64,000 nt of DNA from an uncultured Actinomycetes bacterium. GTDB lineage: Bacteria; Actinomycetota; Thermoleophilia; UBA2241. Shown piece after piece: positions 1-64,000 of this stretch; the stretch's first letter is position 1, and the number at the start of each line of letters is the position of its first letter. Made by a program: the position numbers and the translations under genes. The stretch spans positions 1 to 64,000 of the forward strand of contig CAVWIH010000014.1 in NCBI GenBank assembly GCA_963755025.1, written 5' to 3'. The notes beneath the pieces were generated by a model, which saw only the letters and a program-made list of their open reading frames with translations, was not told the origin of the DNA and searched no databases.

Positions 1-615
1 CTGCGCAGTAGGTCAGCTGTCGGACTCGTGTCCATCCAACGAGCAGCCCAACGACTGAGGACAGACTACCCGAAGACACTTCTCCGTACCCGTCGGCTTC
101 GACCGTCGCGACCAGCGCGGCCAGGTCGGCCGAGGGCGACTGCGGCTCGTAGAGGTGCCACTTGAGGTCCTGGCGCATCCAATAGAGCGTCCACAGGCTC
201 GCTTGTGCGCGTGGGAAGCGAAAGCGGGCCACACCATGGCTGGTCCATGGTCGCGTGCCACGCCAGGGCGGGCGCTCCTCGCGCAGATGCTCTACGGCGT
301 GGCCGTCGATGCGATAGACGAAGCGCTTTCGAGGGCGTGCTCCTGCAGGAGAGCAGCGCCGGCAGAGGCCGCCCTACGGCGCTGATTGATGGCGTCGAGC
401 TCGAGCTGAGTTGAAGGCCATGGCCGGGTCCAGCCTACGCTCGGGTAGGGGGGCCGGCGCCAGCAGCCCAGTGGTGATCAAATGTGCTGCGCCGTGTCGA
501 GCGGCGTTATCTCCTATGATTATTCGGTCGCGTCGGCAAAATGTCGGCATTTCTGCCGATTCGGAAGTTTCGTGCGCGAACCGCACAATAGGAAACCGCC
601 CTGAGCAGGGACTTC

Positions 616-691
616 TGGCGCCCCCGGCTGGAATCGAACCAGCGACACCAGGTTTAGGAAACCTGTGCTCTATCCACTGAGCTACGAGGGC
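616..691 (-). tRNA. tRNA-Arg (anticodon CCT) with encoded CCA
   Basis: Reverse complement reads GCCCTCGTAGCTCAGTGGATAGAGCACAGGTTTCCTAAACCTGGTGTCGCTGGTTCGATTCCAGCCGGGGGCGCCA: acceptor stem, D arm, anticodon loop TTCCTAA, T-loop GTTCGA, 3' CCA. Confidence 0.97.
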
Positions 692-856
692 ACGGCAGCC
701 ATGCTACCACGGCCTCCCGGCGGCGGCCGACGTGCTTGCGACGCCCCACGCACGGCGACCGCAAAGTGCGCGATCAGGGCGACCGCCCGGGCGCGTCGGA
801 GCCGATGCGTGCGGCCGCGGGCGCCCTGCGATCCGTCGGCCCCCCGAAACGCAAAC

Positions 857-888
857 CGGGGCGGGCGGCCCTTGGGCCGCCCGCCCCG
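857..888 (-). terminator. Intrinsic terminator of the DUF5679 gene
   Basis: Perfect 14-bp GC stem CGGGGCGGGCGGCC / GGCCGCCCGCCCCG with a 4-nt loop, followed on the minus strand by GTTTGCGTTT, 28 nt after the stop. Confidence 0.75.
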
Positions 889-916
889 TCAAACCTTCAG
901 GTGCTGCGGCGAGCTG

Positions 917-1066
917 TTACTTGCCGGCGCCGATCTTGAACATCTTGGTGCCGCACGTCGGGCACACGCCCTGCGTAGCGGGCTTGCCGTTCTTCATCGT
1001 GACTTTCTTCTCGTCCTTCATCTCACGCTTGGTCCGGCATTTCACGCAGTAAGCCTCGGTTGCCAT
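917..1066 (-). CDS. Small basic Zn-ribbon protein, DUF5679-like (49 aa)
   Basis: MATEAYCVKCRTKREMKD...QGVCPTCGTKMFKIG with two CxxC pairs; AAAGGAGG RBS before the ATG at 1066. Confidence 0.85.
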   Translation of the reverse strand: MATEAYCVKCRTKREMKDEKKVTMKNGKPATQGVCPTCGTKMFKIGAGK

Positions 1067-1126
1067 GCAGACCCTCCTTTCCGGCCGGGGAGGATCCCCC
1101 GCCGTTTGTCCCCCACTCTTGGGCGC

Positions 1127-1155
1127 ATTATAGGCACGTGAGCCTGAGCGCGCAA
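1127..1155 (-). promoter_or_regulatory. Sigma70-type promoter of the DUF5679 gene
   Basis: TTGCGC-17 nt-TATAAT on the minus strand. Confidence 0.7.
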
Positions 1156-1408
1156 TGAGGCTGGCCGTCTCTTCGCTACGCACGGCCGCAAGCCTGCAGA
1201 GCACCGCGGCCGGCCGCCGGCCCCGAGCCTGCGCCGCCGACCGCCCCGCTGTCCCCGCGAGCCTGCGCAGCCGGCCGCCGCGGCGCCCCCGCGGGCGCCC
1301 GCCCCGCCCGCTCGCAGCGTCGCGCGCCCGCGTGGCGAGCCATGTTGCCCGAGGGCGCGCGGTCTGTTAAAAGAAAGGCTTCTAGTGTCGACGGCCTGAA
1401 AGGACGAC

Positions 1409-2741
1409 ATGGACAATATGCGCCAGGCCAGTATCCGCAAGCTCGTAGCCGACGAGCAGATCAAGCACATCCAGTTGTGGTTCACCGACATCTTAGGCAA
1501 CTTGAAGATGGTCGAGGTACCCGACCGGCAGCTCGACAACATCATGGAGTCGGGCGCGGCGTTCGACGGCTCGTCGATCACCGGCTACGCCGAGATCGAA
1601 GAGTCCGACATCGTGGCCATGCCCGACTGGGACACCATGAAGGTGCTGCCGTGGTCGGCCAACCACGAAAAGACGGCCTTCGTGTTCTGCGACGTGCTCG
1701 GACGCGACTACAAGCCCTACGAGGGCGACCCGCGCTGGGTGCTGCGCCGCCAGATCGAGCGAGCCCGCAAGCTGGGCCTCAACTTCTACGTGGGCCCCGA
1801 GCTCGAGTACTTCTACTTCAAGGGCGACAGCCCCAACCCCGAGCTCACCGACGAAGGCGGCTACTTCGACGTCCTGCCCGCCGACCTCGGCAACGACCTG
1901 CGCAAGCAGACCATGCGCACCCTCGAGAGACTCGACATTCCCATGGAGGCCTCGCACCACGAGGTCGCCCCCTCGCAGCACGAGATCGACCCCCACTACG
2001 ACGAAGCCCTGGTCATGGCCGACCGCGTCATGATCTGCCGCCTCATCGTCAAAGAGGTCGCCGCCCATAACAACGTGCACGCCACCTTCATGCCCAAGCC
2101 GCTCCACGGCGTGAACGGCAGCGGCATGCACGTGCATCAGTCGCTCTTCAAGGGCTCGAGCAACGCCTTCTTCTCGGCCGACGACCCCAACCACCTCTCC
2201 GACATCGCCAAGGGCTACATCGCCGGCCAGCTCAAGCACATGGGCGGCATCTGCTCGCTGCTCAACCAGTACGTCAACAGCTTCAAGCGCCTGGTGCCGG
2301 GCTACGAGGCGCCCGTCTACATCTCGTGGGCGCACCGCAACCGCACCGCGCTCATCCGCGTGCCGCTCTACGTGGCCGGCAAAGAGAGCACCGTGCGCGC
2401 CGAGCTGCGCAACCCCGACCCGGCCGCCAACCCCTACCTGGCTTTCGCCGTCATGCTCGCCGCCGGCCTCGACGGCATCGAGAACCACCTCGAGCTGCCG
2501 CCATCGGTCGAGCCCAACATCTACAAGATGACCCCCGACGAGCGCGAAGACGCCGGCCTCGACTCGCTGCCCAACAACCTCTACGAGGCGATCCAGCTCA
2601 CGCAGCAGAGCGAGCTCGTGCGCAACACGCTGGGCGACCACGTCTTCGAGCGCTTCGTCAACAACAAGCTGCACGAGTGGTACGAGTACCGCGAGCAGGT
2701 CACGCAGTGGGAAGTCGATAAGTACTTCTCGGTCGATCTGA
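1409..2741 (+). CDS. glnA: Glutamine synthetase type I (GSI-alpha-like); probable 1-nt indel at the C-terminus makes the ORF run to 3034
   Basis: FDGSSI, GPELEYF, HHEVAPSQHEI, ATFMPKP, NGSGMHVHQS, KRLVPGYEAP, NRTALIRVP, ELRNPDPAANPYL. Homology ends at WEVDKYFS and an out-of-frame TGA lies at 2739-2741. Confidence 0.93.
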
Positions 2742-2841
2742 CCGACGCGGTGCACCGGCCGGCCCACAGGGCCGCGCCCCTGCACCGCGCTCGCGCCCAC
2801 CATCGTCGCCGCACTCCCGGAGGCGGCCGTCGCGATCCTCG

Positions 2842-2916
2842 CGACGGCCGCCTCCGCGCTTTGGCCTACGCAAGTGTCCCGACGGCCGCCTCCGCGCTTG
2901 GCCTACGCAGCGTCCC
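2842..2916. repeat. Two tandem ~38-bp direct repeats
   Basis: CGACGGCCGCCTCCGCGCTT(T)GGCCTACGCA..GTCCC twice; CGCCACCGCATCCCG also recurs near 2956 and 2995. Confidence 0.8.
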
Positions 2917-3092
2917 ACGCCCCCCGCGCGCTCGATGCGCTCACAACGCCCCGGCGCCACCGCATCCCGGGGGCTACCGTCTCGGCGCCCTGAACGCCAC
3001 CGCATCCCGACGGCCCACCGTCTCGGCGTCGTGAACGCGGCCGCCGCGGTGCGGTATGCTGGCGTTCGTTCACGCACGGCGAGGAGGACGAC

Positions 3093-3894
3093 ATGGAGCG
3101 GCTGACGGCACATCTGGTCGAGTGGCTCGAGGCGCAGGTCTCGGCGAGCGGCGGGCGGCGCGGTGCTCGGCCTGTCGGGCGGCATCGACTCGGCGGTCGT
3201 CGCGGCCCTGTGCGTGCGCGCCTTCGCCGACCACACCCTGGGCGTGATCATGCCCTGCGAGAGCGACCCCGCCGACTCAGCCGACGCGCGCCTGGTCGCC
3301 GAGCGCTTCGCCCTGCCGTCGTGCACCGTCGACCTCACGACCACGCTGCACACGTTCAGCGCCAGCCTCGCCGCGAGCTGCGAACAGGCGCCCGGCGACG
3401 AGCGCGCCACCGTGGCCAACGTCAAGGCGCGGCTGCGCATGACCACCCTCTACGCCTTCGCCAACCACCTGGGCTACCGCGTGATCGGCACCGGCAATGC
3501 CAGCGAGCTGGCCATCGGCTACTTCACCAAGTACGGCGACGGCGGCGTCGATCTGCTGCCGCTGGGCAACCTCACCAAGACGACCGTGCGCGAGCTGGCG
3601 CGCCACCTCGGCGTACCGCAGCCGGTGATCGACAAGCCGCCGTCGGCCGGCCTGTGGAGCGGCCAGACCGACGAAGGCGAGATGGGTTTCAGCTACGAGG
3701 AGCTCGACGCCTACCTGGGCGGCGCGCGCGGCCCGCACGCCGCCGACATCGCGCGCCTGGTCGCCGGCAGCGCCCACAAGCGCGCCACGGCGGCGCTGGC
3801 GCCGGCGTTCCCGGCGGGGCAGGCGGCCTCGTCGGCCCCGTCCGCCGCGTCGCCGCCCGCATCGCCTTCCGCGCCGCCGCCGCCCGTCCGATAG
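3093..3894 (+). CDS. nadE: NH3-dependent NAD+ synthetase (frameshift near 3155)
   Basis: ATG 3093 with GGAGG RBS; continues in a shifted frame as [43 protein letters not shown]. Confidence 0.9.
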
Positions 3895-3953
3895 CGCCAC
3901 CCGCCGACATTCCGGTACACTCACAGGCTCCGGACCCTGGGAGGTCGTTGCCC

Positions 3954-5225
3954 ATGCCGATCGTCGTGCAGAAGTACGGCGGCAGCTCGGTGGCAAACAC
4001 CGAGCGCATCATGATCGTCGCCCGGCGCATCGTCGCCACCTACGACGCCGGCAACAGCGTCTGCGCGGTCATCTCGGCGCGCGGCGACACCACCGACGAC
4101 CTGCTCGCCATGGCCCACGAGATCACGCCCCGCCCGCCCGAGCGCGAGCTCGACATGCTGCTCTCGGCGGGCGAGCGCATCAGCTGCGCCCTGCTGGCCA
4201 TGGCCATCCACACGTTGGGCCGCGAGGCGGTCAGCTACACCGGCTCTCAGGCCGGCATCGTCACCGACACGACCCACACAAAGGCCAAGATCGTGGGCAT
4301 CTCGCCGCTGCGCGTCGAGCAGGCCCTGGCCGACGGCAAGATCACGCTGGTGGCGGGCTTTCAGGGCGTCTCGACCAACAAGGACGTGACCACGTTGGGG
4401 CGCGGCGGCTCCGACACCACCGCCGTGGCGCTGGCCCACGCCCTGGGCGCCGGCGTCTGCGAGATCTACTCCGACGTCGACGGCGTCTACACCGCCAACC
4501 CGGCGGTCGTCGCCAAGGCCCGCAAGCTGCAGGCGGTCTCCTACGAGGAGATGCTCGAGATGGCGGCCTCGGGCGCGCAGGTCCTGGCGTTGCGCTCGGT
4601 CGAGTACGCGCGCCGCTACAAAGTCGTGATCCACAGTCGCTCGAGCTTCTCAGACGCGGAGGGCACCTGGGTGAAAGAGGAAGATGCTTCCATGGAACAA
4701 GCCATCGTCAGCGGCGTCACGTACACCACCGACGAAGCCAAGGTCACGGTGCGCGGCGTGCCCGACCGGCCCGGCGTGGCCGCCGACGTGTTCTCGGCCC
4801 TGGCCGACGCCCACGTGAACGTCGACATGATCATTCAGAACGTCGGCGAGCAGGGTCATTCCGACATCTCCTGCACCGTGCCGATCGACGACCTGCCGGC
4901 CGCCCGCGAGGCGCTCGACGCCGTCGTGGCCAAGCTGCACGCCAAGAGCTACACGACCGACGACACCATGGCCAAGCTCAGCCTGATCGGCGCCGGCATG
5001 CGCTCGCACCCCGGGGTCGCGGCGCTCATGTTCCGCACGCTCGCCGACAAGGGCATAAACCTCGAGATGATCTCGACCTCGCCGATCAAGGTCTCCTGCG
5101 TCATCGCCAAGGAGCGCGTCGAAGACGCGGTCATCGCCCTGCACGACGCCTTCGGCCTCGACAGCGCCGCCGTGAGCCACGAGCACAGCGACCGCGGGCT
5201 CAGCCACGACCCGGGCGCGGCATGA
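3954..5225 (+). CDS. ask: Aspartate kinase with two ACT domains
   Basis: [36 protein letters not shown]; internal MEQAIVSG resembles the actinobacterial beta-subunit start. Confidence 0.95.
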
Positions 5226-6241
5226 CGGGGCGTACCTACACGGTCGCCATCGTGGGGGCGACCGGCGTGGTGGGCGGCACCGTGCGCACCATCCTCGAGC
5301 AGCGCGGCTTTCCGGTCGGCGAGCTGCGCCTGCTGGCGAGCGCCCGATCGCGTGGCGCCCAGCTCGACTTCGGGGGCGCGCCGCACACCGTGGCCGAGCT
5401 CTCGCCCGACGCCTTCGCCGGCGTCGACGTGGCCTTCTTTGCCGCCGGCGGCGCCGTGAGCCAGACGTACGCGCCGCTCGCCGTGGCGGCGGGCGCCGTG
5501 GCCATCGACAAGTCGAGCGCCTTTCGCGGCGATCCCGCCGTGCCGCTGGTCGTGCCCGAGGTCAACGCCGCCGACCTCGCCTGGCACGAAGGCATCATCG
5601 CCACGCCCAACTGCTCGACCATCCAGCTGGTGGTCGCCCTCAAGCCGCTCCACGACGCCGCCGGCGTCGAGCGTGTCGTGGTCTCCACCTACCAGTCGGT
5701 CTCGGGCAGCGGCAAGCGCGGCGTCGACGACCTGGACGCCCAGGCGCGCGCCTGGGCGGCGGGCGACGTAGCCGAGCTCGGCTTCTATCCACGCCCCATC
5801 GCCTTCAACCTGCTGCCCCACATCGACGCCTTCCTGCCCGACGGTTCCACGAAGGAAGAGCAGAAGATGGTCGACGAGACGGTCAAGATCTTCGGCGACC
5901 CGGGCATCAGGGTCACCGCCACCTGCGTGCGCGTGCCGGTCTTCGGGGCGCACTCCGAAGCGGTCAACCTGCAGACCCGCAAGCCGCTCGGCGCGGCCGC
6001 CGCGCGCGCCCTGCTCGCCGCCGCGCCCGGCATCGAGGTGATCGACGACCCCGGCCGGGGCCTCTACCCCACGCCGCTCGACGCCGAGGGCGACGACCCG
6101 GTCTACGTGGGCCGCATCCGCGACGACGACACGGCGCCCAACTGTGTGAACTTCTGGGTCGTGGCCGACAATCTGCGCAAGGGAGCCGCCTTGAACGCCG
6201 TACAGATCGCCGAAGCCTTGATCGAGCGGGGCCAGCTGTGA
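5222..6241 (+). CDS. asd: Aspartate-semialdehyde dehydrogenase
   Basis: [13 protein letters not shown] catalytic Cys, [23 protein letters not shown]; ATGA overlap with ask. Confidence 0.96.
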
Positions 6242-7264
6242 GCGCCTTCGCCGCGGGCGGCGACGCCGCCGAGCCGCGCGACAGCTTCGACGTCGCCATC
6301 GTGGGCGCCGGGCCGGGCGGTATGACGGCCGCCATCTACGCCTCGCGCGCCCGCCTCTCCACCGTCGTTCTCGAGCGCAACACCGCCGGCGGCATCATGT
6401 CGGTCACCGAGCGCGTCGAGAACTACCCGGGATTCCCCGAGGGCATCACCGGCTTCGAGCTCGCCGAGAAGATGAAGCAGCAGGCCTGCCAGTTCGGCGC
6501 CGACCTGCGCGAGATCGACGGCGTCGTCTCGCTCGAGCAGCGCGCGGACGGCGCCTGGACGGTCGTCACCGACGAAGCGAGCGTCACCGCCCGGGCGGTC
6601 ATCCTGTCGCCCGGCGTCGAGGCCCGCAAGCTGGGCGTGCCCGGCGAGGCCGAGTTCATGGGGCGCGGCGTGTCGTACTGCGCCACCTGCGACGGTCCGC
6701 TCTACCGCGGCAAAGAGGTGGTCGTGATCGGCGGCGGCAACGCGGCCGTCGAAGAGGGCATGTTCCTGGCGCGCTTCGCCTCGGCGGTGCACGTGGTGCA
6801 TCGCCGCGACGCCCTGCGCGCCACCGCCATCGCCCAGGAGCGCGCCTTCGCCCAGCCCAACATGCACTTCATCTGGAACGGTCAGGTGCGGCGCATCGCC
6901 GGCGAGACCAAGGTCGAGGGCATCGAGTACGAGCACGTGCTCGACCACACGACGCACACGCTGCCCGTGTCGGGCGTGTTCTTCTACGTCGGCCAGCTCC
7001 CCCAGACCGACTTTCTGCGCGGCACGGTCGGCTCTGAACGACGACGGCTTCATCGTCACCGACGACCACCTGCGCACCAGCCGCCCCGGCGTCTTTGCCT
7101 GCGGCGACGCACGCGCCGGCATCATCAAGCAGATCGCCAACGCCGTGGGCGAAGGCGCCCTGGCGGCCATCGGCGTCGAGAAGTACCTGGACGATCTCGA
7201 CTTCGCCGCCCGCCAGGCGGCCAGCGGCGCGCCGGCGCAGCCGGCGGCGGAGCCGGCCACCTGA
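6238..7264 (+). CDS. trxB: Thioredoxin reductase (frameshift near 7030)
   Basis: GAGPGG, GVSYCATCDG, GGGNAAVEE; C-terminus GFIVTDDHLRTSRPGVFACGD...AVGEGA lies in another frame and ends at TGA 7262-7264. Confidence 0.9.
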
Positions 7265-7341
7265 CGGCCGCTTCGCTCAAACGGCGCCGCTCAAGCGGCG
7301 GGCGCCGACCAAGCCCCCGAACGAGTCTCTAGGAGGGACAC

Positions 7342-7656
7342 GTGGACGCAGTGACGCAGGACACCTTCAAGACGGAGGTTCTCGACGCTCCCGGCAAGGT
7401 GCTGGTCGACTTCTGGGCCGAGTGGTGCGGACCGTGCCGCGTGGTCGAGCCGGTGCTGAACGACATCGCCGAGCGCAATCCCGGCGTGCGGTTCGTCAAG
7501 CTCAACGTCGACGAGAACCCGCAGGTGGCGCAGAGCCTCGAGGTGCTGAACATCCCGACGCTGCTGGCTTTCGAGGGCGGCCAGCTGAAGAAGCGCATCG
7601 TCGGCGCGCTGAGCAAGCCGAAGCTGGTCGAAGAGCTCGCCGACTGGCTCGCGTAG
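7342..7656 (+). CDS. trxA: Thioredoxin
   Basis: DFWAEWCGPC, IPTL; AGGAGG RBS. Confidence 0.96.
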   Translation: MDAVTQDTFKTEVLDAPGKVLVDFWAEWCGPCRVVEPVLNDIAERNPGVRFVKLNVDENPQVAQSLEVLNIPTLLAFEGGQLKKRIVGALSKPKLVEELADWLA

Positions 7657-7680
7657 CGCATCCGCGCTCGCGCTTTTCAG

Positions 7681-7881
7681 ATGCCGGTGATCACGGTGCG
7701 GCTCTGGGCCGGCCGCACGCGCGCCCAGAAGGCCGAGCTCGCGCGGCGCATCACCGACGCCATGGTCGAGGTCGCCGGCTGCGAGCGCGACACGGTGCGC
7801 GTCATCTTCGACGACTACGCAAAGAGCGACTGGGCCGTCGGCGGACGGCTGGCCGACGAGGCGGAGCAGCCTTCGAGCTAG
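7681..7881 (+). CDS. 4-oxalocrotonate tautomerase family protein
   Basis: Pro-1 start MPVITV, GRTRAQKAEL, WAVGG; 66 aa. Confidence 0.85.
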   Translation: MPVITVRLWAGRTRAQKAELARRITDAMVEVAGCERDTVRVIFDDYAKSDWAVGGRLADEAEQPSS

Positions 7882-7960
7882 GCGGGGCGCCGACGAGGAA
7901 GGGCACGTTCGACCTGGGCGGGGCGCCGGCGAGGCGGAGCAACCCTCGAGCCGGGCGGCC
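7852..7960. repeat. Three degenerate ~37-bp tandem repeats starting in the tautomerase 3' end
   Basis: GCCGACGAGGCGGAGCAGCCTTCGAGCTAGGCGG / GCCGACGAGGAAGGGCACGTTCGACCTGGGCGG / GCCGGCGAGGCGGAGCAACCCTCGAGCCGGGCGG. Confidence 0.65.
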
Positions 7961-7994
7961 GACCAGCGCGGCGGAGTGACGCTCGCGCTAAAGG

Positions 7995-8717
7995 CTAGAT
8001 GCGCTCGAGCCGGAACCCGATGTCGTCGTATGAGAACGACACGAGGTCGTCGGAGACGGCCAGGTCGAGCGCCGTCTGGGTCTTGACCGGCAGCTCCTGC
8101 AGGCGCGTGCGAATGAGGTCGGCGCGGCTCGTGTCGACCGCCGCCGCTTCGAGCCAGTACTGCAGGTCGACGGTGCGGTGCAGGCGGCGCTCTTCGACGA
8201 CCTTCAGGCCGGCCTTGGCGAACTGCTTGAGGAACTCGCCGTGGGTCTCGTAGCGGCGGTGCGAGGCGTCGCTCAGGCGCGCCAGCTCGTTGAGCGTCCG
8301 GTCGAGCTCGCCGCTCACCAGCAGGTCGTACACCACGAGGCGTCCACCGGGCGCCACCACGCGCGCCATCTCCTTGAGCGCCGCGACCGGTTCGGGAAAG
8401 CGATGCAGGGCGTTGCGGCAGGTGGCCAGCGTGAAGGCGCCGTCGGCGAAGGGCAGCGCGTAGAGGTTGGCCAAGGCAAAGCCGACGTTCTCGACGCCGA
8501 CCTCGCGGCTCAGGCGCAGCGCTTCGTCGATCGTGTCTTTGCGGTTGTCGACGGCGAGCACGCTGGCGACCGCGCCGGCCAGCGCGAAGGCCATGGTGCC
8601 GACCGTGGTGCCGACGTCGACGACACGGTCGCCGACGGTCGGGGCCGCCAGCTCGACGGCCAGCTCGATCGAGGGATCGCCCTGGATGCGTGGTTCGCCT
8701 TGGATGCGTTCGCTCAC
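7995..8717 (-). CDS. Class I SAM-dependent methyltransferase (UbiE/Methyltransf_11-like)
   Basis: VVDVGTTVG motif I variant, LPFADGAF, ALHRFPEP, EMARVVAPGGRL. Confidence 0.8.
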   Translation of the reverse strand: MSERIQGEPRIQGDPSIELAVELAAPTVGDRVVDVGTTVGTMAFALAGAVASVLAVDNRKDTIDEALRLSREVGVENVGFALANLYALPFADGAFTLATCRNALHRFPEPVAALKEMARVVAPGGRLVVYDLLVSGELDRTLNELARLSDASHRRYETHGEFLKQFAKAGLKVVEERRLHRTVDLQYWLEAAAVDTSRADLIRTRLQELPVKTQTALDLAVSDDLVSFSYDDIGFRLERI

Positions 8718-8732
8718 GTCGCGGTCCGCCTC

Positions 8733-11700
8733 TCAGCCGTAGTTGACCGTGAAGATCGTGCCCGTGGACGAAAGGCCCACGATGACATCGTGCCCCTCGA
8801 CCCGCACGGTCTCACGATACGATCGGGGCGCGTCGCCGAGCTCGAGCTCGCTGGCCAGGGTCTCGGTCTTGATGTACGCCGCGTTGCGCTCGACGAGCCC
8901 GGTCAGCTCGGCCGGCACCGCCAGCGCCAGGCTGATCGTATCTTCTATTCGTAAATCGGCGTTTTTGCGCGAGAGTTGAACGGCGTGGACGAGCTCGCGC
9001 ACGATGCCTTCGTCGCGCAGCGCCTGGTCGATCGTGGTCACCAGGGCCACGGTGAGCGTGCCGTCGGTCTCGACCCGGCTGCCTTCGGGGGCGACCGTCT
9101 CCACCAGCACGTCGCCGTCGGCAAGGAGCAGCTCGTGGCCGTCGGCGAGCACCAGCGGCGCCGCGCCGGCGTCGCGCAGGGCGGCCACGAAGGCGGCCGT
9201 GTCGGCCGCCTTGAGGGCCGCCCCGACGGCGCCGACCTGCTTGCCAAGGCGCGGTCCGAGCACCTTGAGGTTGGGCTTGAGCGCGTAGGCGAGCAGCTCC
9301 TCGGTGTCGGTCACCAGGCGCAGCCGCTTGACGTTCAGCTCGTCGGTCACGATGTCGGCCAGGCGCTCGAGGGCGGCGCACTCGGCCGCCGGCGCCGCCA
9401 CCGCCACCTCGGCCAAGGGCTGGCGGTTCTTGACGGCGGCCCCGTTGCGCGCCGCCCGGCCCAGCTCGACCGCGCGGCGGGCGACGTCCATGTCGAAGGT
9501 GACGGTCTCGTCGAGGGCGGCGGCGTCGGCCACCGGCCAGTCGCACAGGTGCACGCTCTCGGGAGCGTCCGCGTCGACCGAGCGCACGAGGTTCTGGTAG
9601 ATCTCCTCGGCCACGAACGGGGTGTAGGGCGCGAGCAGCTTGGCGAGCGTGACCAGGCAGTCGTACAGGGTGTGGTAGGCGGCCAGCTTGTCGCGGTCGC
9701 TGCCGCTCTTCCAGAAGCGCCGCCGGCTGCGCCGCACGTACCAGTTGGAGAGCTCGTCGACAAAGTCCTGGATGGCGCGGCCCGAGGTGGTGGCGTCGTA
9801 GCCTTCGAGCCCCTCGCTCACGCGCGTGACGAGCTGCGCCAGGCGACCGGTGAGCCAGCGGTCGAGCAGCGGACGCTCGGCCAGCGGCACCGGCGCGACG
9901 CTCGGGTCGAAGCGGTCGATGTTGGCGTAGACCGTGAAGAAGCTGTAGGTGTTCCACAGGGTGAGCAGGAACTTGCGCACGACCTCGTCGACCAGCTCGA
10001 GCGAGAACCGCCGCGGGTACCAGGGGCTCGAGCTCGTGAACATGTACCAGCGCAGGGCGTCGGCGCCCTGGCGGTCGAGCACGTCGTCGGGCTGCACCAC
10101 GTTGCCGCGGCTCTTGCTCATCTTCTGGCCTTCGGCGTCGAGCACGTGGCCCAGGCAGAGCACCGTCTCGTACGAGCTGCGGCCCTCGATCAGCGTAGCC
10201 ACGGCCAGCAGGCTGTAGAACCAGCCGCGGGTCTGGTCGATGGCCTCGGCGATGAAGTCGGCCGGGAACCGCTCGTGGAACTTCTCGTCGTTCTCGAACG
10301 GATAGTGCCACTGCGCGAAGGGCATGGAGCCCGAGTCGAACCAGGCGTCGATCACCTCGGGCACGCGGTGCATGTCGCCGCCGCAGGTCGGGCAGCGCAG
10401 CACGACATCGTCGACGAAGGGGCGGTGCAGCTCGAGGTCGGCGGGCGGCGGCGTGACGGCGAGCTCGCGCAGCTCGGCGACGCTGCCCACGCAGTGCGTG
10501 TGACGCTGCTCGCAGCGCCACACCGGCAGCGGCGTGCCCCAGTAGCGGTCGCGCGACAGCGCCCAGTCGACGTTGTTCTCGAGCCACTCGCCGAAGCGGC
10601 CGTGTTTGATGTGCTCGGGGTACCAGGTGACGGCCTCGTTGGCGGCCAGCAGGTCGTCTTTGACGGCCGTGGTCTTCACGTACCAGGTCTTCTTGGAGTA
10701 GTAGAGCAGCGGCGTGTCGCAGCGCCAGCAGAACGGATAGCTGTGCTCGTAGGGCACCTCGGCGAGCAGCAGGTCGCGCTGCGTCAAGTCGGCGATGATG
10801 CCGCGGTCGGCGTCTTTGACGAACACGTGGGCCCACGGCGCGACGTCGGCGACGAAGCGCCCGGCGGCGTCGACCGGGTTGACCACCGGCAGGTCGTTGT
10901 CGCGCCCTATACGCATGTCGTCTTCGCCGAAGGCCGGCGCGATGTGCACGATGCCGGTGCCGTCGGTGGTGGTGACGTAGCCGTCGCCTACCACGAACCA
11001 GGCGCGCTTGTCGGGCTCGACAAAGTGGAAGGGCGGCTCGTAAGCGAGGCCGAGCAGCGCGGCGCCGGGGATGATGCGCTCGACGACCGCGTGCCCGCCG
11101 AGCACCGACGCGACCAGGTCGCGGGCCAGCACGAAGCGTTCGCCGCGGCTCGCCACCAGGGCGTAGTCGATGTCGGGGTTCACCGCGCAGGCGACGTTCG
11201 AGACGAGCGTCCAGGGCGTGGTCGTCCACACCGCCAGGCTCACGCGCGCGCCGGCGGCGGGCGGCGCGTCGGCGACGACATCGGTGGCGTCGGCGGCGGC
11301 CGCGTTGCTCGCGCCGCCGGCGGCGGCCGTGTCGCTCGCGCCGGCCGGCGCGCCCAGACCGGCGACAGCGGCGGCCGCCTCGGCGGTCAGCGGAAAGCGT
11401 ACGTAGACCGAGGGGTCGGTGACGTCGTGGTAGCCCTGCGCCATCTCGTGGCTCGAGATGGCGGTGCCGCAGCGCGGGCAGTAGGGCACGACCTTGAAGC
11501 CCTCGTAGAGCAGCTCCTTGTCCCAGATCTGGCGCAGCAGCCACCACACCGACTCGATGTAGTCGTTGGTGAGGGTGTAGTAGGCGTCGTCTAAGTCGAT
11601 CCAGAAGCCGATGCGTTCGGTCAGCCTGTCCCAGTCCTTGAGGTACGTCAGCACGCTCTCGCGGCACAGCGCGTTGAACCTGGCGACGCCGTACTCCTCG

Positions 11701-12041
11701 ATCTGTTCTTTGCCGTCGATACCCAGACGCCGCTCGACCTCGAGCTCGACGGGCAGGCCGTGGCAGTCCCAGCCGGCCTTGCGCGGCACGCGAAAGCCGC
11801 GCATGGTCTTGAACCGCGGAAAGATGTCTTTGAAGGCGCGCGAGAGCACGTGGTGGGCGCCGGGCCGGCCGTTGGCCGTGGGCGGACCTTCGTAGAAGGC
11901 GTAGAGCGGCGCGTCGCGGCGCAGGTCGAGGCTCTTGTCGAAGATGCGCTCGCTGCGCCAGAACTCGAGGACGCGCGCGTCTAGGGCCGGAAAGTCGACC
12001 TTGGGCAGCACCTCGTGGAACCGTGGCGGGCTGTCGTTCAC
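8733..12041 (-). CDS. ileS: Isoleucyl-tRNA synthetase, type 2
   Basis: YEGPPTANG, GWDCHGLPVE, WTTTPWTL, DWALSRDRYWGTP, DQTRGWFYSL, KMSKS; type-2 C-terminus without Zn finger; GTG 12041 with GAGGAG RBS. Confidence 0.95.
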   Translation of the reverse strand: MNDSPPRFHEVLPKVDFPALDARVLEFWRSERIFDKSLDLRRDAPLYAFYEGPPTANGRPGAHHVLSRAFKDIFPRFKTMRGFRVPRKAGWDCHGLPVELEVERRLGIDGKEQIEEYGVARFNALCRESVLTYLKDWDRLTERIGFWIDLDDAYYTLTNDYIESVWWLLRQIWDKELLYEGFKVVPYCPRCGTAISSHEMAQGYHDVTDPSVYVRFPLTAEAAAAVAGLGAPAGASDTAAAGGASNAAAADATDVVADAPPAAGARVSLAVWTTTPWTLVSNVACAVNPDIDYALVASRGERFVLARDLVASVLGGHAVVERIIPGAALLGLAYEPPFHFVEPDKRAWFVVGDGYVTTTDGTGIVHIAPAFGEDDMRIGRDNDLPVVNPVDAAGRFVADVAPWAHVFVKDADRGIIADLTQRDLLLAEVPYEHSYPFCWRCDTPLLYYSKKTWYVKTTAVKDDLLAANEAVTWYPEHIKHGRFGEWLENNVDWALSRDRYWGTPLPVWRCEQRHTHCVGSVAELRELAVTPPPADLELHRPFVDDVVLRCPTCGGDMHRVPEVIDAWFDSGSMPFAQWHYPFENDEKFHERFPADFIAEAIDQTRGWFYSLLAVATLIEGRSSYETVLCLGHVLDAEGQKMSKSRGNVVQPDDVLDRQGADALRWYMFTSSSPWYPRRFSLELVDEVVRKFLLTLWNTYSFFTVYANIDRFDPSVAPVPLAERPLLDRWLTGRLAQLVTRVSEGLEGYDATTSGRAIQDFVDELSNWYVRRSRRRFWKSGSDRDKLAAYHTLYDCLVTLAKLLAPYTPFVAEEIYQNLVRSVDADAPESVHLCDWPVADAAALDETVTFDMDVARRAVELGRAARNGAAVKNRQPLAEVAVAAPAAECAALERLADIVTDELNVKRLRLVTDTEELLAYALKPNLKVLGPRLGKQVGAVGAALKAADTAAFVAALRDAGAAPLVLADGHELLLADGDVLVETVAPEGSRVETDGTLTVALVTTIDQALRDEGIVRELVHAVQLSRKNADLRIEDTISLALAVPAELTGLVERNAAYIKTETLASELELGDAPRSYRETVRVEGHDVIVGLSSTGTIFTVNYG

Positions 12042-12133
12042 CTGTGAGCGCTCCTCGTCGCTGGCGACCATGGCGCGGCGCGCTCGACGCGCGGGAACCC
12101 TGAAGCGAGAAACCGCGCCGGCGCCGGCCGTCA

Positions 12134-12155
12134 ATTCTAGCAGACGCGGTAGAAT
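12134..12155. promoter_or_regulatory. Back-to-back -10 elements for ileS (minus) and the HAD gene (plus)
   Basis: Minus strand TGCTAGAAT (extended -10) at 12134-12142; plus strand TAGAAT at 12150-12155. Confidence 0.5.
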
Positions 12156-12165
12156 GGACGACACG

Positions 12166-12888
12166 ATGGCCGTGCCTCCGCCCCCCGCCACAGCCCGATC
12201 CGCCTTCTCGCACCTGCTGGTGCTGCTCGACTACGACGGCACCGTGACCGATCGCGAGTACGGCGTGGCGGCGCTGCAGCAGCTCACCGGCGACGCCTGG
12301 CGGGCGTTCGACGAGGCCGCCGCGCGCGGCGAGATCTCCCCCGCCGAGTGCCTGCGCCGCCAGATCGAGCTGGTGACCACCACCAAAGAGGAGCTCATCG
12401 ACACAAGCGCGCGCGACGCCCGCCTCGCGGCCGGTTTCGGGCCGTTCCTCAACGCGCTCGCGACCGGCGGCGCACGAGTCGCCGTCGTCTCGGTCGGCTT
12501 TGCCGCGGTCATCGAGACCGTCTGGCGTCGCGAGCAGCTGCCCGCGGTCGGGCTCTTCGCGAGCGCGATCGTGCCCCGCGACGGCGCCGCCGGGCCGCCC
12601 TGGACCGTGCGCTTCGACCCGCGCCTCGGCGACTGCCCTGCTTGCGGGCCGGGGCGCTGCAAGGGCGGCGTCGTGCGTCTGTTGCGGCGGCCCGGCGACA
12701 CGGTCGCCGTGTTCGGCGACGGCGTCTCCGACCTCTGCCTGGCGCGCGAGGCCGACGCCGTGTTCGCCCGCGGCCGGCTCATCGAGCTTTGTGAGCGCGA
12801 GGGCATCGCGTATCATCGGCTCAGTGACTACCGACCGGCCCTCTTGCGACTGACCGAGCTCATGACGCCCCGCGCGGCGCTGTCGTGA
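12166..12888 (+). CDS. HAD-IB phosphatase, MtnX-like
   Basis: LLDYDGTVT motif I, VVSVG, CPACGPGRCKG, FGDGVSDLCLAREAD. Confidence 0.8.
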   Translation: MAVPPPPATARSAFSHLLVLLDYDGTVTDREYGVAALQQLTGDAWRAFDEAAARGEISPAECLRRQIELVTTTKEELIDTSARDARLAAGFGPFLNALATGGARVAVVSVGFAAVIETVWRREQLPAVGLFASAIVPRDGAAGPPWTVRFDPRLGDCPACGPGRCKGGVVRLLRRPGDTVAVFGDGVSDLCLAREADAVFARGRLIELCEREGIAYHRLSDYRPALLRLTELMTPRAALS

Positions 12889-13424
12889 CCACCCCGACGA
12901 CCCCCCGCAGCGGCGACGCCGCCAACCCCGCCGCCGCTCCCGCGCCCACGCGCGGCCTCGTAGCGAGCCTCTGGCAGTTCGTGCGGTTCTGCCTGGTGGG
13001 CGGCAGCGGCGTGATCGTCAATCTGGCGGTCTTCACGGCCGTCCTGCTCGTCTGGCTCGCGGTCACGGGCCACATCGGCTCGACCGGCGACCTCACGAGC
13101 GCCGTGCGCGGCCTGGTCACCAAGAAGAGCACGCAGGGCGTGCCCACGGCGGCGACCTACGTCGCCAATGCCGCCGGCTTCGTCGTATCGGTGATGACCA
13201 ACTACTACCTGAACCGCCGCTGGACGTTCCGCTCGACCAACGACGTCGCCGGCGAGCTGCCCAAGTTCTTCACGGTCAGCCTGGTGGCCTACGGCGGGCA
13301 ACTGCTGCTCTTCTGGGCGCTGCGCGAGCAGGCCCACCTGGCGCCCATCCCCAGCCAGCTGATCGCCATCGTCTTCATCATGCCGGTCAACTTCGTGGCC
13401 AACAAGCTCTGGAGCTTCCGATGA
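12885..13424 (+). CDS. GtrA-family membrane protein (lipid-linked sugar flippase-like)
   Basis: QFVRFCLVGGSG, NYYLNRRWTF, NFVANKLWSF; four hydrophobic helices. Confidence 0.88.
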   Translation: MTTPTTPRSGDAANPAAAPAPTRGLVASLWQFVRFCLVGGSGVIVNLAVFTAVLLVWLAVTGHIGSTGDLTSAVRGLVTKKSTQGVPTAATYVANAAGFVVSVMTNYYLNRRWTFRSTNDVAGELPKFFTVSLVAYGGQLLLFWALREQAHLAPIPSQLIAIVFIMPVNFVANKLWSFR

Positions 13425-13440
13425 ACCACCACCGCCCGCG

Positions 13441-14859
13441 ATGACGAGCAAGACCAAAGGCACGAAGCGCAGCCTGTCGGCCGACCAGCGCGCCAAGCGG
13501 GCCGCCGCGCGCGACGCGCGAGCCGCCGGCAACGGCCGGCCGAACGCCGCCGCCAGGGCTGCGGCGCGCGAGGCGGCGCACGCGCGGCCCAACCGCCCCG
13601 TCAAGGTCATCGCCTTCGCCGTGTGGCTCACCGTGCTCGCGCTCATCGCCATCGTGTGGGTGTTCGGCGTGATGCACCTCTGGTACGGCCTGCACGACAT
13701 CTCAGACACCACCATCTACGCCGACTACGCGGCCCGCATAGCCCGGGGCTTTCGGCCCTACATCGACTTCCCGGTCGAGTACCCGCCGCTGGCCATCCCC
13801 CTGTTCGTGCTGCCCGGCCACAGCGGCAACGTCGTGGCCTACAGCGACTGGTTCAACGTCGAGATGTACCTGATGTGCGCAGGCGCGGCGGCCACGACCG
13901 CCGCCGCCGCCGCGCGCCTGTGGCCCTACGGCCGCAAAGCGTATCTCGTCGGCGCCACCTTCGCGGTCTCCGTGCTAGCCACCGGCGCCATCGTGGGCAA
14001 CCGCTACGACGCCGCGGTCGCGTTGCTGCTGGGCATCGTGTTGCTCCTGCTCGCCCACGAGCGCTGGATAGGCGCCGCCATGGTGCTGGGCCTCGGGTTC
14101 GCTCTCAAGATCACCCCGGCCATCCTGCTGCCGCTGGTCTTCGTGCTCGCCGTGCAGAAACGCACGATCCTGTGGGCCTTCGTCTTCTTCGTGATCACCG
14201 CGACACTGCCGTTCGTGCCCTACGCGGTCCACGGCCTCAAGGGCATCGAGTACCCCTTCACCTACCAGATCCACCGGCCGCTGCAGGTCGAAAGCGTGCT
14301 CGCCGCGCCCCTGCTGTTCGGCCACGTCGTGCACCACGTCTGGGTCGAGATCGGCACCGCCTACGGCTCGCAGTTCATCGCCGCCACAGGGGCCGGCACG
14401 CTGGCGCGCCTGTCGGGCTTCATCGAGGGCCTCGCCCTGATCGTCACCTACGGGCTGATCTGGCGGCGGCGCGCCACGCTGCGCGCGACGCCGCGCCTGG
14501 TGCCGCTCGCCGTCCTCGCCGTCATCCTGGCCTTCATGACCTTCGGCAAGGTGCTCTCGCCGCAGTACTTCATCTGGATCCTGCCGGCGATCGCCCTCGT
14601 GCTGCCCGAGCGCCGCGCGCTGGCCGCGCTGCTCGTGGTCGCGCTGCTGCTCACCCAGATCGAGTTTCCGTCGAACTACTGGTCGTTCATCTACCTCGAC
14701 TCGGGCGCGATCATGATCGTGGTGCTGCGCGACGCCGTGCTGTTCGCGGCGTTCGTCGTGTCGCTCGTGCACCTGTGGCGCCTGCCCGCCGTCACTCCCG
14801 GCGAGCTTGCCGCGCGCGCCGCACCGCCCGCGGCGGCCGCGGCGCGGCCCGGCGTCTGA
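13441..14859 (+). CDS. GT87/DUF2029-like GT-C membrane glycosyltransferase
   Basis: PYIDFPVEYPP, RYD, GFALKITP, KVLSPQYFIW; multi-TM. Confidence 0.8.
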   Translation: MTSKTKGTKRSLSADQRAKRAAARDARAAGNGRPNAAARAAAREAAHARPNRPVKVIAFAVWLTVLALIAIVWVFGVMHLWYGLHDISDTTIYADYAARIARGFRPYIDFPVEYPPLAIPLFVLPGHSGNVVAYSDWFNVEMYLMCAGAAATTAAAAARLWPYGRKAYLVGATFAVSVLATGAIVGNRYDAAVALLLGIVLLLLAHERWIGAAMVLGLGFALKITPAILLPLVFVLAVQKRTILWAFVFFVITATLPFVPYAVHGLKGIEYPFTYQIHRPLQVESVLAAPLLFGHVVHHVWVEIGTAYGSQFIAATGAGTLARLSGFIEGLALIVTYGLIWRRRATLRATPRLVPLAVLAVILAFMTFGKVLSPQYFIWILPAIALVLPERRALAALLVVALLLTQIEFPSNYWSFIYLDSGAIMIVVLRDAVLFAAFVVSLVHLWRLPAVTPGELAARAAPPAAAAARPGV

Positions 14860-14881
14860 GCGACGGCCCGGCGGCGGGGCT

Positions 14882-15670
14882 CTAGCTGCGCCCGCGCGGC
14901 GCGCGGCCCGTCGCGGCGCGCAGCCACTGCGCCAGCACGAAGACCACGAAGCGGCCGTTGTGGCGCGCGTAGCGGCGCCACAGCCGCCGCGGCTCCTGAA
15001 AGAAGCGGTAGACCCACTCGAGACCTGCGCGCTGCATCCACGTGGGCGCGACGCCCACGCGGCCGGTCAGCATGTCGAAGGCCGCCCCCACGCCCATCAT
15101 GACGCAGGGCAGGCGGTCGCGGTGGGCCAGCATCCAGCGTTCCTGTTTGGGGCAGCCGAGGCTCACGAACAGCAACTGTGGGCGGGCCGCGACGATCGCC
15201 CGGCAAGCCTCGTCGTCTTCGGCGGCCGAGAGGGCGCGAAACGGTGGCGACCAGCAGTACCTCAGCTCGAGGCGCGGTAGACGGGTGGCCAGCTCGCGGC
15301 GCACCTCGGCCGTCACGGCGGGCTCGCCGCCGTAGAGGCCCACGCTGAGGCCCTCGCGAGCGGCCTGCTCGCAGACGGCCAGCATGAGATCGAGGCCGCG
15401 CGCCTGGCGCGCGCCGGCCACGCCGAGCAGGCGCGCCGCCCAGACCAGCGGACGGCCGTCGCAGACCACGAGGTCGGCCTGCTCGAGGGTGGTCGTGAAC
15501 GACGGGTCGTCGTAAGCCTCCATGACCATGTGGACGTTGGCTGCGCAGACCGCGCGGCCGGCGTCGCCGGCCGCCCACTGCGCGACCAGGGCGGCCGCGG
15601 CCGGGGCGTCGACGGCTGTGACCGGCGTCGTGAGCAGGGTCGTGCCGGGCAGGTGGGTGACGGCGCTCAC
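14882..15670 (-). CDS. WecB/TagA/CpsF family glycosyltransferase (GT26)
   Basis: ANVH, VCDGRPL, LFVSLGCPKQE, GVGAAFD, GLEWVYRFFQEPRRLWRRY. Confidence 0.92.
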   Translation of the reverse strand: MSAVTHLPGTTLLTTPVTAVDAPAAAALVAQWAAGDAGRAVCAANVHMVMEAYDDPSFTTTLEQADLVVCDGRPLVWAARLLGVAGARQARGLDLMLAVCEQAAREGLSVGLYGGEPAVTAEVRRELATRLPRLELRYCWSPPFRALSAAEDDEACRAIVAARPQLLFVSLGCPKQERWMLAHRDRLPCVMMGVGAAFDMLTGRVGVAPTWMQRAGLEWVYRFFQEPRRLWRRYARHNGRFVVFVLAQWLRAATGRAPRGRS

Positions 15671-15766
15671 CGAGCGGCGGCCGTCGCCACGCCGCGCCTG
15701 TGAGCGCTGCGTCGGCAGGAACGGCGGCGGCCCGCGAGCGCCGCTCGCCCGTCGCGACGCACCGTC

Positions 15767-16936
15767 CTACTCCCGGTACTCGTGGATCCGAAAGCCGCGG
15801 GCGCGCACCAACTCGTCGCGGCGGGCCTGGTCTAAGTCTTCCCAGACCATGTCGTGCACGAGCTCGTCGAAGCCGATCTGCGGCTGCCAGCCGAGCTTGT
15901 CGCGCGCCTTTGTGGCGTCGCCGATGAGGCTGGCGACCTCGGTGGGCCGGAAGTAGCGACGGTCGACCCGCACCAGCTCGCGCCCGGGGGTGATGCGCTC
16001 GTCGCGGTCGGGCGGCACGAGCACCAGGCCGTTGCTGTTGCGGGCGCGGCCCAGCAGGTCGGCGTCGACCGACTCGACCACGCCGACCTCGTCGGCGCCC
16101 TCGCCGATGAAGGCCAGCGTGATGCCCGCCTCGGCGAAGGCCCGCAGACAGAACTCGCGCACCGAGTGCTGCTCGCCGGTGGCCACCACGTAGTCGCCGG
16201 GCTCGTCCTGCTGCACCATGAGGTGCATGGCGCGCACGTAGTCGCGGGCGTGGCCCCAGTCGCGCAGCGAGCCCAGGTTGCCCAGGTAGAGGTCGTCCTG
16301 CAGGCCCAGCGCTATGCGCGCCACGGCGCGCGTGATCTTGCGCGTGACGAAGGTCTCGCCGCGGATCGGGCTCTCGTGGTTGAAGAGGATGCCGTTGCTC
16401 ACGTGCAGGCCGTAGGCCTCGCGATAGTTCACGCAGATCCAGTAGGCGTAGACCTTGGCCGCGCCGTACGGGCTGCGCGGGTAGAACGGCGTTGTCTCGC
16501 GCTGCGGCACCTCCTGCACCAGGCCGAACATCTCAGAGGTCGAGGCCTGGTAGAACCGCGTGCGGCCTTCGAGGCCGAGGATGCGCATGGCTTCGAGCAG
16601 GCGCAGCGTGCCGAGGGCGTCGGAGTTGGCCGTGTACTCGGCGGTCTCGAAGCTCACCTGCACGTGCGACTGGGCCGCCAGGTTGTAGATCTCGTCGGGC
16701 TGGGTCTCCTGCACGATGCGGATGAGGTTGGTGGCGTCGGTCAGGTCGCCGTAGTGCATGAAGAAGCGCACGCCCGCCTTGTGCGGGTCGGAGTAGAGGT
16801 GATCGACGCGGTCGGTGTTGAACGAGCTGGCGCGCCGCTTGATGCCGTGCACCGTGTAGCCGCTGTCGAGCAGGTATTCGGCCAGGTAGGCGCCGTCCTG
16901 TCCGGTGACGCCGGTGATGAGTGCCGTCTTTGCCAC
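15767..16936 (-). CDS. gmd: GDP-mannose 4,6-dehydratase
   Basis: [45 protein letters not shown]. Confidence 0.96.
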
Positions 16937-16963
16937 TTGCCTCTCCCCTCCGCCCGACGCCTG

Positions 16964-18010
16964 TCAGGCGGCGCCGGTTTTCGCGGGCTGATGCGCCCCG
17001 GGACCGTCGCCGCCGCCGTGCGGACCGTCGCCGGCCGCCGGGTGCGCGACATACCACTCGTAGGTGGAGCGGATGCCGTCGGCCAGGCTGTGCCGCGGGC
17101 GCCAGCCGAGCGCGGTGATGCGGCTCACGTCGAGCTGCTTTTGCGGCGTGCCGTCGGGCTTGCTCGCGTCCCACTCGATCGGCCCCGTGTGGCCCACCAC
17201 GCTCTGGGTGAGCTCGGCCAGCTCGCGGATGGTCTGATCGACGCCGGTGCCGACGTTCACGAGGCCGTCGGGCAGGTCGGCGGCCGCGATGTGCTCGAGC
17301 AGGAAGACCACGGCCGCGGCCAGGTCGTCGACGTGCAGCAGCTCGCGCCGCGGACTGCCGGTGCCCCACAGCACGACCGGCGCGTTCGCCCGGCGCGGCG
17401 CGCCGTCGGCGTCGGGCAAGCCGAGCTTGGCTTCGTGGAACTTGCGGATCATGGCCGGCAGCACGTGGCTCGTGCGCAGGTCGAAGTTGTCGCCGGGGCC
17501 GTAGAGGTTGGTCGGCATGAGCGACAGGTAGTCGGTGCCGTACTGCCGGTTGAGACTGCGGCACAGCTCGATGCCGGCGATCTTGGCGACCGCGTAGGCG
17601 CGGTTGGTCTCTTCGAGGGGACCGGTCAGCAGGTACTCCTCTTTGAGCGGCTGCGGCGCCTCGCGCGGGTAGATGCATGAGCTGCCCAGAAAGACGAGCT
17701 TCTCGACGCCGGCCCTGAAGGCCTCGGCCACCACGTTCAACTCGATCGCCAGGTTGACGGCGACGAACTCGTAGGGCTGTTCCCAGTTGGCCACGATGCC
17801 GCCGACCTTGGCGGCGGCGAGAATGACCGCCTGGGGCCGCGTGCGCTCGAAGAAGGCGCGCGTGGCGGCCTGGTCGGTAAGGTCGACTTCGGCGGTGTCG
17901 GCGTAGATGAGCTCGTCGTACCCGTGTGCCTGCAGCGCGCGGGTGATCGCGCCGCCGACGAGGCCACGGTAGCCGGCGACCATAAGGCGGGTGTGCGCGT
18001 CGATGCTCAA
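16964..18010 (-). CDS. fcl: GDP-L-fucose synthase
   Basis: AGYRGLVG, AAAKVGGI, LGSSCIYP, YAVAK, PTNLYGPGDNF, KPDGTP; TTG start with AAAGGA RBS. Confidence 0.93.
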   Translation of the reverse strand: MSIDAHTRLMVAGYRGLVGGAITRALQAHGYDELIYADTAEVDLTDQAATRAFFERTRPQAVILAAAKVGGIVANWEQPYEFVAVNLAIELNVVAEAFRAGVEKLVFLGSSCIYPREAPQPLKEEYLLTGPLEETNRAYAVAKIAGIELCRSLNRQYGTDYLSLMPTNLYGPGDNFDLRTSHVLPAMIRKFHEAKLGLPDADGAPRRANAPVVLWGTGSPRRELLHVDDLAAAVVFLLEHIAAADLPDGLVNVGTGVDQTIRELAELTQSVVGHTGPIEWDASKPDGTPQKQLDVSRITALGWRPRHSLADGIRSTYEWYVAHPAAGDGPHGGGDGPGAHQPAKTGAA

Positions 18011-18050
18011 CTTGTCCTTTCGGTCGCGGTGGGCAGGATTGTAGCACCGG

Positions 18051-19379
18051 TCATCGGCGACCAGACCGATGCGCGAGAGGGGCCCGTGCATGGGCCGCGA
18101 CGGCGCCGCGCAGGACCTCGGCGTAGCGCGGCAGCACACGCTCGGGAGCGAACTCGGCCACCTTGGCGGCGTTGGCGCGGGCCATGCCTGCGCGCAGGCC
18201 GTCGTCGTCTAAGAGGCGCCCGATGGCGGCCGCCAGGGCCGCCGGGTCGCGCGCCGGCACGAACAGCGCGTTCTCGCCCTCGTTCAGGGAGTCGGCGCAG
18301 CCCCTGATCGGCGTGGTGACGATGGGCAGCCCGTAGCTCATGGCCTCCATGACCGACAGCGGGAAGCCCTCGGCGAAGTAGGTCGGCAAGACGAACAGGT
18401 CGGCGCCGCGGTAGGCGGCGTCGAGGGCGTCGCCGCTCAGGTAGCCGGCGAGCGTGGCCGCACCCGACAGGCCGAGGTCGGCGATGCGCCGCTGCAGCTC
18501 GTCGCGGACCGGCCCGGCGCCGGCGATAGTCAGCCGGCACGGCCGATGGGCGCGCACCAGAGCGCACGCGTCGAGCAGGTCGAACACGCCCTTTTCGGGG
18601 ATCAGGCGCGCCACCGAGAACAGGTTCGGCGTCGCGGGGGCGGCGGCGCGCTCGCCCTGAGCCGGCGCGCCGGCGGGCTCCACCGCGGCGCCGAGGTCGT
18701 CGGGGGGCTCGAGCGCCGCCGGCGCGGCGTCGCGGACGGCGTGCGGCGCGGGCACGAACGGGTTCACGACGACGGCGAACTCGACCCGCGGACACGCCGA
18801 CCGCCAGGCGCGCTGCTCCTGGGTGGAGAGCAGCATGACCGCGGCGGCGCGACGCACGAGCAGCTTTGAGAACGCCGTGAACAGCCGCGCGCCGGGCGCG
18901 CCGAGCCGGTCGCACTCGCTACCGTGCAGGTGCAGCACGAGCGGCGGACGGCCGCGGCGCACGCTCATCACCAGCGGCAGGTCGCGCAACAAAGCCGTGC
19001 GGTTGTGGGCGGTGGCCACGTAGACGACGTCGGGCCGCCACGCGCGGATGCGCCGGTGCACGCGCCACAGGTCGGCCGAGCGGCCGACGACCTTGGCGGC
19101 ACGCGATTCGTGGCCCGCGTGATGGGCGCTCCAGCGTTCGATCACGACGTCGCACCCGGCGGCGCGCAGGCCGTCGGCCACGAGCGGCGCGAGCTTGGGC
19201 AGCGGGCCGCCGATGGCCGGATAGGCGGTCAGCACCAGCACCCGCAGGCGCGCCGCGGGGTGCGCCGCGGGCGCGTCGGCCGCCGGCGGTGTCGCCCGTC
19301 GCGCCGCCGGCGTGGCGCCCGCCGGCCCGTCGTCGCCGGCTGGGGCGGCGCCCTCCTGGTCTACCGCGGTCGCCGTCAT
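18051..19379 (-). CDS. GT4 family glycosyltransferase
   Basis: ARLIPEKG, FVLPTYFAEGFPLSVMEAMSYGLPIV; start uncertain (19379 or 19391). Confidence 0.88.
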   Translation of the reverse strand: MTATAVDQEGAAPAGDDGPAGATPAARRATPPAADAPAAHPAARLRVLVLTAYPAIGGPLPKLAPLVADGLRAAGCDVVIERWSAHHAGHESRAAKVVGRSADLWRVHRRIRAWRPDVVYVATAHNRTALLRDLPLVMSVRRGRPPLVLHLHGSECDRLGAPGARLFTAFSKLLVRRAAAVMLLSTQEQRAWRSACPRVEFAVVVNPFVPAPHAVRDAAPAALEPPDDLGAAVEPAGAPAQGERAAAPATPNLFSVARLIPEKGVFDLLDACALVRAHRPCRLTIAGAGPVRDELQRRIADLGLSGAATLAGYLSGDALDAAYRGADLFVLPTYFAEGFPLSVMEAMSYGLPIVTTPIRGCADSLNEGENALFVPARDPAALAAAIGRLLDDDGLRAGMARANAAKVAEFAPERVLPRYAEVLRGAVAAHARAPLAHRSGRR

Positions 19380-19391
19380 GGCCGGGACCAC

Positions 19392-20408
19392 CTACCTGCC
19401 CGCCCGGCGCAGCCGGCGCAGCATGGCGCGCGCGGTCGGGCCGGTGCGCCGCGAGAGCCGCGGGGCCGGTCGCTGCGGCGCCTGCCGGGGGTTGAGCTGT
19501 GCGAAGTCGGCGAGGCAGTGATACGCCTTGACCTTCTGCACGAAGCCGTCGGGAGTGATGTAGAAGCCGCGCACCGTGGCGGCGTCGAACTGCGGCGCCC
19601 TCATGGGACGCTTCTGGAAGTGCAGGTAGGCGAACTCGTCGCGCTGGATGTCGGGATAGGCCAGGTCTTCGCGATCGACGCCGGGGTCGTCGACGTACTC
19701 GCGGTAGAGGGCGCCGTCTTCCCAGTAGAAGAGCTGGTGATCGTGGTTGCGCAGGCAGATGCCGCGCAGGCCGCGCGAGCTGGGGTCGGCGTCGACGAAC
19801 TCGTCCATCTCGTACTGCTCGAGGCCGGCCAGGTAGGCGAGCTCGTGCGCTCCCCAGTATTCGTCGAAGCCGCGGAGCGTGGGGTCGGCGAACACGACGC
19901 GGTAGTCCTTGGTGGGGTGTGGCTGGCGAAAGAGCTGCGTGACCTCGGTGGTGTTGTGATAAAAGGCGAGGTGGCCGCTCTGCTGCACCTTCTGGTAGGC
20001 GCGCAGCAGGCTCGACGGAAAGAAGCGGCGCAGGTCGCCCCAGATGAGGTCGACGTCGCAGTGTCCCCAGATCTCGTAGCCGGCGAGCCACTCCGCGAAG
20101 ATGTGACCGTAGGCGATCTTGAAGTCGCACAGCTGGATCGGCGTGGTGAGGCAGACGTCGAGCTCGAGTCGCTCGCAGAACAGCTCGCGCAGCGCGGCGA
20201 AGTCGATCGCCACCGGGTGCACGTTGGCCGGCACCGCCCGGTCGGAGAGCGTCGCGTCGGTGAACAGCAGCCAGTCGATGCTCGGGTTGCCCGCGCAGCT
20301 GCGCAGCCACAGGTCGAACCACGCCGGCAGCGGGCCGAACCAGGGCACGACGAGCGCGATCGTCGGCAGGACGGCCGCTTCGGGGACGGGGGTGTCGGAT
20401 CCGCTCAC
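19392..20408 (-). CDS. DUF6625-like polysaccharide-locus protein
   Basis: VPWFGPLPAWFDLWLRSC, LCDFKIAYGHIF, WGHCDVDLIWGDL, YLHFQKR; GTG start inferred. Confidence 0.7.
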   Translation of the reverse strand: MSGSDTPVPEAAVLPTIALVVPWFGPLPAWFDLWLRSCAGNPSIDWLLFTDATLSDRAVPANVHPVAIDFAALRELFCERLELDVCLTTPIQLCDFKIAYGHIFAEWLAGYEIWGHCDVDLIWGDLRRFFPSSLLRAYQKVQQSGHLAFYHNTTEVTQLFRQPHPTKDYRVVFADPTLRGFDEYWGAHELAYLAGLEQYEMDEFVDADPSSRGLRGICLRNHDHQLFYWEDGALYREYVDDPGVDREDLAYPDIQRDEFAYLHFQKRPMRAPQFDAATVRGFYITPDGFVQKVKAYHCLADFAQLNPRQAPQRPAPRLSRRTGPTARAMLRRLRRAGR

Positions 20409-20442
20409 CGGCGTCGCGCGTCGCGCGTGGCCGCGGCCTGGT

Positions 20443-22176
20443 TCATGACGGTCGTGCAGAGCCTCGGCCCGGCTTGGGCGGCGGCGTCCGGTGGTAGTGG
20501 TAGCCGTAGTAGGGGCCGTGCGCGCGCTTGTTGGAGATGACGACCAAGCCGAGCTTGCGACAGGGCAGCTTGGCGAGCTGGGCGTGGGCGCGCTCGAGCA
20601 AGGGGCGCCTGACGAGCGTCGTGTTGACCACGAAGACGAGGGCGTCGGCCTTGGCCGCCATGGGCGCCGTGTCGCCGACCGACAGCATGGCCGGCGTGTC
20701 GATGAGCACGAGGTCGGCGTCGGCGGAGAGCTCGTCGATGATCTCGGCGAAGCGCCGCGAGGCGACCATCTCGCCGGGGTTCGGCGGCAGCGGGCCGCTC
20801 GGCAGCACGCGCAGCACGGGGTCGTCGTCGGCGGTCGCCGACCAGGCCGGCTCGCGGGTCGTGAGGACGTCGCGCTCGCGCACGCGGGCGCTGGTCGCAT
20901 CGAAGCCCGCTTTGGAACCGGCCGCCGAGAACACGCGCACGGCGTCGTCGCGCATGCGCACGCCCGACGCCGAGCGGCCGTCGTCGCCCGGACTCGCGAC
21001 CTTGTCGAGCTTGACCGACACGAGGGCGTCGGCGAGCTCGGCGCGGCGCGCGATCACCGACGACAGGCCGGCGCTGTTGGCGATGCCCAGGTAGTCGTGA
21101 ATGCGGGGCCGGCGCAGGTCGGCGTCGACCAGCACGACCCGCTTGCCGGCGAGCGCCATAGACGCGGCCAGGTTGCAGGCGGTCATGCTCTTGCCCTCGC
21201 CCTGGATGGAGCTCGACACGAGCAGCGAGCGCACGTCGCCGTCGACGCCCATGAAGTCGAGGTTGCCGCGCAGCACGCGCACGGCCTCGGCCATGAGTCC
21301 GAAGGGGTTGATGAGCATCTGCACGACCCCGGCCTCGCTCGCGCCGCGCGACAACGGCGGCAGGTGGCCCAGGACCGACAGCCCGAGCAGGTCGGTCACC
21401 TGGTCTTCGTCGCGCACCCGGGTGTCGAGCTGCTCGAGCAAGAAGGCGAGAGCGCAGCCCAGCACGAGGCCGAGCACGATGGCGATCAGCAGCGTGCGCG
21501 TCTTGCGCGGCGAGAACGGCATAGAGGGCGGCGACGCCGGCGAGATGACGCTGAAGTCGCCGGTCACGCTCTTCTGGCTCAGCTGCAGGTTGAGCAGGTT
21601 CTGCTGCAGGGTGGCGTAGTCGGCGCTGGCCTTTTCGGTGGGGGTCGTGTAGGTGGCCAGCTGGCTCTGCACCGCGAGGATCTCCTGGTTGACCCGGGCG
21701 CGCTCGCTGTCGCGCCGCCAGGCCACGAAGGCGGCCGCGTAGGCGTTGGCGGCGAGGGCGGCGGTGCGCGGGTCTGACGACGTCGCGCCGATGCCCACCA
21801 CGCTCGAGTAGCCGCTCGTGCTCGTGTCGGTCGTGAGGGACACGCTGGTGGAGTAGCCGGCCGACATGTTCTTGCCGCTCAGCAGCTGGGCGGCCTGGGC
21901 GCCGACCACGGCGCTCGAGACGACCGCCGGCACGCTGCCGATGTCGGCCTGCTGCAGGGTCTGGTCGACCTGACCCTGACCGAGCGCGCTGGTGATGCCG
22001 ACCTGCTGCACGTAGAGCAGCTGGGCGCTCGCCGCGTACATGGGCGTGCGCGTCCAGGCGTAGGCGCCGCCGGCCGCGCCGACCAGCACCGTGACGCCGA
22101 TGATCAGCCACTTCCAGCGGGCGAGCACTCCGAGATAGCTGCCCACGGAGAGGCCCTCGTTTTGCTGTGTCGTCAT
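20443..22176 (-). CDS. Wzc-like polysaccharide co-polymerase / BY-kinase
   Basis: N-terminal Wzz-like TM region, Walker A QGEGKS, VDADLRRP, LIDTP, C-terminal Tyr cluster PYYGYHYH. Confidence 0.92.
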   Translation of the reverse strand: MTTQQNEGLSVGSYLGVLARWKWLIIGVTVLVGAAGGAYAWTRTPMYAASAQLLYVQQVGITSALGQGQVDQTLQQADIGSVPAVVSSAVVGAQAAQLLSGKNMSAGYSTSVSLTTDTSTSGYSSVVGIGATSSDPRTAALAANAYAAAFVAWRRDSERARVNQEILAVQSQLATYTTPTEKASADYATLQQNLLNLQLSQKSVTGDFSVISPASPPSMPFSPRKTRTLLIAIVLGLVLGCALAFLLEQLDTRVRDEDQVTDLLGLSVLGHLPPLSRGASEAGVVQMLINPFGLMAEAVRVLRGNLDFMGVDGDVRSLLVSSSIQGEGKSMTACNLAASMALAGKRVVLVDADLRRPRIHDYLGIANSAGLSSVIARRAELADALVSVKLDKVASPGDDGRSASGVRMRDDAVRVFSAAGSKAGFDATSARVRERDVLTTREPAWSATADDDPVLRVLPSGPLPPNPGEMVASRRFAEIIDELSADADLVLIDTPAMLSVGDTAPMAAKADALVFVVNTTLVRRPLLERAHAQLAKLPCRKLGLVVISNKRAHGPYYGYHYHRTPPPKPGRGSARPS

Positions 22177-22252
22177 GCCATCACCTGGACTGTCGATGCA
22201 GGGCCGATCGGCCGCGTCGCCCACGCTGCGCGCGACCACCGGCTCCCCCACT

Positions 22253-22281
22253 CTATCGGCATGATAGTGAAGCCCTGTGAG
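22253..22281 (-). promoter_or_regulatory. Sigma28/WhiG-like promoter upstream of the wzc operon
   Basis: CTCAC-N16-GCCGATAG; same spacing as sites at 31333 and 54244. Confidence 0.55.
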
Positions 22282-22369
22282 GGGGGCAAACTAGGTCGCT
22301 CGTAGCGGTCCGCAGCTCGTGACACCTCTCGCCGTACCTCCTGCTCGTTGCGCAAATGTGTCGCCCCCG

Positions 22370-23731
22370 TCAAAGGTCGGCGCGGGCGTGTTCTACCCTG
22401 CACGTTGGCCGGTCAGTCTCGTCGGGCCGGGCGCCGCCCGCCCGGGCGATCACCTGCTCGTAGATCTCGACGGTGCGCGCCGCCAGGCGGGCGGGGTCGT
22501 TACGCACGAGCGCCCTGGCGCGCGCCGCGGCGCCCAGGCCGGCGGCGGCGGCGCGGTCGGTCAGCAGCTTCATGATGCCGTCGGCCAGCAGCCAGGCGTC
22601 GCCGCGCGGGTAGAGCAACCCCTCGACCCCGTCGCGCAGCAGCGTGGGGATGCCGCCGACCGCCGAGGCCACCGTGGGCACGCCCACGAGCATGGCCTCG
22701 ACCACGCTGTTGGGACTGTTGTCGCTGTGCGAAGGGTAGGCGAACACGTCGGCGTTCTGCAGCTCGCGGGCCATCTCGGGCCCGGTCAGCCGGCCCAGCC
22801 ACTCGACGTGCTCGTCGACGCCCCAGCGTCGGGCGACGCGTCGGTAGTAGGCGTCGAGCTCGGTCCCGGGACGCACGCCGGCGATGCGCACGCGCAAGTC
22901 CTTGACGCCGCGCCGCACGACGATGGCGGCCGCCTCCATCAGGCTTTCGGCGCCCTTCCAGATCATGACGCTCGAGGTCGAGTAGACGGTCGCGCCGGTG
23001 TGCTCGACGGCGGTCCAGTCGGTCGTGTAGAAGGGGGCGCGGATGACCTCGTCGCAGTGGTAGTAGTCGGCCTGGGGGTTCACCCCGGCGAGCACGCTGC
23101 GGTCCCAGTCGGTGCGCCCGATGAAGGCCGAGGCTTCGGACATCACGCGCACCTCGCGCTCGGCCGCGTGGCGCATCCACAGCCAGCCGTGCACCGCGCC
23201 GCGACCCTTGAGGAACTCGCGCGTGGCGACCAGGCGGGCGATGTCGGCCGGCGAGCGCCCCGCGAAGTAGAGGCGCTCGTAGGCGACCAGGATGCCCTGC
23301 AGCGACACCACGGTCGGCGTGGGACGGACCTGAGCGGCCAGCAGGCCGTACGGGTTCTCGGTGCCGTGCACGTGCACGATGTCGGGGCGTACCAGTTCGA
23401 CGATGTCGCGGGCGGCAGCCAGGGTGGCGGCCGGCGTGGTGGCCGGCGAGAGCGCGCCTCGCCAGCGTTCGGCCACGCCGCGCACGCCGGTCGCCGGCGT
23501 GTCGCCGCGGATGTCGTAGTAGGTCGTGCCGTGGTCGTCGAAGGTCGCAAAGCAGCGCGAGCCCGGCGTCGCGATGGCGAGGCTGAGTCCGAGCACCGGC
23601 TCGAGCGCGTCGCGCAGGCCGTCGACCCACGACTGCGGGCCTTCGTCGGCGGGCAGACCGAAGTGGCGACGCACGGCGCGCGGCTCCCAGTCGGTGAACC
23701 ACAGCGCGCTCAGCCGGCGGTCGCCACTCAT
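22370..23731 (-). CDS. GT4 family glycosyltransferase
   Basis: MSGDRRLSALWF, PDIVHVHGTE, WKGAE, YPSHSDNSPNSVVEAMLVGVP. Confidence 0.87.
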   Translation of the reverse strand: MSGDRRLSALWFTDWEPRAVRRHFGLPADEGPQSWVDGLRDALEPVLGLSLAIATPGSRCFATFDDHGTTYYDIRGDTPATGVRGVAERWRGALSPATTPAATLAAARDIVELVRPDIVHVHGTENPYGLLAAQVRPTPTVVSLQGILVAYERLYFAGRSPADIARLVATREFLKGRGAVHGWLWMRHAAEREVRVMSEASAFIGRTDWDRSVLAGVNPQADYYHCDEVIRAPFYTTDWTAVEHTGATVYSTSSVMIWKGAESLMEAAAIVVRRGVKDLRVRIAGVRPGTELDAYYRRVARRWGVDEHVEWLGRLTGPEMARELQNADVFAYPSHSDNSPNSVVEAMLVGVPTVASAVGGIPTLLRDGVEGLLYPRGDAWLLADGIMKLLTDRAAAAGLGAAARARALVRNDPARLAARTVEIYEQVIARAGGARPDETDRPTCRVEHARADL

Positions 23732-24879
23732 GAGCGCGCCGCCCGCGCCACGCGGCCGGCCAGGGCGCCGCGCACTCGCGGCACCAGCGACCAGCGCACC
23801 CGCTGTCCCCAGTGTAGGCACGGTCCGGCCATCCGCAGGACGGCGCGTCCCGCTAGGTAGCGCGGTGAGCGCAGCAGGCGCTCGACGTCGGCCATGGGGC
23901 GCAGCTCGCCGGGACTGTCCGCCGCGAGCGCCGCCATCATGCGGTCGAGCTCTGGGGGATGGGGCCCGTCGTAGCGCTGCAGCCAGCTCGGGTGCTGGTA
24001 GACGTTGTGCACGCGGAACGGCCGTCGCAGGCTGAAGTACGACTCGGCCAGCCAGCGCGGCCCGAGCGAGCGCGGGTCGACGCTCCAGTTGGCGTAATAA
24101 TCGACCTTTTCGCGCACCTGTTGCGGCAGCAGCAGCGAGGCGTGCTGCATGACGATGCCGCGACGGCTCATGGCGGCGGCGTCGAGCCAGCTGAGCGTAC
24201 GCGTGTCGCGGCCGCGCTCGTCGAGCACGGTCGGCGGGCGATGCGAGGCATACGAGTAACCCGGACCCCACTTGAAGAGGCGGTGGTAGTTGCTGGCCGC
24301 GGTGTGCAGGAACCAGCCGTCGACGACGCACCAGGGCGCGCCCCACAGGGTCATCGTCGGAAAGGTGACGGCGGCGACCTGCGGCTCGCGGCCCAGCAGG
24401 TCGAGCACGGTCTCCATGTCGCGCGGCAGGTAGAACTCGTCGACGTCGACCTGCCACAGGTAGTCGCCGGTGGCCCGCGCGGCGTAAGCGCGGCTCTGCT
24501 CGTCTTTCTCGCCGGGCCAGAAGCCGTCGGGGTGGCCTTCGTCTTCGGCGGTGACGATCACCAGCTTGCCGTCGGGGTCTTCGTCGGCGGCGAAGCGGCG
24601 CAGACAGTCGAGGGTGGCGTCGCGTGAGTGGCCGTCGGGCGTGGCGATGCCGGCGGCCCCCGGCGCGGCGCCCTCGACGACCACGATCTGCCGGGCGTAC
24701 GGGTAGAGAGCGCGCAGGTTGAACGGCAGGAACGGCAGGCCGTTCAGCACGATCATGCCGAACGTGACCGCGGGGCGCGAGACACCTGCCCCGGCGGGCA
24801 GTGGAGCGCCGGCCTCGGCGGGGCGGGCGCTCGCCTCGGCGGGGCGGGCGCCTGCCTCGGCGGGGCGCGGGGCGCTCAC
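23728..24879 (-). CDS. GT-A fold (GT2-like) glycosyltransferase with N-terminal RPAEA(G/S)A repeats
   Basis: FGMIVLNG, IVVVEGA, DGHSRD, YLWQVDVDEFY (DxD); GTGA overlap with the upstream stop. Confidence 0.7.
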   Translation of the reverse strand: MSAPRPAEAGARPAEASARPAEAGAPLPAGAGVSRPAVTFGMIVLNGLPFLPFNLRALYPYARQIVVVEGAAPGAAGIATPDGHSRDATLDCLRRFAADEDPDGKLVIVTAEDEGHPDGFWPGEKDEQSRAYAARATGDYLWQVDVDEFYLPRDMETVLDLLGREPQVAAVTFPTMTLWGAPWCVVDGWFLHTAASNYHRLFKWGPGYSYASHRPPTVLDERGRDTRTLSWLDAAAMSRRGIVMQHASLLLPQQVREKVDYYANWSVDPRSLGPRWLAESYFSLRRPFRVHNVYQHPSWLQRYDGPHPPELDRMMAALAADSPGELRPMADVERLLRSPRYLAGRAVLRMAGPCLHWGQRVRWSLVPRVRGALAGRVARAARS

Positions 24880-26321
24880 TGCAGCGCCTCGGCGCGGCGC
24901 GCCTGGTCGCGGCGGCGCAGCAGCATCTCGAGCGGCCGCAGGGTGAGATAGGCGAAGTACGCCGGCAGGCGCTGGTCGTCGAGCCCGGCGTCGCGCAACA
25001 CCTTGGCGCCGCGGCGGAAGCCCTTGGTCCAGCCAAGGCGCATGAGCAGCTCCCAGGGCAGGCCGAACGGGCCGACGTTGCGGTTGACCCAGCGCACATA
25101 CTCGGGCTTGACGATCTCGCGCAGCAACACGGGGTCGAGCGGCTCCAGCGGCACGCGCCGCAGGGCCCTCAGGTTGAGCGTGTTGCGCCAGTCGACGGTG
25201 AGGCCGGCGCCCTCGAGATCGAGGTCGTGGCGGGCGAACACCTCGCGCTGCCAGGCGCGGTCGGCGCGCTGCTCCCAGGGCAGGGTCAGCATGCGACGCG
25301 CCAGGGTGGCGTTCACAAAGGGCGCCTGCGCCGTGAAGCCGAGGGCGCGCGGCACGGTGTACATGTACGAGAACAGGGTCGACTGCTGACGCATCATGGC
25401 GACCACGCGGGGCAGCAGCTCGGTGCGCAGGCGCGGTTCGTCGTCGAGCAGCTTCTGCCACCCCAGGCGCCGGCTCGGGAACACGGCGGCCGCCCTGGAG
25501 TCGGAGCACATCGCGCCGAAGCGAAAGACCTGGAGCAGGTCGTCGGGGTGCTCGAGAACGGCTACCTTGGCGACCATGCCGTCGTCGACGCCGGCCAGCG
25601 TGTCGCCGAACGCGCCCGACAGCACGAGGCTCCCGGGCGCCACGCGCGGCGCGACCCCGTGGTAGAACTCCATCTGGTACATCCCGTGAGCGTGCACCGA
25701 AGGGCCGTAGAGCGTGTCCCAGTCGTCGAGGTAGCGATGAAAGTCGCCGATCGGCACGATCTCCCACTGCAGCCCAAGACGACGCGCAAGCTCGGCGGCC
25801 ACGACCACGTCGTGGGAGCGCTCGGGACGGTCGCTCACCCCGTAGGTGAAGGCCCGTATGCGAGAGCGATCGGCCACCAGCATATCGATCAGTCGCGAGT
25901 CGAAGCCGCCGCTCGTAGGCACCACGACGTCGCCGGCGGCGGCGCGCGCGCCGTCGTTCACGATGGCGGCGGCGACCTCCATCACCTCGTCGACCGTGCT
26001 CGATCGCGCGAACCACTCGTTGGCCGGGTCGTCCAGGTGCTCGACACGCAGGCCGGCCGGGCCCGACAGGACGCGTGAGGAGTGTCGCAGCAGACGCACG
26101 CCGCGCACAGGTGTGCGCTCGAACACGCAGTAGCCGAAGTCGAGGTAGTCGTTCAGGCCTTCGTAGTCGAACTCGAGGTTGGCGAAGTCGATGACGTCGT
26201 TCATGCGGTGGCCGGCGCGACCGCTGTGCAGGTCGTAGTAGAAGGGCTCCGAAGCGAGCCAGTCGGACTCGTAGACGAGCGTGTCGGTGGCGGCCGTGAC
26301 CGCTGGTCGCGTCTCACTCAT
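24876..26321 (-). CDS. Asparagine-synthase-like amide ligase lacking the Ntn glutaminase domain
   Basis: SDWLASEPFYY, YLDFGY, PP-loop SGGFDS, AFTYG, LSGAFGD, APFVN; no N-terminal CGI. Confidence 0.7.
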   Translation of the reverse strand: MSETRPAVTAATDTLVYESDWLASEPFYYDLHSGRAGHRMNDVIDFANLEFDYEGLNDYLDFGYCVFERTPVRGVRLLRHSSRVLSGPAGLRVEHLDDPANEWFARSSTVDEVMEVAAAIVNDGARAAAGDVVVPTSGGFDSRLIDMLVADRSRIRAFTYGVSDRPERSHDVVVAAELARRLGLQWEIVPIGDFHRYLDDWDTLYGPSVHAHGMYQMEFYHGVAPRVAPGSLVLSGAFGDTLAGVDDGMVAKVAVLEHPDDLLQVFRFGAMCSDSRAAAVFPSRRLGWQKLLDDEPRLRTELLPRVVAMMRQQSTLFSYMYTVPRALGFTAQAPFVNATLARRMLTLPWEQRADRAWQREVFARHDLDLEGAGLTVDWRNTLNLRALRRVPLEPLDPVLLREIVKPEYVRWVNRNVGPFGLPWELLMRLGWTKGFRRGAKVLRDAGLDDQRLPAYFAYLTLRPLEMLLRRRDQARRAEALQ

Positions 26322-26374
26322 GGGGGCCCTTCCGCAGCGTGGGTGAGCCCATCGGCGCCGCGGGCGTCGCGCGC

Positions 26375-27790
26375 TCATTCATTGACGATCCTCTCGAGGA
26401 CGAAGGTGTCGTCGGGCTCGGCGACCGTCGCCGGGTGGGCGGCCGAGCGGCGCCGGCACGTCTCGGCCGTGAGCACGGCCAGGAACCACAACGCCAGCGG
26501 GCTGCGCGCCGGGTCGAGGATCGTCCACGACACGAACCCCTGCAGGAATACCCCGACGATCATGCCGAACAGGATGAGCGTGAGGAACTCGGCGTCGTCG
26601 TCGCCGCTGAGGCTCAGGCGGGCGGCGCGCCACGCCGCCGTGCCGAACAGCAAGACGACGAGCACGACCCCCACCAGGCCCAGCCGGTAGACGGTGGGCA
26701 CCCAGACGAGGTCGGACGCCAGGCTGTCGACGGTGGAGACCCGGGGATCCTGGACGGCCGACACAAAGCCGGCGCCCGTGAGGGCGTCGCCCCCGGTGTA
26801 GCCGTACACGGTGCGAAACGAATCGATGCGGCTCTGCACGTTGGTGTCGTGGACCGGGCCGCCCTTCGCGGTCGCCAGGTGCAGGCGCGAGAGGATGTAG
26901 TTGGACTGGGTGGGCAGCACGGCGAAGGCGACCAGACCGAGCACGATCACCACGCCCACGATCTGCAGGCCGCGCTTGAGCGCCGGCCAGGCCTCGCGCG
27001 CCTTGAAGAGGCGCAGGGCGAGCACGACGACGACCTCGACGACGGCGATGAGCAGCAGCGAGCGCGTGTAGGACACCCACACGGCGGCCAGCGTGACCAC
27101 GAACACGCCGAACCAGAACACGCCCCACTTGCGCTTGGCCACGCAGTAGGCGATCGCCAGGGGCAGGAGCTGCGGCATGAAGTAGAAGCTGCGCGTGAGC
27201 CGCTGGCCCTGGAAGATGATCGACTGGTACTCGGTCGCATTGTAGATGTGGATGTGGAGCCCCTGGTGGAGCACGAACAGCCCGGCGGCGATGGTGTTGA
27301 CGACGACGATCGCCGCCACGAAGTCGAGCGTCTCCTTGCGCCCCGCGTGGCAGCAGATGCCGCGCAGCAGGAAGTAGCCGGCTATCAGGAACGTGAACGA
27401 CTTGGCCTCGGTCACCGCCGAGCCAAGGCCCGAGTAGTGCACCGCAGTCAGCACGATCTCGAGGACCACGAAGACGGCGAAGCCCACGACCACGAGCTCT
27501 TCGGGCGGGCAGAGGCGCGGCCCGAAGAGCTGCCGCTCATGCATGCGCCGCCGTCGCCTGGGCAGCAGCAGGTCGAAGTACAGCGCCCAGGTGATGACCA
27601 GCCACAGCATGACGTGGTCGACGGGGTCGAAGCGGGCGGGCACCCAGAACGGCTTGGCCTTGTCGAAGAACACCGAGAAGCTCATGAACATGAGAAACGG
27701 GATGCCCAGCAAGAAGACGCGCTGCCGCAGTGAGCGCTCGAGGAAGTAGAGCAGCAGCAGGGCGGGCACCGCGTAGCGCACGAGGCCCAT
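26375..27790 (-). CDS. Wzy/WaaL-like polysaccharide polymerase or ligase
   Basis: About 11-12 TM segments, SYTRS, extracytoplasmic loop with SRID...TGAGF. Confidence 0.7.
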   Translation of the reverse strand: MGLVRYAVPALLLLYFLERSLRQRVFLLGIPFLMFMSFSVFFDKAKPFWVPARFDPVDHVMLWLVITWALYFDLLLPRRRRRMHERQLFGPRLCPPEELVVVGFAVFVVLEIVLTAVHYSGLGSAVTEAKSFTFLIAGYFLLRGICCHAGRKETLDFVAAIVVVNTIAAGLFVLHQGLHIHIYNATEYQSIIFQGQRLTRSFYFMPQLLPLAIAYCVAKRKWGVFWFGVFVVTLAAVWVSYTRSLLLIAVVEVVVVLALRLFKAREAWPALKRGLQIVGVVIVLGLVAFAVLPTQSNYILSRLHLATAKGGPVHDTNVQSRIDSFRTVYGYTGGDALTGAGFVSAVQDPRVSTVDSLASDLVWVPTVYRLGLVGVVLVVLLFGTAAWRAARLSLSGDDDAEFLTLILFGMIVGVFLQGFVSWTILDPARSPLALWFLAVLTAETCRRRSAAHPATVAEPDDTFVLERIVNE

Positions 27791-27824
27791 CAGGCCGCCG
27801 CCGCTCGCGTCGTGGCTGCGGCGC

Positions 27825-29110
27825 TCATGAGCCCACCGCCGCGGCGTCGGCGCCGCCGGCGAGCTCGATCGCCGGCAGCCGGGCGCCGGCGCCGTGGCCC
27901 AGGACGGCGCGACTCACGGCCGCCGTGACCTGCTCGCGGCTGAACAGCTGGACGTACTCGGCGAGCCCCGCGCCGTCGCGGCCGGGTTCGTCGTGCAGCT
28001 CACGGAAGCGCCGCCTGAGGTCGTCGCCGTCGCCCTCGCGATACACGGCGCCCAGACCGAACGAGTGCACGCGCCAGGCCGACAAGCCGCGATCGGGCAC
28101 CAGCACCGGCCGCCCGGCCGCCAGCGCCTGGAGCATGGAGCCGCTCGACCCGTCGTGGCGCCGGTAGGGCAGCACCACGCACGACGCCGCCTGCAGGAAC
28201 GCCGCGGCGGTGTCGGCGTGCAGGTAGGGCCCGCCGGTCTCGAGCAGGGCGCCGCGAGCGGCGAGCGCCGCGCGCAGCGCGCGCACCTCGCCGCTCGACG
28301 CCTCGTAATAGAGGTCGCGCTCACCGCAGTGCAAAAAACAGCCTTCTTCGTCGAGGCAGAGCTTGAGCAGTGTGTCGTACCCGCGGCGCGGGTCGCTCGG
28401 TCCGGTGTACACGACCACCGGGCGCGCCGGACAACCGTCGAGGAAGTCCGCCAGGCGCTGGGTCCAGTCGCGGGTCTCGGCCACGGCCTCGCTCGACGGC
28501 TCGCCGAACTCGCGGAAGATGTCGGGCATCCACTGATGGCTGCGCGCGTGAGCCAGGGCGAAGCGCTCGTCTAAGACGAGAGCCGCGTCGAGCACGCTGC
28601 GGCGGGGCAGCAGGCCGTCGTGAAAGGCGGCTTCGGCGATGCGCCCGTCGCGGCGCGCCGCCAGGCGAGTCTTGGCGCGGCTGAGCGCCGAGGGCCGCGG
28701 GTGGTACTGGTAGTTGGTGCTGCGCAGGAACAGGCCGACCAGCCGGCCGCCGAGCGCCGGGGCGTCGTGGCGGCGGCGCCCGGCCAGGGCGTCGAGCAGG
28801 TCGTCGGCTTCGGTGAGTACCGTGACCGCGGCGCGCGCCCGGCGGATCTGCGCGGCCACGGCGGCGGCCGGCGGCGCGCCGTCGGGATCGCCCAGGTCGC
28901 GCACCGTGACGCCGGGCCGGTTGGCGAGGTCGGCCAGCAGCGGGTCGCTCGCCACGGGGGGCTCGAGCGCGCGGCCGGCCACGACCACGCGAAAGCCGAG
29001 ACCGACCAGGATGTCGGAGAGCACGCGGCAATAGGTGAGCCGGTGGCCCTGCAGGCTCGGCGAGTAGAGCAGTGCGACGCTCCGCTCGCCGGCGGGCCGG
29101 GCCGACGGGC

Positions 29111-29114
<4 letters not shown>
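27825..29114 (-). CDS. GT-B (GT4-like) glycosyltransferase
   Basis: GHRLTY, RRGYD, VVLPYRRHDGSSGSMLQALAAGRPVL. Confidence 0.75.
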
Positions 29115-30379
<1,265 letters not shown>

Positions 30380-30380
<1 letters not shown>

Positions 30381-31231
30381 CAGATGAGGTCCGCGAAGGT
30401 GCGTTCCATGCGCTTGAAGTACCTGAGGCCGGTCACCAGCAGCACCGCCATGGCCGTGTTCGACACGAGGAACAGCCAGCCCGGCGCCGCCTGGCCGGCC
30501 AGCGCCCACTGAAAGCCCTGGATCACGCCGACGAGCGGGTTCAGCCCGTAGATGAACGCCCAGGTGCCCTTCAGGTGGAACACATAGGCGACCGGCGACA
30601 GGAACATCCAGAGCTGAATGAGGAACGGGATGATGTACTGGACGTCGCGGTAGAGCACGTTCAGGGCCGCGAGCCACAGGCCGAAGGCGAGGGCCGTGAT
30701 CAGCGCGAGCAGCGTGAAGAACGGCAGAAAGACGATGTGCCAGCTCGGGGGCACGCCGTAGGCCGCCATGAGGCAGAAGTACACGACGAGCGAGATGATG
30801 AAGTCGACGAGGCCGCCGACCACGGCTGAGATCGGTATGACGAGGCGCGGAAAGTAGATCTTGGTGAGCAGGTTGGCGTTGCCGACCAGGCTCATGCCGG
30901 CGCGCCCGAGGGCGCCCGAGAACAGGTTCCACGGCAGCAGCGCCGCGTAGGTGACGAGGATGTACGGAACGTTGCCCACCGCGTGCTGCTTGACACCCAG
31001 GATCTTGTTGAACACGACGTCGAACACGACGACCGTGATCACCGGGTTCAGCACCGCCCACAAAAAACCCAGTATGGCCTGCTTGTAGCGCACCTTGATG
31101 TCGCGCCACGTGAGGAAGTAGAGCAGCTCGCGGTACTCCCACAGCTCGTCGAGACGCAGCGCCGTCCGGCCCTTGGGCGGCTTGATGACCCGCTTCACGC
31201 GGATGATCGGTTCACCTACAGCGGTCTCCAC
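30380..31231 (-). CDS. wzm: Wzm-like ABC-2 permease
   Basis: ELWEYRELLYFLTWRDIKVRYKQ, KIYFPR, YRDV, LNPL, FADLI. Confidence 0.93.
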
Positions 31232-31332
31232 ACCCCTCCGTTCGACGACACCCTTACCCCTTCAGGCGGCCGGGCTGCGCAGGCCCGAAGCCCTCGTTTC
31301 TGAGGGCCAACTGTACACAACTCCGGTAACGC

Positions 31333-31361
31333 TTATCGACATCGCCCCCTTAATCATTGAG
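31333..31361 (-). promoter_or_regulatory. Sigma28/WhiG-like promoter upstream of the wzm operon
   Basis: CTCAA-N16-GTCGATAA. Confidence 0.6.
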
Positions 31362-31412
31362 GACGCCTGCCGACGCATGGGATGGCACGAATGTACTGAC
31401 GGCAGGAGGCCC

Positions 31413-32939
31413 ATGGTGAGAACGACCAATCGGCTCTGGAGCGTCGCCGCAGCGATACTTCTGGTCACCCTCGCAGTCCCGGCATTCGCCGACGCATCGG
31501 TTTCGGCGCCGCAGGCGCAGCAGCGCATCGTGACGTGCGCGAAGGGTACCCACTCGCTCGAGCGCCAAATCAACGTTCTGCTCGCGCAGGTCTCCAGGGC
31601 GCGCAGCCACTCCACGATCAAGACCCGCATCATGCGCGCCAGCGAGCGCGTGATCAGGCTCAACCGCCGGGTCGTGCGCCTCAACCGGGTCGTGTTGTCG
31701 TCGAGTGCCGCCGACGAGACCACCCTGACGGCGCTGCTCGCCCTCGATCACCGGCTCATCAGGGTCGACCATGCCACGGTCACCACCGACCGTCGTGCGC
31801 AGCTCGGCCACGGCTCGCATCTGGTCGTACGCGTCACCACGTTCGTGACCCGCATGAGCGCCCTGCGCGACAGGGCCTGGCGCCAGCGGCACGCGCTGCC
31901 CGATCCCACCGTGCCCGCCCCCACGCCGACGACCACACCCACCCCGGAGCCTTCAGCCACGCCGACCGCCGACCCCACGCCGACCGCGACCCCCACGGTC
32001 ACGCCCACGCCGACCGCGACCCCCACGCCCACCCCGACCCCGACCGTGACTCCCACGGTCACCCCGACCACGACCCCCACGCCGGTCTCCGGCGACACCA
32101 CGATCACCGGCCAGACCTTCAACACCTACACCATCCCCGCCGGCACCCACGACGTGGACTACGTCGACTGCACCTTCAACGGCGGTAACGCAAGCACAGC
32201 CGTGCTCACCTTGAACCAGACCTGCTACGACCTCACCTTCACCGACTGCACGGTCGGCTCGGGCCCCTGGAACGGCGTCACCATCAACGTCACAAACGGC
32301 AACATCCACGACATCACTTTCACCGGCTGCCACATCCTGGCGGCGGGGCGCATGGGCATCGAGTGCACGCAGCGTCCGGCCTCCAACACCGTGGGCTACA
32401 AGAACATGAAGTTCATCAACGACGTGATCGAGCCCTCAGCCGAAGAGGCGATGAGCTTCGACGGCGGCTACTTCGCCGCCGACAGCCTGATCGACGGCTG
32501 CACGATCAACGGCTCCGACAACTCTGCCAACCCGCAGTGGGATGGAGCTCTAGAGATCAACGGCCCGAAGGACTTCACAGTAAGTAACACCACCATCTAC
32601 GAATGCAAAGAGGGCGGTCTGAACCTTGAAGGCCAGCCTGGCGCAAACTGCGGCCTCGTGTTCGACAACGACACTGTCGACTTCTCTCAGCTCAGGGAGA
32701 CCTACCCCGTGGACAGCTCGACCGCTCGCCTCACCGAGCTGCAGAACGTCAACGGCGCGGTCTTCAGCAACTGCAAGTTCGTTCTGGGCAAGGCTTGGAA
32801 CGCGGGCTACTGGACCAGCTCCTCCAACAACGACCTCTCGACCAGCTCCATCAGTGGCAGCACGCCTGCAGGGCAAGGCAGGTCGATGTGGTCGTTGGAT
32901 TCCGGCTCTCTAAGCAACAAGATGCCGACCCAGGAATAG
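31413..32939 (+). CDS. Secreted protein: signal peptide, Arg-rich helical domain, Pro/Thr linker, right-handed beta-helix domain
   Basis: GGAGG RBS; AFA-D signal cleavage; (PT)n linker at ~31905-32085; repeated xTFTxCxI/V beta-helix rungs. Confidence 0.75.
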   Translation: MVRTTNRLWSVAAAILLVTLAVPAFADASVSAPQAQQRIVTCAKGTHSLERQINVLLAQVSRARSHSTIKTRIMRASERVIRLNRRVVRLNRVVLSSSAADETTLTALLALDHRLIRVDHATVTTDRRAQLGHGSHLVVRVTTFVTRMSALRDRAWRQRHALPDPTVPAPTPTTTPTPEPSATPTADPTPTATPTVTPTPTATPTPTPTPTVTPTVTPTTTPTPVSGDTTITGQTFNTYTIPAGTHDVDYVDCTFNGGNASTAVLTLNQTCYDLTFTDCTVGSGPWNGVTINVTNGNIHDITFTGCHILAAGRMGIECTQRPASNTVGYKNMKFINDVIEPSAEEAMSFDGGYFAADSLIDGCTINGSDNSANPQWDGALEINGPKDFTVSNTTIYECKEGGLNLEGQPGANCGLVFDNDTVDFSQLRETYPVDSSTARLTELQNVNGAVFSNCKFVLGKAWNAGYWTSSSNNDLSTSSISGSTPAGQGRSMWSLDSGSLSNKMPTQE

Positions 32940-33144
32940 CCACTCGCTCCCGACATCGGAGACGATGCTCCAGTCTCCAATCGGAGCAAGTCTGGGCAAT
33001 GCGGCAGGTCAGTCCACCGACCTTACCGCATTGCCCTTTGCCCGTATTGAAAACGCGGTTGGCTGCGTATCGGTGTCGGGCAACCTGTAGGCTAAGGGCC
33101 GCGCGGGAGCCGCGGCCACCGCATTGACCTATCAGGAGGGTTTC

Positions 33145-34014
33145 TTGGTCCCAAAAGTGGGAGATCAGCCGACTATCTCGGTAGTAACACCCTCTCTGAA
33201 CCAGGGTGAGTTCCTCGGAATGACCCTCGATTCAGTTTTGACGCAGCACTACCCCAATCTCGAGTATGTGGTCATTGATGGAGGCTCGACCGACGGCAGC
33301 GCTGAGACGATCGCCCGTCACGAAGCAGATTTGACGTATTGGGTGAGCGAGCCGGACCAAGGGCACGCCCACGCCCTCAACAAGGGCTTCGCCAAGACCA
33401 GTGGCGAGATCATGTGCTGGATCAACAGCTCCGACATGTACTACCCGTGGACGTTCGAGACCGTCGCTCAAATCTTTCGGCAGCACCCCCAGGTCGACTG
33501 GATAGTCGGCATGGCATCTTGGTTCGACATCAACGGTGGTCCAAGGGGAATCGCCCCCGGGCGCGGGACGATCAACGAGTACGACGTTCTTGCCGGGAAC
33601 TACCGGTGGATTCAGCAGGAGTCAGTGTTCTGGCGGCGCCATCTGTGGGAGCGAGCAGGCGGCCACCTCGACCAGAGTCTAAAGTGCGCAGCCGACTTCG
33701 ATCTCTGGCTGCGATTCTTTCGCCTCGCCTCTCTCTACCACGTCCAAACGGTTTTGGGCGGATTCAGGGTGCATGGCAACCGGCTGGCCGACGCAGGCGA
33801 CGGGCTCTATGAGCGTGAGGCTCGCCAAGTCCACGCGCGCTTCACTGCCGACCACGATCGAAAATCACGTGCTCGCGCCCGCCTCGTCCGCTTGGCCGGC
33901 GCTCGCGGCGCCCGGAATGTCGGCGACAACCTCAACAAGATCGGCGTCTTGGACTGGTATAGGCACCCGCGCCTGGAATTCGACTGCGACAGAATGGTGT
34001 GGCTCCTTCGATAG
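33145..34014 (+). CDS. GT2 family glycosyltransferase (WcaE/WfgS-like)
   Basis: ISVVTPSLNQ, IDGGSTDGS, SEPDQG, WINSSD, ADFDLWLRF; TTG start after GGAGG. Confidence 0.88.
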   Translation: MVPKVGDQPTISVVTPSLNQGEFLGMTLDSVLTQHYPNLEYVVIDGGSTDGSAETIARHEADLTYWVSEPDQGHAHALNKGFAKTSGEIMCWINSSDMYYPWTFETVAQIFRQHPQVDWIVGMASWFDINGGPRGIAPGRGTINEYDVLAGNYRWIQQESVFWRRHLWERAGGHLDQSLKCAADFDLWLRFFRLASLYHVQTVLGGFRVHGNRLADAGDGLYEREARQVHARFTADHDRKSRARARLVRLAGARGARNVGDNLNKIGVLDWYRHPRLEFDCDRMVWLLR

Positions 34015-34817
34015 GCCGAGCCCGACGCGGGCGAGCAGCCCCTCGCGCTGTGCGCGCCCCTGGGACCCCTGACCCAAGGCCCAGCCCACCAAACGTGAGA
34101 CGCGGATACGCTTCATGCGATCCCTGTAGTGGTTCGGACTGGTCTCCCGGAGGATCGCCAGGTACTCTCTGTCGTCGCCGAGCGCCCGGTAGTCGCGCAA
34201 GGTGTCGATCAGGCTTCGTTTTGCGACCGTGAGCCGGTCGGACCCTTCGGTGTGGACGACAAGAAGGGACGGCGCAACGTAGTATCGGCGCGCTCTGCGT
34301 CCGATCTTCAGCCATAGGGTCTCCTCGCCCCAGGGAATGCGCTCGTCGAACCGCATACCCCGAGCAGATCCGTGCGCGTGATGCCCCAGTGCACACCACC
34401 GACCAAGGCGGGGTCGAGCCAGCCGTCGACGTCGACCCCCGTCCCAGTCAAGCCCCCCGTGACAGAGTCGACGGCGTTGCAATCGACTGCTGTGGCCCCG
34501 GTGCGCTCAGCAGCGGCCATCATGACGGAGAGCGCGTCAGGCGCCATCTCATCGTCGGAATCGAGCGTCGTGAACCACTCGCCCCTGATGCGATCGAACC
34601 CCGTGTTCTTCGCGGCCGTCACCCCACGGTTCACTTTGTGACGCGCGAGCCTGATGCGAGGATCATCGTAACGCTCGATGACCTCGACTGAACCGTCTGT
34701 CGAGCCATCGTCGACAACGATGAGTTCCCAATCGTCGGAGTCCTGCATCAGCACACTGTCGATGGCCCTCCCGATCGTGCGCTCGCGGTTGTAGTTGGCG
34801 ATGATGACACTGATCAA
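33865..34817 (-). CDS. GT2 family glycosyltransferase (frameshift near 34358; true 3' end uncertain)
   Basis: ISVIIANYNR, VDDGSTDGS, TLDSDD; continues as RFDERIPWGEETLW in another frame. Confidence 0.75.
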
Positions 34818-34952
34818 CGGATCCCTCCCGGCCGGCTACCTCCATGTTACCATCGGCAGCAAGGTCGGACTTCACCACAGTACGAGTTTCATCGCTGATT
34901 CTCGGAGCGCTCTTGCGGGTGCTGGCGCACGGCCACAAGTCGCGGGAGATGA

Positions 34953-35868
34953 TCAGGAGTCCGGCGGACTCACGGCGGAGGCGGCGGCGAGCCCGGCGCT
35001 CGGCTCGTTGGACAAGAGCTTGAGCCGACAGCACTCGGCGATCAGGTCGGCGGCATGCCACTCGACATCGTCGGCCACGCGCAGCTCGCCCAGCCGCTCG
35101 AGCACCGCCCTGGTCGCCGCCGCCATCGGGCCGGCCTGTCCGATATCCGAAAGCCAGCGGACGGTCTCGTCGAGCTCCTCGACGCGGCGCGCGACGTGGC
35201 GTGGGTAGCTCGGCAGGAGCCGCTCGACGCTCGCCATGCTGCCGGGGTAGAAGTCGGCCAGGCGATCGAGCAACTCGCCGCGCTGTCCGAGGCGGTCGGC
35301 CGCCGCGGCGGCTTCGAGGACGAGCGCCACGAGCCCTTTGTTGAAGCCGGCGAACGAGAGCTTGAACGCCGACGCCAGGCCCACGTCGGCGCCCAGCACG
35401 CGTACCCGCAGGGCCGGCTCGAGGAGGGCGCCCAGGCGCTGCGCCCCGGGGCCGCTCAGGTAGAGCGTCGTCTGGCCGCCGATCGTCGCCGCCCCGCCCA
35501 CGAACGCGCCGTCGACGGCTTCGCAGCCGGCCGCGGCGGCGAGGGCGAGCGCGGCGCGCCGCCGTTTGCGGCGCCACCGAGTTGGCGTCGAGGTAGCACG
35601 GCTGGGCACCGGTACGGCCGACGGCCGCGGCGCAGGCCGCAGCCGTGGCGACGACGGCGTGCTGGGGCACGAGCGAGACGACCAGGTCGGCCTGCGCGAC
35701 GACATCGTCGAGCGAGGCGAGGACTTCGACCCCGGCGGCTCGCGCCAGGGCGCCGGTGCGCGCGCCGCGCCCATCGAGGCAGGCGACGGCTCGCCAGCCG
35801 CGCTCGGTAAGGCGGCGCGCCAGCGCGGCGCCCATGTCGCCCGGGTAGAGGACGGCGACGGTGCTCAC
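34953..35868 (-). CDS. NAD(P)-dependent oxidoreductase, 6PGD/DUF1932-like (frameshift near 35565)
   Basis: VAVLYPGDMG, YLDANSVAP, VDGAFVG, LYLSGP, ASAFKLSFAGFNKG, RRVEELDE. Confidence 0.8.
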
Positions 35869-37086
35869 CGGGCAGTTCCCCGAGCCGCGTCGTCGCACAC
35901 GCCCAGGCGCCGCGCGACGAACTTCGCGGCGTGTCCGGCGAACGACATGGAGCCCACCAGCGAAGGCAGCGGGTCGGACCAGCTGAAGAAGGGCAGCACC
36001 TGGCGATGGGCGATGCTGGCGAGGTAGGCCGCGCCCGTCGCCTCGCCGCGCGCCCGCGCGGCCAGGAAGCTGCGCAGGTCCTTGCCGGGGCGCCAGAAGT
36101 CGCAGGCCCCGGCGGTAGACGCGGTCGGCCGGCGGCGCCGGCCGGCGGCCGACCAGGCGCTCGTAGACGAACAGGCCGAGGTCGCAGCCGCTCGCCACGA
36201 GGAGCCCGTTGGCGGCGGTGAAGCGGGCGTTGCACTCGATGACCTTGAGGCGTCCGTCGCGCTCGTCGCGCTTGAACTCGACGTTGCCCACGCCCTGCAG
36301 GCCGGCGTGGCGCAGCAGCCGCAGCGCCAGGTCGCGGGCTTCGGGGATCCAGTCGGTGACGTGGTAGCAGCCGATGCCTTCGCCGGCCGGGAAGCGCCGC
36401 ACGATGCGCTTGGTGAAGTCGCAGAGGGGCGTCCCGTTCTCGTCTAAGTAGGTGTAGTAGCTGCAAAGGCGGTCGTCGGCGCCCGGTATCTCTTCGAGCA
36501 GCACGACGTCGAGATCGTGCTCGCGCACGCGGCGATACGCGGCCAGGAGCTCGGCGAAGTCGTTGACCCTCACGAACTTGGCGCCGGCGAACACGGCCTG
36601 GAAGCGGTGCGAGTAGAGCGGTTTGACGAGCAGCGGGTACACGTAGTCGCCTTGCTGGGCTTCGACCTGCGCGACGCTGTCGGCCGACCAGAAAAGCGGC
36701 GTGGGCACCCCGGCGTCGCGCGCCGCGCGATAGGTCGACAGCTTGTCGAGCATGAGGCGCTGGGCGCCGGGGTCGGAGATGTCGAGCACGAACTTGGCGG
36801 CGAGCGCGGCGCGGTGCTGCATCAGGATCTCGATGCCGGCGTCGGAGCAGGCGAGCAGCACGGCGCCGCGCCAGGGTTCGGACTCGTCGCCGAGCAGAAA
36901 GCGCTCCCACGACCCCTGGTCGCTGCCGGTGCGCCGGCCCCCGTCGCGCGCGTAGCGCGAGTAGCGGTCGGGCGAGCGTTCGGAGGTGAGCAGCAGCACC
37001 CGGACGCCCCGACGGCCGAGACTGCGCGCGACCGAGAGGGCGTTGCCGCCCGCGCCGCCGACGATGATCGCGGGGGGCAGGCTCAA
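35865..37086 (-). CDS. ATP-grasp carboxylate-amine ligase, D-aspartate-ligase-like (frameshift near 36090)
   Basis: NALSVARSLG, LDKLSTY, GVPTP, YPLLVKP, EEIPG, NVEFKRDERDGRLKVIECNARF, WSDPLP. Confidence 0.8.
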
Positions 37087-38153
37087 CGGGGGGCCGCCAG
37101 GCGCTCGAGCACCATGACCGCGACCGGCACGCCCGGCCCCTTGCGCAGGTAGTGGTAGTAGTAGCCGGGCGTGGCGTTCACTTCGATCACCTTGCCGCCG
37201 GCCTCGGCCAGGGCCACGGTGGGATCGGGCGTGATGACGTCGACCCCCACCAGCCGAGCGGCGATCGCCGCCGCCGTGCGCGCGCCTTCGGCGACGAGCG
37301 CCGGGCAGAGCGTGCCCATGACGTCCTCGTTGTCGTCGCGGCGGTTGTCGTTGACCACGTTCTTGAGCACCACGACCCGGTCTGAGCCGGGCACCGCGCG
37401 CAGCCAGAGCCCCTGGCCGCGCAGCGTCTCTTTGAGCTCCCAGTCGATCTGCACGAGCGACTGGCCGCCCTCGATGCCGGCCTCGGTGCGCGCCCGGTTC
37501 TCGGACTCGATCAGCTGCCGCATGGTCGAGATACCGTCGCCGCGCACCGTCGGCGGCCGCCGCAGCACGGCGTCGAGCAGCTCGCCGTCGAAGTAGAGCA
37601 GGCGGTAGACCCCGCCCGCCACGTGCTCCTCGATCAGGACCTCGTCGCAAAAGACGGCGGCCTTGACCAGCGCGACCGCCAGGCGCGCCTGGCCGCGCAC
37701 GCCCGTCGTGATGCCGGTGCCGCCGGCGCTGCCCCGGGCCGGCTTGACCACGCAAGGCGCGCCGGCCGCCTTGACGAATCGCCAGGCGGCGGCCAGGTCG
37801 TCGGCGCGACAGACGTGGTGGCGGGGCACCGGGATGCCGCGCTCGGTCAGCAGCCGGTAGACGAGCGGCTTGTCTTCGGCGATGGCGACCGTGACGGGAT
37901 CGTCGAGCGAGGTGACGTTGTTGCGCGCGCGCAGCACGACGTCGCCGCAGGCGATCTCGAGCAGGTGCGGCTGCAGGCGGCGCACCGAACCCCCCACCGC
38001 CGCCGCCGCTTCGGTCCACACGTTGTCGTAGAACGACGAGCGCCGCTCGTCGACCTGCCGTTTGGCAGGCGTACGCACGTAGAGCTTGTTGGCCACCTTG
38101 CCGGCCAGGGCAGCCGAGTCGAGCATCGTTCGTGTGATAGTCACGCCGGCCAC
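37083..38153 (-). CDS. Stand-alone ATP-grasp ligase resembling the cyanophycin synthetase/GshAB ATP-grasp domain
   Basis: AEDKPL, GIPVP, PCVVKPARGSAGGTGIT, LIEEHVAG, YRLL, PPTVRGDG, GVDVIT, IEVNATPG; no Mur ligase domain. Confidence 0.8.
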   Translation of the reverse strand: MAGVTITRTMLDSAALAGKVANKLYVRTPAKRQVDERRSSFYDNVWTEAAAAVGGSVRRLQPHLLEIACGDVVLRARNNVTSLDDPVTVAIAEDKPLVYRLLTERGIPVPRHHVCRADDLAAAWRFVKAAGAPCVVKPARGSAGGTGITTGVRGQARLAVALVKAAVFCDEVLIEEHVAGGVYRLLYFDGELLDAVLRRPPTVRGDGISTMRQLIESENRARTEAGIEGGQSLVQIDWELKETLRGQGLWLRAVPGSDRVVVLKNVVNDNRRDDNEDVMGTLCPALVAEGARTAAAIAARLVGVDVITPDPTVALAEAGGKVIEVNATPGYYYHYLRKGPGVPVAVMVLERLAAPR

Positions 38154-38154
38154 C

Positions 38155-38880
38155 CTACGGCGTGATGACGCAGCCGCTCTCGGCCAGCAGGTCGTCGACC
38201 CAGGCGTTCGAGAACTCGCCCCTCTTCACGCCCGCGAAGTAGTCGCGGTTCTTGGCGGCGTAGGCCGTGAGGCGTTCGAAGATGTCGTGGGCGTTCTCGC
38301 GCGGCACGATGACGACGCCGTAACCGTCGGCCACCACGATGTCGCCGGGGTTCACGACGACGCCGCCGCAGCAGATCGGATAGTTGATCTCGCCCGGCCC
38401 GCGGTGCAGGGGGCCGATCGGCGTGGTGCCGCGGGCGAAGATGGGAAAGTCGAGCGGCACGATCTCGGGCAGGTCGCGGATGTAGCCATCGACCACAAAG
38501 CCGGCCAGCTTGCGATGGCGCGCCTTGGTCGAGATCAGGCCGCCGAGCGCGGCGTTCATGCGCGAGCCGCCGGCGTCGACCACGACGACGTCGCCGGGCT
38601 GGGCGACGTCGAGCGCCTTGTGCACCATGAGGTTGTCGCCCGGATAGACCCTGACCGTGCAGGCGGGGCCGATGAGGTGGTGGTCGTCGCCGGTGACGCA
38701 TTTGATCTGCGAGGCTAGCGCGTAGAGCCGGTTGAGCTGGTCGGAGATATCGGGCGAGTCGAACGCCGCGAAGCGCTGCATGAACTCGTGGTCGAGGCGC
38801 TCGAACGACAGACGGATGCGAAAGCCGGGGCCCGGGTTGATCTCGGCCGACTTGGGTTTGTTGGGTACGGCTGTCGACAC
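38155..38880 (-). CDS. RraA / HMG-CHA aldolase family protein
   Basis: DISDQL, GPACTV, PGDNL, QPGDVVVVD, VVDGYIRD, VNPGDIVVADGYGVV; GGAGGAGG RBS. Confidence 0.88.
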   Translation of the reverse strand: MSTAVPNKPKSAEINPGPGFRIRLSFERLDHEFMQRFAAFDSPDISDQLNRLYALASQIKCVTGDDHHLIGPACTVRVYPGDNLMVHKALDVAQPGDVVVVDAGGSRMNAALGGLISTKARHRKLAGFVVDGYIRDLPEIVPLDFPIFARGTTPIGPLHRGPGEINYPICCGGVVVNPGDIVVADGYGVVIVPRENAHDIFERLTAYAAKNRDYFAGVKRGEFSNAWVDDLLAESGCVITP

Positions 38881-39053
38881 GACGACCTCCTCCTGGTGCG
38901 GTGCGCTGCTCGCGGCCACGAGCTTAGGCCATTATCCCACGCACGGCCAACGGCGGCCGAGCGAGACTTAGGGCAACGAGGATGCTAGCCTTCGCCTCAA
39001 GAGCGCGCGCACGCGGCGCGCCGCGCGGGCTTGGGGCGGGCCGGGAGGAGCCG

Positions 39054-40332
39054 TTGAGTAGCAGCCAGAAAGTGGGAAGCGGTGTTCCCGAGGGGGCGCT
39101 GCCGGCCGGCGACGCCGGCCGGCAGCGCCCCCTCGAAGTCGTCATTCTCGGCGACTGGCTGCGCTTTCCGCACGGTATGGCGGCCACCAGCCGCGCCCGC
39201 CTCGTGGCGCGGGCGCTGGCCGAAGCTGGCGTGCGCGTGCGCGTCGTGGTGCTGCAGGCCGGCGACCGCGCCTCGCACGTCGAGAACACGGCCGTGCGGG
39301 GCGTCTTCGACGGGATCCCGTTCGAGTACACCTGCGGCACGACCGTACGCCACGACTCGTTCGCGGCGCGCCGCCTGATCGCCGCCTGGGGCTGGGTGCA
39401 CGGCGCCCTGCGCCTGATGCGGCTGCGCGCCGAGGGCCGCCTCGACCTCGTCTGCCTGTGGTTCTGGACGCCAAGACCCGCCGCGCGCCTCGCCGTGTTC
39501 ATGCTCCTGCTGCGCCTGCTCAAGGTGCCGGTCGTGCGCGAGGTCGACGAAAGCACGTGGTCGCAACGCGACGAGACGACCGCCCTCGAGCGCCTCTGGT
39601 CGCCGCTGTCCGGCATGGCCGGCGTGCTCGCCATCTCGGCCGAGCTCGACCGCTGGGCCCGAGCCGAAGCCCGGGGCCGGCCGCTGCGCGTCGTCGAGGT
39701 GCCCATCCTGGTCGACGTCGACGAGCATGCGCCGAGCGCGTATCCCGACGGCGACCCGGTGGTCGTCTTTGCGGGCGCACCGGGCTACAACGAGACGATC
39801 AGGTTCATCTTCGCGGCCATGGACGAGGTCTGGCGCAGCCGGCCCGACTGCCGCCTGGCGGTGACCGGCGCCGACCCGCACGACCCCGCGTCGGACTGGC
39901 TGCGGGCCGAGGTGCGCGACGCCGGCCTCGGCGGCCGCGTCGACCTGGTGGGCTATCTCGACCGCGACGAGCTGCTCGCGCTGTACGCGCGCGCCCACGC
40001 CCTGCTGATCCCGCTCTTCGACAACACCCGCTCCAAGGCCCGCTTTCCGACCAAGATCGGCGAGTACCTCGGCGGCGGCGCGGCCGGTGGTGACGAGCGA
40101 CGTAGGCGAGATCCCGCGCTACTTCACCGACGGCGTCGACGGGGTCGTGTGCCCGCCCGGCGACCCGGTCGCCTTTGGCCGCGCCATCGTCGACCTGCTG
40201 GCCGACCCCGCTCGCGCCGCGCTCATCGGCCGCCGCGGGCGGCTGGTCGCCGAGACGCAGTTCCACTACGCACTGTACGGAGAGACGCTGGCGCGCGCCT
40301 TCGCCGAGACCGTCGGCGTGGCTGCGTCATGA
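39054..40332 (+). CDS. GT4 family glycosyltransferase (frameshift near 40075)
   Basis: FPHGMAATSR, GYLDRDEL, ARFPTKIGEYL, then PVVTSDVGEIP in a shifted frame. Confidence 0.82.
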
Positions 40333-40348
40333 GAGGCAGGGGGACCGC

Positions 40349-42235
40349 ATGTGCGGCATAACCGGGATCCTGCATCACTCCGTCGACGAGGCCGTCGACC
40401 CGGCGCTGGTCCACGTCATGACCGACGTGCTCGAACATCGCGGCCCCGACTCCGACGGCTTTCACCTTGAGCCGCGCGTGGGCGTGGGCGCCCGCCGCCT
40501 GAGCATCATCGACCTGGCGACCGGCGACCAGCCCATCGGCAACGAAGACGGCACCGTGTGGGCGGCCCTGAACGGCGAGATCTACAACTACGTCGAGCTG
40601 CGCACCCGCCTGATCGAACAGGGCCATCGCTTTCACACCGGCTGCGACACCGAGGTCATCGCCCACCAGTACGAGCAGGACGGCCTCGACTGCGTGCGCC
40701 GCTTCCGCGGCATGTTCGCCTTCGCCGTGTGGGACGCGCGCAGCGGCGAGCTCATGATCGCCCGCGACCGGTTCGGCATAAAGCCGCTGTTCGTAGCCGA
40801 GGCGCCCGGCGCGCGCATGGCCTTCGCCTCTGAGATCAAGTCGCTCCTGCACCTGCCGTGGCTCGACCGTTCGTGGAACGCCGAGGCGCTGCGCGCCTAC
40901 CTGCAGGTGGGCTACGTGCCCTGTCCCATGACCGCCTACAACGGCGTGCGCAAGATGGCTCCCGGCACCGCCGAACTGTGGCGTCTGAGCGACTCCGACC
41001 ACGGCGGAGGTCTGCAGCGCAGCTCGCGCTACTGGGCCCCGCGCCTGGTGGCGGCCCGCCCCGTGCCGTCGTTCGACGAGGCGCGCGAGCGCGCCGCCGA
41101 GCTGCTGCAGGAGAGCATCCGGCTGCACCTGCGCAGCGACGTGCCGCTCGGCGCGTTCCTGTCCGGCGGCGTCGACTCGAGCACCGTCGTCGCCCTCACG
41201 CACGCGAGCGGCGTCCACGACCTGAAGACGTTCTCGATAGGCTTCGAGGGCGAGGCCTCGAGCGAGCTGCCCTACGCCGACCGGGTGGCGCGCCACCTGG
41301 GCACCGACCACCACACCGAGATCGTAGGCGCCACCGAAGCGCGCCTGCTGCCCGAGCTGCTCGCCCGCTTCGACGAACCCTTCGCCGACGCTTCGGCGAT
41401 CCCCACCTTCCTCGTGAGCAGGCTGGCGCGCCAGCACGTGACGGTCTCGCTGTCGGGCGACGGCGGCGACGAGCTCTTCGCCGGCTACCCGGTCTACGCC
41501 GCCCTGGCGCCCTACCGGGCCATCGACCGCGTGCCGCTCGCGCTCCGGCGCCCGCTGTCGCGGGTGGCGGCGCTGGCCATCTCCGAGGGCGCCCGCGGCG
41601 GCGGGTTCGTGCGCCGCATGACCTCGCCGAAGGAGCTGCGCTACCTGTCGCTGCGCCACGGCCTCACGCCCCTCGAGGGGCCGGTCATGGACGCGCTGAG
41701 CCCCTCCTTCGCGTCGTTCCTGCGCGAGGTCGGCGACGCCGGCTGGCAGCTCGGCTTCACCTACGACGGCAGCGTCGGCGACGCCCAGCGCATCGACCAG
41801 TCGACCTACCTGATCGACGACGTGCTGACCAAGGTCGACCGCAGCAGCATGGCGGTCTCGCTCGAGGCCCGCGTGCCGCTGCTCGACCACGTCTTCGCCG
41901 ACTACGTCAACGCGCTCCCGCTCTCGTTCAAGCAGCGCGGCTCCCGCCAGAAGATCCTGCTCAGGGCGATCGGCGAGCCGCTGCTGCCCAAAGGCATCTT
42001 CGACCGCCCCAAGCAGGGCTTCTCCGTGCCCCTGCGCACGTGGCTCGACGGGCCGCTCAGCAAGTTCTCGCGGGAGCGGCTCATAGGCGACGAGGTCGGG
42101 CTGTTCTCGCAAGCCGGCGTGGCGGCGCTGCTCGAGCTGCAGCACTGCAGCACGCGCAACATGAGCCCGCGCGTGTGGACGCTGCTCAGTCTGGCGACGT
42201 GGGCGGAGGCGGCGCGCAGCGGGGCGCCGTGGTGA
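40349..42235 (+). CDS. asnB: Glutamine-hydrolysing asparagine-synthase family amidotransferase
   Basis: MCGI, HRGPD, RLSIIDL, NGEIYN, RDRFGIKPL, LSGGVDSS, SGDGGDELFAGY, KVDRSSM. Confidence 0.93.
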   Translation: MCGITGILHHSVDEAVDPALVHVMTDVLEHRGPDSDGFHLEPRVGVGARRLSIIDLATGDQPIGNEDGTVWAALNGEIYNYVELRTRLIEQGHRFHTGCDTEVIAHQYEQDGLDCVRRFRGMFAFAVWDARSGELMIARDRFGIKPLFVAEAPGARMAFASEIKSLLHLPWLDRSWNAEALRAYLQVGYVPCPMTAYNGVRKMAPGTAELWRLSDSDHGGGLQRSSRYWAPRLVAARPVPSFDEARERAAELLQESIRLHLRSDVPLGAFLSGGVDSSTVVALTHASGVHDLKTFSIGFEGEASSELPYADRVARHLGTDHHTEIVGATEARLLPELLARFDEPFADASAIPTFLVSRLARQHVTVSLSGDGGDELFAGYPVYAALAPYRAIDRVPLALRRPLSRVAALAISEGARGGGFVRRMTSPKELRYLSLRHGLTPLEGPVMDALSPSFASFLREVGDAGWQLGFTYDGSVGDAQRIDQSTYLIDDVLTKVDRSSMAVSLEARVPLLDHVFADYVNALPLSFKQRGSRQKILLRAIGEPLLPKGIFDRPKQGFSVPLRTWLDGPLSKFSRERLIGDEVGLFSQAGVAALLELQHCSTRNMSPRVWTLLSLATWAEAARSGAPW

Positions 42236-43337
42236 GGGCCGCCCAGGCCGGCCCCGGCGGCGCCGCCCGGCGGGCCGCCTCGGCGTAAAGCGCGAGGGTC
42301 TGCTCGACCATGGCCGCGACTGAGAGCTCGGTGAGGATCACCGCGCGCCCGGCGGCGCCCATCGCGCAGCGTTCGTCGGGCCGCGCGCGCAGCCAGGCGA
42401 GGCGTTCGGCCAGAGCGTCGGGGTCGGCCGGCCGCACGATGAAGCCGGTGACCCCGTGCCGCACCAGCTCGGGGTTGCCGCCGCCGTCGCCGCAGACGAC
42501 CGGCAGGCCCAGCGCCATGTACTCCATGATCGAGTTGCTGAAGCCCTCGTTGGCCAGGGCGGGGTTGGTCATGAGCACGCCGATGTCGGCGTCGCGCACC
42601 AGACCGAGGACCTCGGACCCCGGCTCGGGGAACGCGACGACACCGCCGTCGACCAGGTCGTGCGCGGCGCCGCGCAGGCGCTCGCGGTCGGGCCCGTCGC
42701 CGACCAGCACAAAGCGCCAGCCGGCCGCGTCGCGGCTCAGCCGGCGGGCGGCGTCGAGCACGACGTCGTAGTGCTTGACCGGCGTCATGCGGCCGGTCAT
42801 GACCACGGTGCAGCACTCGGGGTCGGTCCGGCGCTCCAGGTCGAGCTGGGCCAGGCGCGTCTGGTCGAACCCGTTGTAGACCACGCGGCCCTTCGTGGGG
42901 CTCACTCTCCAGGCGCGCAACCCGGCGCGCGTGTTGGCGACGACGAGCGTGGCGCCGGCCAGGCCGAGGCGCTTGAGGCGGGTGTGGTCGAGGTCGACGG
43001 CGCCGCTGCGGATCATGCCGTTGACGAGCGGGATACCCAGCACCCGGCACAGGGGCGCCGCCGCCAGGCCCGCCATCCAGCTCCACGCGTGCACGACGTC
43101 GGGCCGCCACGAGCGCAGCACCGACAGCAACGCGCCGGCCGGCGCCGGATCGAAACGAAAGCGCCGCTGCCGCACGGTGACGTCGACGTCGCGGTCGCGC
43201 AGATACCCGGTGAAGGTACCGCCGTCCATGGCCCAGACCCGCGCCTCCCACTCCGGCGGCAGGCTCGTGGCGAGCAGCGCGAGCTGGCGCTCGAGCCCGC
43301 CGTTGACCAGCGTGTCGGCCAGCAGCAGGACCCTCAC
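42186..43337 (-). CDS. GT4 family glycosyltransferase
   Basis: GGLERQL, GRMTPVK, EGFSNSIMEYMALGLPVV. Confidence 0.9.
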   Translation of the reverse strand: MRVLLLADTLVNGGLERQLALLATSLPPEWEARVWAMDGGTFTGYLRDRDVDVTVRQRRFRFDPAPAGALLSVLRSWRPDVVHAWSWMAGLAAAPLCRVLGIPLVNGMIRSGAVDLDHTRLKRLGLAGATLVVANTRAGLRAWRVSPTKGRVVYNGFDQTRLAQLDLERRTDPECCTVVMTGRMTPVKHYDVVLDAARRLSRDAAGWRFVLVGDGPDRERLRGAAHDLVDGGVVAFPEPGSEVLGLVRDADIGVLMTNPALANEGFSNSIMEYMALGLPVVCGDGGGNPELVRHGVTGFIVRPADPDALAERLAWLRARPDERCAMGAAGRAVILTELSVAAMVEQTLALYAEAARRAAPPGPAWAALTTAPRCAPPPPTSPD

Positions 43338-44332
43338 AGGGGCTTCACTGCGAGGCGGCCGCCGGCAAGCAGCGCGTCGGCGATCGGGGTGAGCGTGGCG
43401 AACTCACCGCCCGCGCGGGTCACGAAGCCAAAGAACGAGTCGAGGCAGTCGAGCAGGTCACGCACCGACCGCGCGTCGGGGCGAAAGGGGCTCCCGCCGG
43501 GCATGAGCTCGCTGCTGTGGAACATCATGACGAGCGTGTCGAGCCCGAGGCGGGCGGCGCAGCGCCACAGGTCGGCGAGGTCGGCGGCGGTAAGGCGCGG
43601 GTCGGGGGTGAGCCACATGGGCTGAGGGCGCAGCCAGCGCGACAACAGCAGCTTGCGGGCGGCGCGCACCGGCAGGAGCTGGTAGGCGCCGAGCAGGGCG
43701 GGCGACCTGCGCAAGATGGTGTAGGTCGGGATGATGGTGACGGGGATCTCGACCAGCGGACGCTCGCCGGCGCCGAGCAGGAACGGGCGCGGCAGGTGTG
43801 CGCTGAAATCGGGCCCGCCCTCGCCGCCCAGGCCCGCGTGCTTGCGCCACGACCACAGCGGGGTCACCGACGAGTCGACCGTATAGCCGGCCGCGGCCAG
43901 GAACGCCGCGCTGCGGTCGTCGAAGCCGAACCGGCCCGCCCGGTACGACGTGGGGCGGCCGCCGAACGCGGCCACGAACTGCTCGGTCAGCGTGGCGATC
44001 TTGTCGCCCAGCAGGTCGCCGGGAAGCTGCGACGGAAAGGCGTGGTCGGGGTCGTTATAGCGCAGGCCCGGCCGGTCGACGAAGGGCGGCGTCGTCCAGG
44101 GGTGCAGGTGGGTGCCCACCTCGGCGGCGCCGCGCGACGCCCACGAGGTGAGCAGCTCGCGACCTTGGTCGTCGGCCATGATCTCGGTCGTGACGAGGTA
44201 GGTCGGAGCGGCGCCGTGGCGCTCGCAGAGTTCCTGGAACGGAGCCCAGAAGCCGACGTTGCGCGTGGTCAGCGGCGCACCGTGGTCCCACTGGCCGTCG
44301 GCTTCGGTGTCGATGGTGACGGCGAGTCTCAT
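43334..44332 (-). CDS. Polysaccharide deacetylase-like (CE4, WalW-type)
   Basis: VTIDTE, EVGTHLHPW, SYRAGRFG, VDSSVTP, VEIPVT, MMFHSSE. Confidence 0.85.
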   Translation of the reverse strand: MRLAVTIDTEADGQWDHGAPLTTRNVGFWAPFQELCERHGAAPTYLVTTEIMADDQGRELLTSWASRGAAEVGTHLHPWTTPPFVDRPGLRYNDPDHAFPSQLPGDLLGDKIATLTEQFVAAFGGRPTSYRAGRFGFDDRSAAFLAAAGYTVDSSVTPLWSWRKHAGLGGEGGPDFSAHLPRPFLLGAGERPLVEIPVTIIPTYTILRRSPALLGAYQLLPVRAARKLLLSRWLRPQPMWLTPDPRLTAADLADLWRCAARLGLDTLVMMFHSSELMPGGSPFRPDARSVRDLLDCLDSFFGFVTRAGGEFATLTPIADALLAGGRLAVKPL

Positions 44333-45570
44333 CGCGACCGATCGTCGGCTCGAAGACGCACGAGAGCCTCCACCCGGCGCTCGGCGTTCGCCAGAGCGCA
44401 GACCGCAGGCGAGCAGACCTTCTCGTGGATCGCCAGCGACCTGGTCAAGTGGTCAAGCGAGGCGAAGCCCCGTTTGAACTGGTTGATGCCCCACAGCGAG
44501 TCGCCGGGTCGCGCCATCATGGAGTAACCGACGAGGTCGAACGTCGTGCAGCCGTGCAGCCGCGCCCAGCGCATGGCCTCGTAGACAAGCAGGTGGCTGG
44601 CCGGAAGCTTGTCGTGATGGTGCGACGAGGGGATGACCGGCAGGTAGGCGGTCGAGCCGTGGACGATCACGAGAGCGGCCGCCAGCGGCTCGCCGTCGTG
44701 GCGCGCGACGAGCACGGTGCCACCGGACCCATCGATCCTGCCCGCCATCCAGGCGGCTTCGATGCGCGCCAGCGTCGCTTCGTCGAGCTCGGGCACCGGC
44801 GCCCTGCGCCGGAGCTCCGCCTGCAGGCTCGAGAGCGTCGACCAGCCTGACGGTGTGTCTTCGACGCGCACCTCTATGCCGTGGCGCTGCGATTGACGGA
44901 TGGCGCGCCGGGTCTCGGCCCGAAACGAAGCGAGGACATCGTCGTCGTCGTGCCCGATGTCGACCAGCAGCGTCGCCCAGCCGCCCATGGCCCGGCGCCG
45001 CGCGAAGCCCTGGCGCTCGAGGATGGTCTCGGCGTCGTCGCCGCCGGCGTCGAGGCGCATGGCGGGTTGGACCCGCAGCCGGGCCGCCTCGCGACCGAGC
45101 CGCCCGCCGAGCCACGACAGCCAGTCGTCGAGGACGGCGCTGTCGAGGACCAGCGGACCCCGGTTGAACTCCCAGAAGACGCGGCCGGGGAGAGGCAAGT
45201 GACGCCGCACGCCGAGCGCCGTCAGGCAGATGACGCCGTCGCGCTCGGCCCAGAAGAAGAAGGGCTGCCGCGCCGTCGAGCCGCTGCCGCAGCGCTCGAC
45301 CTCGGCCCACGCCGGATCCTGGTGATAGCTGGCCCAGGGCACGCCGTGGGCGAACTCACGCCAGCGCAAGGGCTGCTCGCCATCGAGTCGCGGCGCGGCG
45401 AAGTACCGCAGTCCGGCCGCCGGGCTCGCCGCCGGGCTCGCCGGGGCCGCAGTCGAGGCCGCCGGGACCATGATCGAGGTCGCCGTCGGGCTCTCCGAAC
45501 TCCCCGACGACCGCGCGGCGCCTTCGACCCTATGCAGCGGACTGTTGACCCTCGCCCCCGTCATCGTCAT
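44329..45570 (-). CDS. FemABX-like (double-GNAT) aminoacyl transferase
   Basis: YHQDPAW, RGPLV, TLLVDI, TRRAIRQS, HLLVYEAMRWA, FDLVG, GINQFKRGF; start uncertain. Confidence 0.8.
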   Translation of the reverse strand: MTMTGARVNSPLHRVEGAARSSGSSESPTATSIMVPAASTAAPASPAASPAAGLRYFAAPRLDGEQPLRWREFAHGVPWASYHQDPAWAEVERCGSGSTARQPFFFWAERDGVICLTALGVRRHLPLPGRVFWEFNRGPLVLDSAVLDDWLSWLGGRLGREAARLRVQPAMRLDAGGDDAETILERQGFARRRAMGGWATLLVDIGHDDDDVLASFRAETRRAIRQSQRHGIEVRVEDTPSGWSTLSSLQAELRRRAPVPELDEATLARIEAAWMAGRIDGSGGTVLVARHDGEPLAAALVIVHGSTAYLPVIPSSHHHDKLPASHLLVYEAMRWARLHGCTTFDLVGYSMMARPGDSLWGINQFKRGFASLDHLTRSLAIHEKVCSPAVCALANAERRVEALVRLRADDRSR

Positions 45571-45779
45571 TACCCCGTCGGCGCGGCCGTCGCTCGCTCA
45601 AGTGCTCGCGACCCCTGCCTTGAGCCGGCGAACGCGCTCGCCCATAGTTTATTCCATCGACGACGTCAAACTGGCGTGACGAGCGTTTGCCGGTGAAAGA
45701 ATGGAGCCGCTCACCGGCGCCCGACCGCCGTTGTCCTTTCTGCCGGACTGACCGTCCAGCAGGTCTCCAGAGGGGTCAC

Positions 45780-47998
45780 ATGCCACACCTGAGCGTCTCG
45801 ACGGTCGTACCCACGTACAACCGCGCGCGCCTGCTCGAGCGCGCGCTGCGCTCGGCGCTCGCCGAGTGCCGGCCCGGCGACGAGATCATCGTCGTCGACG
45901 ACGGCTCGAGCGACGACACCGAGGCCGTCGTGCGCGACCTCGGGCCGGCGCTGCGCTACCTGCGCACGCCTCACCTCGGCGCCGGGGCGGCGCGCAACGC
46001 GGGTGTGGAGGCCGCGACCGGCGACCTGGTCGCCTTTCTCGACTCCGACGACGAATGGGCGCCGGGCAAGCTCGCCTGGCAGCGCGCCGTCATGGAGCAG
46101 TTCCCCGACGTCCTCTATCTGTTCAGTGACTTCGGCGGCGTCGACTGGACGGGCGAGCGGCAGCACGAGCGCATCTCGTCGTGGCGTGGCGACCAGCGCC
46201 CCTGGACCGAGGTCCTGGGCCCGGCGGTCTCCTCGACGACGATCGCCGGCCTGCCGCCCGGTGCGCCGCAGTTCGACCTGCACGTCGGTGACTTCTACGA
46301 CGCCTACCTGCGCGACTGGTGCGTGTACACCTGCACGGTGGTCGTGCGCCGCGAACAGGCCGCGGCGGCGTTGCGCTTTGCCGAAGACCTTCCGACCTAC
46401 GAAGACGTCGAGTGTTTCGCGCGGCTCGCGAGGCACGGTCTGGCCGGCTACATGACGTGCGAGACCGCCTGGCAGCATGGCCACACAGGGACGCGTCTGA
46501 CCGACGCCGACCCCGCCACCCGAGCCGACGCCGCGGTCACGATCGTGCGCCGCGTCTGGGGGGCCGATCCTCGAGTTTCTCGGCCGTGCGGGCAAGCGGC
46601 GCGAGCTCGAGGCGGTCATCGACGAGCACCGCGCCCGCAAGGCGCGCGCCCTCCTCGCGGCCGGCCAGGCCGAGCAGGCTCGCCTCGAGCTCGCTCGCTG
46701 CTTTGGCTTTCCCTGGTCGCTGTACCTCCTCACCCTTCTGCCCGTCAGCGTGACGCGCCTCGGCGTGACGGGTGTGCGCCTGGCGCGAGCGTTGCAAGCT
46801 CACGGCGCGCCGGCTTCTCTGCCGGACGGCTGGAGCATCGTCGAGCACCGTGGCAGCGAGGCGTTCGCGAAGCTGCAGGCCGACTGGGACCGTCTCTGCG
46901 ACGCCATGCCGCAACGCACCGCCTTTCAGGCTCGCGAAGCGCAGCGTGCCTATGCCGAACTGCTCATGGATGCGCCCGACCGCTTGCGTTGCCTCGTGCT
47001 GCACGACGGCGACACCGTGCGGGCCATCTGTCCGCTCGAGGCACGGACCGACGACGTCCTGGGGCCCAGGCTCGCCGTCTGGGGCGTGCCCTGGCACCCT
47101 CACCTGCTGGTGTCCGACGTGGTCTGCCCCGAAGACGACGCTCGCGGGGTGCTGATCCCCGCGCTCGCCGAGTACCTGCGACGCGAACCGCGCGGCGGGC
47201 GCTTCGCGGTCCTCGGTCCATTGCCGGCTGCGTCGGCGCTGTGGGACGGGCTGCGCGGGCTCGGCCCCCTCGGCTACTGCCTGCAGAACGCCGAGCCCTG
47301 CGACATCTTCGACTGCGCACGACCGTTCGACGAGCTCATGGCGCGGCTCTCCAAGCACTTCCGCCGCAACCTGCGCGCCCACCGCAAGAAGCTCGAGTCG
47401 TTTGCCGACGTGCGCTTCGTGACCGCCACGGGCGACGACCTGGCCGCGGCGTTCGAGACCTTCGTCGCCGTCGAGGCCTCGGGCTGGAAGGGCGCGTCGG
47501 GCGTGGGCAGCGCGATCGCGCTGCACCCGGACCTGCTCGCGTTCTATCGTCGCCTCGCCGCGAGCACCCGTGATCGCTGCGAGATCGAACTCGCTCGTCG
47601 CCGACGGCCGCTGCCTCGCCACCCAGTTCTGCATGGTCAGCGGCGAACAGTACTCCATCCTGAAGATCGCCTACGACGAGGACTACGCTCGCATCGCTCC
47701 CGGGCTCCTGCTGCTCGAGACAACGCTCGAACGGTGCTGCGCCGATCCCGCCATCAGCCGCATGAGCCTGGTGACCGACGGCGCCTGGCAGCGCGACTGG
47801 CGCCCCGACGTGATCGCCATGCAGCGCGCCTACCTGGGGCTCGGCCGCTGGTCGGCAAGGCCACTGGCCGCGTTGCTCAGCCTGCGGTTCGGACCCGAGC
47901 CCCGGCTCGTGGTCTGGGCGCGCGAGCGCCGGGCCAGGAACCGCAGCAAACGCTGCAGGTTGCTTCACGTCTCGGGTAGATATGCCGACTACTCGTAG
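45780..47998 (+). CDS. GT2 glycosyltransferase fused to a CelD/BcsL-like GNAT (Acetyltransf_6) domain (frameshifts near 46570 and 47590)
   Basis: VVPTYNR, VDDGSSD, FLDSDD; then LQADWDRL, LSKHFRRNLR, EASGWKG, KIAYDEDYARIAPGLLL. Confidence 0.7.
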
Positions 47999-48129
47999 GC
48001 GACCCGCGACCGCGAGGCGGTCACGGGTCGGCCGACGGCCTACACGCCCGTGAAGACGCTGGCCGCGTCGTCGTCCGGACCTTGTCCGGTCAGACCGGCC
48101 AGGCGACCTTCGCCCTACAAGGAGGAGCA

Positions 48130-49089
48130 GTGTCACAGGACCGAGTACTCGTCACCGGCGGAGCCGGTTTCATCGGGTCTAACATCGTCGACGCCCTGCT
48201 GGCCGACGGCTCGTACACGGTGAGGGTGCTCGACAGCTTCGCCACCGGGCACCGCGGCAACCTCGCGCACTGCCTCTCCGACATCGAGCTGGTCGAGGGC
48301 GACATGCGCGACGTCGAGACCGTCGAAGAGGCGGTCGACGGCGTGCAGCTCATCCTGCACGAGGCGGCGCTGCCGTCGGTGAGCCGTTCGGTCAAGGCCC
48401 CGGTCACCACGAACGCCGTCAACGTCGAAGGCACGCTCAAGCTCCTGAGCGCCGCGCGGCGGGCGGGCGTCAAACGGGTGGTGCTGGCGTCGTCGTCGTC
48501 GGTCTACGGCGACGGCCACGAGCTGCCCAAGTCCGAAGAGATGCCGCCGCGCCCCATGTCGCCCTATGCGGTCACCAAGCTGGCCGCCGAGAACTTCTGT
48601 CGCGTGTTCTCAGAGATCTACGGCCTCGAGACGCTCGCCTTGCGCTACTTCAACGTCTTCGGCCCGCGCCAGGACCCCACGTCGCAGTACTCGGGAGTGA
48701 TCGCCCGCTTCGCCACCTGTGCCCTGAAGAACATCCCCTATCGCGTCTACGGCGACGGCCTGCAGTCGCGCGACTTCTCGTTCATCGACAACATCGTCCA
48801 CGCCAACCTGCTCGCCCTGCGCGCCCCGCGCGTCACCGGCGAGGTGGTCAACGTGGCCTGTGGCGAGCGCATCACGCTGCTCGACATGATCGCCATCCTG
48901 AACTCGCTGGTCGGTCGCGAGATCGCGGTCGAGTTCGTGCCGCCGCGCCCCGGCGAGGTGCGCCACTCCCAGGCGGCCATCGGCCGGGCGGCCGAGCTGC
49001 TCGACTACCGCCCCGTCGTCGACTTTCGCGAGGGCCTGGCGCGCACGTTCGCCTGGTACCGCGAGCAGGAAACGGTGCCAGTGGTCTAA
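48130..49089 (+). CDS. UDP-sugar 4-epimerase (WbpP/GalE-like extended SDR)
   Basis: VTGGAGFIGS, ASSSSVYG, SPYAVTK, LRYFNVFGPRQDP; GGAGG RBS. Confidence 0.92.
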   Translation: MSQDRVLVTGGAGFIGSNIVDALLADGSYTVRVLDSFATGHRGNLAHCLSDIELVEGDMRDVETVEEAVDGVQLILHEAALPSVSRSVKAPVTTNAVNVEGTLKLLSAARRAGVKRVVLASSSSVYGDGHELPKSEEMPPRPMSPYAVTKLAAENFCRVFSEIYGLETLALRYFNVFGPRQDPTSQYSGVIARFATCALKNIPYRVYGDGLQSRDFSFIDNIVHANLLALRAPRVTGEVVNVACGERITLLDMIAILNSLVGREIAVEFVPPRPGEVRHSQAAIGRAAELLDYRPVVDFREGLARTFAWYREQETVPVV

Positions 49090-49094
49090 CGACG

Positions 49095-49138
49095 GCGACG
49101 GCCGGGGGCGGCGCCATGCGCCGCCCCCCGGCCGTCGC
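49095..49138. terminator. Long GC hairpin between convergent genes
   Basis: GCGACGGCCGGGGGCGGCGC-CAT-GCGCCGCCCCCCGGCCGTCGC. Confidence 0.6.
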
Positions 49139-49191
49139 TCCCGGCCGCGGCGCGCGAGCGCGCCCCAGCCGTGGCTACCGGTCGGCCGGAG

Positions 49192-50116
49192 TTACTTGCG
49201 GACCGGCATCTTGTTGTTCGCGCAGGTGCCGTTCGGGCGACCACATGGCGCGGCCCGCCGGCGTCTTGCCGGTGAGGCTGCTCTTCGACAGGTTGTTGTT
49301 GGAGCTGTCGGTCCAGTAGCCGGCGTTCCAGGCCTGGCCCAGCGTGAAGTGGCAGCCCGTGAAGACGGCGCCGTTGACGCTCTGCAGCTCGGTCAGGCGC
49401 GCAGTCGAGGAGTCGGTCGCGACGCTCTCGTAGCGCTTGGCATAGTCGATCGTGACGTTACGGAACACGAGGTGGCCGTTGCCGCTGGGGCCCTCGAGGT
49501 TCAGGGCGTTCTTGCGGCAGGCGTAGATCTTTGTGTTCTGCACGGTGAAGTGCGTGGGACCGTTGATCTCGATGGCGCCGGACCAGGCAGGGTTGGTCTG
49601 GTTGTCGGAACCCATGATGGTCACGCCCGAGATGAGGTCGGACGACGCGAAGTAGCCACCGTCGTACGACATGGCCTCTTCTGCCGAAGGCTCGATGACC
49701 GTGTCGATCACCTTGATGTGCTTGGGACCGACGCTGTTCGAAGCCGGCCGCTGCGTGACCTCGATGCCCATGCGGCCCGCGCTCAGGATGCGGCAGTGGG
49801 TGAAGGTGATGTCGTGGATGTTACCGTTCGTCGCGTTGATCGTGATGCCGTTGTAGGGCCCGCGGTCGATCGTGCAGTGCGTGAAGGTGATGTTGCGGGC
49901 GGCGTGGTTGATGGTGAGCACGGCGGTGCTGCTGTTGCCGCCCTTGAACGTGACGTGGTCGTACACCCGGTTGTGGGCGCCGGACGGCACGTTGTAGGTC
50001 GTGAAGGTCTTGTTCTTGATGGTGGTCGCGTGGGCGGTAGCCGGATTGAGTGCGACGGCCAGCAGGGCGCTCACGAGAAGGGCGAGGACCGCTATGGCCA
50101 CGATGCTGCGTTTCAT
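49192..50116 (-). CDS. Secreted right-handed beta-helix protein, paralog of 31413-32939 (frameshift near 49236)
   Basis: Signal MKRSIVAIAVLALL...AHA-T; near-identical blocks with the paralog; corrected end NNKMPVRK* matches the paralog's SNKMPTQE*. Confidence 0.8.
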
Positions 50117-50384
50117 CCAGAACTCCGTTTCCTTGCCACTCGAAGGTCGGCGGCGACCCTGAGGGTCGCGGTGGAGGCCGTCCTTCCTTGCCGTGTCGCG
50201 CCTTTCTGTTCGCGACCTCGGCTCCTCCCGGGCGGCAGGAGCTGCGCACCCCTCGCCCGGCTCGTCAGATGGACCGACGCCTCGCCGCCTGCGCAGCAAG
50301 CGAGCGTCGGATCCGGCGGTCTCGAGACATGCCGAGACCACGCCGAAGCGGCCGCGAACGACCGTCGGCGACTGCCGTCTGGGA

Positions 50385-50495
50385 TCAGCGAACGAAGGGG
50401 GTCACCGCGCGGTCATCTCGAACGAGGAGTGAGATGGGGCGGTAGGGGGTATAGAGGTCGTGCAAGTGGGCCGGGGCCAATCGTCTACGGTGCAT
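50385..50495 (-). CDS. Candidate 36-aa leader/small peptide
   Basis: AAAGGAGG 6 nt before ATG; MHRRRLAPAHLHDLYTPYRPISLLVRDDRAVTPFVR*. Confidence 0.4.
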   Translation of the reverse strand: MHRRRLAPAHLHDLYTPYRPISLLVRDDRAVTPFVR

Positions 50496-50606
50496 GACCT
50501 GCCTCCTTTCGGAAGTCTGGCGGACCTCCTTGGGTGGGCGCCGTCAATAAGCGCGCCGTTCGTTTTTGGTCGGTTCTTCGCGTTGCCTAGCCAGTAAACG
50601 TTGGGA

Positions 50607-50635
50607 ACCATACCGGCCCACTGCGTATGGGTCAA
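50607..50635 (-). promoter_or_regulatory. Sigma70-type promoter ~490 nt upstream of the beta-helix gene
   Basis: TTGACC-17 nt-TATGGT. Confidence 0.6.
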
Positions 50636-50802
50636 CCATCCCTCCCGCTAGTACCAAAATCGTCGGATTGCAGGTAATTTCGTAGTTTGTGCTGCAATTC
50701 ACGAATAGCCGCGCGAGGCCCGTCGCGCTCCCCGGCGGCCTTCGATTTTCCTTCCGTACTACTCCGCAGCTACCCACCGCACAGCCCCCACCGACGCCAA
50801 GT

Positions 50803-50935
50803 CCGGGGGCGCTCTCAACGGCTGCCACCGGCGGCCCGGGGGCGCTCGCAGTGGCTGCCACCGGCGATCAGCGGCCGCCTTCTCAACGGTTGCCACCGGC
50901 GATCCGGGTGCGTTTGCAACGGCTACGACCGGGGG
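50803..50935. repeat. Four degenerate ~33-bp tandem repeats
   Basis: CCGGGGGCGCTCTCAACGGCTGCCACCGGCGGC / CCGGGGGCGCTCGCAGTGGCTGCCACCGGCGAT / CAGCGGCCGCCTTCTCAACGGTTGCCACCGGCGAT / CCGGGTGCGTTTGCAACGGCTACGACCGGGG. Confidence 0.75.
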
Positions 50936-51048
50936 GTTCGCGGTAGACTCTCGCGGCGACCGCCGGTCGTGGCCTTGGGTCGCCGGCGACCCCGCGCGAA
51001 CGCCCGAGCCGATGCTGCTCGGGGAGATGCCAGACGAACGCGAGGCCG

Positions 51049-52515
51049 GTGAGCGAGACGCGATCCCCAGAGGCCGACGGTGCGGGAGCCGGGCGCGGGC
51101 ACGACCCGTCGTCGCCCGCGGGCGCGGCGCCCGGTCGGTCGCGGCGCGCGCGCCGCACGCGCCGACTGGTCGTGCTCGCCGTCGTCGCCGCCGTGCTTGC
51201 GGGCGCGGCGATCGCGACCGTGGTGCTCACCCACAGCGGCGGGGTGCCCGCGGGAGCCGTCTCAGTGGCCGCCTACGGCGCCCGGGGCGACGGCGCGACA
51301 GACGACACCAAAGCGATCGACAGGGCGCTCAGCGCCGCCACAGCGGCCCACAAGGCGCTGTACTTTCCGGCGGGCACTTACAAAGTCGGCGCCCTCGCCG
51401 TGCCGCGCGGCGCCGACCTCGTGGGCGCCGGCGCCCGCAGCTGGCTGTCGGGCCGCCTCGAGATCGCCGGGGACAGCCGCCTGCGCGACATGGAGCTGGG
51501 CGTCAAAGGCGCCGCCCTGCACTTCGTCGACGGCGCCTCGCACACGACCTTCGAGCAAGTCACCTTCACGGGTGGCGGCGCCATGAGCGGCGACGGCTGC
51601 GTGGTGTCGTTCGAGTCGGGGCGCGCCGCGTCGTACCTCACCTTTCGCGACTGCACGATCGAGGCGAACCCGTTCGACGGCAACGGCGTGAGCCTGAACA
51701 GCCTGGGTTGGAGCGGCGCCACCTATCACGACATCGTCTGGCAGCGCTGCCACTTCATGGGCTCGCCGCGCATGGACCTGGAGTGCACGCAGCGCTTCGA
51801 CGGCGTGCACGCGATCACCGCCGGTTACCACACCATCACGGTCAACGACTGCCTCTTTGAGCCCTCAGGTTCCGAGGCGATCTCGTTCGACGCGACCGGC
51901 AGGGGCGGCCTCTCGACGATCTCGGGTTGCACCATCAAGGGGGCCGGCTGGAACAGCGCCTACCCCTGGCAGGAGGGAGTCGAGTTCAACCACGCCGTCG
52001 GCATGCGGTTCGTCGACAACACCGTCTACCGCTGCCGGGGGGCGATGATCAACTACGGCTCCGACCAGAGCGTCGCGGTCGACAACGTGCTCTCCGGCAA
52101 CCGCTTCGACGCCACCAGGACGTTCATCTCGGTGTCGCCGCCCTCGACCTCGGCGATCATCTACTTCTCTGGTGTCAACGGGGCGCAGTTCACGGACAAC
52201 CTGGTGAAGAGCGACGTCGGCGGCCAACTGCTCTACCTGAGCGCCTCGCCGAACAACCACTTCACCAACGACCGCTTCATCGACACGCGCAGCGGCTACA
52301 ACGCCCACCAGTGCGCCTGGCTCACGAGCGGCTCGTCGGGCAACACCTTCAGCGCCGATCTCTTTCAGTCGCCGCTGCCCACCGGCCTGCTGCACGTCGA
52401 GGCGGGCGCGACGGGCACCACGGTGCGCGACAGCACCTTCGTGACCTTCGGAGCGCCGGTGCTCGACACGCCGCCCGGCGTGACGGTCACCCTCGTGAAC
52501 AACACGCGGCGCTAG
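51049..52515 (+). CDS. Membrane-anchored beta-helix protein (Pectate_lyase_3-type N-terminus)
   Basis: Basic N-terminus plus TM helix; SVAAYGARGDGATDDTKAI, LYFPAGTY; shares RMxxECTQR and EPSxxEAxSFD with the two paralogs. Confidence 0.8.
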   Translation: MSETRSPEADGAGAGRGHDPSSPAGAAPGRSRRARRTRRLVVLAVVAAVLAGAAIATVVLTHSGGVPAGAVSVAAYGARGDGATDDTKAIDRALSAATAAHKALYFPAGTYKVGALAVPRGADLVGAGARSWLSGRLEIAGDSRLRDMELGVKGAALHFVDGASHTTFEQVTFTGGGAMSGDGCVVSFESGRAASYLTFRDCTIEANPFDGNGVSLNSLGWSGATYHDIVWQRCHFMGSPRMDLECTQRFDGVHAITAGYHTITVNDCLFEPSGSEAISFDATGRGGLSTISGCTIKGAGWNSAYPWQEGVEFNHAVGMRFVDNTVYRCRGAMINYGSDQSVAVDNVLSGNRFDATRTFISVSPPSTSAIIYFSGVNGAQFTDNLVKSDVGGQLLYLSASPNNHFTNDRFIDTRSGYNAHQCAWLTSGSSGNTFSADLFQSPLPTGLLHVEAGATGTTVRDSTFVTFGAPVLDTPPGVTVTLVNNTRR

Positions 52516-52529
52516 GGGAATGGCGCCGG

Positions 52530-52600
52530 CGGCAGCCGGCGGCCTAGTAGGCGCCGCGCTTGTCGGCGGCTGCCGGCGGCTTAGTAGGCGCCGCGCTTGC
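52530..52600. repeat. Duplicated 3' end of the priming glycosyltransferase gene
   Basis: GCCGGCGGC(C/T)TAGTAGGCGCCGCGCTTG occurs twice, 36 bp apart. Confidence 0.7.
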
Positions 52601-54107
52601 CCAGCACGGCCGGCAGGGTCTCGAGCAGCAGCTTGATGTCCCAGGACAGCGTCCAGCCCGTCACGTACATGTAGTCGAGCTTGACCATCTCGTCGAAGGG
52701 CACGTCGTTGCGTCCGGTGACCTGCCACAGGCCGGTGATGCCGGGGGTGATATCGAGGCGTTTCTTGGTCCAGCCGCGGCAGCGGCTGGCTTCGTCGACC
52801 CAGAGCGGCCGCGGCCCGACCAGGCTCATGTCGCCGCGCATCACGTTGAGGAGCTGGGGTACTTCGTCGAGGCTCCACTTGCGGATCACCGCTCCCACGC
52901 GCGTGATACGGGGGTCGCCCTTGATCTTGAACATGGGGCCCGAGTACTCGTTGAGCTCGGCCAAGTCGTAGCGCAGCTCCTCGGCGTTGGCGTGCATCGA
53001 GCGCAGCTTGAAGATGCGGAACGGCACGCCGCCGCGGCCCATGCGCTCCTGCCTGAAGAACACCGGCCCGCGCGAGTCGAGCTTGATGGCGAGGGCCAGC
53101 AGGCCGATCAGCGGCAGGGCGACGATCGTGAGCACGCCGCCGACCACAAGGTCGAAGACGCGCTTGACGATGGTGTTGAAGCGCGACATCTCGACGTGGG
53201 CCACGTCGAGCAGTGGGATGCCCTCGACGTCGTCCATGGCGGTCTGCGAGCTTAAGATCTCGAACAGGCGAGGCACGATGTTGACGCGCACGCCGCGGTC
53301 GGCGCAGGTGCGCACCACGTCGAGGATCTGCTGGTGGCGAGCGCGCGAGAAGGCGATGATGACCCGGGTGACGTCGTAGCCGTCGAGCACGTCGTTCAAG
53401 TCCTCGAGGCGCCCCACGACCGGCACGGGCGGCTGGCTCGCCCCGAAGGGCTCGCCGTCGTCTAAGTAGCCGACCAGCTTGAGGTTGTACTCGGGGTGCT
53501 TGCCGATCTTCTCGCCGAGCAGGTGACCCACGGCCCCCGCTCCCACGATCAGCGTGCGCTCCGACAGTCGCGGAGACTGCCAGATGGCGGCGCGCGCGGC
53601 CGCGCGGCACGACGGCACCGCGACCACCTCGCAGGCCCAGAAGACCGCGATGAAGCCCAATGAGTCGGTCGTGCCCGCGACCGCCAGCGTGAGGATGAGC
53701 ATGCTCCAGGCGGCCACCGAGAGCGCCGTCAGGCCGCGCAGGCCCTCGGAGACGACCCAGCCGTTGATGCTGCGTGCCGAGCTGCGGTAGAGCCCGTACC
53801 CGTAGAGCACGAAGATCGTCCAGGGGATCATGAGGCTCTCTACGGCGAGCGGCGGACGGACCTCGGCGTACTCGGCGAGCGAGCGCCCGACGACCGGCAG
53901 GTGCCAGCCGACGGGCAGGAGCAGCAGGGCGATCAGCGTGACGATGGCCAGCGCGATCACGTCGCCGATCAAGGTGACCAGCACGCGCCGGCCGCCGATG
54001 CCGCGCGCGGGGGCGACCTCGGCCTCGTCGAGTCCCAGTTCCGCCACCGCCGTCGCAGGCCGCGGCTTGGTCACGTAGGTCTTCTTCTTGACGATACCGT
54101 CGCTCAC
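52581..54107 (-). CDS. Priming polyprenyl-phosphate glycosylphosphotransferase (WcaJ/CpsE-like)
   Basis: KRVFD, FFRQERMG, FKLRSM, DPRITRVG, SLDEVPQL, GDMSLVGPRP, PGITGLWQV. Confidence 0.95.
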   Translation of the reverse strand: MSDGIVKKKTYVTKPRPATAVAELGLDEAEVAPARGIGGRRVLVTLIGDVIALAIVTLIALLLLPVGWHLPVVGRSLAEYAEVRPPLAVESLMIPWTIFVLYGYGLYRSSARSINGWVVSEGLRGLTALSVAAWSMLILTLAVAGTTDSLGFIAVFWACEVVAVPSCRAAARAAIWQSPRLSERTLIVGAGAVGHLLGEKIGKHPEYNLKLVGYLDDGEPFGASQPPVPVVGRLEDLNDVLDGYDVTRVIIAFSRARHQQILDVVRTCADRGVRVNIVPRLFEILSSQTAMDDVEGIPLLDVAHVEMSRFNTIVKRVFDLVVGGVLTIVALPLIGLLALAIKLDSRGPVFFRQERMGRGGVPFRIFKLRSMHANAEELRYDLAELNEYSGPMFKIKGDPRITRVGAVIRKWSLDEVPQLLNVMRGDMSLVGPRPLWVDEASRCRGWTKKRLDITPGITGLWQVTGRNDVPFDEMVKLDYMYVTGWTLSWDIKLLLETLPAVLGKRGAY

Positions 54108-54243
54108 GTGATCGGTGCTCTCTCCCCGGATCTGCTTAAGGCCACGGCCCACCGGCCCTGACTACCCTTCCCCCGAGCGCCCGGCTCGGGGCCGTTGCGC
54201 ACCGCCCGGCGCTCGGATTTTCTCGGCCCACGCTCCCCCTTGT

Positions 54244-54272
54244 TCATCGGTGTGCAGGCCGCGCCACTTGAG
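54244..54272 (-). promoter_or_regulatory. Sigma28/WhiG-like promoter upstream of the priming glycosyltransferase
   Basis: CTCAA-N16-ACCGATGA. Confidence 0.55.
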
Positions 54273-54342
54273 GCGGGCCGACGTTGCCGGCACGGCCGCG
54301 GCGTCCGCGCCGGCCGGGGCCCCGGGGCGATGGGGCCGGTTG

Positions 54343-55116
54343 TCAGCAGCGCCGTTCGAGGCGCTCTATGGCGGTCGCCCTGCCACCCTCGGCGGTCACG
54401 ATCACGGCGTCTAAGCGCACGTCGCCGTCGGCCACCTCGAACTGCGCGGGCAGCTCGGTCAGGAAGCGTCGCAAGATGATCTCGCTGCGCACGCCGATCA
54501 CAGAGTCGCGGGGGCCGCACATGCCGACGTCGGTGATGGCGGCGGTGCCTTTGGCGCTGACGCGTTCGTCGGCGGTCTGCACGTGCGTGTGGGTGCCGAT
54601 CACGGCCGTCACGCGGCCGTCGAGGTACTGCGACATGGCGATCTTCTCGCTGGTCGCCTCGGCGTGGAGGTCGACGACGATGGTCTCGGCCAGCGTCTGG
54701 GCTTCGTCGACCAGGGCGTCGACTATGCGGAACGGCGAGATGCCGGTGCCCATGAAGACCTGGCCCATGAGGTTGATGACCGCGACCTCGACGCCGCCCG
54801 CGGCGGTGCGCACGGTCAGGCCGCGTCCGGGGCTCGACGGCGGAAAGTTGGCGGGCCGCACGATGCGCGCGCTGGAATCGAGGAACGGATAGACCTCGCG
54901 CTGGCGCCACACGTGGTTGCCGGTGGTGATGATGTCGACACCGGCGGTGAGCAGCTTCTGGGCGAGCTTCGAGGTGATGCCCGCGCCGTTGGCGATGTTC
55001 TCGCCGTTGGCTATGACGAAATCGGCGGCGGTGTCGTCGATCAGTTCGGGGAGCTCGCGTACGACGGCGTCGCGCCCGGGCTGACCGAAGACGTCGCCCA
55101 AAAACAGGATGTTCAC
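54343..55116 (-). CDS. ymdB: YmdB/TIGR00282 family metallophosphoesterase
   Basis: LFLGDVFGQPGR, ANGEN, TTGNH, RPANF, DLHAEATSEK, GTHTHVQTADE, TDVGMCG. Confidence 0.93.
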   Translation of the reverse strand: MNILFLGDVFGQPGRDAVVRELPELIDDTAADFVIANGENIANGAGITSKLAQKLLTAGVDIITTGNHVWRQREVYPFLDSSARIVRPANFPPSSPGRGLTVRTAAGGVEVAVINLMGQVFMGTGISPFRIVDALVDEAQTLAETIVVDLHAEATSEKIAMSQYLDGRVTAVIGTHTHVQTADERVSAKGTAAITDVGMCGPRDSVIGVRSEIILRRFLTELPAQFEVADGDVRLDAVIVTAEGGRATAIERLERRC

Positions 55117-55216
55117 GCTCTGCCCTCCACTCCGCGCCCGCCCGGTCAGTGGTACTAAGTGTACCCCGCCGTCAACGACTTCGGCGGGCGGCGCAGGGCG
55201 AGTTGGTACAGGAGGG

Positions 55217-56751
55217 TCAGGCCTTGAGGAACACGCGCACGGCGCCCTCGGCGGCGGCGATGACGGGCGCCGGATAGAGGCCCACGGCCAGCACGCCCAA
55301 CACGGCGACCACGGTGCTGGCCGTGATGCCGGCCCGCACGCCGAGCAGCTCGGGCAGCTCCGCGGCGGCGGCCGGCTCTTCGGCCTCGCGGAAGTAGAGG
55401 TACCACACGACCCGCAGGTAGTAGAAGGCCGACACCGCGCTCATGATCACGGCGACCACGGCCAGCCAGGTCATGTGGGCGGCGACCACCGCGGTGAAGA
55501 TGAAGAACTTGCCCCAGAAGCCCGCGAGCGGCGGGATGCCGGTGAGCGAGAGCATGAAGACCAGCATGGCGAGGGACGTGAGCGGCATGGTGCGCCCGAG
55601 TCCGGCGAGCTCGTCGAGGGTGTAGCGGAACGGCCGGCGGTTGCGGATGAGCACGAGCACGCCGAAGGCGCCGAGGTTCATGAAGGTGTAGGCGGCCAGG
55701 TAGAAGAGGATGGCGCTGGCCCCGGCGGGGTCGCCGCTGCGTCCGACGGCGATCAGGCCGAGCAGCAGGTAGCCGGCGTGGGCGATGCTCGAGTAGGCCA
55801 GCATGCGCTTGAGGTTGCGCTGCGGCAGGGCGAGCACGTTGCCCACGATCATGGTGGCCACGGCGAGCACGATCAGCACGTCCGACCAGCCCTGGGCGGC
55901 CGGCAGCAGAGCCGGACCGACGAGGCGCAGGAACCCGGCGAAGGCCCCCGCCTTGATGCCCACCGACATGAAGGCGGTGACCGGCGTGGGGGCGCCTTCG
56001 TAGACATCGGGCGCCCAGCCGTGGAAGGGCACCGCGGCGATCTTGAAGCCGAAGCCGGTCGCGACCAGCACCAGGGCGACCAGCAGCATGGCGTTGCGCG
56101 GGTCGGTATGAGAGAGGGCGGCGCGGATGGCGACCGTAGCCCGTCTGCCCGGTGACGCCGTAGACGAGCGCCAGGCCGAAGGCCAGCACCGCCGACGAGA
56201 AGGCGCCGTTGATGAAGTACTTGATGGCGGCCTCGCCCGAGCGGCGGTCGGAGCGCAGCACGCCGGCCAGCACGTAGCTGGGCAGCGACATGAGCTCGAA
56301 CGAGACGAGCAGGGCGATCAGGTCGGTGGAGACCGCCATGCCGATCATGCCGGCGAGGATGAGCAGCAGCAGCGCGTAGAACTCGCCGGGCTTGATGTCG
56401 TGTTGCGCGAGGTAGTCGTCGGACAGCAGGATGGTGAGCACACCGATGGCGCAGAACAGGACCGTGAAGAACAGGCCGTACCGGTCGAGGCGCACCATGC
56501 CGCTGAAGCCGTACTCCGGCCTGCGGGCGTTCATGACGAGGCCGCCCGTGAACACGCGCCAGAGCGCGCCGCCGCCCTGCCAGGTCGTCCACTGGGCGAC
56601 CGCCACCGCGGCGGCCACCACGAGGCCGGTCGCCGCGACCCACGCCGGCACGAGCCGGCGACCGCCGGCGAAGGCGTCGACGAACAGCACGACGAGGGCC
56701 GTCGCCAGCACGATGGCACGGGGGCAGCACGACGATGATCGAATCGTTCAT
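55217..56751 (-). CDS. nuoN: NADH-quinone oxidoreductase subunit N (frameshifts near 56115 and 56715)
   Basis: ELMSLPSY, EAAIKYF, GFKIAAVPFHGWAPDVYEGAP, KRMLAYSSIAH, SLTGIPP. Confidence 0.9.
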
Positions 56752-58343
<1,592 letters not shown>

Positions 58344-60241
58344 TTATGCCCCCCAGAAGTACCGGATGAGGATGACGAGCACGAACAGGCCGCCGAACAC
58401 GCCGAAGGCGTAGCTCTGGGCGCGTCCGGTCTGCAGCGGCCGCAGGGCGCGCCCGCAGCGCGCCCCACGCCCAGGCGAGGCCGTTGACGGCGCCGTCGAT
58501 GACCTTGACGTCGACGAAGGTCCACAGCCAGGTGGCGAAGCCCATGACCGGACGGATCACGGCGCCCTCGTAGAACTCGTCCATGTAGAACTTGCGGTAG
58601 GAGGCCTGATAGGCCCAGGGCACGAGCGCCACGACGCGCGCCGGCAGGCCGGGGCGCCGCAGGTAGGCCACGTAGGCGGTGTAGATGCCCGCCACCACCA
58701 CGGCCAGTGAGAGCAGCAGCAGGCCGCCGCCGGTGCCGGCCCAGACGAAGTGCTCCTTTTCGACGTTGAAGAACACGGGCTGCAGGAAGGTGTGCAGCCA
58801 GCCGCCGTCGGGCGGCAGGCCGACGACCAGGCCGAGCACGGCCGCCGGGCACCGCGAGAATGACGAGCGGCCAGGTCATGACGCGCGGCGACTCGTGGAT
58901 GTGGCTCTGCACGTCGGGCGCCGAGCGGTTCTCGCCCCAGAAGGTCAGGAAGATGAGGCGGAACATGAACAGGGCGGTGACGAAGGCGGTGACCAGGCCG
59001 ATGACCCAGACAAAGTAGTAGTGGGCGCTGAAATCGCCGCCCAGGATCTCGTCTTTGGCCCAGAAGCCGGCGAAGGGGAACAACCCCACGTTGGCCAGGG
59101 CGCCGATCATCATGGCCCAGAAGGTGATGGGCAGCTTTTTGCGCAGGCCCCCCATGCGGCGCATGTCCTGCTCGCCCGACATGGAGTGGATCACCGAGCC
59201 CGAGCCCAGGAACAGCAGCCCCTTGAAGAAGCCGTGGGCGAACAGGTAGAAGATGGCCGCCACCCAGGCGCCCGCGCCCAGGGCCATGAACATGAAGCCC
59301 AGCGACGAGATGGTGGAGTAGGCGATCACCTTCTTGATGTCGTTCTGGGTGAGCGCGATGGCGGCCGCGTAGATGGCCGTGAAGGTGCCCACGATCATCA
59401 CCACCAGCATGGCCGTGTGCGACTGGCTCACGAGCGGGTAGCTGCGGGCGATCATGTAGACGCCGGCGTTGACCATGGTGGCGGCGTGGATGAGGGCGCT
59501 GACCGGGGTCGGGCCCTCCATGGCGTCGGGCAGCCAGACGTGCAGCGGGAACTGGGCGCTCTTGCCCACCGCTCCCACGAACAGCAGCAGGGCGATCCAG
59601 GTGATGACGCCGTGGCTCACGTGCGGCGCGCGGGCGAAGACCTGGCCGAACTGCAGCGAGCCGAACGTGGTGAAGATGAGGAACAGGCCCAGCGTGAAGC
59701 CCCAGTCGCCCACGCGGTTCACGAGGAAGGCCTTCTTGCCCGCCTGCGACGCCGACTTCTTGTGGAACCAGAACGAGATCAGCAGGTACGAGCACAGGCC
59801 CACGCCCTCCCAGCCGAGGAAGACGAGCAGGTAGTTGTTGGCCAGGATGAGGGTGAACATGGCGAACATGAAGAGGTTGAGGTAGGCGAAGAAGCGGTAG
59901 TAGCCGCCGTCGCCGCGCATGTAGCCGATCGAGTAGTAATGCACGAGCATGCCGATGGTGCTCACCACGATCAGCATGATGGCCGCCAGCGAGTCGACGA
60001 GGTAGCCCCACTGCACGCGGAACGTACCGGCCGACACCCAGGTGAACAGGTTGAAGTCGATGGCCTTGGTGTGGTGACCCAGGACGTGCGCCACGACGAT
60101 CATGGAGAGCACCCACGAGGCGGTGACCGCGATGAGCGAGACGACCTCGGGCCGCCGCTTGAGCACGTTCTTGCCGAGCAGGAGCGTGACCAGGAAGCCG
60201 GCCAGCGGCACCAGGGGGATGAGGGTGATCATGACATGCAT
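58344..60241 (-). CDS. nuoL: NADH-quinone oxidoreductase subunit L (frameshifts near 58455 and 58845)
   Basis: GWEGVGLCSYLLI, NRVGD, GKSAQFPLHVWLPDAMEGPTPVSALIH, HGFFKG, HESP, DVKVIDGAVN. Confidence 0.92.
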
Positions 60242-60251
60242 GCGCGCCGCC

Positions 60252-60560
60252 CTAGCCCTTCAGCTCGCTGAACTCGTCGGCCTGGACCGAACGCCGGTTG
60301 CGATAGTTGGCCACGATGATGGCCAGGCCTATGGTGACCTCGGCCGCGGCCAGCGTGACGATGAAGAGCACGAAGAAGGTACCGCGGGCGCCGGCGTGCG
60401 GCATGAAGTTGGCAAAGGCCGCCAGAGCGATGTTGACCGCGTTCAGCATGAGCTCGAGGCTCATGACGATGAGCAGCACGTTGCGCCGCGCGAGCACGCC
60501 GTAGGCGCCTATGCAGAACAGGCCGGTGGCGAGCGTGAGATACCAGTCGACGGGGCTCAT
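60252..60560 (-). CDS. nuoK: NADH-quinone oxidoreductase subunit K
   Basis: RRNVLLIVMSLELMLNA, AAAEVTIGLAI, LKG end. Confidence 0.95.
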   Translation of the reverse strand: MSPVDWYLTLATGLFCIGAYGVLARRNVLLIVMSLELMLNAVNIALAAFANFMPHAGARGTFFVLFIVTLAAAEVTIGLAIIVANYRNRRSVQADEFSELKG

Positions 60561-61069
60561 GGCAGTCGGTCCTCTTTGCGGGCCAGCACGATGGCGCCGA
60601 TCATGGCCGCCAGCAGCACGAACGACACGAGCTCAAAGGGGAACACGTAGCCGTTGAACAGCCCGCTGGCGATGCCGGAGAGCGAGATGTTGTGCGACGT
60701 CGAGCCGTTGGGGGCCATCTTCGAGGTCACCAGGATGACGGTGATCACGACGGCCGTGGCGACCGCCAGCGGCGCGGCGAAGATGGCCTGGCGGTTGAAG
60801 AAGAAGCCGAGCTTGGTCTCGCGCTGGTCGGTCATCATGATGGCGAACAGCACGACCACCGAGATGGCGCCCACGTAGACCAGGATCTGGATGATCGCCA
60901 GCAGGCCGGCGTTCAGCAGCACGTAGGCCGCCGCCACACCCAGAAAGCAGAGGACCATGGACATGGCCGAGTGCACGACGTTGCGGAAGGCCACGACGCC
61001 GAGGCCGCAGACCAGCACCCAGACGGCCACGATGACGAACAGGACCGGATGAAAGTCGCCGTGGGGCAT
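60557..61069 (-). CDS. nuoJ: NADH-quinone oxidoreductase subunit J
   Basis: NVVHSA, QILVYVGAISVVVLFAIM, YVFPFELVSFVLLAAMIGAIVLA. Confidence 0.93.
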   Translation of the reverse strand: MPHGDFHPVLFVIVAVWVLVCGLGVVAFRNVVHSAMSMVLCFLGVAAAYVLLNAGLLAIIQILVYVGAISVVVLFAIMMTDQRETKLGFFFNRQAIFAAPLAVATAVVITVILVTSKMAPNGSTSHNISLSGIASGLFNGYVFPFELVSFVLLAAMIGAIVLARKEDRLP

Positions 61070-63555
61070 CAGTCGCCGCGCTCCATCTCGTCGAGGTCGA
61101 GGCCGTCGCCCTTGACCGGCGTCCACTGCCAGCCGTTGCCTTCGACGGCGTCGCGCACGCGCGGGTCGACGTCGGGCACGGCCGACTCGGCCAGCGCGGC
61201 CGGCCTGGCGGCGCGCACGTAGAGCGACTCCCCGGCGAGCTGGGTACGGCTGGTGCCGGCCAGCTCGAAGAAGTCGGTCTGCTCGAGGGCGCCGTAGGGG
61301 CAGACCTCGACGCATTCGCCACAGAAGATGCAGCGGCTCTCGTCTAAGTCGTAGCTCTGCAGGGCGCGCTGGTTGACCTGGATGGACCCGGTCGGGCAGG
61401 TCTCGGCGCAGCGCCCGCACGAGACGCAGCCCACGGTCTGCAACGGCAGGTTGTCGGGCGTCGAGACGATCGTGTCCCAGCCGCGGCCGATGGCGTCGTA
61501 GCAGCTCGCCCCGACCTCCATGCGGCAGACCCGCACGCAGCGCAGGCACATGATGCAGCGGTTGGGCTCGCGCATGATGAAGTCGTGACGAAAGTCGGCC
61601 GGGTAGTCGTGGGAGGCCTGCCCGTGGAACCTGTTGGCGAAGACCTCGTACTCGATGCCGTAGCGCTGCAGGTCGCAGCTGCCGTTGGCCGGGCAGTGGC
61701 AGTCGAGGCAGAGCTCGGCGCCGAGGCGCGCCTGGGCTTCGGTGAGACCCAGGTCGACCTCGTCGAAGGTCGTCGTGCGGGCGCCCAGCGCCAGCGTGGC
61801 CGTCTCGACCGGCGGCGCGGGGTGCGAGACGTCGGTGGTCATGTCGATGAACACCGGCGGTATCTCGGCCATGCGCACGACGGTGGGGTCGAGCTCGCGC
61901 CGCGCTCCGAGGGCGGCCACGAACGGCTTGGCCTGCAGCTCGGCGAGGGCGCGCGCCACCTCGCGCATGTCGAGCCCACGCAGGAACGCATCGATGCTCC
62001 AGGCGGCCTTCTTGCCCTGAGCGACGGCTTCGACCACGGTGCGCGCGCCCAGCACGACGTCGCCGCCGGCGAAGATGCGCGGGTCGTCGGTCTGGAGCGT
62101 GAGCCCGTCGACCTCGATGGTGCGGGCGGCCGTGCGCTTGACGCCCTGCTCTTCGCTCGTGCCGTCGAGCTTTGGGAAGAGCTCGGTGGCGTAAATCAGC
62201 TGGTCGCAGGCGACGACCGACGTAGGACCGGCGGGCGTGGGCTGGTAGCGGCCCTCGGCGTCGGGCGCGCCCGCGTCGGTGGGCTGCACCTCGATGCCGG
62301 TTAGCTTGTGGCCCGAGTCGGTGACGACGCGCACCGGGGCGACGAGCGAGCGCACGTGCACGCCCTCTTCTTCGGCCGCGGCGACCTCGGCCGCGGGGGC
62401 CGCCATCGCCTGACGGGGCTCGTGGCACAGCAGCGTGACCTCGCGGGCGCCCTTGCGGACCGCTATGCGACAGGCCTCGACGGCGGCGAAGCCGTCGCCG
62501 ACGACGGCCACCCTGTCGCCGACGCTGACGTCGCCGGCAAGTTCGACGTCGCCGACGAAGTCGAGCGCGGCGACCACGCCCGCGGCGTCGTCGCCGGCGA
62601 TGCCGAGGGCGGCGGAATCGAGCGCACCGAGGCCCAGGAAGACGGCGTCGTACTCAACGGTCAGGTCGTCGAGCTGGTAGTCGACGCCGAGGCGCGTGTC
62701 GCACTCGAGCTCGACCCCCATGCGCCACAGGACGTTGAGCTCCTTGTCGAGCACGGTGCGCGGCAGGCGGAAGTTGGGGATGGCGTAGCGCAGCATGCCG
62801 CCGGGCTTGGGCAGCGCCTCGAAGACCTTGACCCGATGGCCCTCGAGACGGGCGTAGAAGGCGCACGCGAGGCCGGCCGGACCGGCGCCGACGACGGCGA
62901 TCTTCTTGCCGCTGTCGGGCTTGGGCTCGACGGGCAGCAGCAGCTCGCCGGCCTGCTCGTCGTCGAGGCACTGGTCGGCCATGAAGCGGTGCAGCCGGCA
63001 GATCGTGATCGGCTGGTCGACGAGCTGGCGCCGGCAGGGCTCTTCGCACGGGTGCGTGCAGACGCGGCCGAGGATGGCCGGGAACGGCAGGTCCTCGCGC
63101 AGCTTGCGCACGCCCGACCGGTAGTCGCCGCGCGCGATGGCGTCGAGGAACTGCGGGATCTTGATATGCGTCGGGCAGGCGTCGCGGCAGGGCGGCGTGC
63201 AGAAGGAGTTGTGGTCGGACAGCAGCAGCTCGAGGTAGAGGCGCCGCATCTTGCGCACCTTCTCGGTGTCGGTGTGCACGACGATGCCGTCGGCGGCAGC
63301 CGTCGAGCAACTCGACACGGGCTTGCCCCAGCCCTCGACCTCGACCATGCACAGGCGGCAGGCCGCCGACGCCGGCAGCCGGGATTCGTAGCAGAGGGTG
63401 GGGATGTGGATGCCGACGCGCTCGGCCGCCTGCAGTATGGTCTCGCCGCGATCGCAGGTCACGTCGCGACCGTCGATGGTCAGCGCGATCTGCGAGGCGC
63501 GCACCGCGGGATGTGATGCGGCTGTAGCTTCGGGCTTGTCGTTGCGCGGCGTCAT
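61069..63555 (-). CDS. Fusion: NuoG/HydA-type [2Fe-2S] domain + GltD/SfrB-like FAD oxidoreductase + ferredoxin motifs + NuoI-like C-terminus
   Basis: IPTLCY..CRLCMVE..SC; CTPPCRDACP, GRVCTHPCEEPC; VGAGPAG; IFAGGD; CLDCHC..C; CIMCLRCVRVC; CVSCGRCAETCP; YDLDESRCIFCGECVEVCPYGALEQTDFFELA. Confidence 0.85.
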   Translation of the reverse strand: MTPRNDKPEATAASHPAVRASQIALTIDGRDVTCDRGETILQAAERVGIHIPTLCYESRLPASAACRLCMVEVEGWGKPVSSCSTAAADGIVVHTDTEKVRKMRRLYLELLLSDHNSFCTPPCRDACPTHIKIPQFLDAIARGDYRSGVRKLREDLPFPAILGRVCTHPCEEPCRRQLVDQPITICRLHRFMADQCLDDEQAGELLLPVEPKPDSGKKIAVVGAGPAGLACAFYARLEGHRVKVFEALPKPGGMLRYAIPNFRLPRTVLDKELNVLWRMGVELECDTRLGVDYQLDDLTVEYDAVFLGLGALDSAALGIAGDDAAGVVAALDFVGDVELAGDVSVGDRVAVVGDGFAAVEACRIAVRKGAREVTLLCHEPRQAMAAPAAEVAAAEEEGVHVRSLVAPVRVVTDSGHKLTGIEVQPTDAGAPDAEGRYQPTPAGPTSVVACDQLIYATELFPKLDGTSEEQGVKRTAARTIEVDGLTLQTDDPRIFAGGDVVLGARTVVEAVAQGKKAAWSIDAFLRGLDMREVARALAELQAKPFVAALGARRELDPTVVRMAEIPPVFIDMTTDVSHPAPPVETATLALGARTTTFDEVDLGLTEAQARLGAELCLDCHCPANGSCDLQRYGIEYEVFANRFHGQASHDYPADFRHDFIMREPNRCIMCLRCVRVCRMEVGASCYDAIGRGWDTIVSTPDNLPLQTVGCVSCGRCAETCPTGSIQVNQRALQSYDLDESRCIFCGECVEVCPYGALEQTDFFELAGTSRTQLAGESLYVRAARPAALAESAVPDVDPRVRDAVEGNGWQWTPVKGDGLDLDEMERGD

Positions 63556-64000
63556 GCGCCCTGCCGCCCTTCGTCGGCCTGGTCGGACCGTTCGACTCCG
63601 GAGCGCACCTTGACCGCGGCGAAGTTGCAGACCTGCCGACAGGTGTCGCACTTGATGCACAGGTCCTCGTCGATCACGTGGATCTGCTTCTTCTCGCCGG
63701 TGATGGCTTTGGTGGGGCACTTCTTGGCGCAAAGGCCGCAGCCCGTGCAGTCGCCGCCGATGTAGTAGGTGATGAGCGCCTTGCAGCGGCCGGCGGGGCA
63801 GCACTTATCGTGGATGTGCGCCTCGTATTCGTGGCGAAAGTACTGGAGCGTGCTCAGCACGGGGTTCGGAGCACTGCCGCCGAGGGCGCACAGCGAGCCG
63901 TCGATGATGTACTCCGAGAGCTCCTCGAGCAAGGCGATGTCGCCGGGACGCCCCTCGCCATCGGTGATGCGCACGAGCGTCTCGAGCATACGTTTGGTGC
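63552..64000 (-). CDS. C-terminal part of a NuoF/HydB-type flavoprotein with a 2x[4Fe-4S] extension (5' end outside window)
   Basis: SLCALGGSAPNPVLSTL, EYEAHIHDKCCPAGRC, CTGCGLCAKKCP, CIKCDTCRQVC. Confidence 0.88.
   Translation of the reverse strand, partial: TKRMLETLVRITDGEGRPGDIALLEELSEYIIDGSLCALGGSAPNPVLSTLQYFRHEYEAHIHDKCCPAGRCKALITYYIGGDCTGCGLCAKKCPTKAITGEKKQIHVIDEDLCIKCDTCRQVCNFAAVKVRSGVERSDQADEGRQGA

Follow-up and report, generated by a model that had tools for sequence, protein, structure and literature searches.

Amide-linked acid and amino-acid decorations alter the charge of exopolysaccharides, their metal binding, their recognition by phages and the immune system, and their material properties. 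To our knowledge, very few of the enzymes that install such decorations have been described, and the Cj1438C type is the one proven glycan amidoligase. Full-length cyanophycin synthetase (CphA, about 870 residues) is built from an N domain, an ATP-grasp G domain and a Mur-ligase-like M domain; the G domain of CphA1 and the GshB-like half of GshAB are both ATP-grasp units, and their reaction attaches an amino acid to a carboxylate at a C terminus. In the HS:2 capsule of C. jejuni, the C-terminal domain of Cj1438 is described, in the excerpted text of the study, as a TupA-like ATP-grasp amidoligase that is fused to a GT2 glycosyltransferase and forms an amide on the growing glycan (PMC11800379). 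The HMG/CHA aldolases of the LigK/GalC type, which belong to aromatic-acid catabolism, are represented by the structure 3NOJ, where Arg-123 is essential and catalytic and Asp-124 binds the metal, according to the excerpted text of that source (PMC5065237).

The locus described here brings relatives of several of these enzymes together. The window, i.e., the whole stretch of 64,000 nucleotides that was analysed, comes from a soil actinobacterium, and the unit lies inside a polysaccharide gene cluster. The first-pass annotation had seen four genes with overlapping or abutting start and stop codons, flanked by glycosyltransferases, and the coordinates and junctions confirm that four real minus-strand genes occupy positions 34953-38880. 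G1 (38155..38880) encodes an RraA / HMG-CHA-aldolase-like protein of the class II pyruvate aldolase / oxaloacetate decarboxylase type; it starts with GTG at 38880, with AGGAGGAGG upstream at 38894-38886. G2 (37083..38153), a stand-alone ATP-grasp protein resembling the CphA G domain and the GshB half of GshAB, starts with a GTG one base beyond the TAG of G1 (junction TAG-G-GTG). The TTG start of G3 at 37086 overlaps the G2 stop in TTGA; G3 itself (35865..37086) encodes a second ATP-grasp protein, of the COG3919 or “carboxylate-amine ligase” type, and its stop is the TGA at 35867-35865. This stop is overlapped in turn, in GTGA, by the GTG start at 35868 of G4 (34953..35868), an NAD(P)-dependent 6PGD-like and beta-hydroxyacid-dehydrogenase-like protein with a C-terminal DUF1932, which stops at 34953. 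The four genes are translationally coupled.

Both flanking glycosyltransferases were found as well. Downstream of G4 lies a GT2 gene on the minus strand (34311..34835; PF00535, 2e-37), whose frame is open for only 175 codons. GGGAGGGA stands ahead of its TTG start near 34818, some 135 bases past the G4 stop, and the gene probably shares a transcript with the four-gene unit. The related genome G010 has no counterpart of this GT2 at the same place. On the other side, a divergent GT1/GT4 gene (38928..40358, plus strand; PF13692 and PF00534) is frameshifted near 40075, and its G010 homologue aligns in two frames, at 38940-40079 and 40072-40317.

The first-pass annotation had overlooked that, as written, neither G3 nor G4 is an open frame. 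Each needs a +1 frame change, near 36101 in G3 (N part 36093-37086 and C part 35868-36119, in different frames) and near 35557 in G4 (N part 35569-35868 and C part 34956-35588, likewise in different frames). Because the GC3 phase shifts along with each frame change, the changes lie in genuine coding sequence. Gene 3 is a single frame in the relatives G010, G001 and G021, and gene 4 in G010. Where contigs from public metagenomes cover the stretch, and the comparison is informative solely there, the letter at 36101 is absent from every covering contig (runs X1, X2 and X3, from three studies), one of which has 2 mismatches in 197 letters, and the letter at 35557 is absent from one X1 contig. Contig joints with sides of 21-22 letters were taken as pieces from other organisms. 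Runs X2 and X6 also have a two-letter gap at 35547, which would not restore the G4 frame and is unexplained. Deleting the letters at 36101 and 35557 yields open frames of 406 and 304 codons. Elsewhere in the window there are at least five more frame breaks relative to G010 or G021; the Wzt gene is split between frames, and the other single breaks hit unrelated genes, including complex I subunits.

Since the relatives have single frames, the contigs lack the letters and the window has further breaks, the two frameshifts are most likely single-letter assembly errors, and the organism therefore probably has all four genes intact. If, instead, G3 and G4 were true pseudogenes, the unit would be a decaying relic in this organism; both genes are indeed out of frame in the sole assembly of the genome. 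GC3, however, is high across both breaks, no extra stops or deletions were seen, the many single breaks fall in unrelated genes of the window as well, and near-identical public contigs are free of the extra letters, so that we regard the relic as very improbable. The assembly carries many single-letter frame errors, and this matters for any annotation drawn from it.

The first-pass annotation had assigned G1 to RraA-type aldolases, G2 to CphA-like ATP-grasp enzymes and G4 to DUF1932 reductases, and these family assignments hold up in profile and PDB matches. G1 covers the whole PF03737 (RraA-like) profile (positions 2-152 of 152, E 4e-48) and reaches 225 bits on NF004850 against a cut-off of 231. 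Its best solved relative is the HMG/CHA aldolase 3noj_A (7e-27). In the phmmer alignment, which stops at chain residue 187, short of the second metal ligand Glu-199, G1 matches Arg-123, Asp-124, Arg-40, Asn-71, His-75 and Gly-101 of 3NOJ, and it has Pro and His in place of the pocket residues Thr-145 and Lys-147. G1 thus shares with the HMG/CHA aldolase the PF03737 fold family, the essential Arg and the metal-binding Asp, but it differs in two pocket residues and scores only 121-134 bits on the LigK models, below the equivalog cut-offs for LigK/PcmE, the 4-carboxy-4-hydroxy-2-oxoadipate aldolase (120.6 vs 304.5 for TIGR02798; 133.9 vs 179 for NF006731). The gene context differs too, being one of glycan synthesis and not of ring cleavage. 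A role for G1 as an RraA-type regulator of RNase E was rejected, as G1 retains the catalytic Arg and Asp and, in different phyla, its gene is translationally coupled to genes for biosynthetic enzymes.

G2 (356 aa) matches NF010623 and TIGR02068 only at model positions of about 168-472 out of 862-871 (1e-45), and it obtains 155 bits on the CphA models, whose cut-off is 850-877. The CphA1 G domain and the GshB-like half of GshAB are its nearest sequence relatives (cyanophycin synthase 7lgm, 1e-25, and GshAB 3ln6, 1e-20, in the PDB), and it resembles N-acetylglutaminylglutamine synthetase as well (TIGR03103, 1e-40). A cyanophycin synthetase it is not, because both the N domain and the Mur-ligase-like M domain are absent. 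The lysine of the VVKP motif (K137) and an E-x-N motif (E324/N326) are invariant in the G2 alignment (A1), so that G2 keeps the ATP-binding lysine and the Mg-binding E-x-N expected of the ATP-grasp superfamily.

G3 is a second ATP-grasp protein, different from G2; the conserved lysine and E-x-N motif, together with the modelled fold, point to this assignment. The sequence gives partial matches to PF02786 and PF15632, and K162 and E290/N292 are invariant in its alignment (A2), from which L024, L028 and L030 were left out because their G3 frames contained a stop codon or did not terminate. Modelled with AlphaFold (pLDDT 80.7), the G010 copy has an ATP-grasp fold by Foldseek. The first-pass annotation had likened G3 to D-Asp ligases, a finer label that stays putative. 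The Foldseek matches of the model were generic ATP-grasp enzymes only (CPSase, L-amino-acid ligase, PurK and Ddl, at E of about 1e-14 and TM of about 0.5-0.56) and gave no clue to specificity. The PDB sequence search returned only weak VanA/Ddl matches, NCBIfam only a “carbamoyl phosphate synthase-like protein” (42 bits vs 218), and the protein atlas only generic names such as “carboxylate-amine ligase”. The TupA-like ATP-grasp profile, under the Pfam accession that we take to be that of the family, matched neither G2 nor G3 at E values up to 0.01.

As for G4, PF03807 and PF03446 hit its N part and PF09130 (DUF1932, 1e-10) its C part; the protein has a Rossmann domain for NAD(P) and, C-terminal to it, the helical domain DUF1932. 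In the G010 copy, which is intact, about 240-265 residues align to 4ezb, 1i36 and 3qsg, which are the closest PDB relatives and uncharacterised proteins, followed by tartronate semialdehyde reductase 1vpd; the NCBIfam profiles gave no match. The version of the cassette in the window has this DUF1932/6PGD-like dehydrogenase and no Fe/2OG oxygenase.

The first-pass annotation had made its reading hang on the unit being conserved and tied to polysaccharide loci, and the survey of other genomes speaks in its favour: the unit, or its three-gene core, recurs across phyla in such loci. At the DNA level, long matches were found in 3 of 40 relatives (G010, G001 and G021), the many short ones being set aside as GC-rich chance or paralogues. 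A G2-profile search in contigs from one genome per species gave 15 loci, a set chosen by two peptide patterns and not a random sample. G1, G2 and G3 stand together in 10 of these 15, from Thermoleophilia, Acidimicrobiia, Chloroflexia and Planctomycetota, and an eleventh locus, from Cellvibrionaceae, has G2-G3 at the contig start. An even sample of 301 genomes in the class contained 16 with a G2 orthologue; half of these (8, counting the window genome G000) have the order G1-G2-G3-G4, and in G058, G288, G116 and G149 the 1.5 kb seen with the G2 orthologue lacks G1 or G3. Full-length G2 relatives form at least 150 distinct clusters at 50% protein identity. All nine trio loci that were scanned with Pfam have glycosyltransferases, Wzx, Wzy or a priming transferase within 10 kb.

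The dehydrogenase differs between the trio loci. G4 is present in 5 of the 10, and four of the other five adjoin an Ldh_2 gene (L022) or a gene of the Iso_dh family (L024, L026 and L028); L025 has no 2-hydroxyacid dehydrogenase beside the trio. In L020, G2 occurs with an HpcH/HpaI aldolase and 2-hydroxyacid dehydrogenases, and RraA is absent. These swaps of G4, and of RraA for HpcH, fit the part of the first-pass annotation that had proposed an aldol reaction combined with oxo/hydroxy-acid redox chemistry. Gene fusions among the best 150 G2 relatives join G2 to a G3-type ATP-grasp (P0033, P0066, P0070, P0134 and P0067), to Ldh_2 (P0051 and P0117), to Wzx (P0069, with further in-frame cases in L025 and L026) and to GT2 (P0093). 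The resemblance to Cj1438 lies in an ATP-grasp enzyme encoded in a polysaccharide locus, with relatives fused to GT2 or Wzx; unlike Cj1438, the unit in the window has two different ligases together with an aldolase-like enzyme and a dehydrogenase.

On balance, we lean towards the view that the four genes represent a variant of a glycan-decoration cassette that is conserved, uncharacterised and active on the cytoplasmic side. What is observed is the gene families, the catalytic residues, the translational coupling, a core that is conserved in different phyla and lies in polysaccharide loci, and the fusions. From these we infer the chemistry, including what the substrates are, in which order the steps run and which partner of the amide, amine or carboxylate, comes from the sugar. 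G1, as a metal-dependent enzyme of the pyruvate aldolase / oxaloacetate decarboxylase type, and an NAD(P)-dependent dehydrogenase of the 2-oxo/2-hydroxy-acid type, in the window the DUF1932 protein G4, would make or trim a small oxo- or hydroxy-carboxylic acid. G2 and G3 would each convert a carboxylate to its acyl phosphate on the way to an amide bond, giving an acidic amide-linked side group that consists of the acid alone or of the acid and an amino acid. The repeat unit of the sugar would receive this decoration while still on the cytoplasmic side of the membrane, ahead of export by Wzx or an ABC transporter. The first-pass annotation had named an amino sugar as the acceptor; the acceptor could be the amine of an amino sugar or the carboxylate of a uronate, and the opposite polarity is equally open because uronic-acid enzymes recur nearby. 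A more specific version of the cassette is tentative and rather doubtful: pyruvate and a small oxo acid would be joined by aldol condensation and reduced to a hydroxy-polycarboxylic acid side group. One ligase would link this acid to an amino acid through an amide bond, the other would attach it to the lipid-linked repeat unit, and this last step would be physically coupled to the flippase, as in the Wzx-ligase fusions. Counting against the cassette are the pocket changes in G1, the G2 orthologues that lack G1 or G3, the missing dehydrogenase in L025, the lack of a match of G2 and G3 to the TupA-like family of the proven glycan amidoligase, and the isocitrate-dehydrogenase-family enzyme, which fits poorly as a replacement for a simple 2-oxoacid reductase.

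Two other functions have to be weighed against such a cassette. The ligases might amidate the carboxylate of a uronic acid in the repeat unit with amino acids, one attaching the first residue and the CphA-like enzyme extending it, and the aldolase and dehydrogenase would only supply or tailor the amine partner, for instance by coupling a 2-oxo acid reductively so that an opine-type N-(carboxyalkyl) residue results; the role in glycan decoration is kept, and the polarity given in the first-pass annotation is reversed. Imine and opine reductases occur in the Ldh_2 and 6PGD-clan families. Against this reading, the isocitrate-dehydrogenase-family and 2-hydroxyacid dehydrogenases that replace G4 are not known as imine reductases, and the core has no aminotransferase. 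In L025 a nucleotide-sugar dehydrogenase is placed between G3 and Wzx-G2. In L017, L019 and the window, genes adjoining or close to the unit score best as a TviC-like epimerase, but at scores far below the curated cut-offs. There is a precedent in Cj1438C, fused to GT2, which amidates the C6 carboxylate of GlcA according to the excerpted text of the source (PMC11800379). G2 is likewise fused to GT2 in P0093. Taken together, we consider this uronate amidation unlikely.

Alternatively, the genes could make a free small molecule (an acidic pseudo-dipeptide, an osmolyte or a signal), comparable to N-acetylglutaminylglutamine amide or beta-citrylglutamate, with their place among polysaccharide genes being incidental. 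The ligation of citrate to glutamate is a known ATP-grasp reaction, and G2 is similar to N-acetylglutaminylglutamine synthetase and GshAB, which make soluble products. In L030 a G2-G3-Ldh_2 set has genes for trehalose-phosphatase and signalling as neighbours, and the 10 kb seen there contains no glycan genes. A soluble product is nevertheless hard to reconcile with the glycan genes around all nine scanned trio loci, with the in-frame Wzx-G2 and GT2-G2 fusions that tie G2 physically to glycan assembly, and with the absence of a cassette-specific exporter, and we think it decidedly unlikely.

Our literature search found no paper on the cassette or on an activity of the four proteins or their close relatives, and no text that combines RraA with ATP-grasp; the mentions of DUF1932 were unrelated. 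With at least 150 G2 clusters, a spread over several soil and peat phyla, the Wzx and GT2 fusions and no paper found, the cassette is a concrete target for enzyme discovery. Its natural variants, with a reductase of the DUF1932, Ldh_2 or isocitrate-dehydrogenase type and an aldolase of the RraA or HpcH type, provide a ready set for studying the chemistry. If the hydroxy-polycarboxylic side group is real, the cassette would be a widespread route by which soil bacteria put charge on their exopolysaccharides, and the side group would represent a new class.

Four genes on the minus strand fill positions 34953 to 38880 of the window, exactly the span assigned to them in the first-pass annotation. 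Because the G+C content of the window (70%) makes long spurious frames abundant, the genes were located by GC3 phase, three-frame translation and profile searches. The first gene, G1 (38155-38880), starts with a GTG at 38880, with AGGAGGAGG (38894-38886) five bases before it, and matches the whole RraA-like profile PF03737 (4e-48); its 225 bits are near, and below, the cut-off of 231 of the RraA subfamily model NF004850. G2 (37083-38153) encodes an ATP-grasp protein of 356 residues, most similar to the cyanophycin synthetase G domain and to the GshB-like half of GshAB. A second ATP-grasp protein, unrelated to G2, is encoded by G3 (35865-37086), and in the product of G4 (34953-35868) a 6PGD-type NAD(P) domain is followed by DUF1932. 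The successive junctions read TAG-G-GTG, TTGA and GTGA, and the four genes are therefore translationally coupled, as had been proposed. The unit is followed on its own strand, after about 135 bases, by a GT2 gene, and upstream of it a GT1/GT4 gene is transcribed divergently.

The genes stand as first described except that G3 and G4 had been taken as unbroken. As written, neither is a single open frame: the N and C parts are one base apart in frame, with the changes placed by three-frame translation near 36101 (G3) and 35557 (G4), and the GC3 phase shifts with each. The draft genome (39 contigs) is 84% complete. By tblastn, both parts of gene 3 fall in one frame in the relatives G010, G001 and G021, as do those of gene 4 in G010. 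Logan contigs of four public metagenome runs (X1, X2, X3 and X6, covering peat, soil and freshwater in four studies) were also aligned to the four-gene stretch. One letter at 36101 is absent in every covering contig of X1, X2 and X3, one of which otherwise has 2 differences in 197 letters, while X6 has no cover there; at 35557, one letter is absent in one X1 contig (313 letters, 11 mismatches). With both letters deleted by script, the frames are open for 406 and 304 codons. X2 and X6 also show a two-letter gap at 35547, which would leave G4 out of frame. Errors of one letter in the assembly are the most likely cause of the breaks, which may otherwise be private to the strain, and the contigs leave room for a rare real variant. 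When ORFs from 40 kb each of G010 and G021 were compared with the window, further breaks of this kind appeared in unrelated genes: near 40075 in the neighboring GT1, near 56140 and 57259 in two complex I antiporter-like subunits, and near 12750 and 13500 in two genes. The ATPase and C-terminal domains of Wzt also lie in different frames. The positions of change include one near 29820, and the genes changing frame include the GT1, Wzt, the two antiporter-like subunits and GtrA/mannosyltransferase-like genes. Indel errors of one letter seem to be numerous in this assembly, and gene calls made from it need care.

At the DNA level, the region is present in only 3 of 40 relatives (G010, G001 and G021), and G010 is syntenic with the window across the whole polysaccharide locus. 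A profile of four G2 sequences (alignment A1) was used to search a one-genome-per-species contig collection, giving 15 loci, a non-random sample picked via two peptide patterns, which were then searched by tblastn with the intact G010 proteins. G1, G2 and G3 occur together, as a trio, in 10 of the 15 (L017, L018, L019, L021, L022, L023, L024, L025, L026 and L028), which by record title belong to Thermoleophilia, other Actinomycetota, Acidimicrobiia, Chloroflexia and Planctomycetota. G4 accompanies the trio in half of these, after G3 in L017, L018 and L019 and upstream of G1 in L021 and L023. Within the class, 31 of an even sample of 301 genomes (the window's own genome, G000, included) match the G2 profile at 1e-30. 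Sixteen of the matches are orthologue-like (15 with at least 267 bits, plus G267); the other 15, at 30-36% identity and lying in open frames that mostly span 590-1260 codons (341 in one case), are probably genes of the cyanophycin-synthetase type. The order G1-G2-G3-G4 is found in eight of the 301 genomes (G000, G010, G001, G092, G230, G225, G173 and G267) and at least G1-G2-G3 in G220; G058 and G288 have G2-G3 without G1 within the 1.5 kb viewed, and G127, G116, G204, G042 and G149 have other or partial arrangements. Against 1.84 billion representative proteins, the profile gave 1866 matches at 1e-30, the best 150 of which are all at 3e-71 or better and mostly 350-390 residues long. The unit is patchy yet recurrent.

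The first-pass annotation had staked its reading on conservation and on the company of polysaccharide genes. The unit recurs, and a Pfam scan of 100 neighboring ORFs in eleven loci, nine of them with the trio (L017, L019, L021, L022, L023, L024, L025, L026 and L028), found GT4/GT2, Wzx (Polysacc_synt), Wzy_C or priming Bac_transf genes inside the 10 kb flanks of all nine. The window itself contains a priming transferase, Wzc-like, Wzm and Wzt proteins, GT1, GT2 and GT4 glycosyltransferases, two AsnB-like amidotransferases, FemAB-like acyltransferases and a GDP-mannose dehydratase. Its epimerase scores best with the TviC family, far under the cut-off, and an epimerase of the same kind lies directly after G4 in L017 and near the unit in L019; in L025, a nucleotide-sugar dehydrogenase stands between G3 and a Wzx-G2 gene.

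Several other features of these loci are worth recording. The AsnB-like genes (24879-26378 and 40106-42232) and two FemAB/Acetyltransf_6-type genes (44332-45597 and 46501-47976) provide the window with several further amide-forming enzymes; one AsnB-like protein reaches 563 bits with the XrtA/PEP-CTERM amidotransferase model, short of the cut-off of 817. The stretch 31122-34835 has a G+C content of 0.62, against about 0.71. Within it, the GT2 at 34311-34835 is open for only 175 codons and has no counterpart at the same place in G010, and the adjoining frame 33868-34506 gave no family match. One beta-helix type protein of G010 matches both 31122-32936 (plus strand) and 49178-50401 (minus strand) at about 66% identity, so the polysaccharide locus contains two copies of this gene. 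In L019 (4417-9977), a second RraA-like gene is found shortly upstream of G1-G2-G3-G4, beside SIS, 2-hydroxyacid-dehydrogenase and GFO-type genes.

The best support for an aldol step combined with an oxo/hydroxy-acid redox step is that other families with the same type of chemistry stand in for both the aldolase and the reductase. G4 is missing from five trio loci, and in four of these another dehydrogenase lies beside the trio: Ldh_2 immediately after G3 in L022, and a gene of the isocitrate/homoisocitrate-dehydrogenase family in L024, L026 and L028; the Pfam scan of neighbors found no substitute in L025. In L030 (Cellvibrionaceae), G2-G3 at the start of the contig is followed by Ldh_2. At L020:863-6717 (the same place as L041), G2 is accompanied by an HpcH/HpaI class II aldolase, two 2-hydroxyacid dehydrogenases, a GFO/IDH/MocA oxidoreductase and a divergent Glu/Leu/Phe/Val dehydrogenase, and neither RraA nor G3 was found by tblastn and Pfam scan; this may be a sister pathway using the other aldolase family. 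Among the longer proteins of the best 150 G2 relatives, G2 is fused with a G3-type ATP-grasp (P0033, P0066, P0070, P0134 and P0067), with Ldh_2 (P0051 and P0117), with Wzx (P0069, a 904-residue representative) and with GT2 (P0093). Two Chloroflexia loci carry Wzx (Polysacc_synt) and G2 in a single stop-free frame (L025:8354-11011, 886 codons; L026:8261-11044, 928 codons), across which the GC3 signal is unbroken. Given the topology of Wzx, a ligase on the C-terminus of this flippase would lie in the cytoplasm, where ATP is, which suggests that it acts before export, on the lipid-linked repeat unit.

G1 aligns to the HMG/CHA aldolase 3NOJ (7e-27), its R-D pair falling on Arg-123 and Asp-124, with Arg-40, Asn-71, His-75 and Gly-101 matched as well. 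Published work on this aldolase describes Arg-123 as essential, stabilizing the pyruvate enolate, and Asp-124 as a metal ligand (PMC5065237). G1 differs at Thr-145 (Pro) and Lys-147 (His), its alignment stops short of Glu-199, and it scores under the cut-offs of the LigK-type equivalogs. Since the R-D pair is kept while the pocket residues differ and these cut-offs are not reached, G1 appears to be an active class II pyruvate aldolase or decarboxylase that acts on another substrate. G2 and G3 both retain the ATP-grasp lysine and the E-x-N motif. An AlphaFold model of the G010 copy of G3, from a 9-sequence alignment (mean pLDDT 80.7), matches carbamoyl-phosphate synthetase, L-amino-acid ligase, PurK, biotin carboxylase and Ddl at about 1e-14, matches which confirm the predicted ATP-grasp fold and nothing more. 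Among solved structures, three uncharacterised proteins are closest to G4, ahead of tartronate semialdehyde reductase and 2-(hydroxymethyl)glutarate dehydrogenase. G2 was also considered as a cyanophycin synthetase and rejected as such, the N and M domains being absent.

The only proven enzyme of the general kind documented here is the C-terminal domain of Campylobacter jejuni Cj1438, a TupA-like ATP-grasp domain, fused to GT2, that amidates capsular glucuronate at the C6 carboxylate (PMC11800379). G2 and G3 do not match the TupA-like family, and therefore at most work like this domain without being members of its family. Among the papers searched, none mentioned RraA together with ATP-grasp. 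The first-pass annotation had pictured an unusual hydroxy acid, made by aldol condensation and reduction, which the two ligases couple, perhaps via an amino acid, onto an amino sugar; this is plausible and has passed the test of conservation, with the chemistry being what we infer. On balance, we lean slightly towards a glycan-decoration cassette in which amide bonds would form at the cytoplasmic face, the aldolase/dehydrogenase pair supplying or tailoring a small acid. The amide could have either polarity: an acid could be placed on an amino sugar, or an amino acid on a uronate. On this reading, the cassette would be a version of the ATP-grasp amidation of surface glycans.
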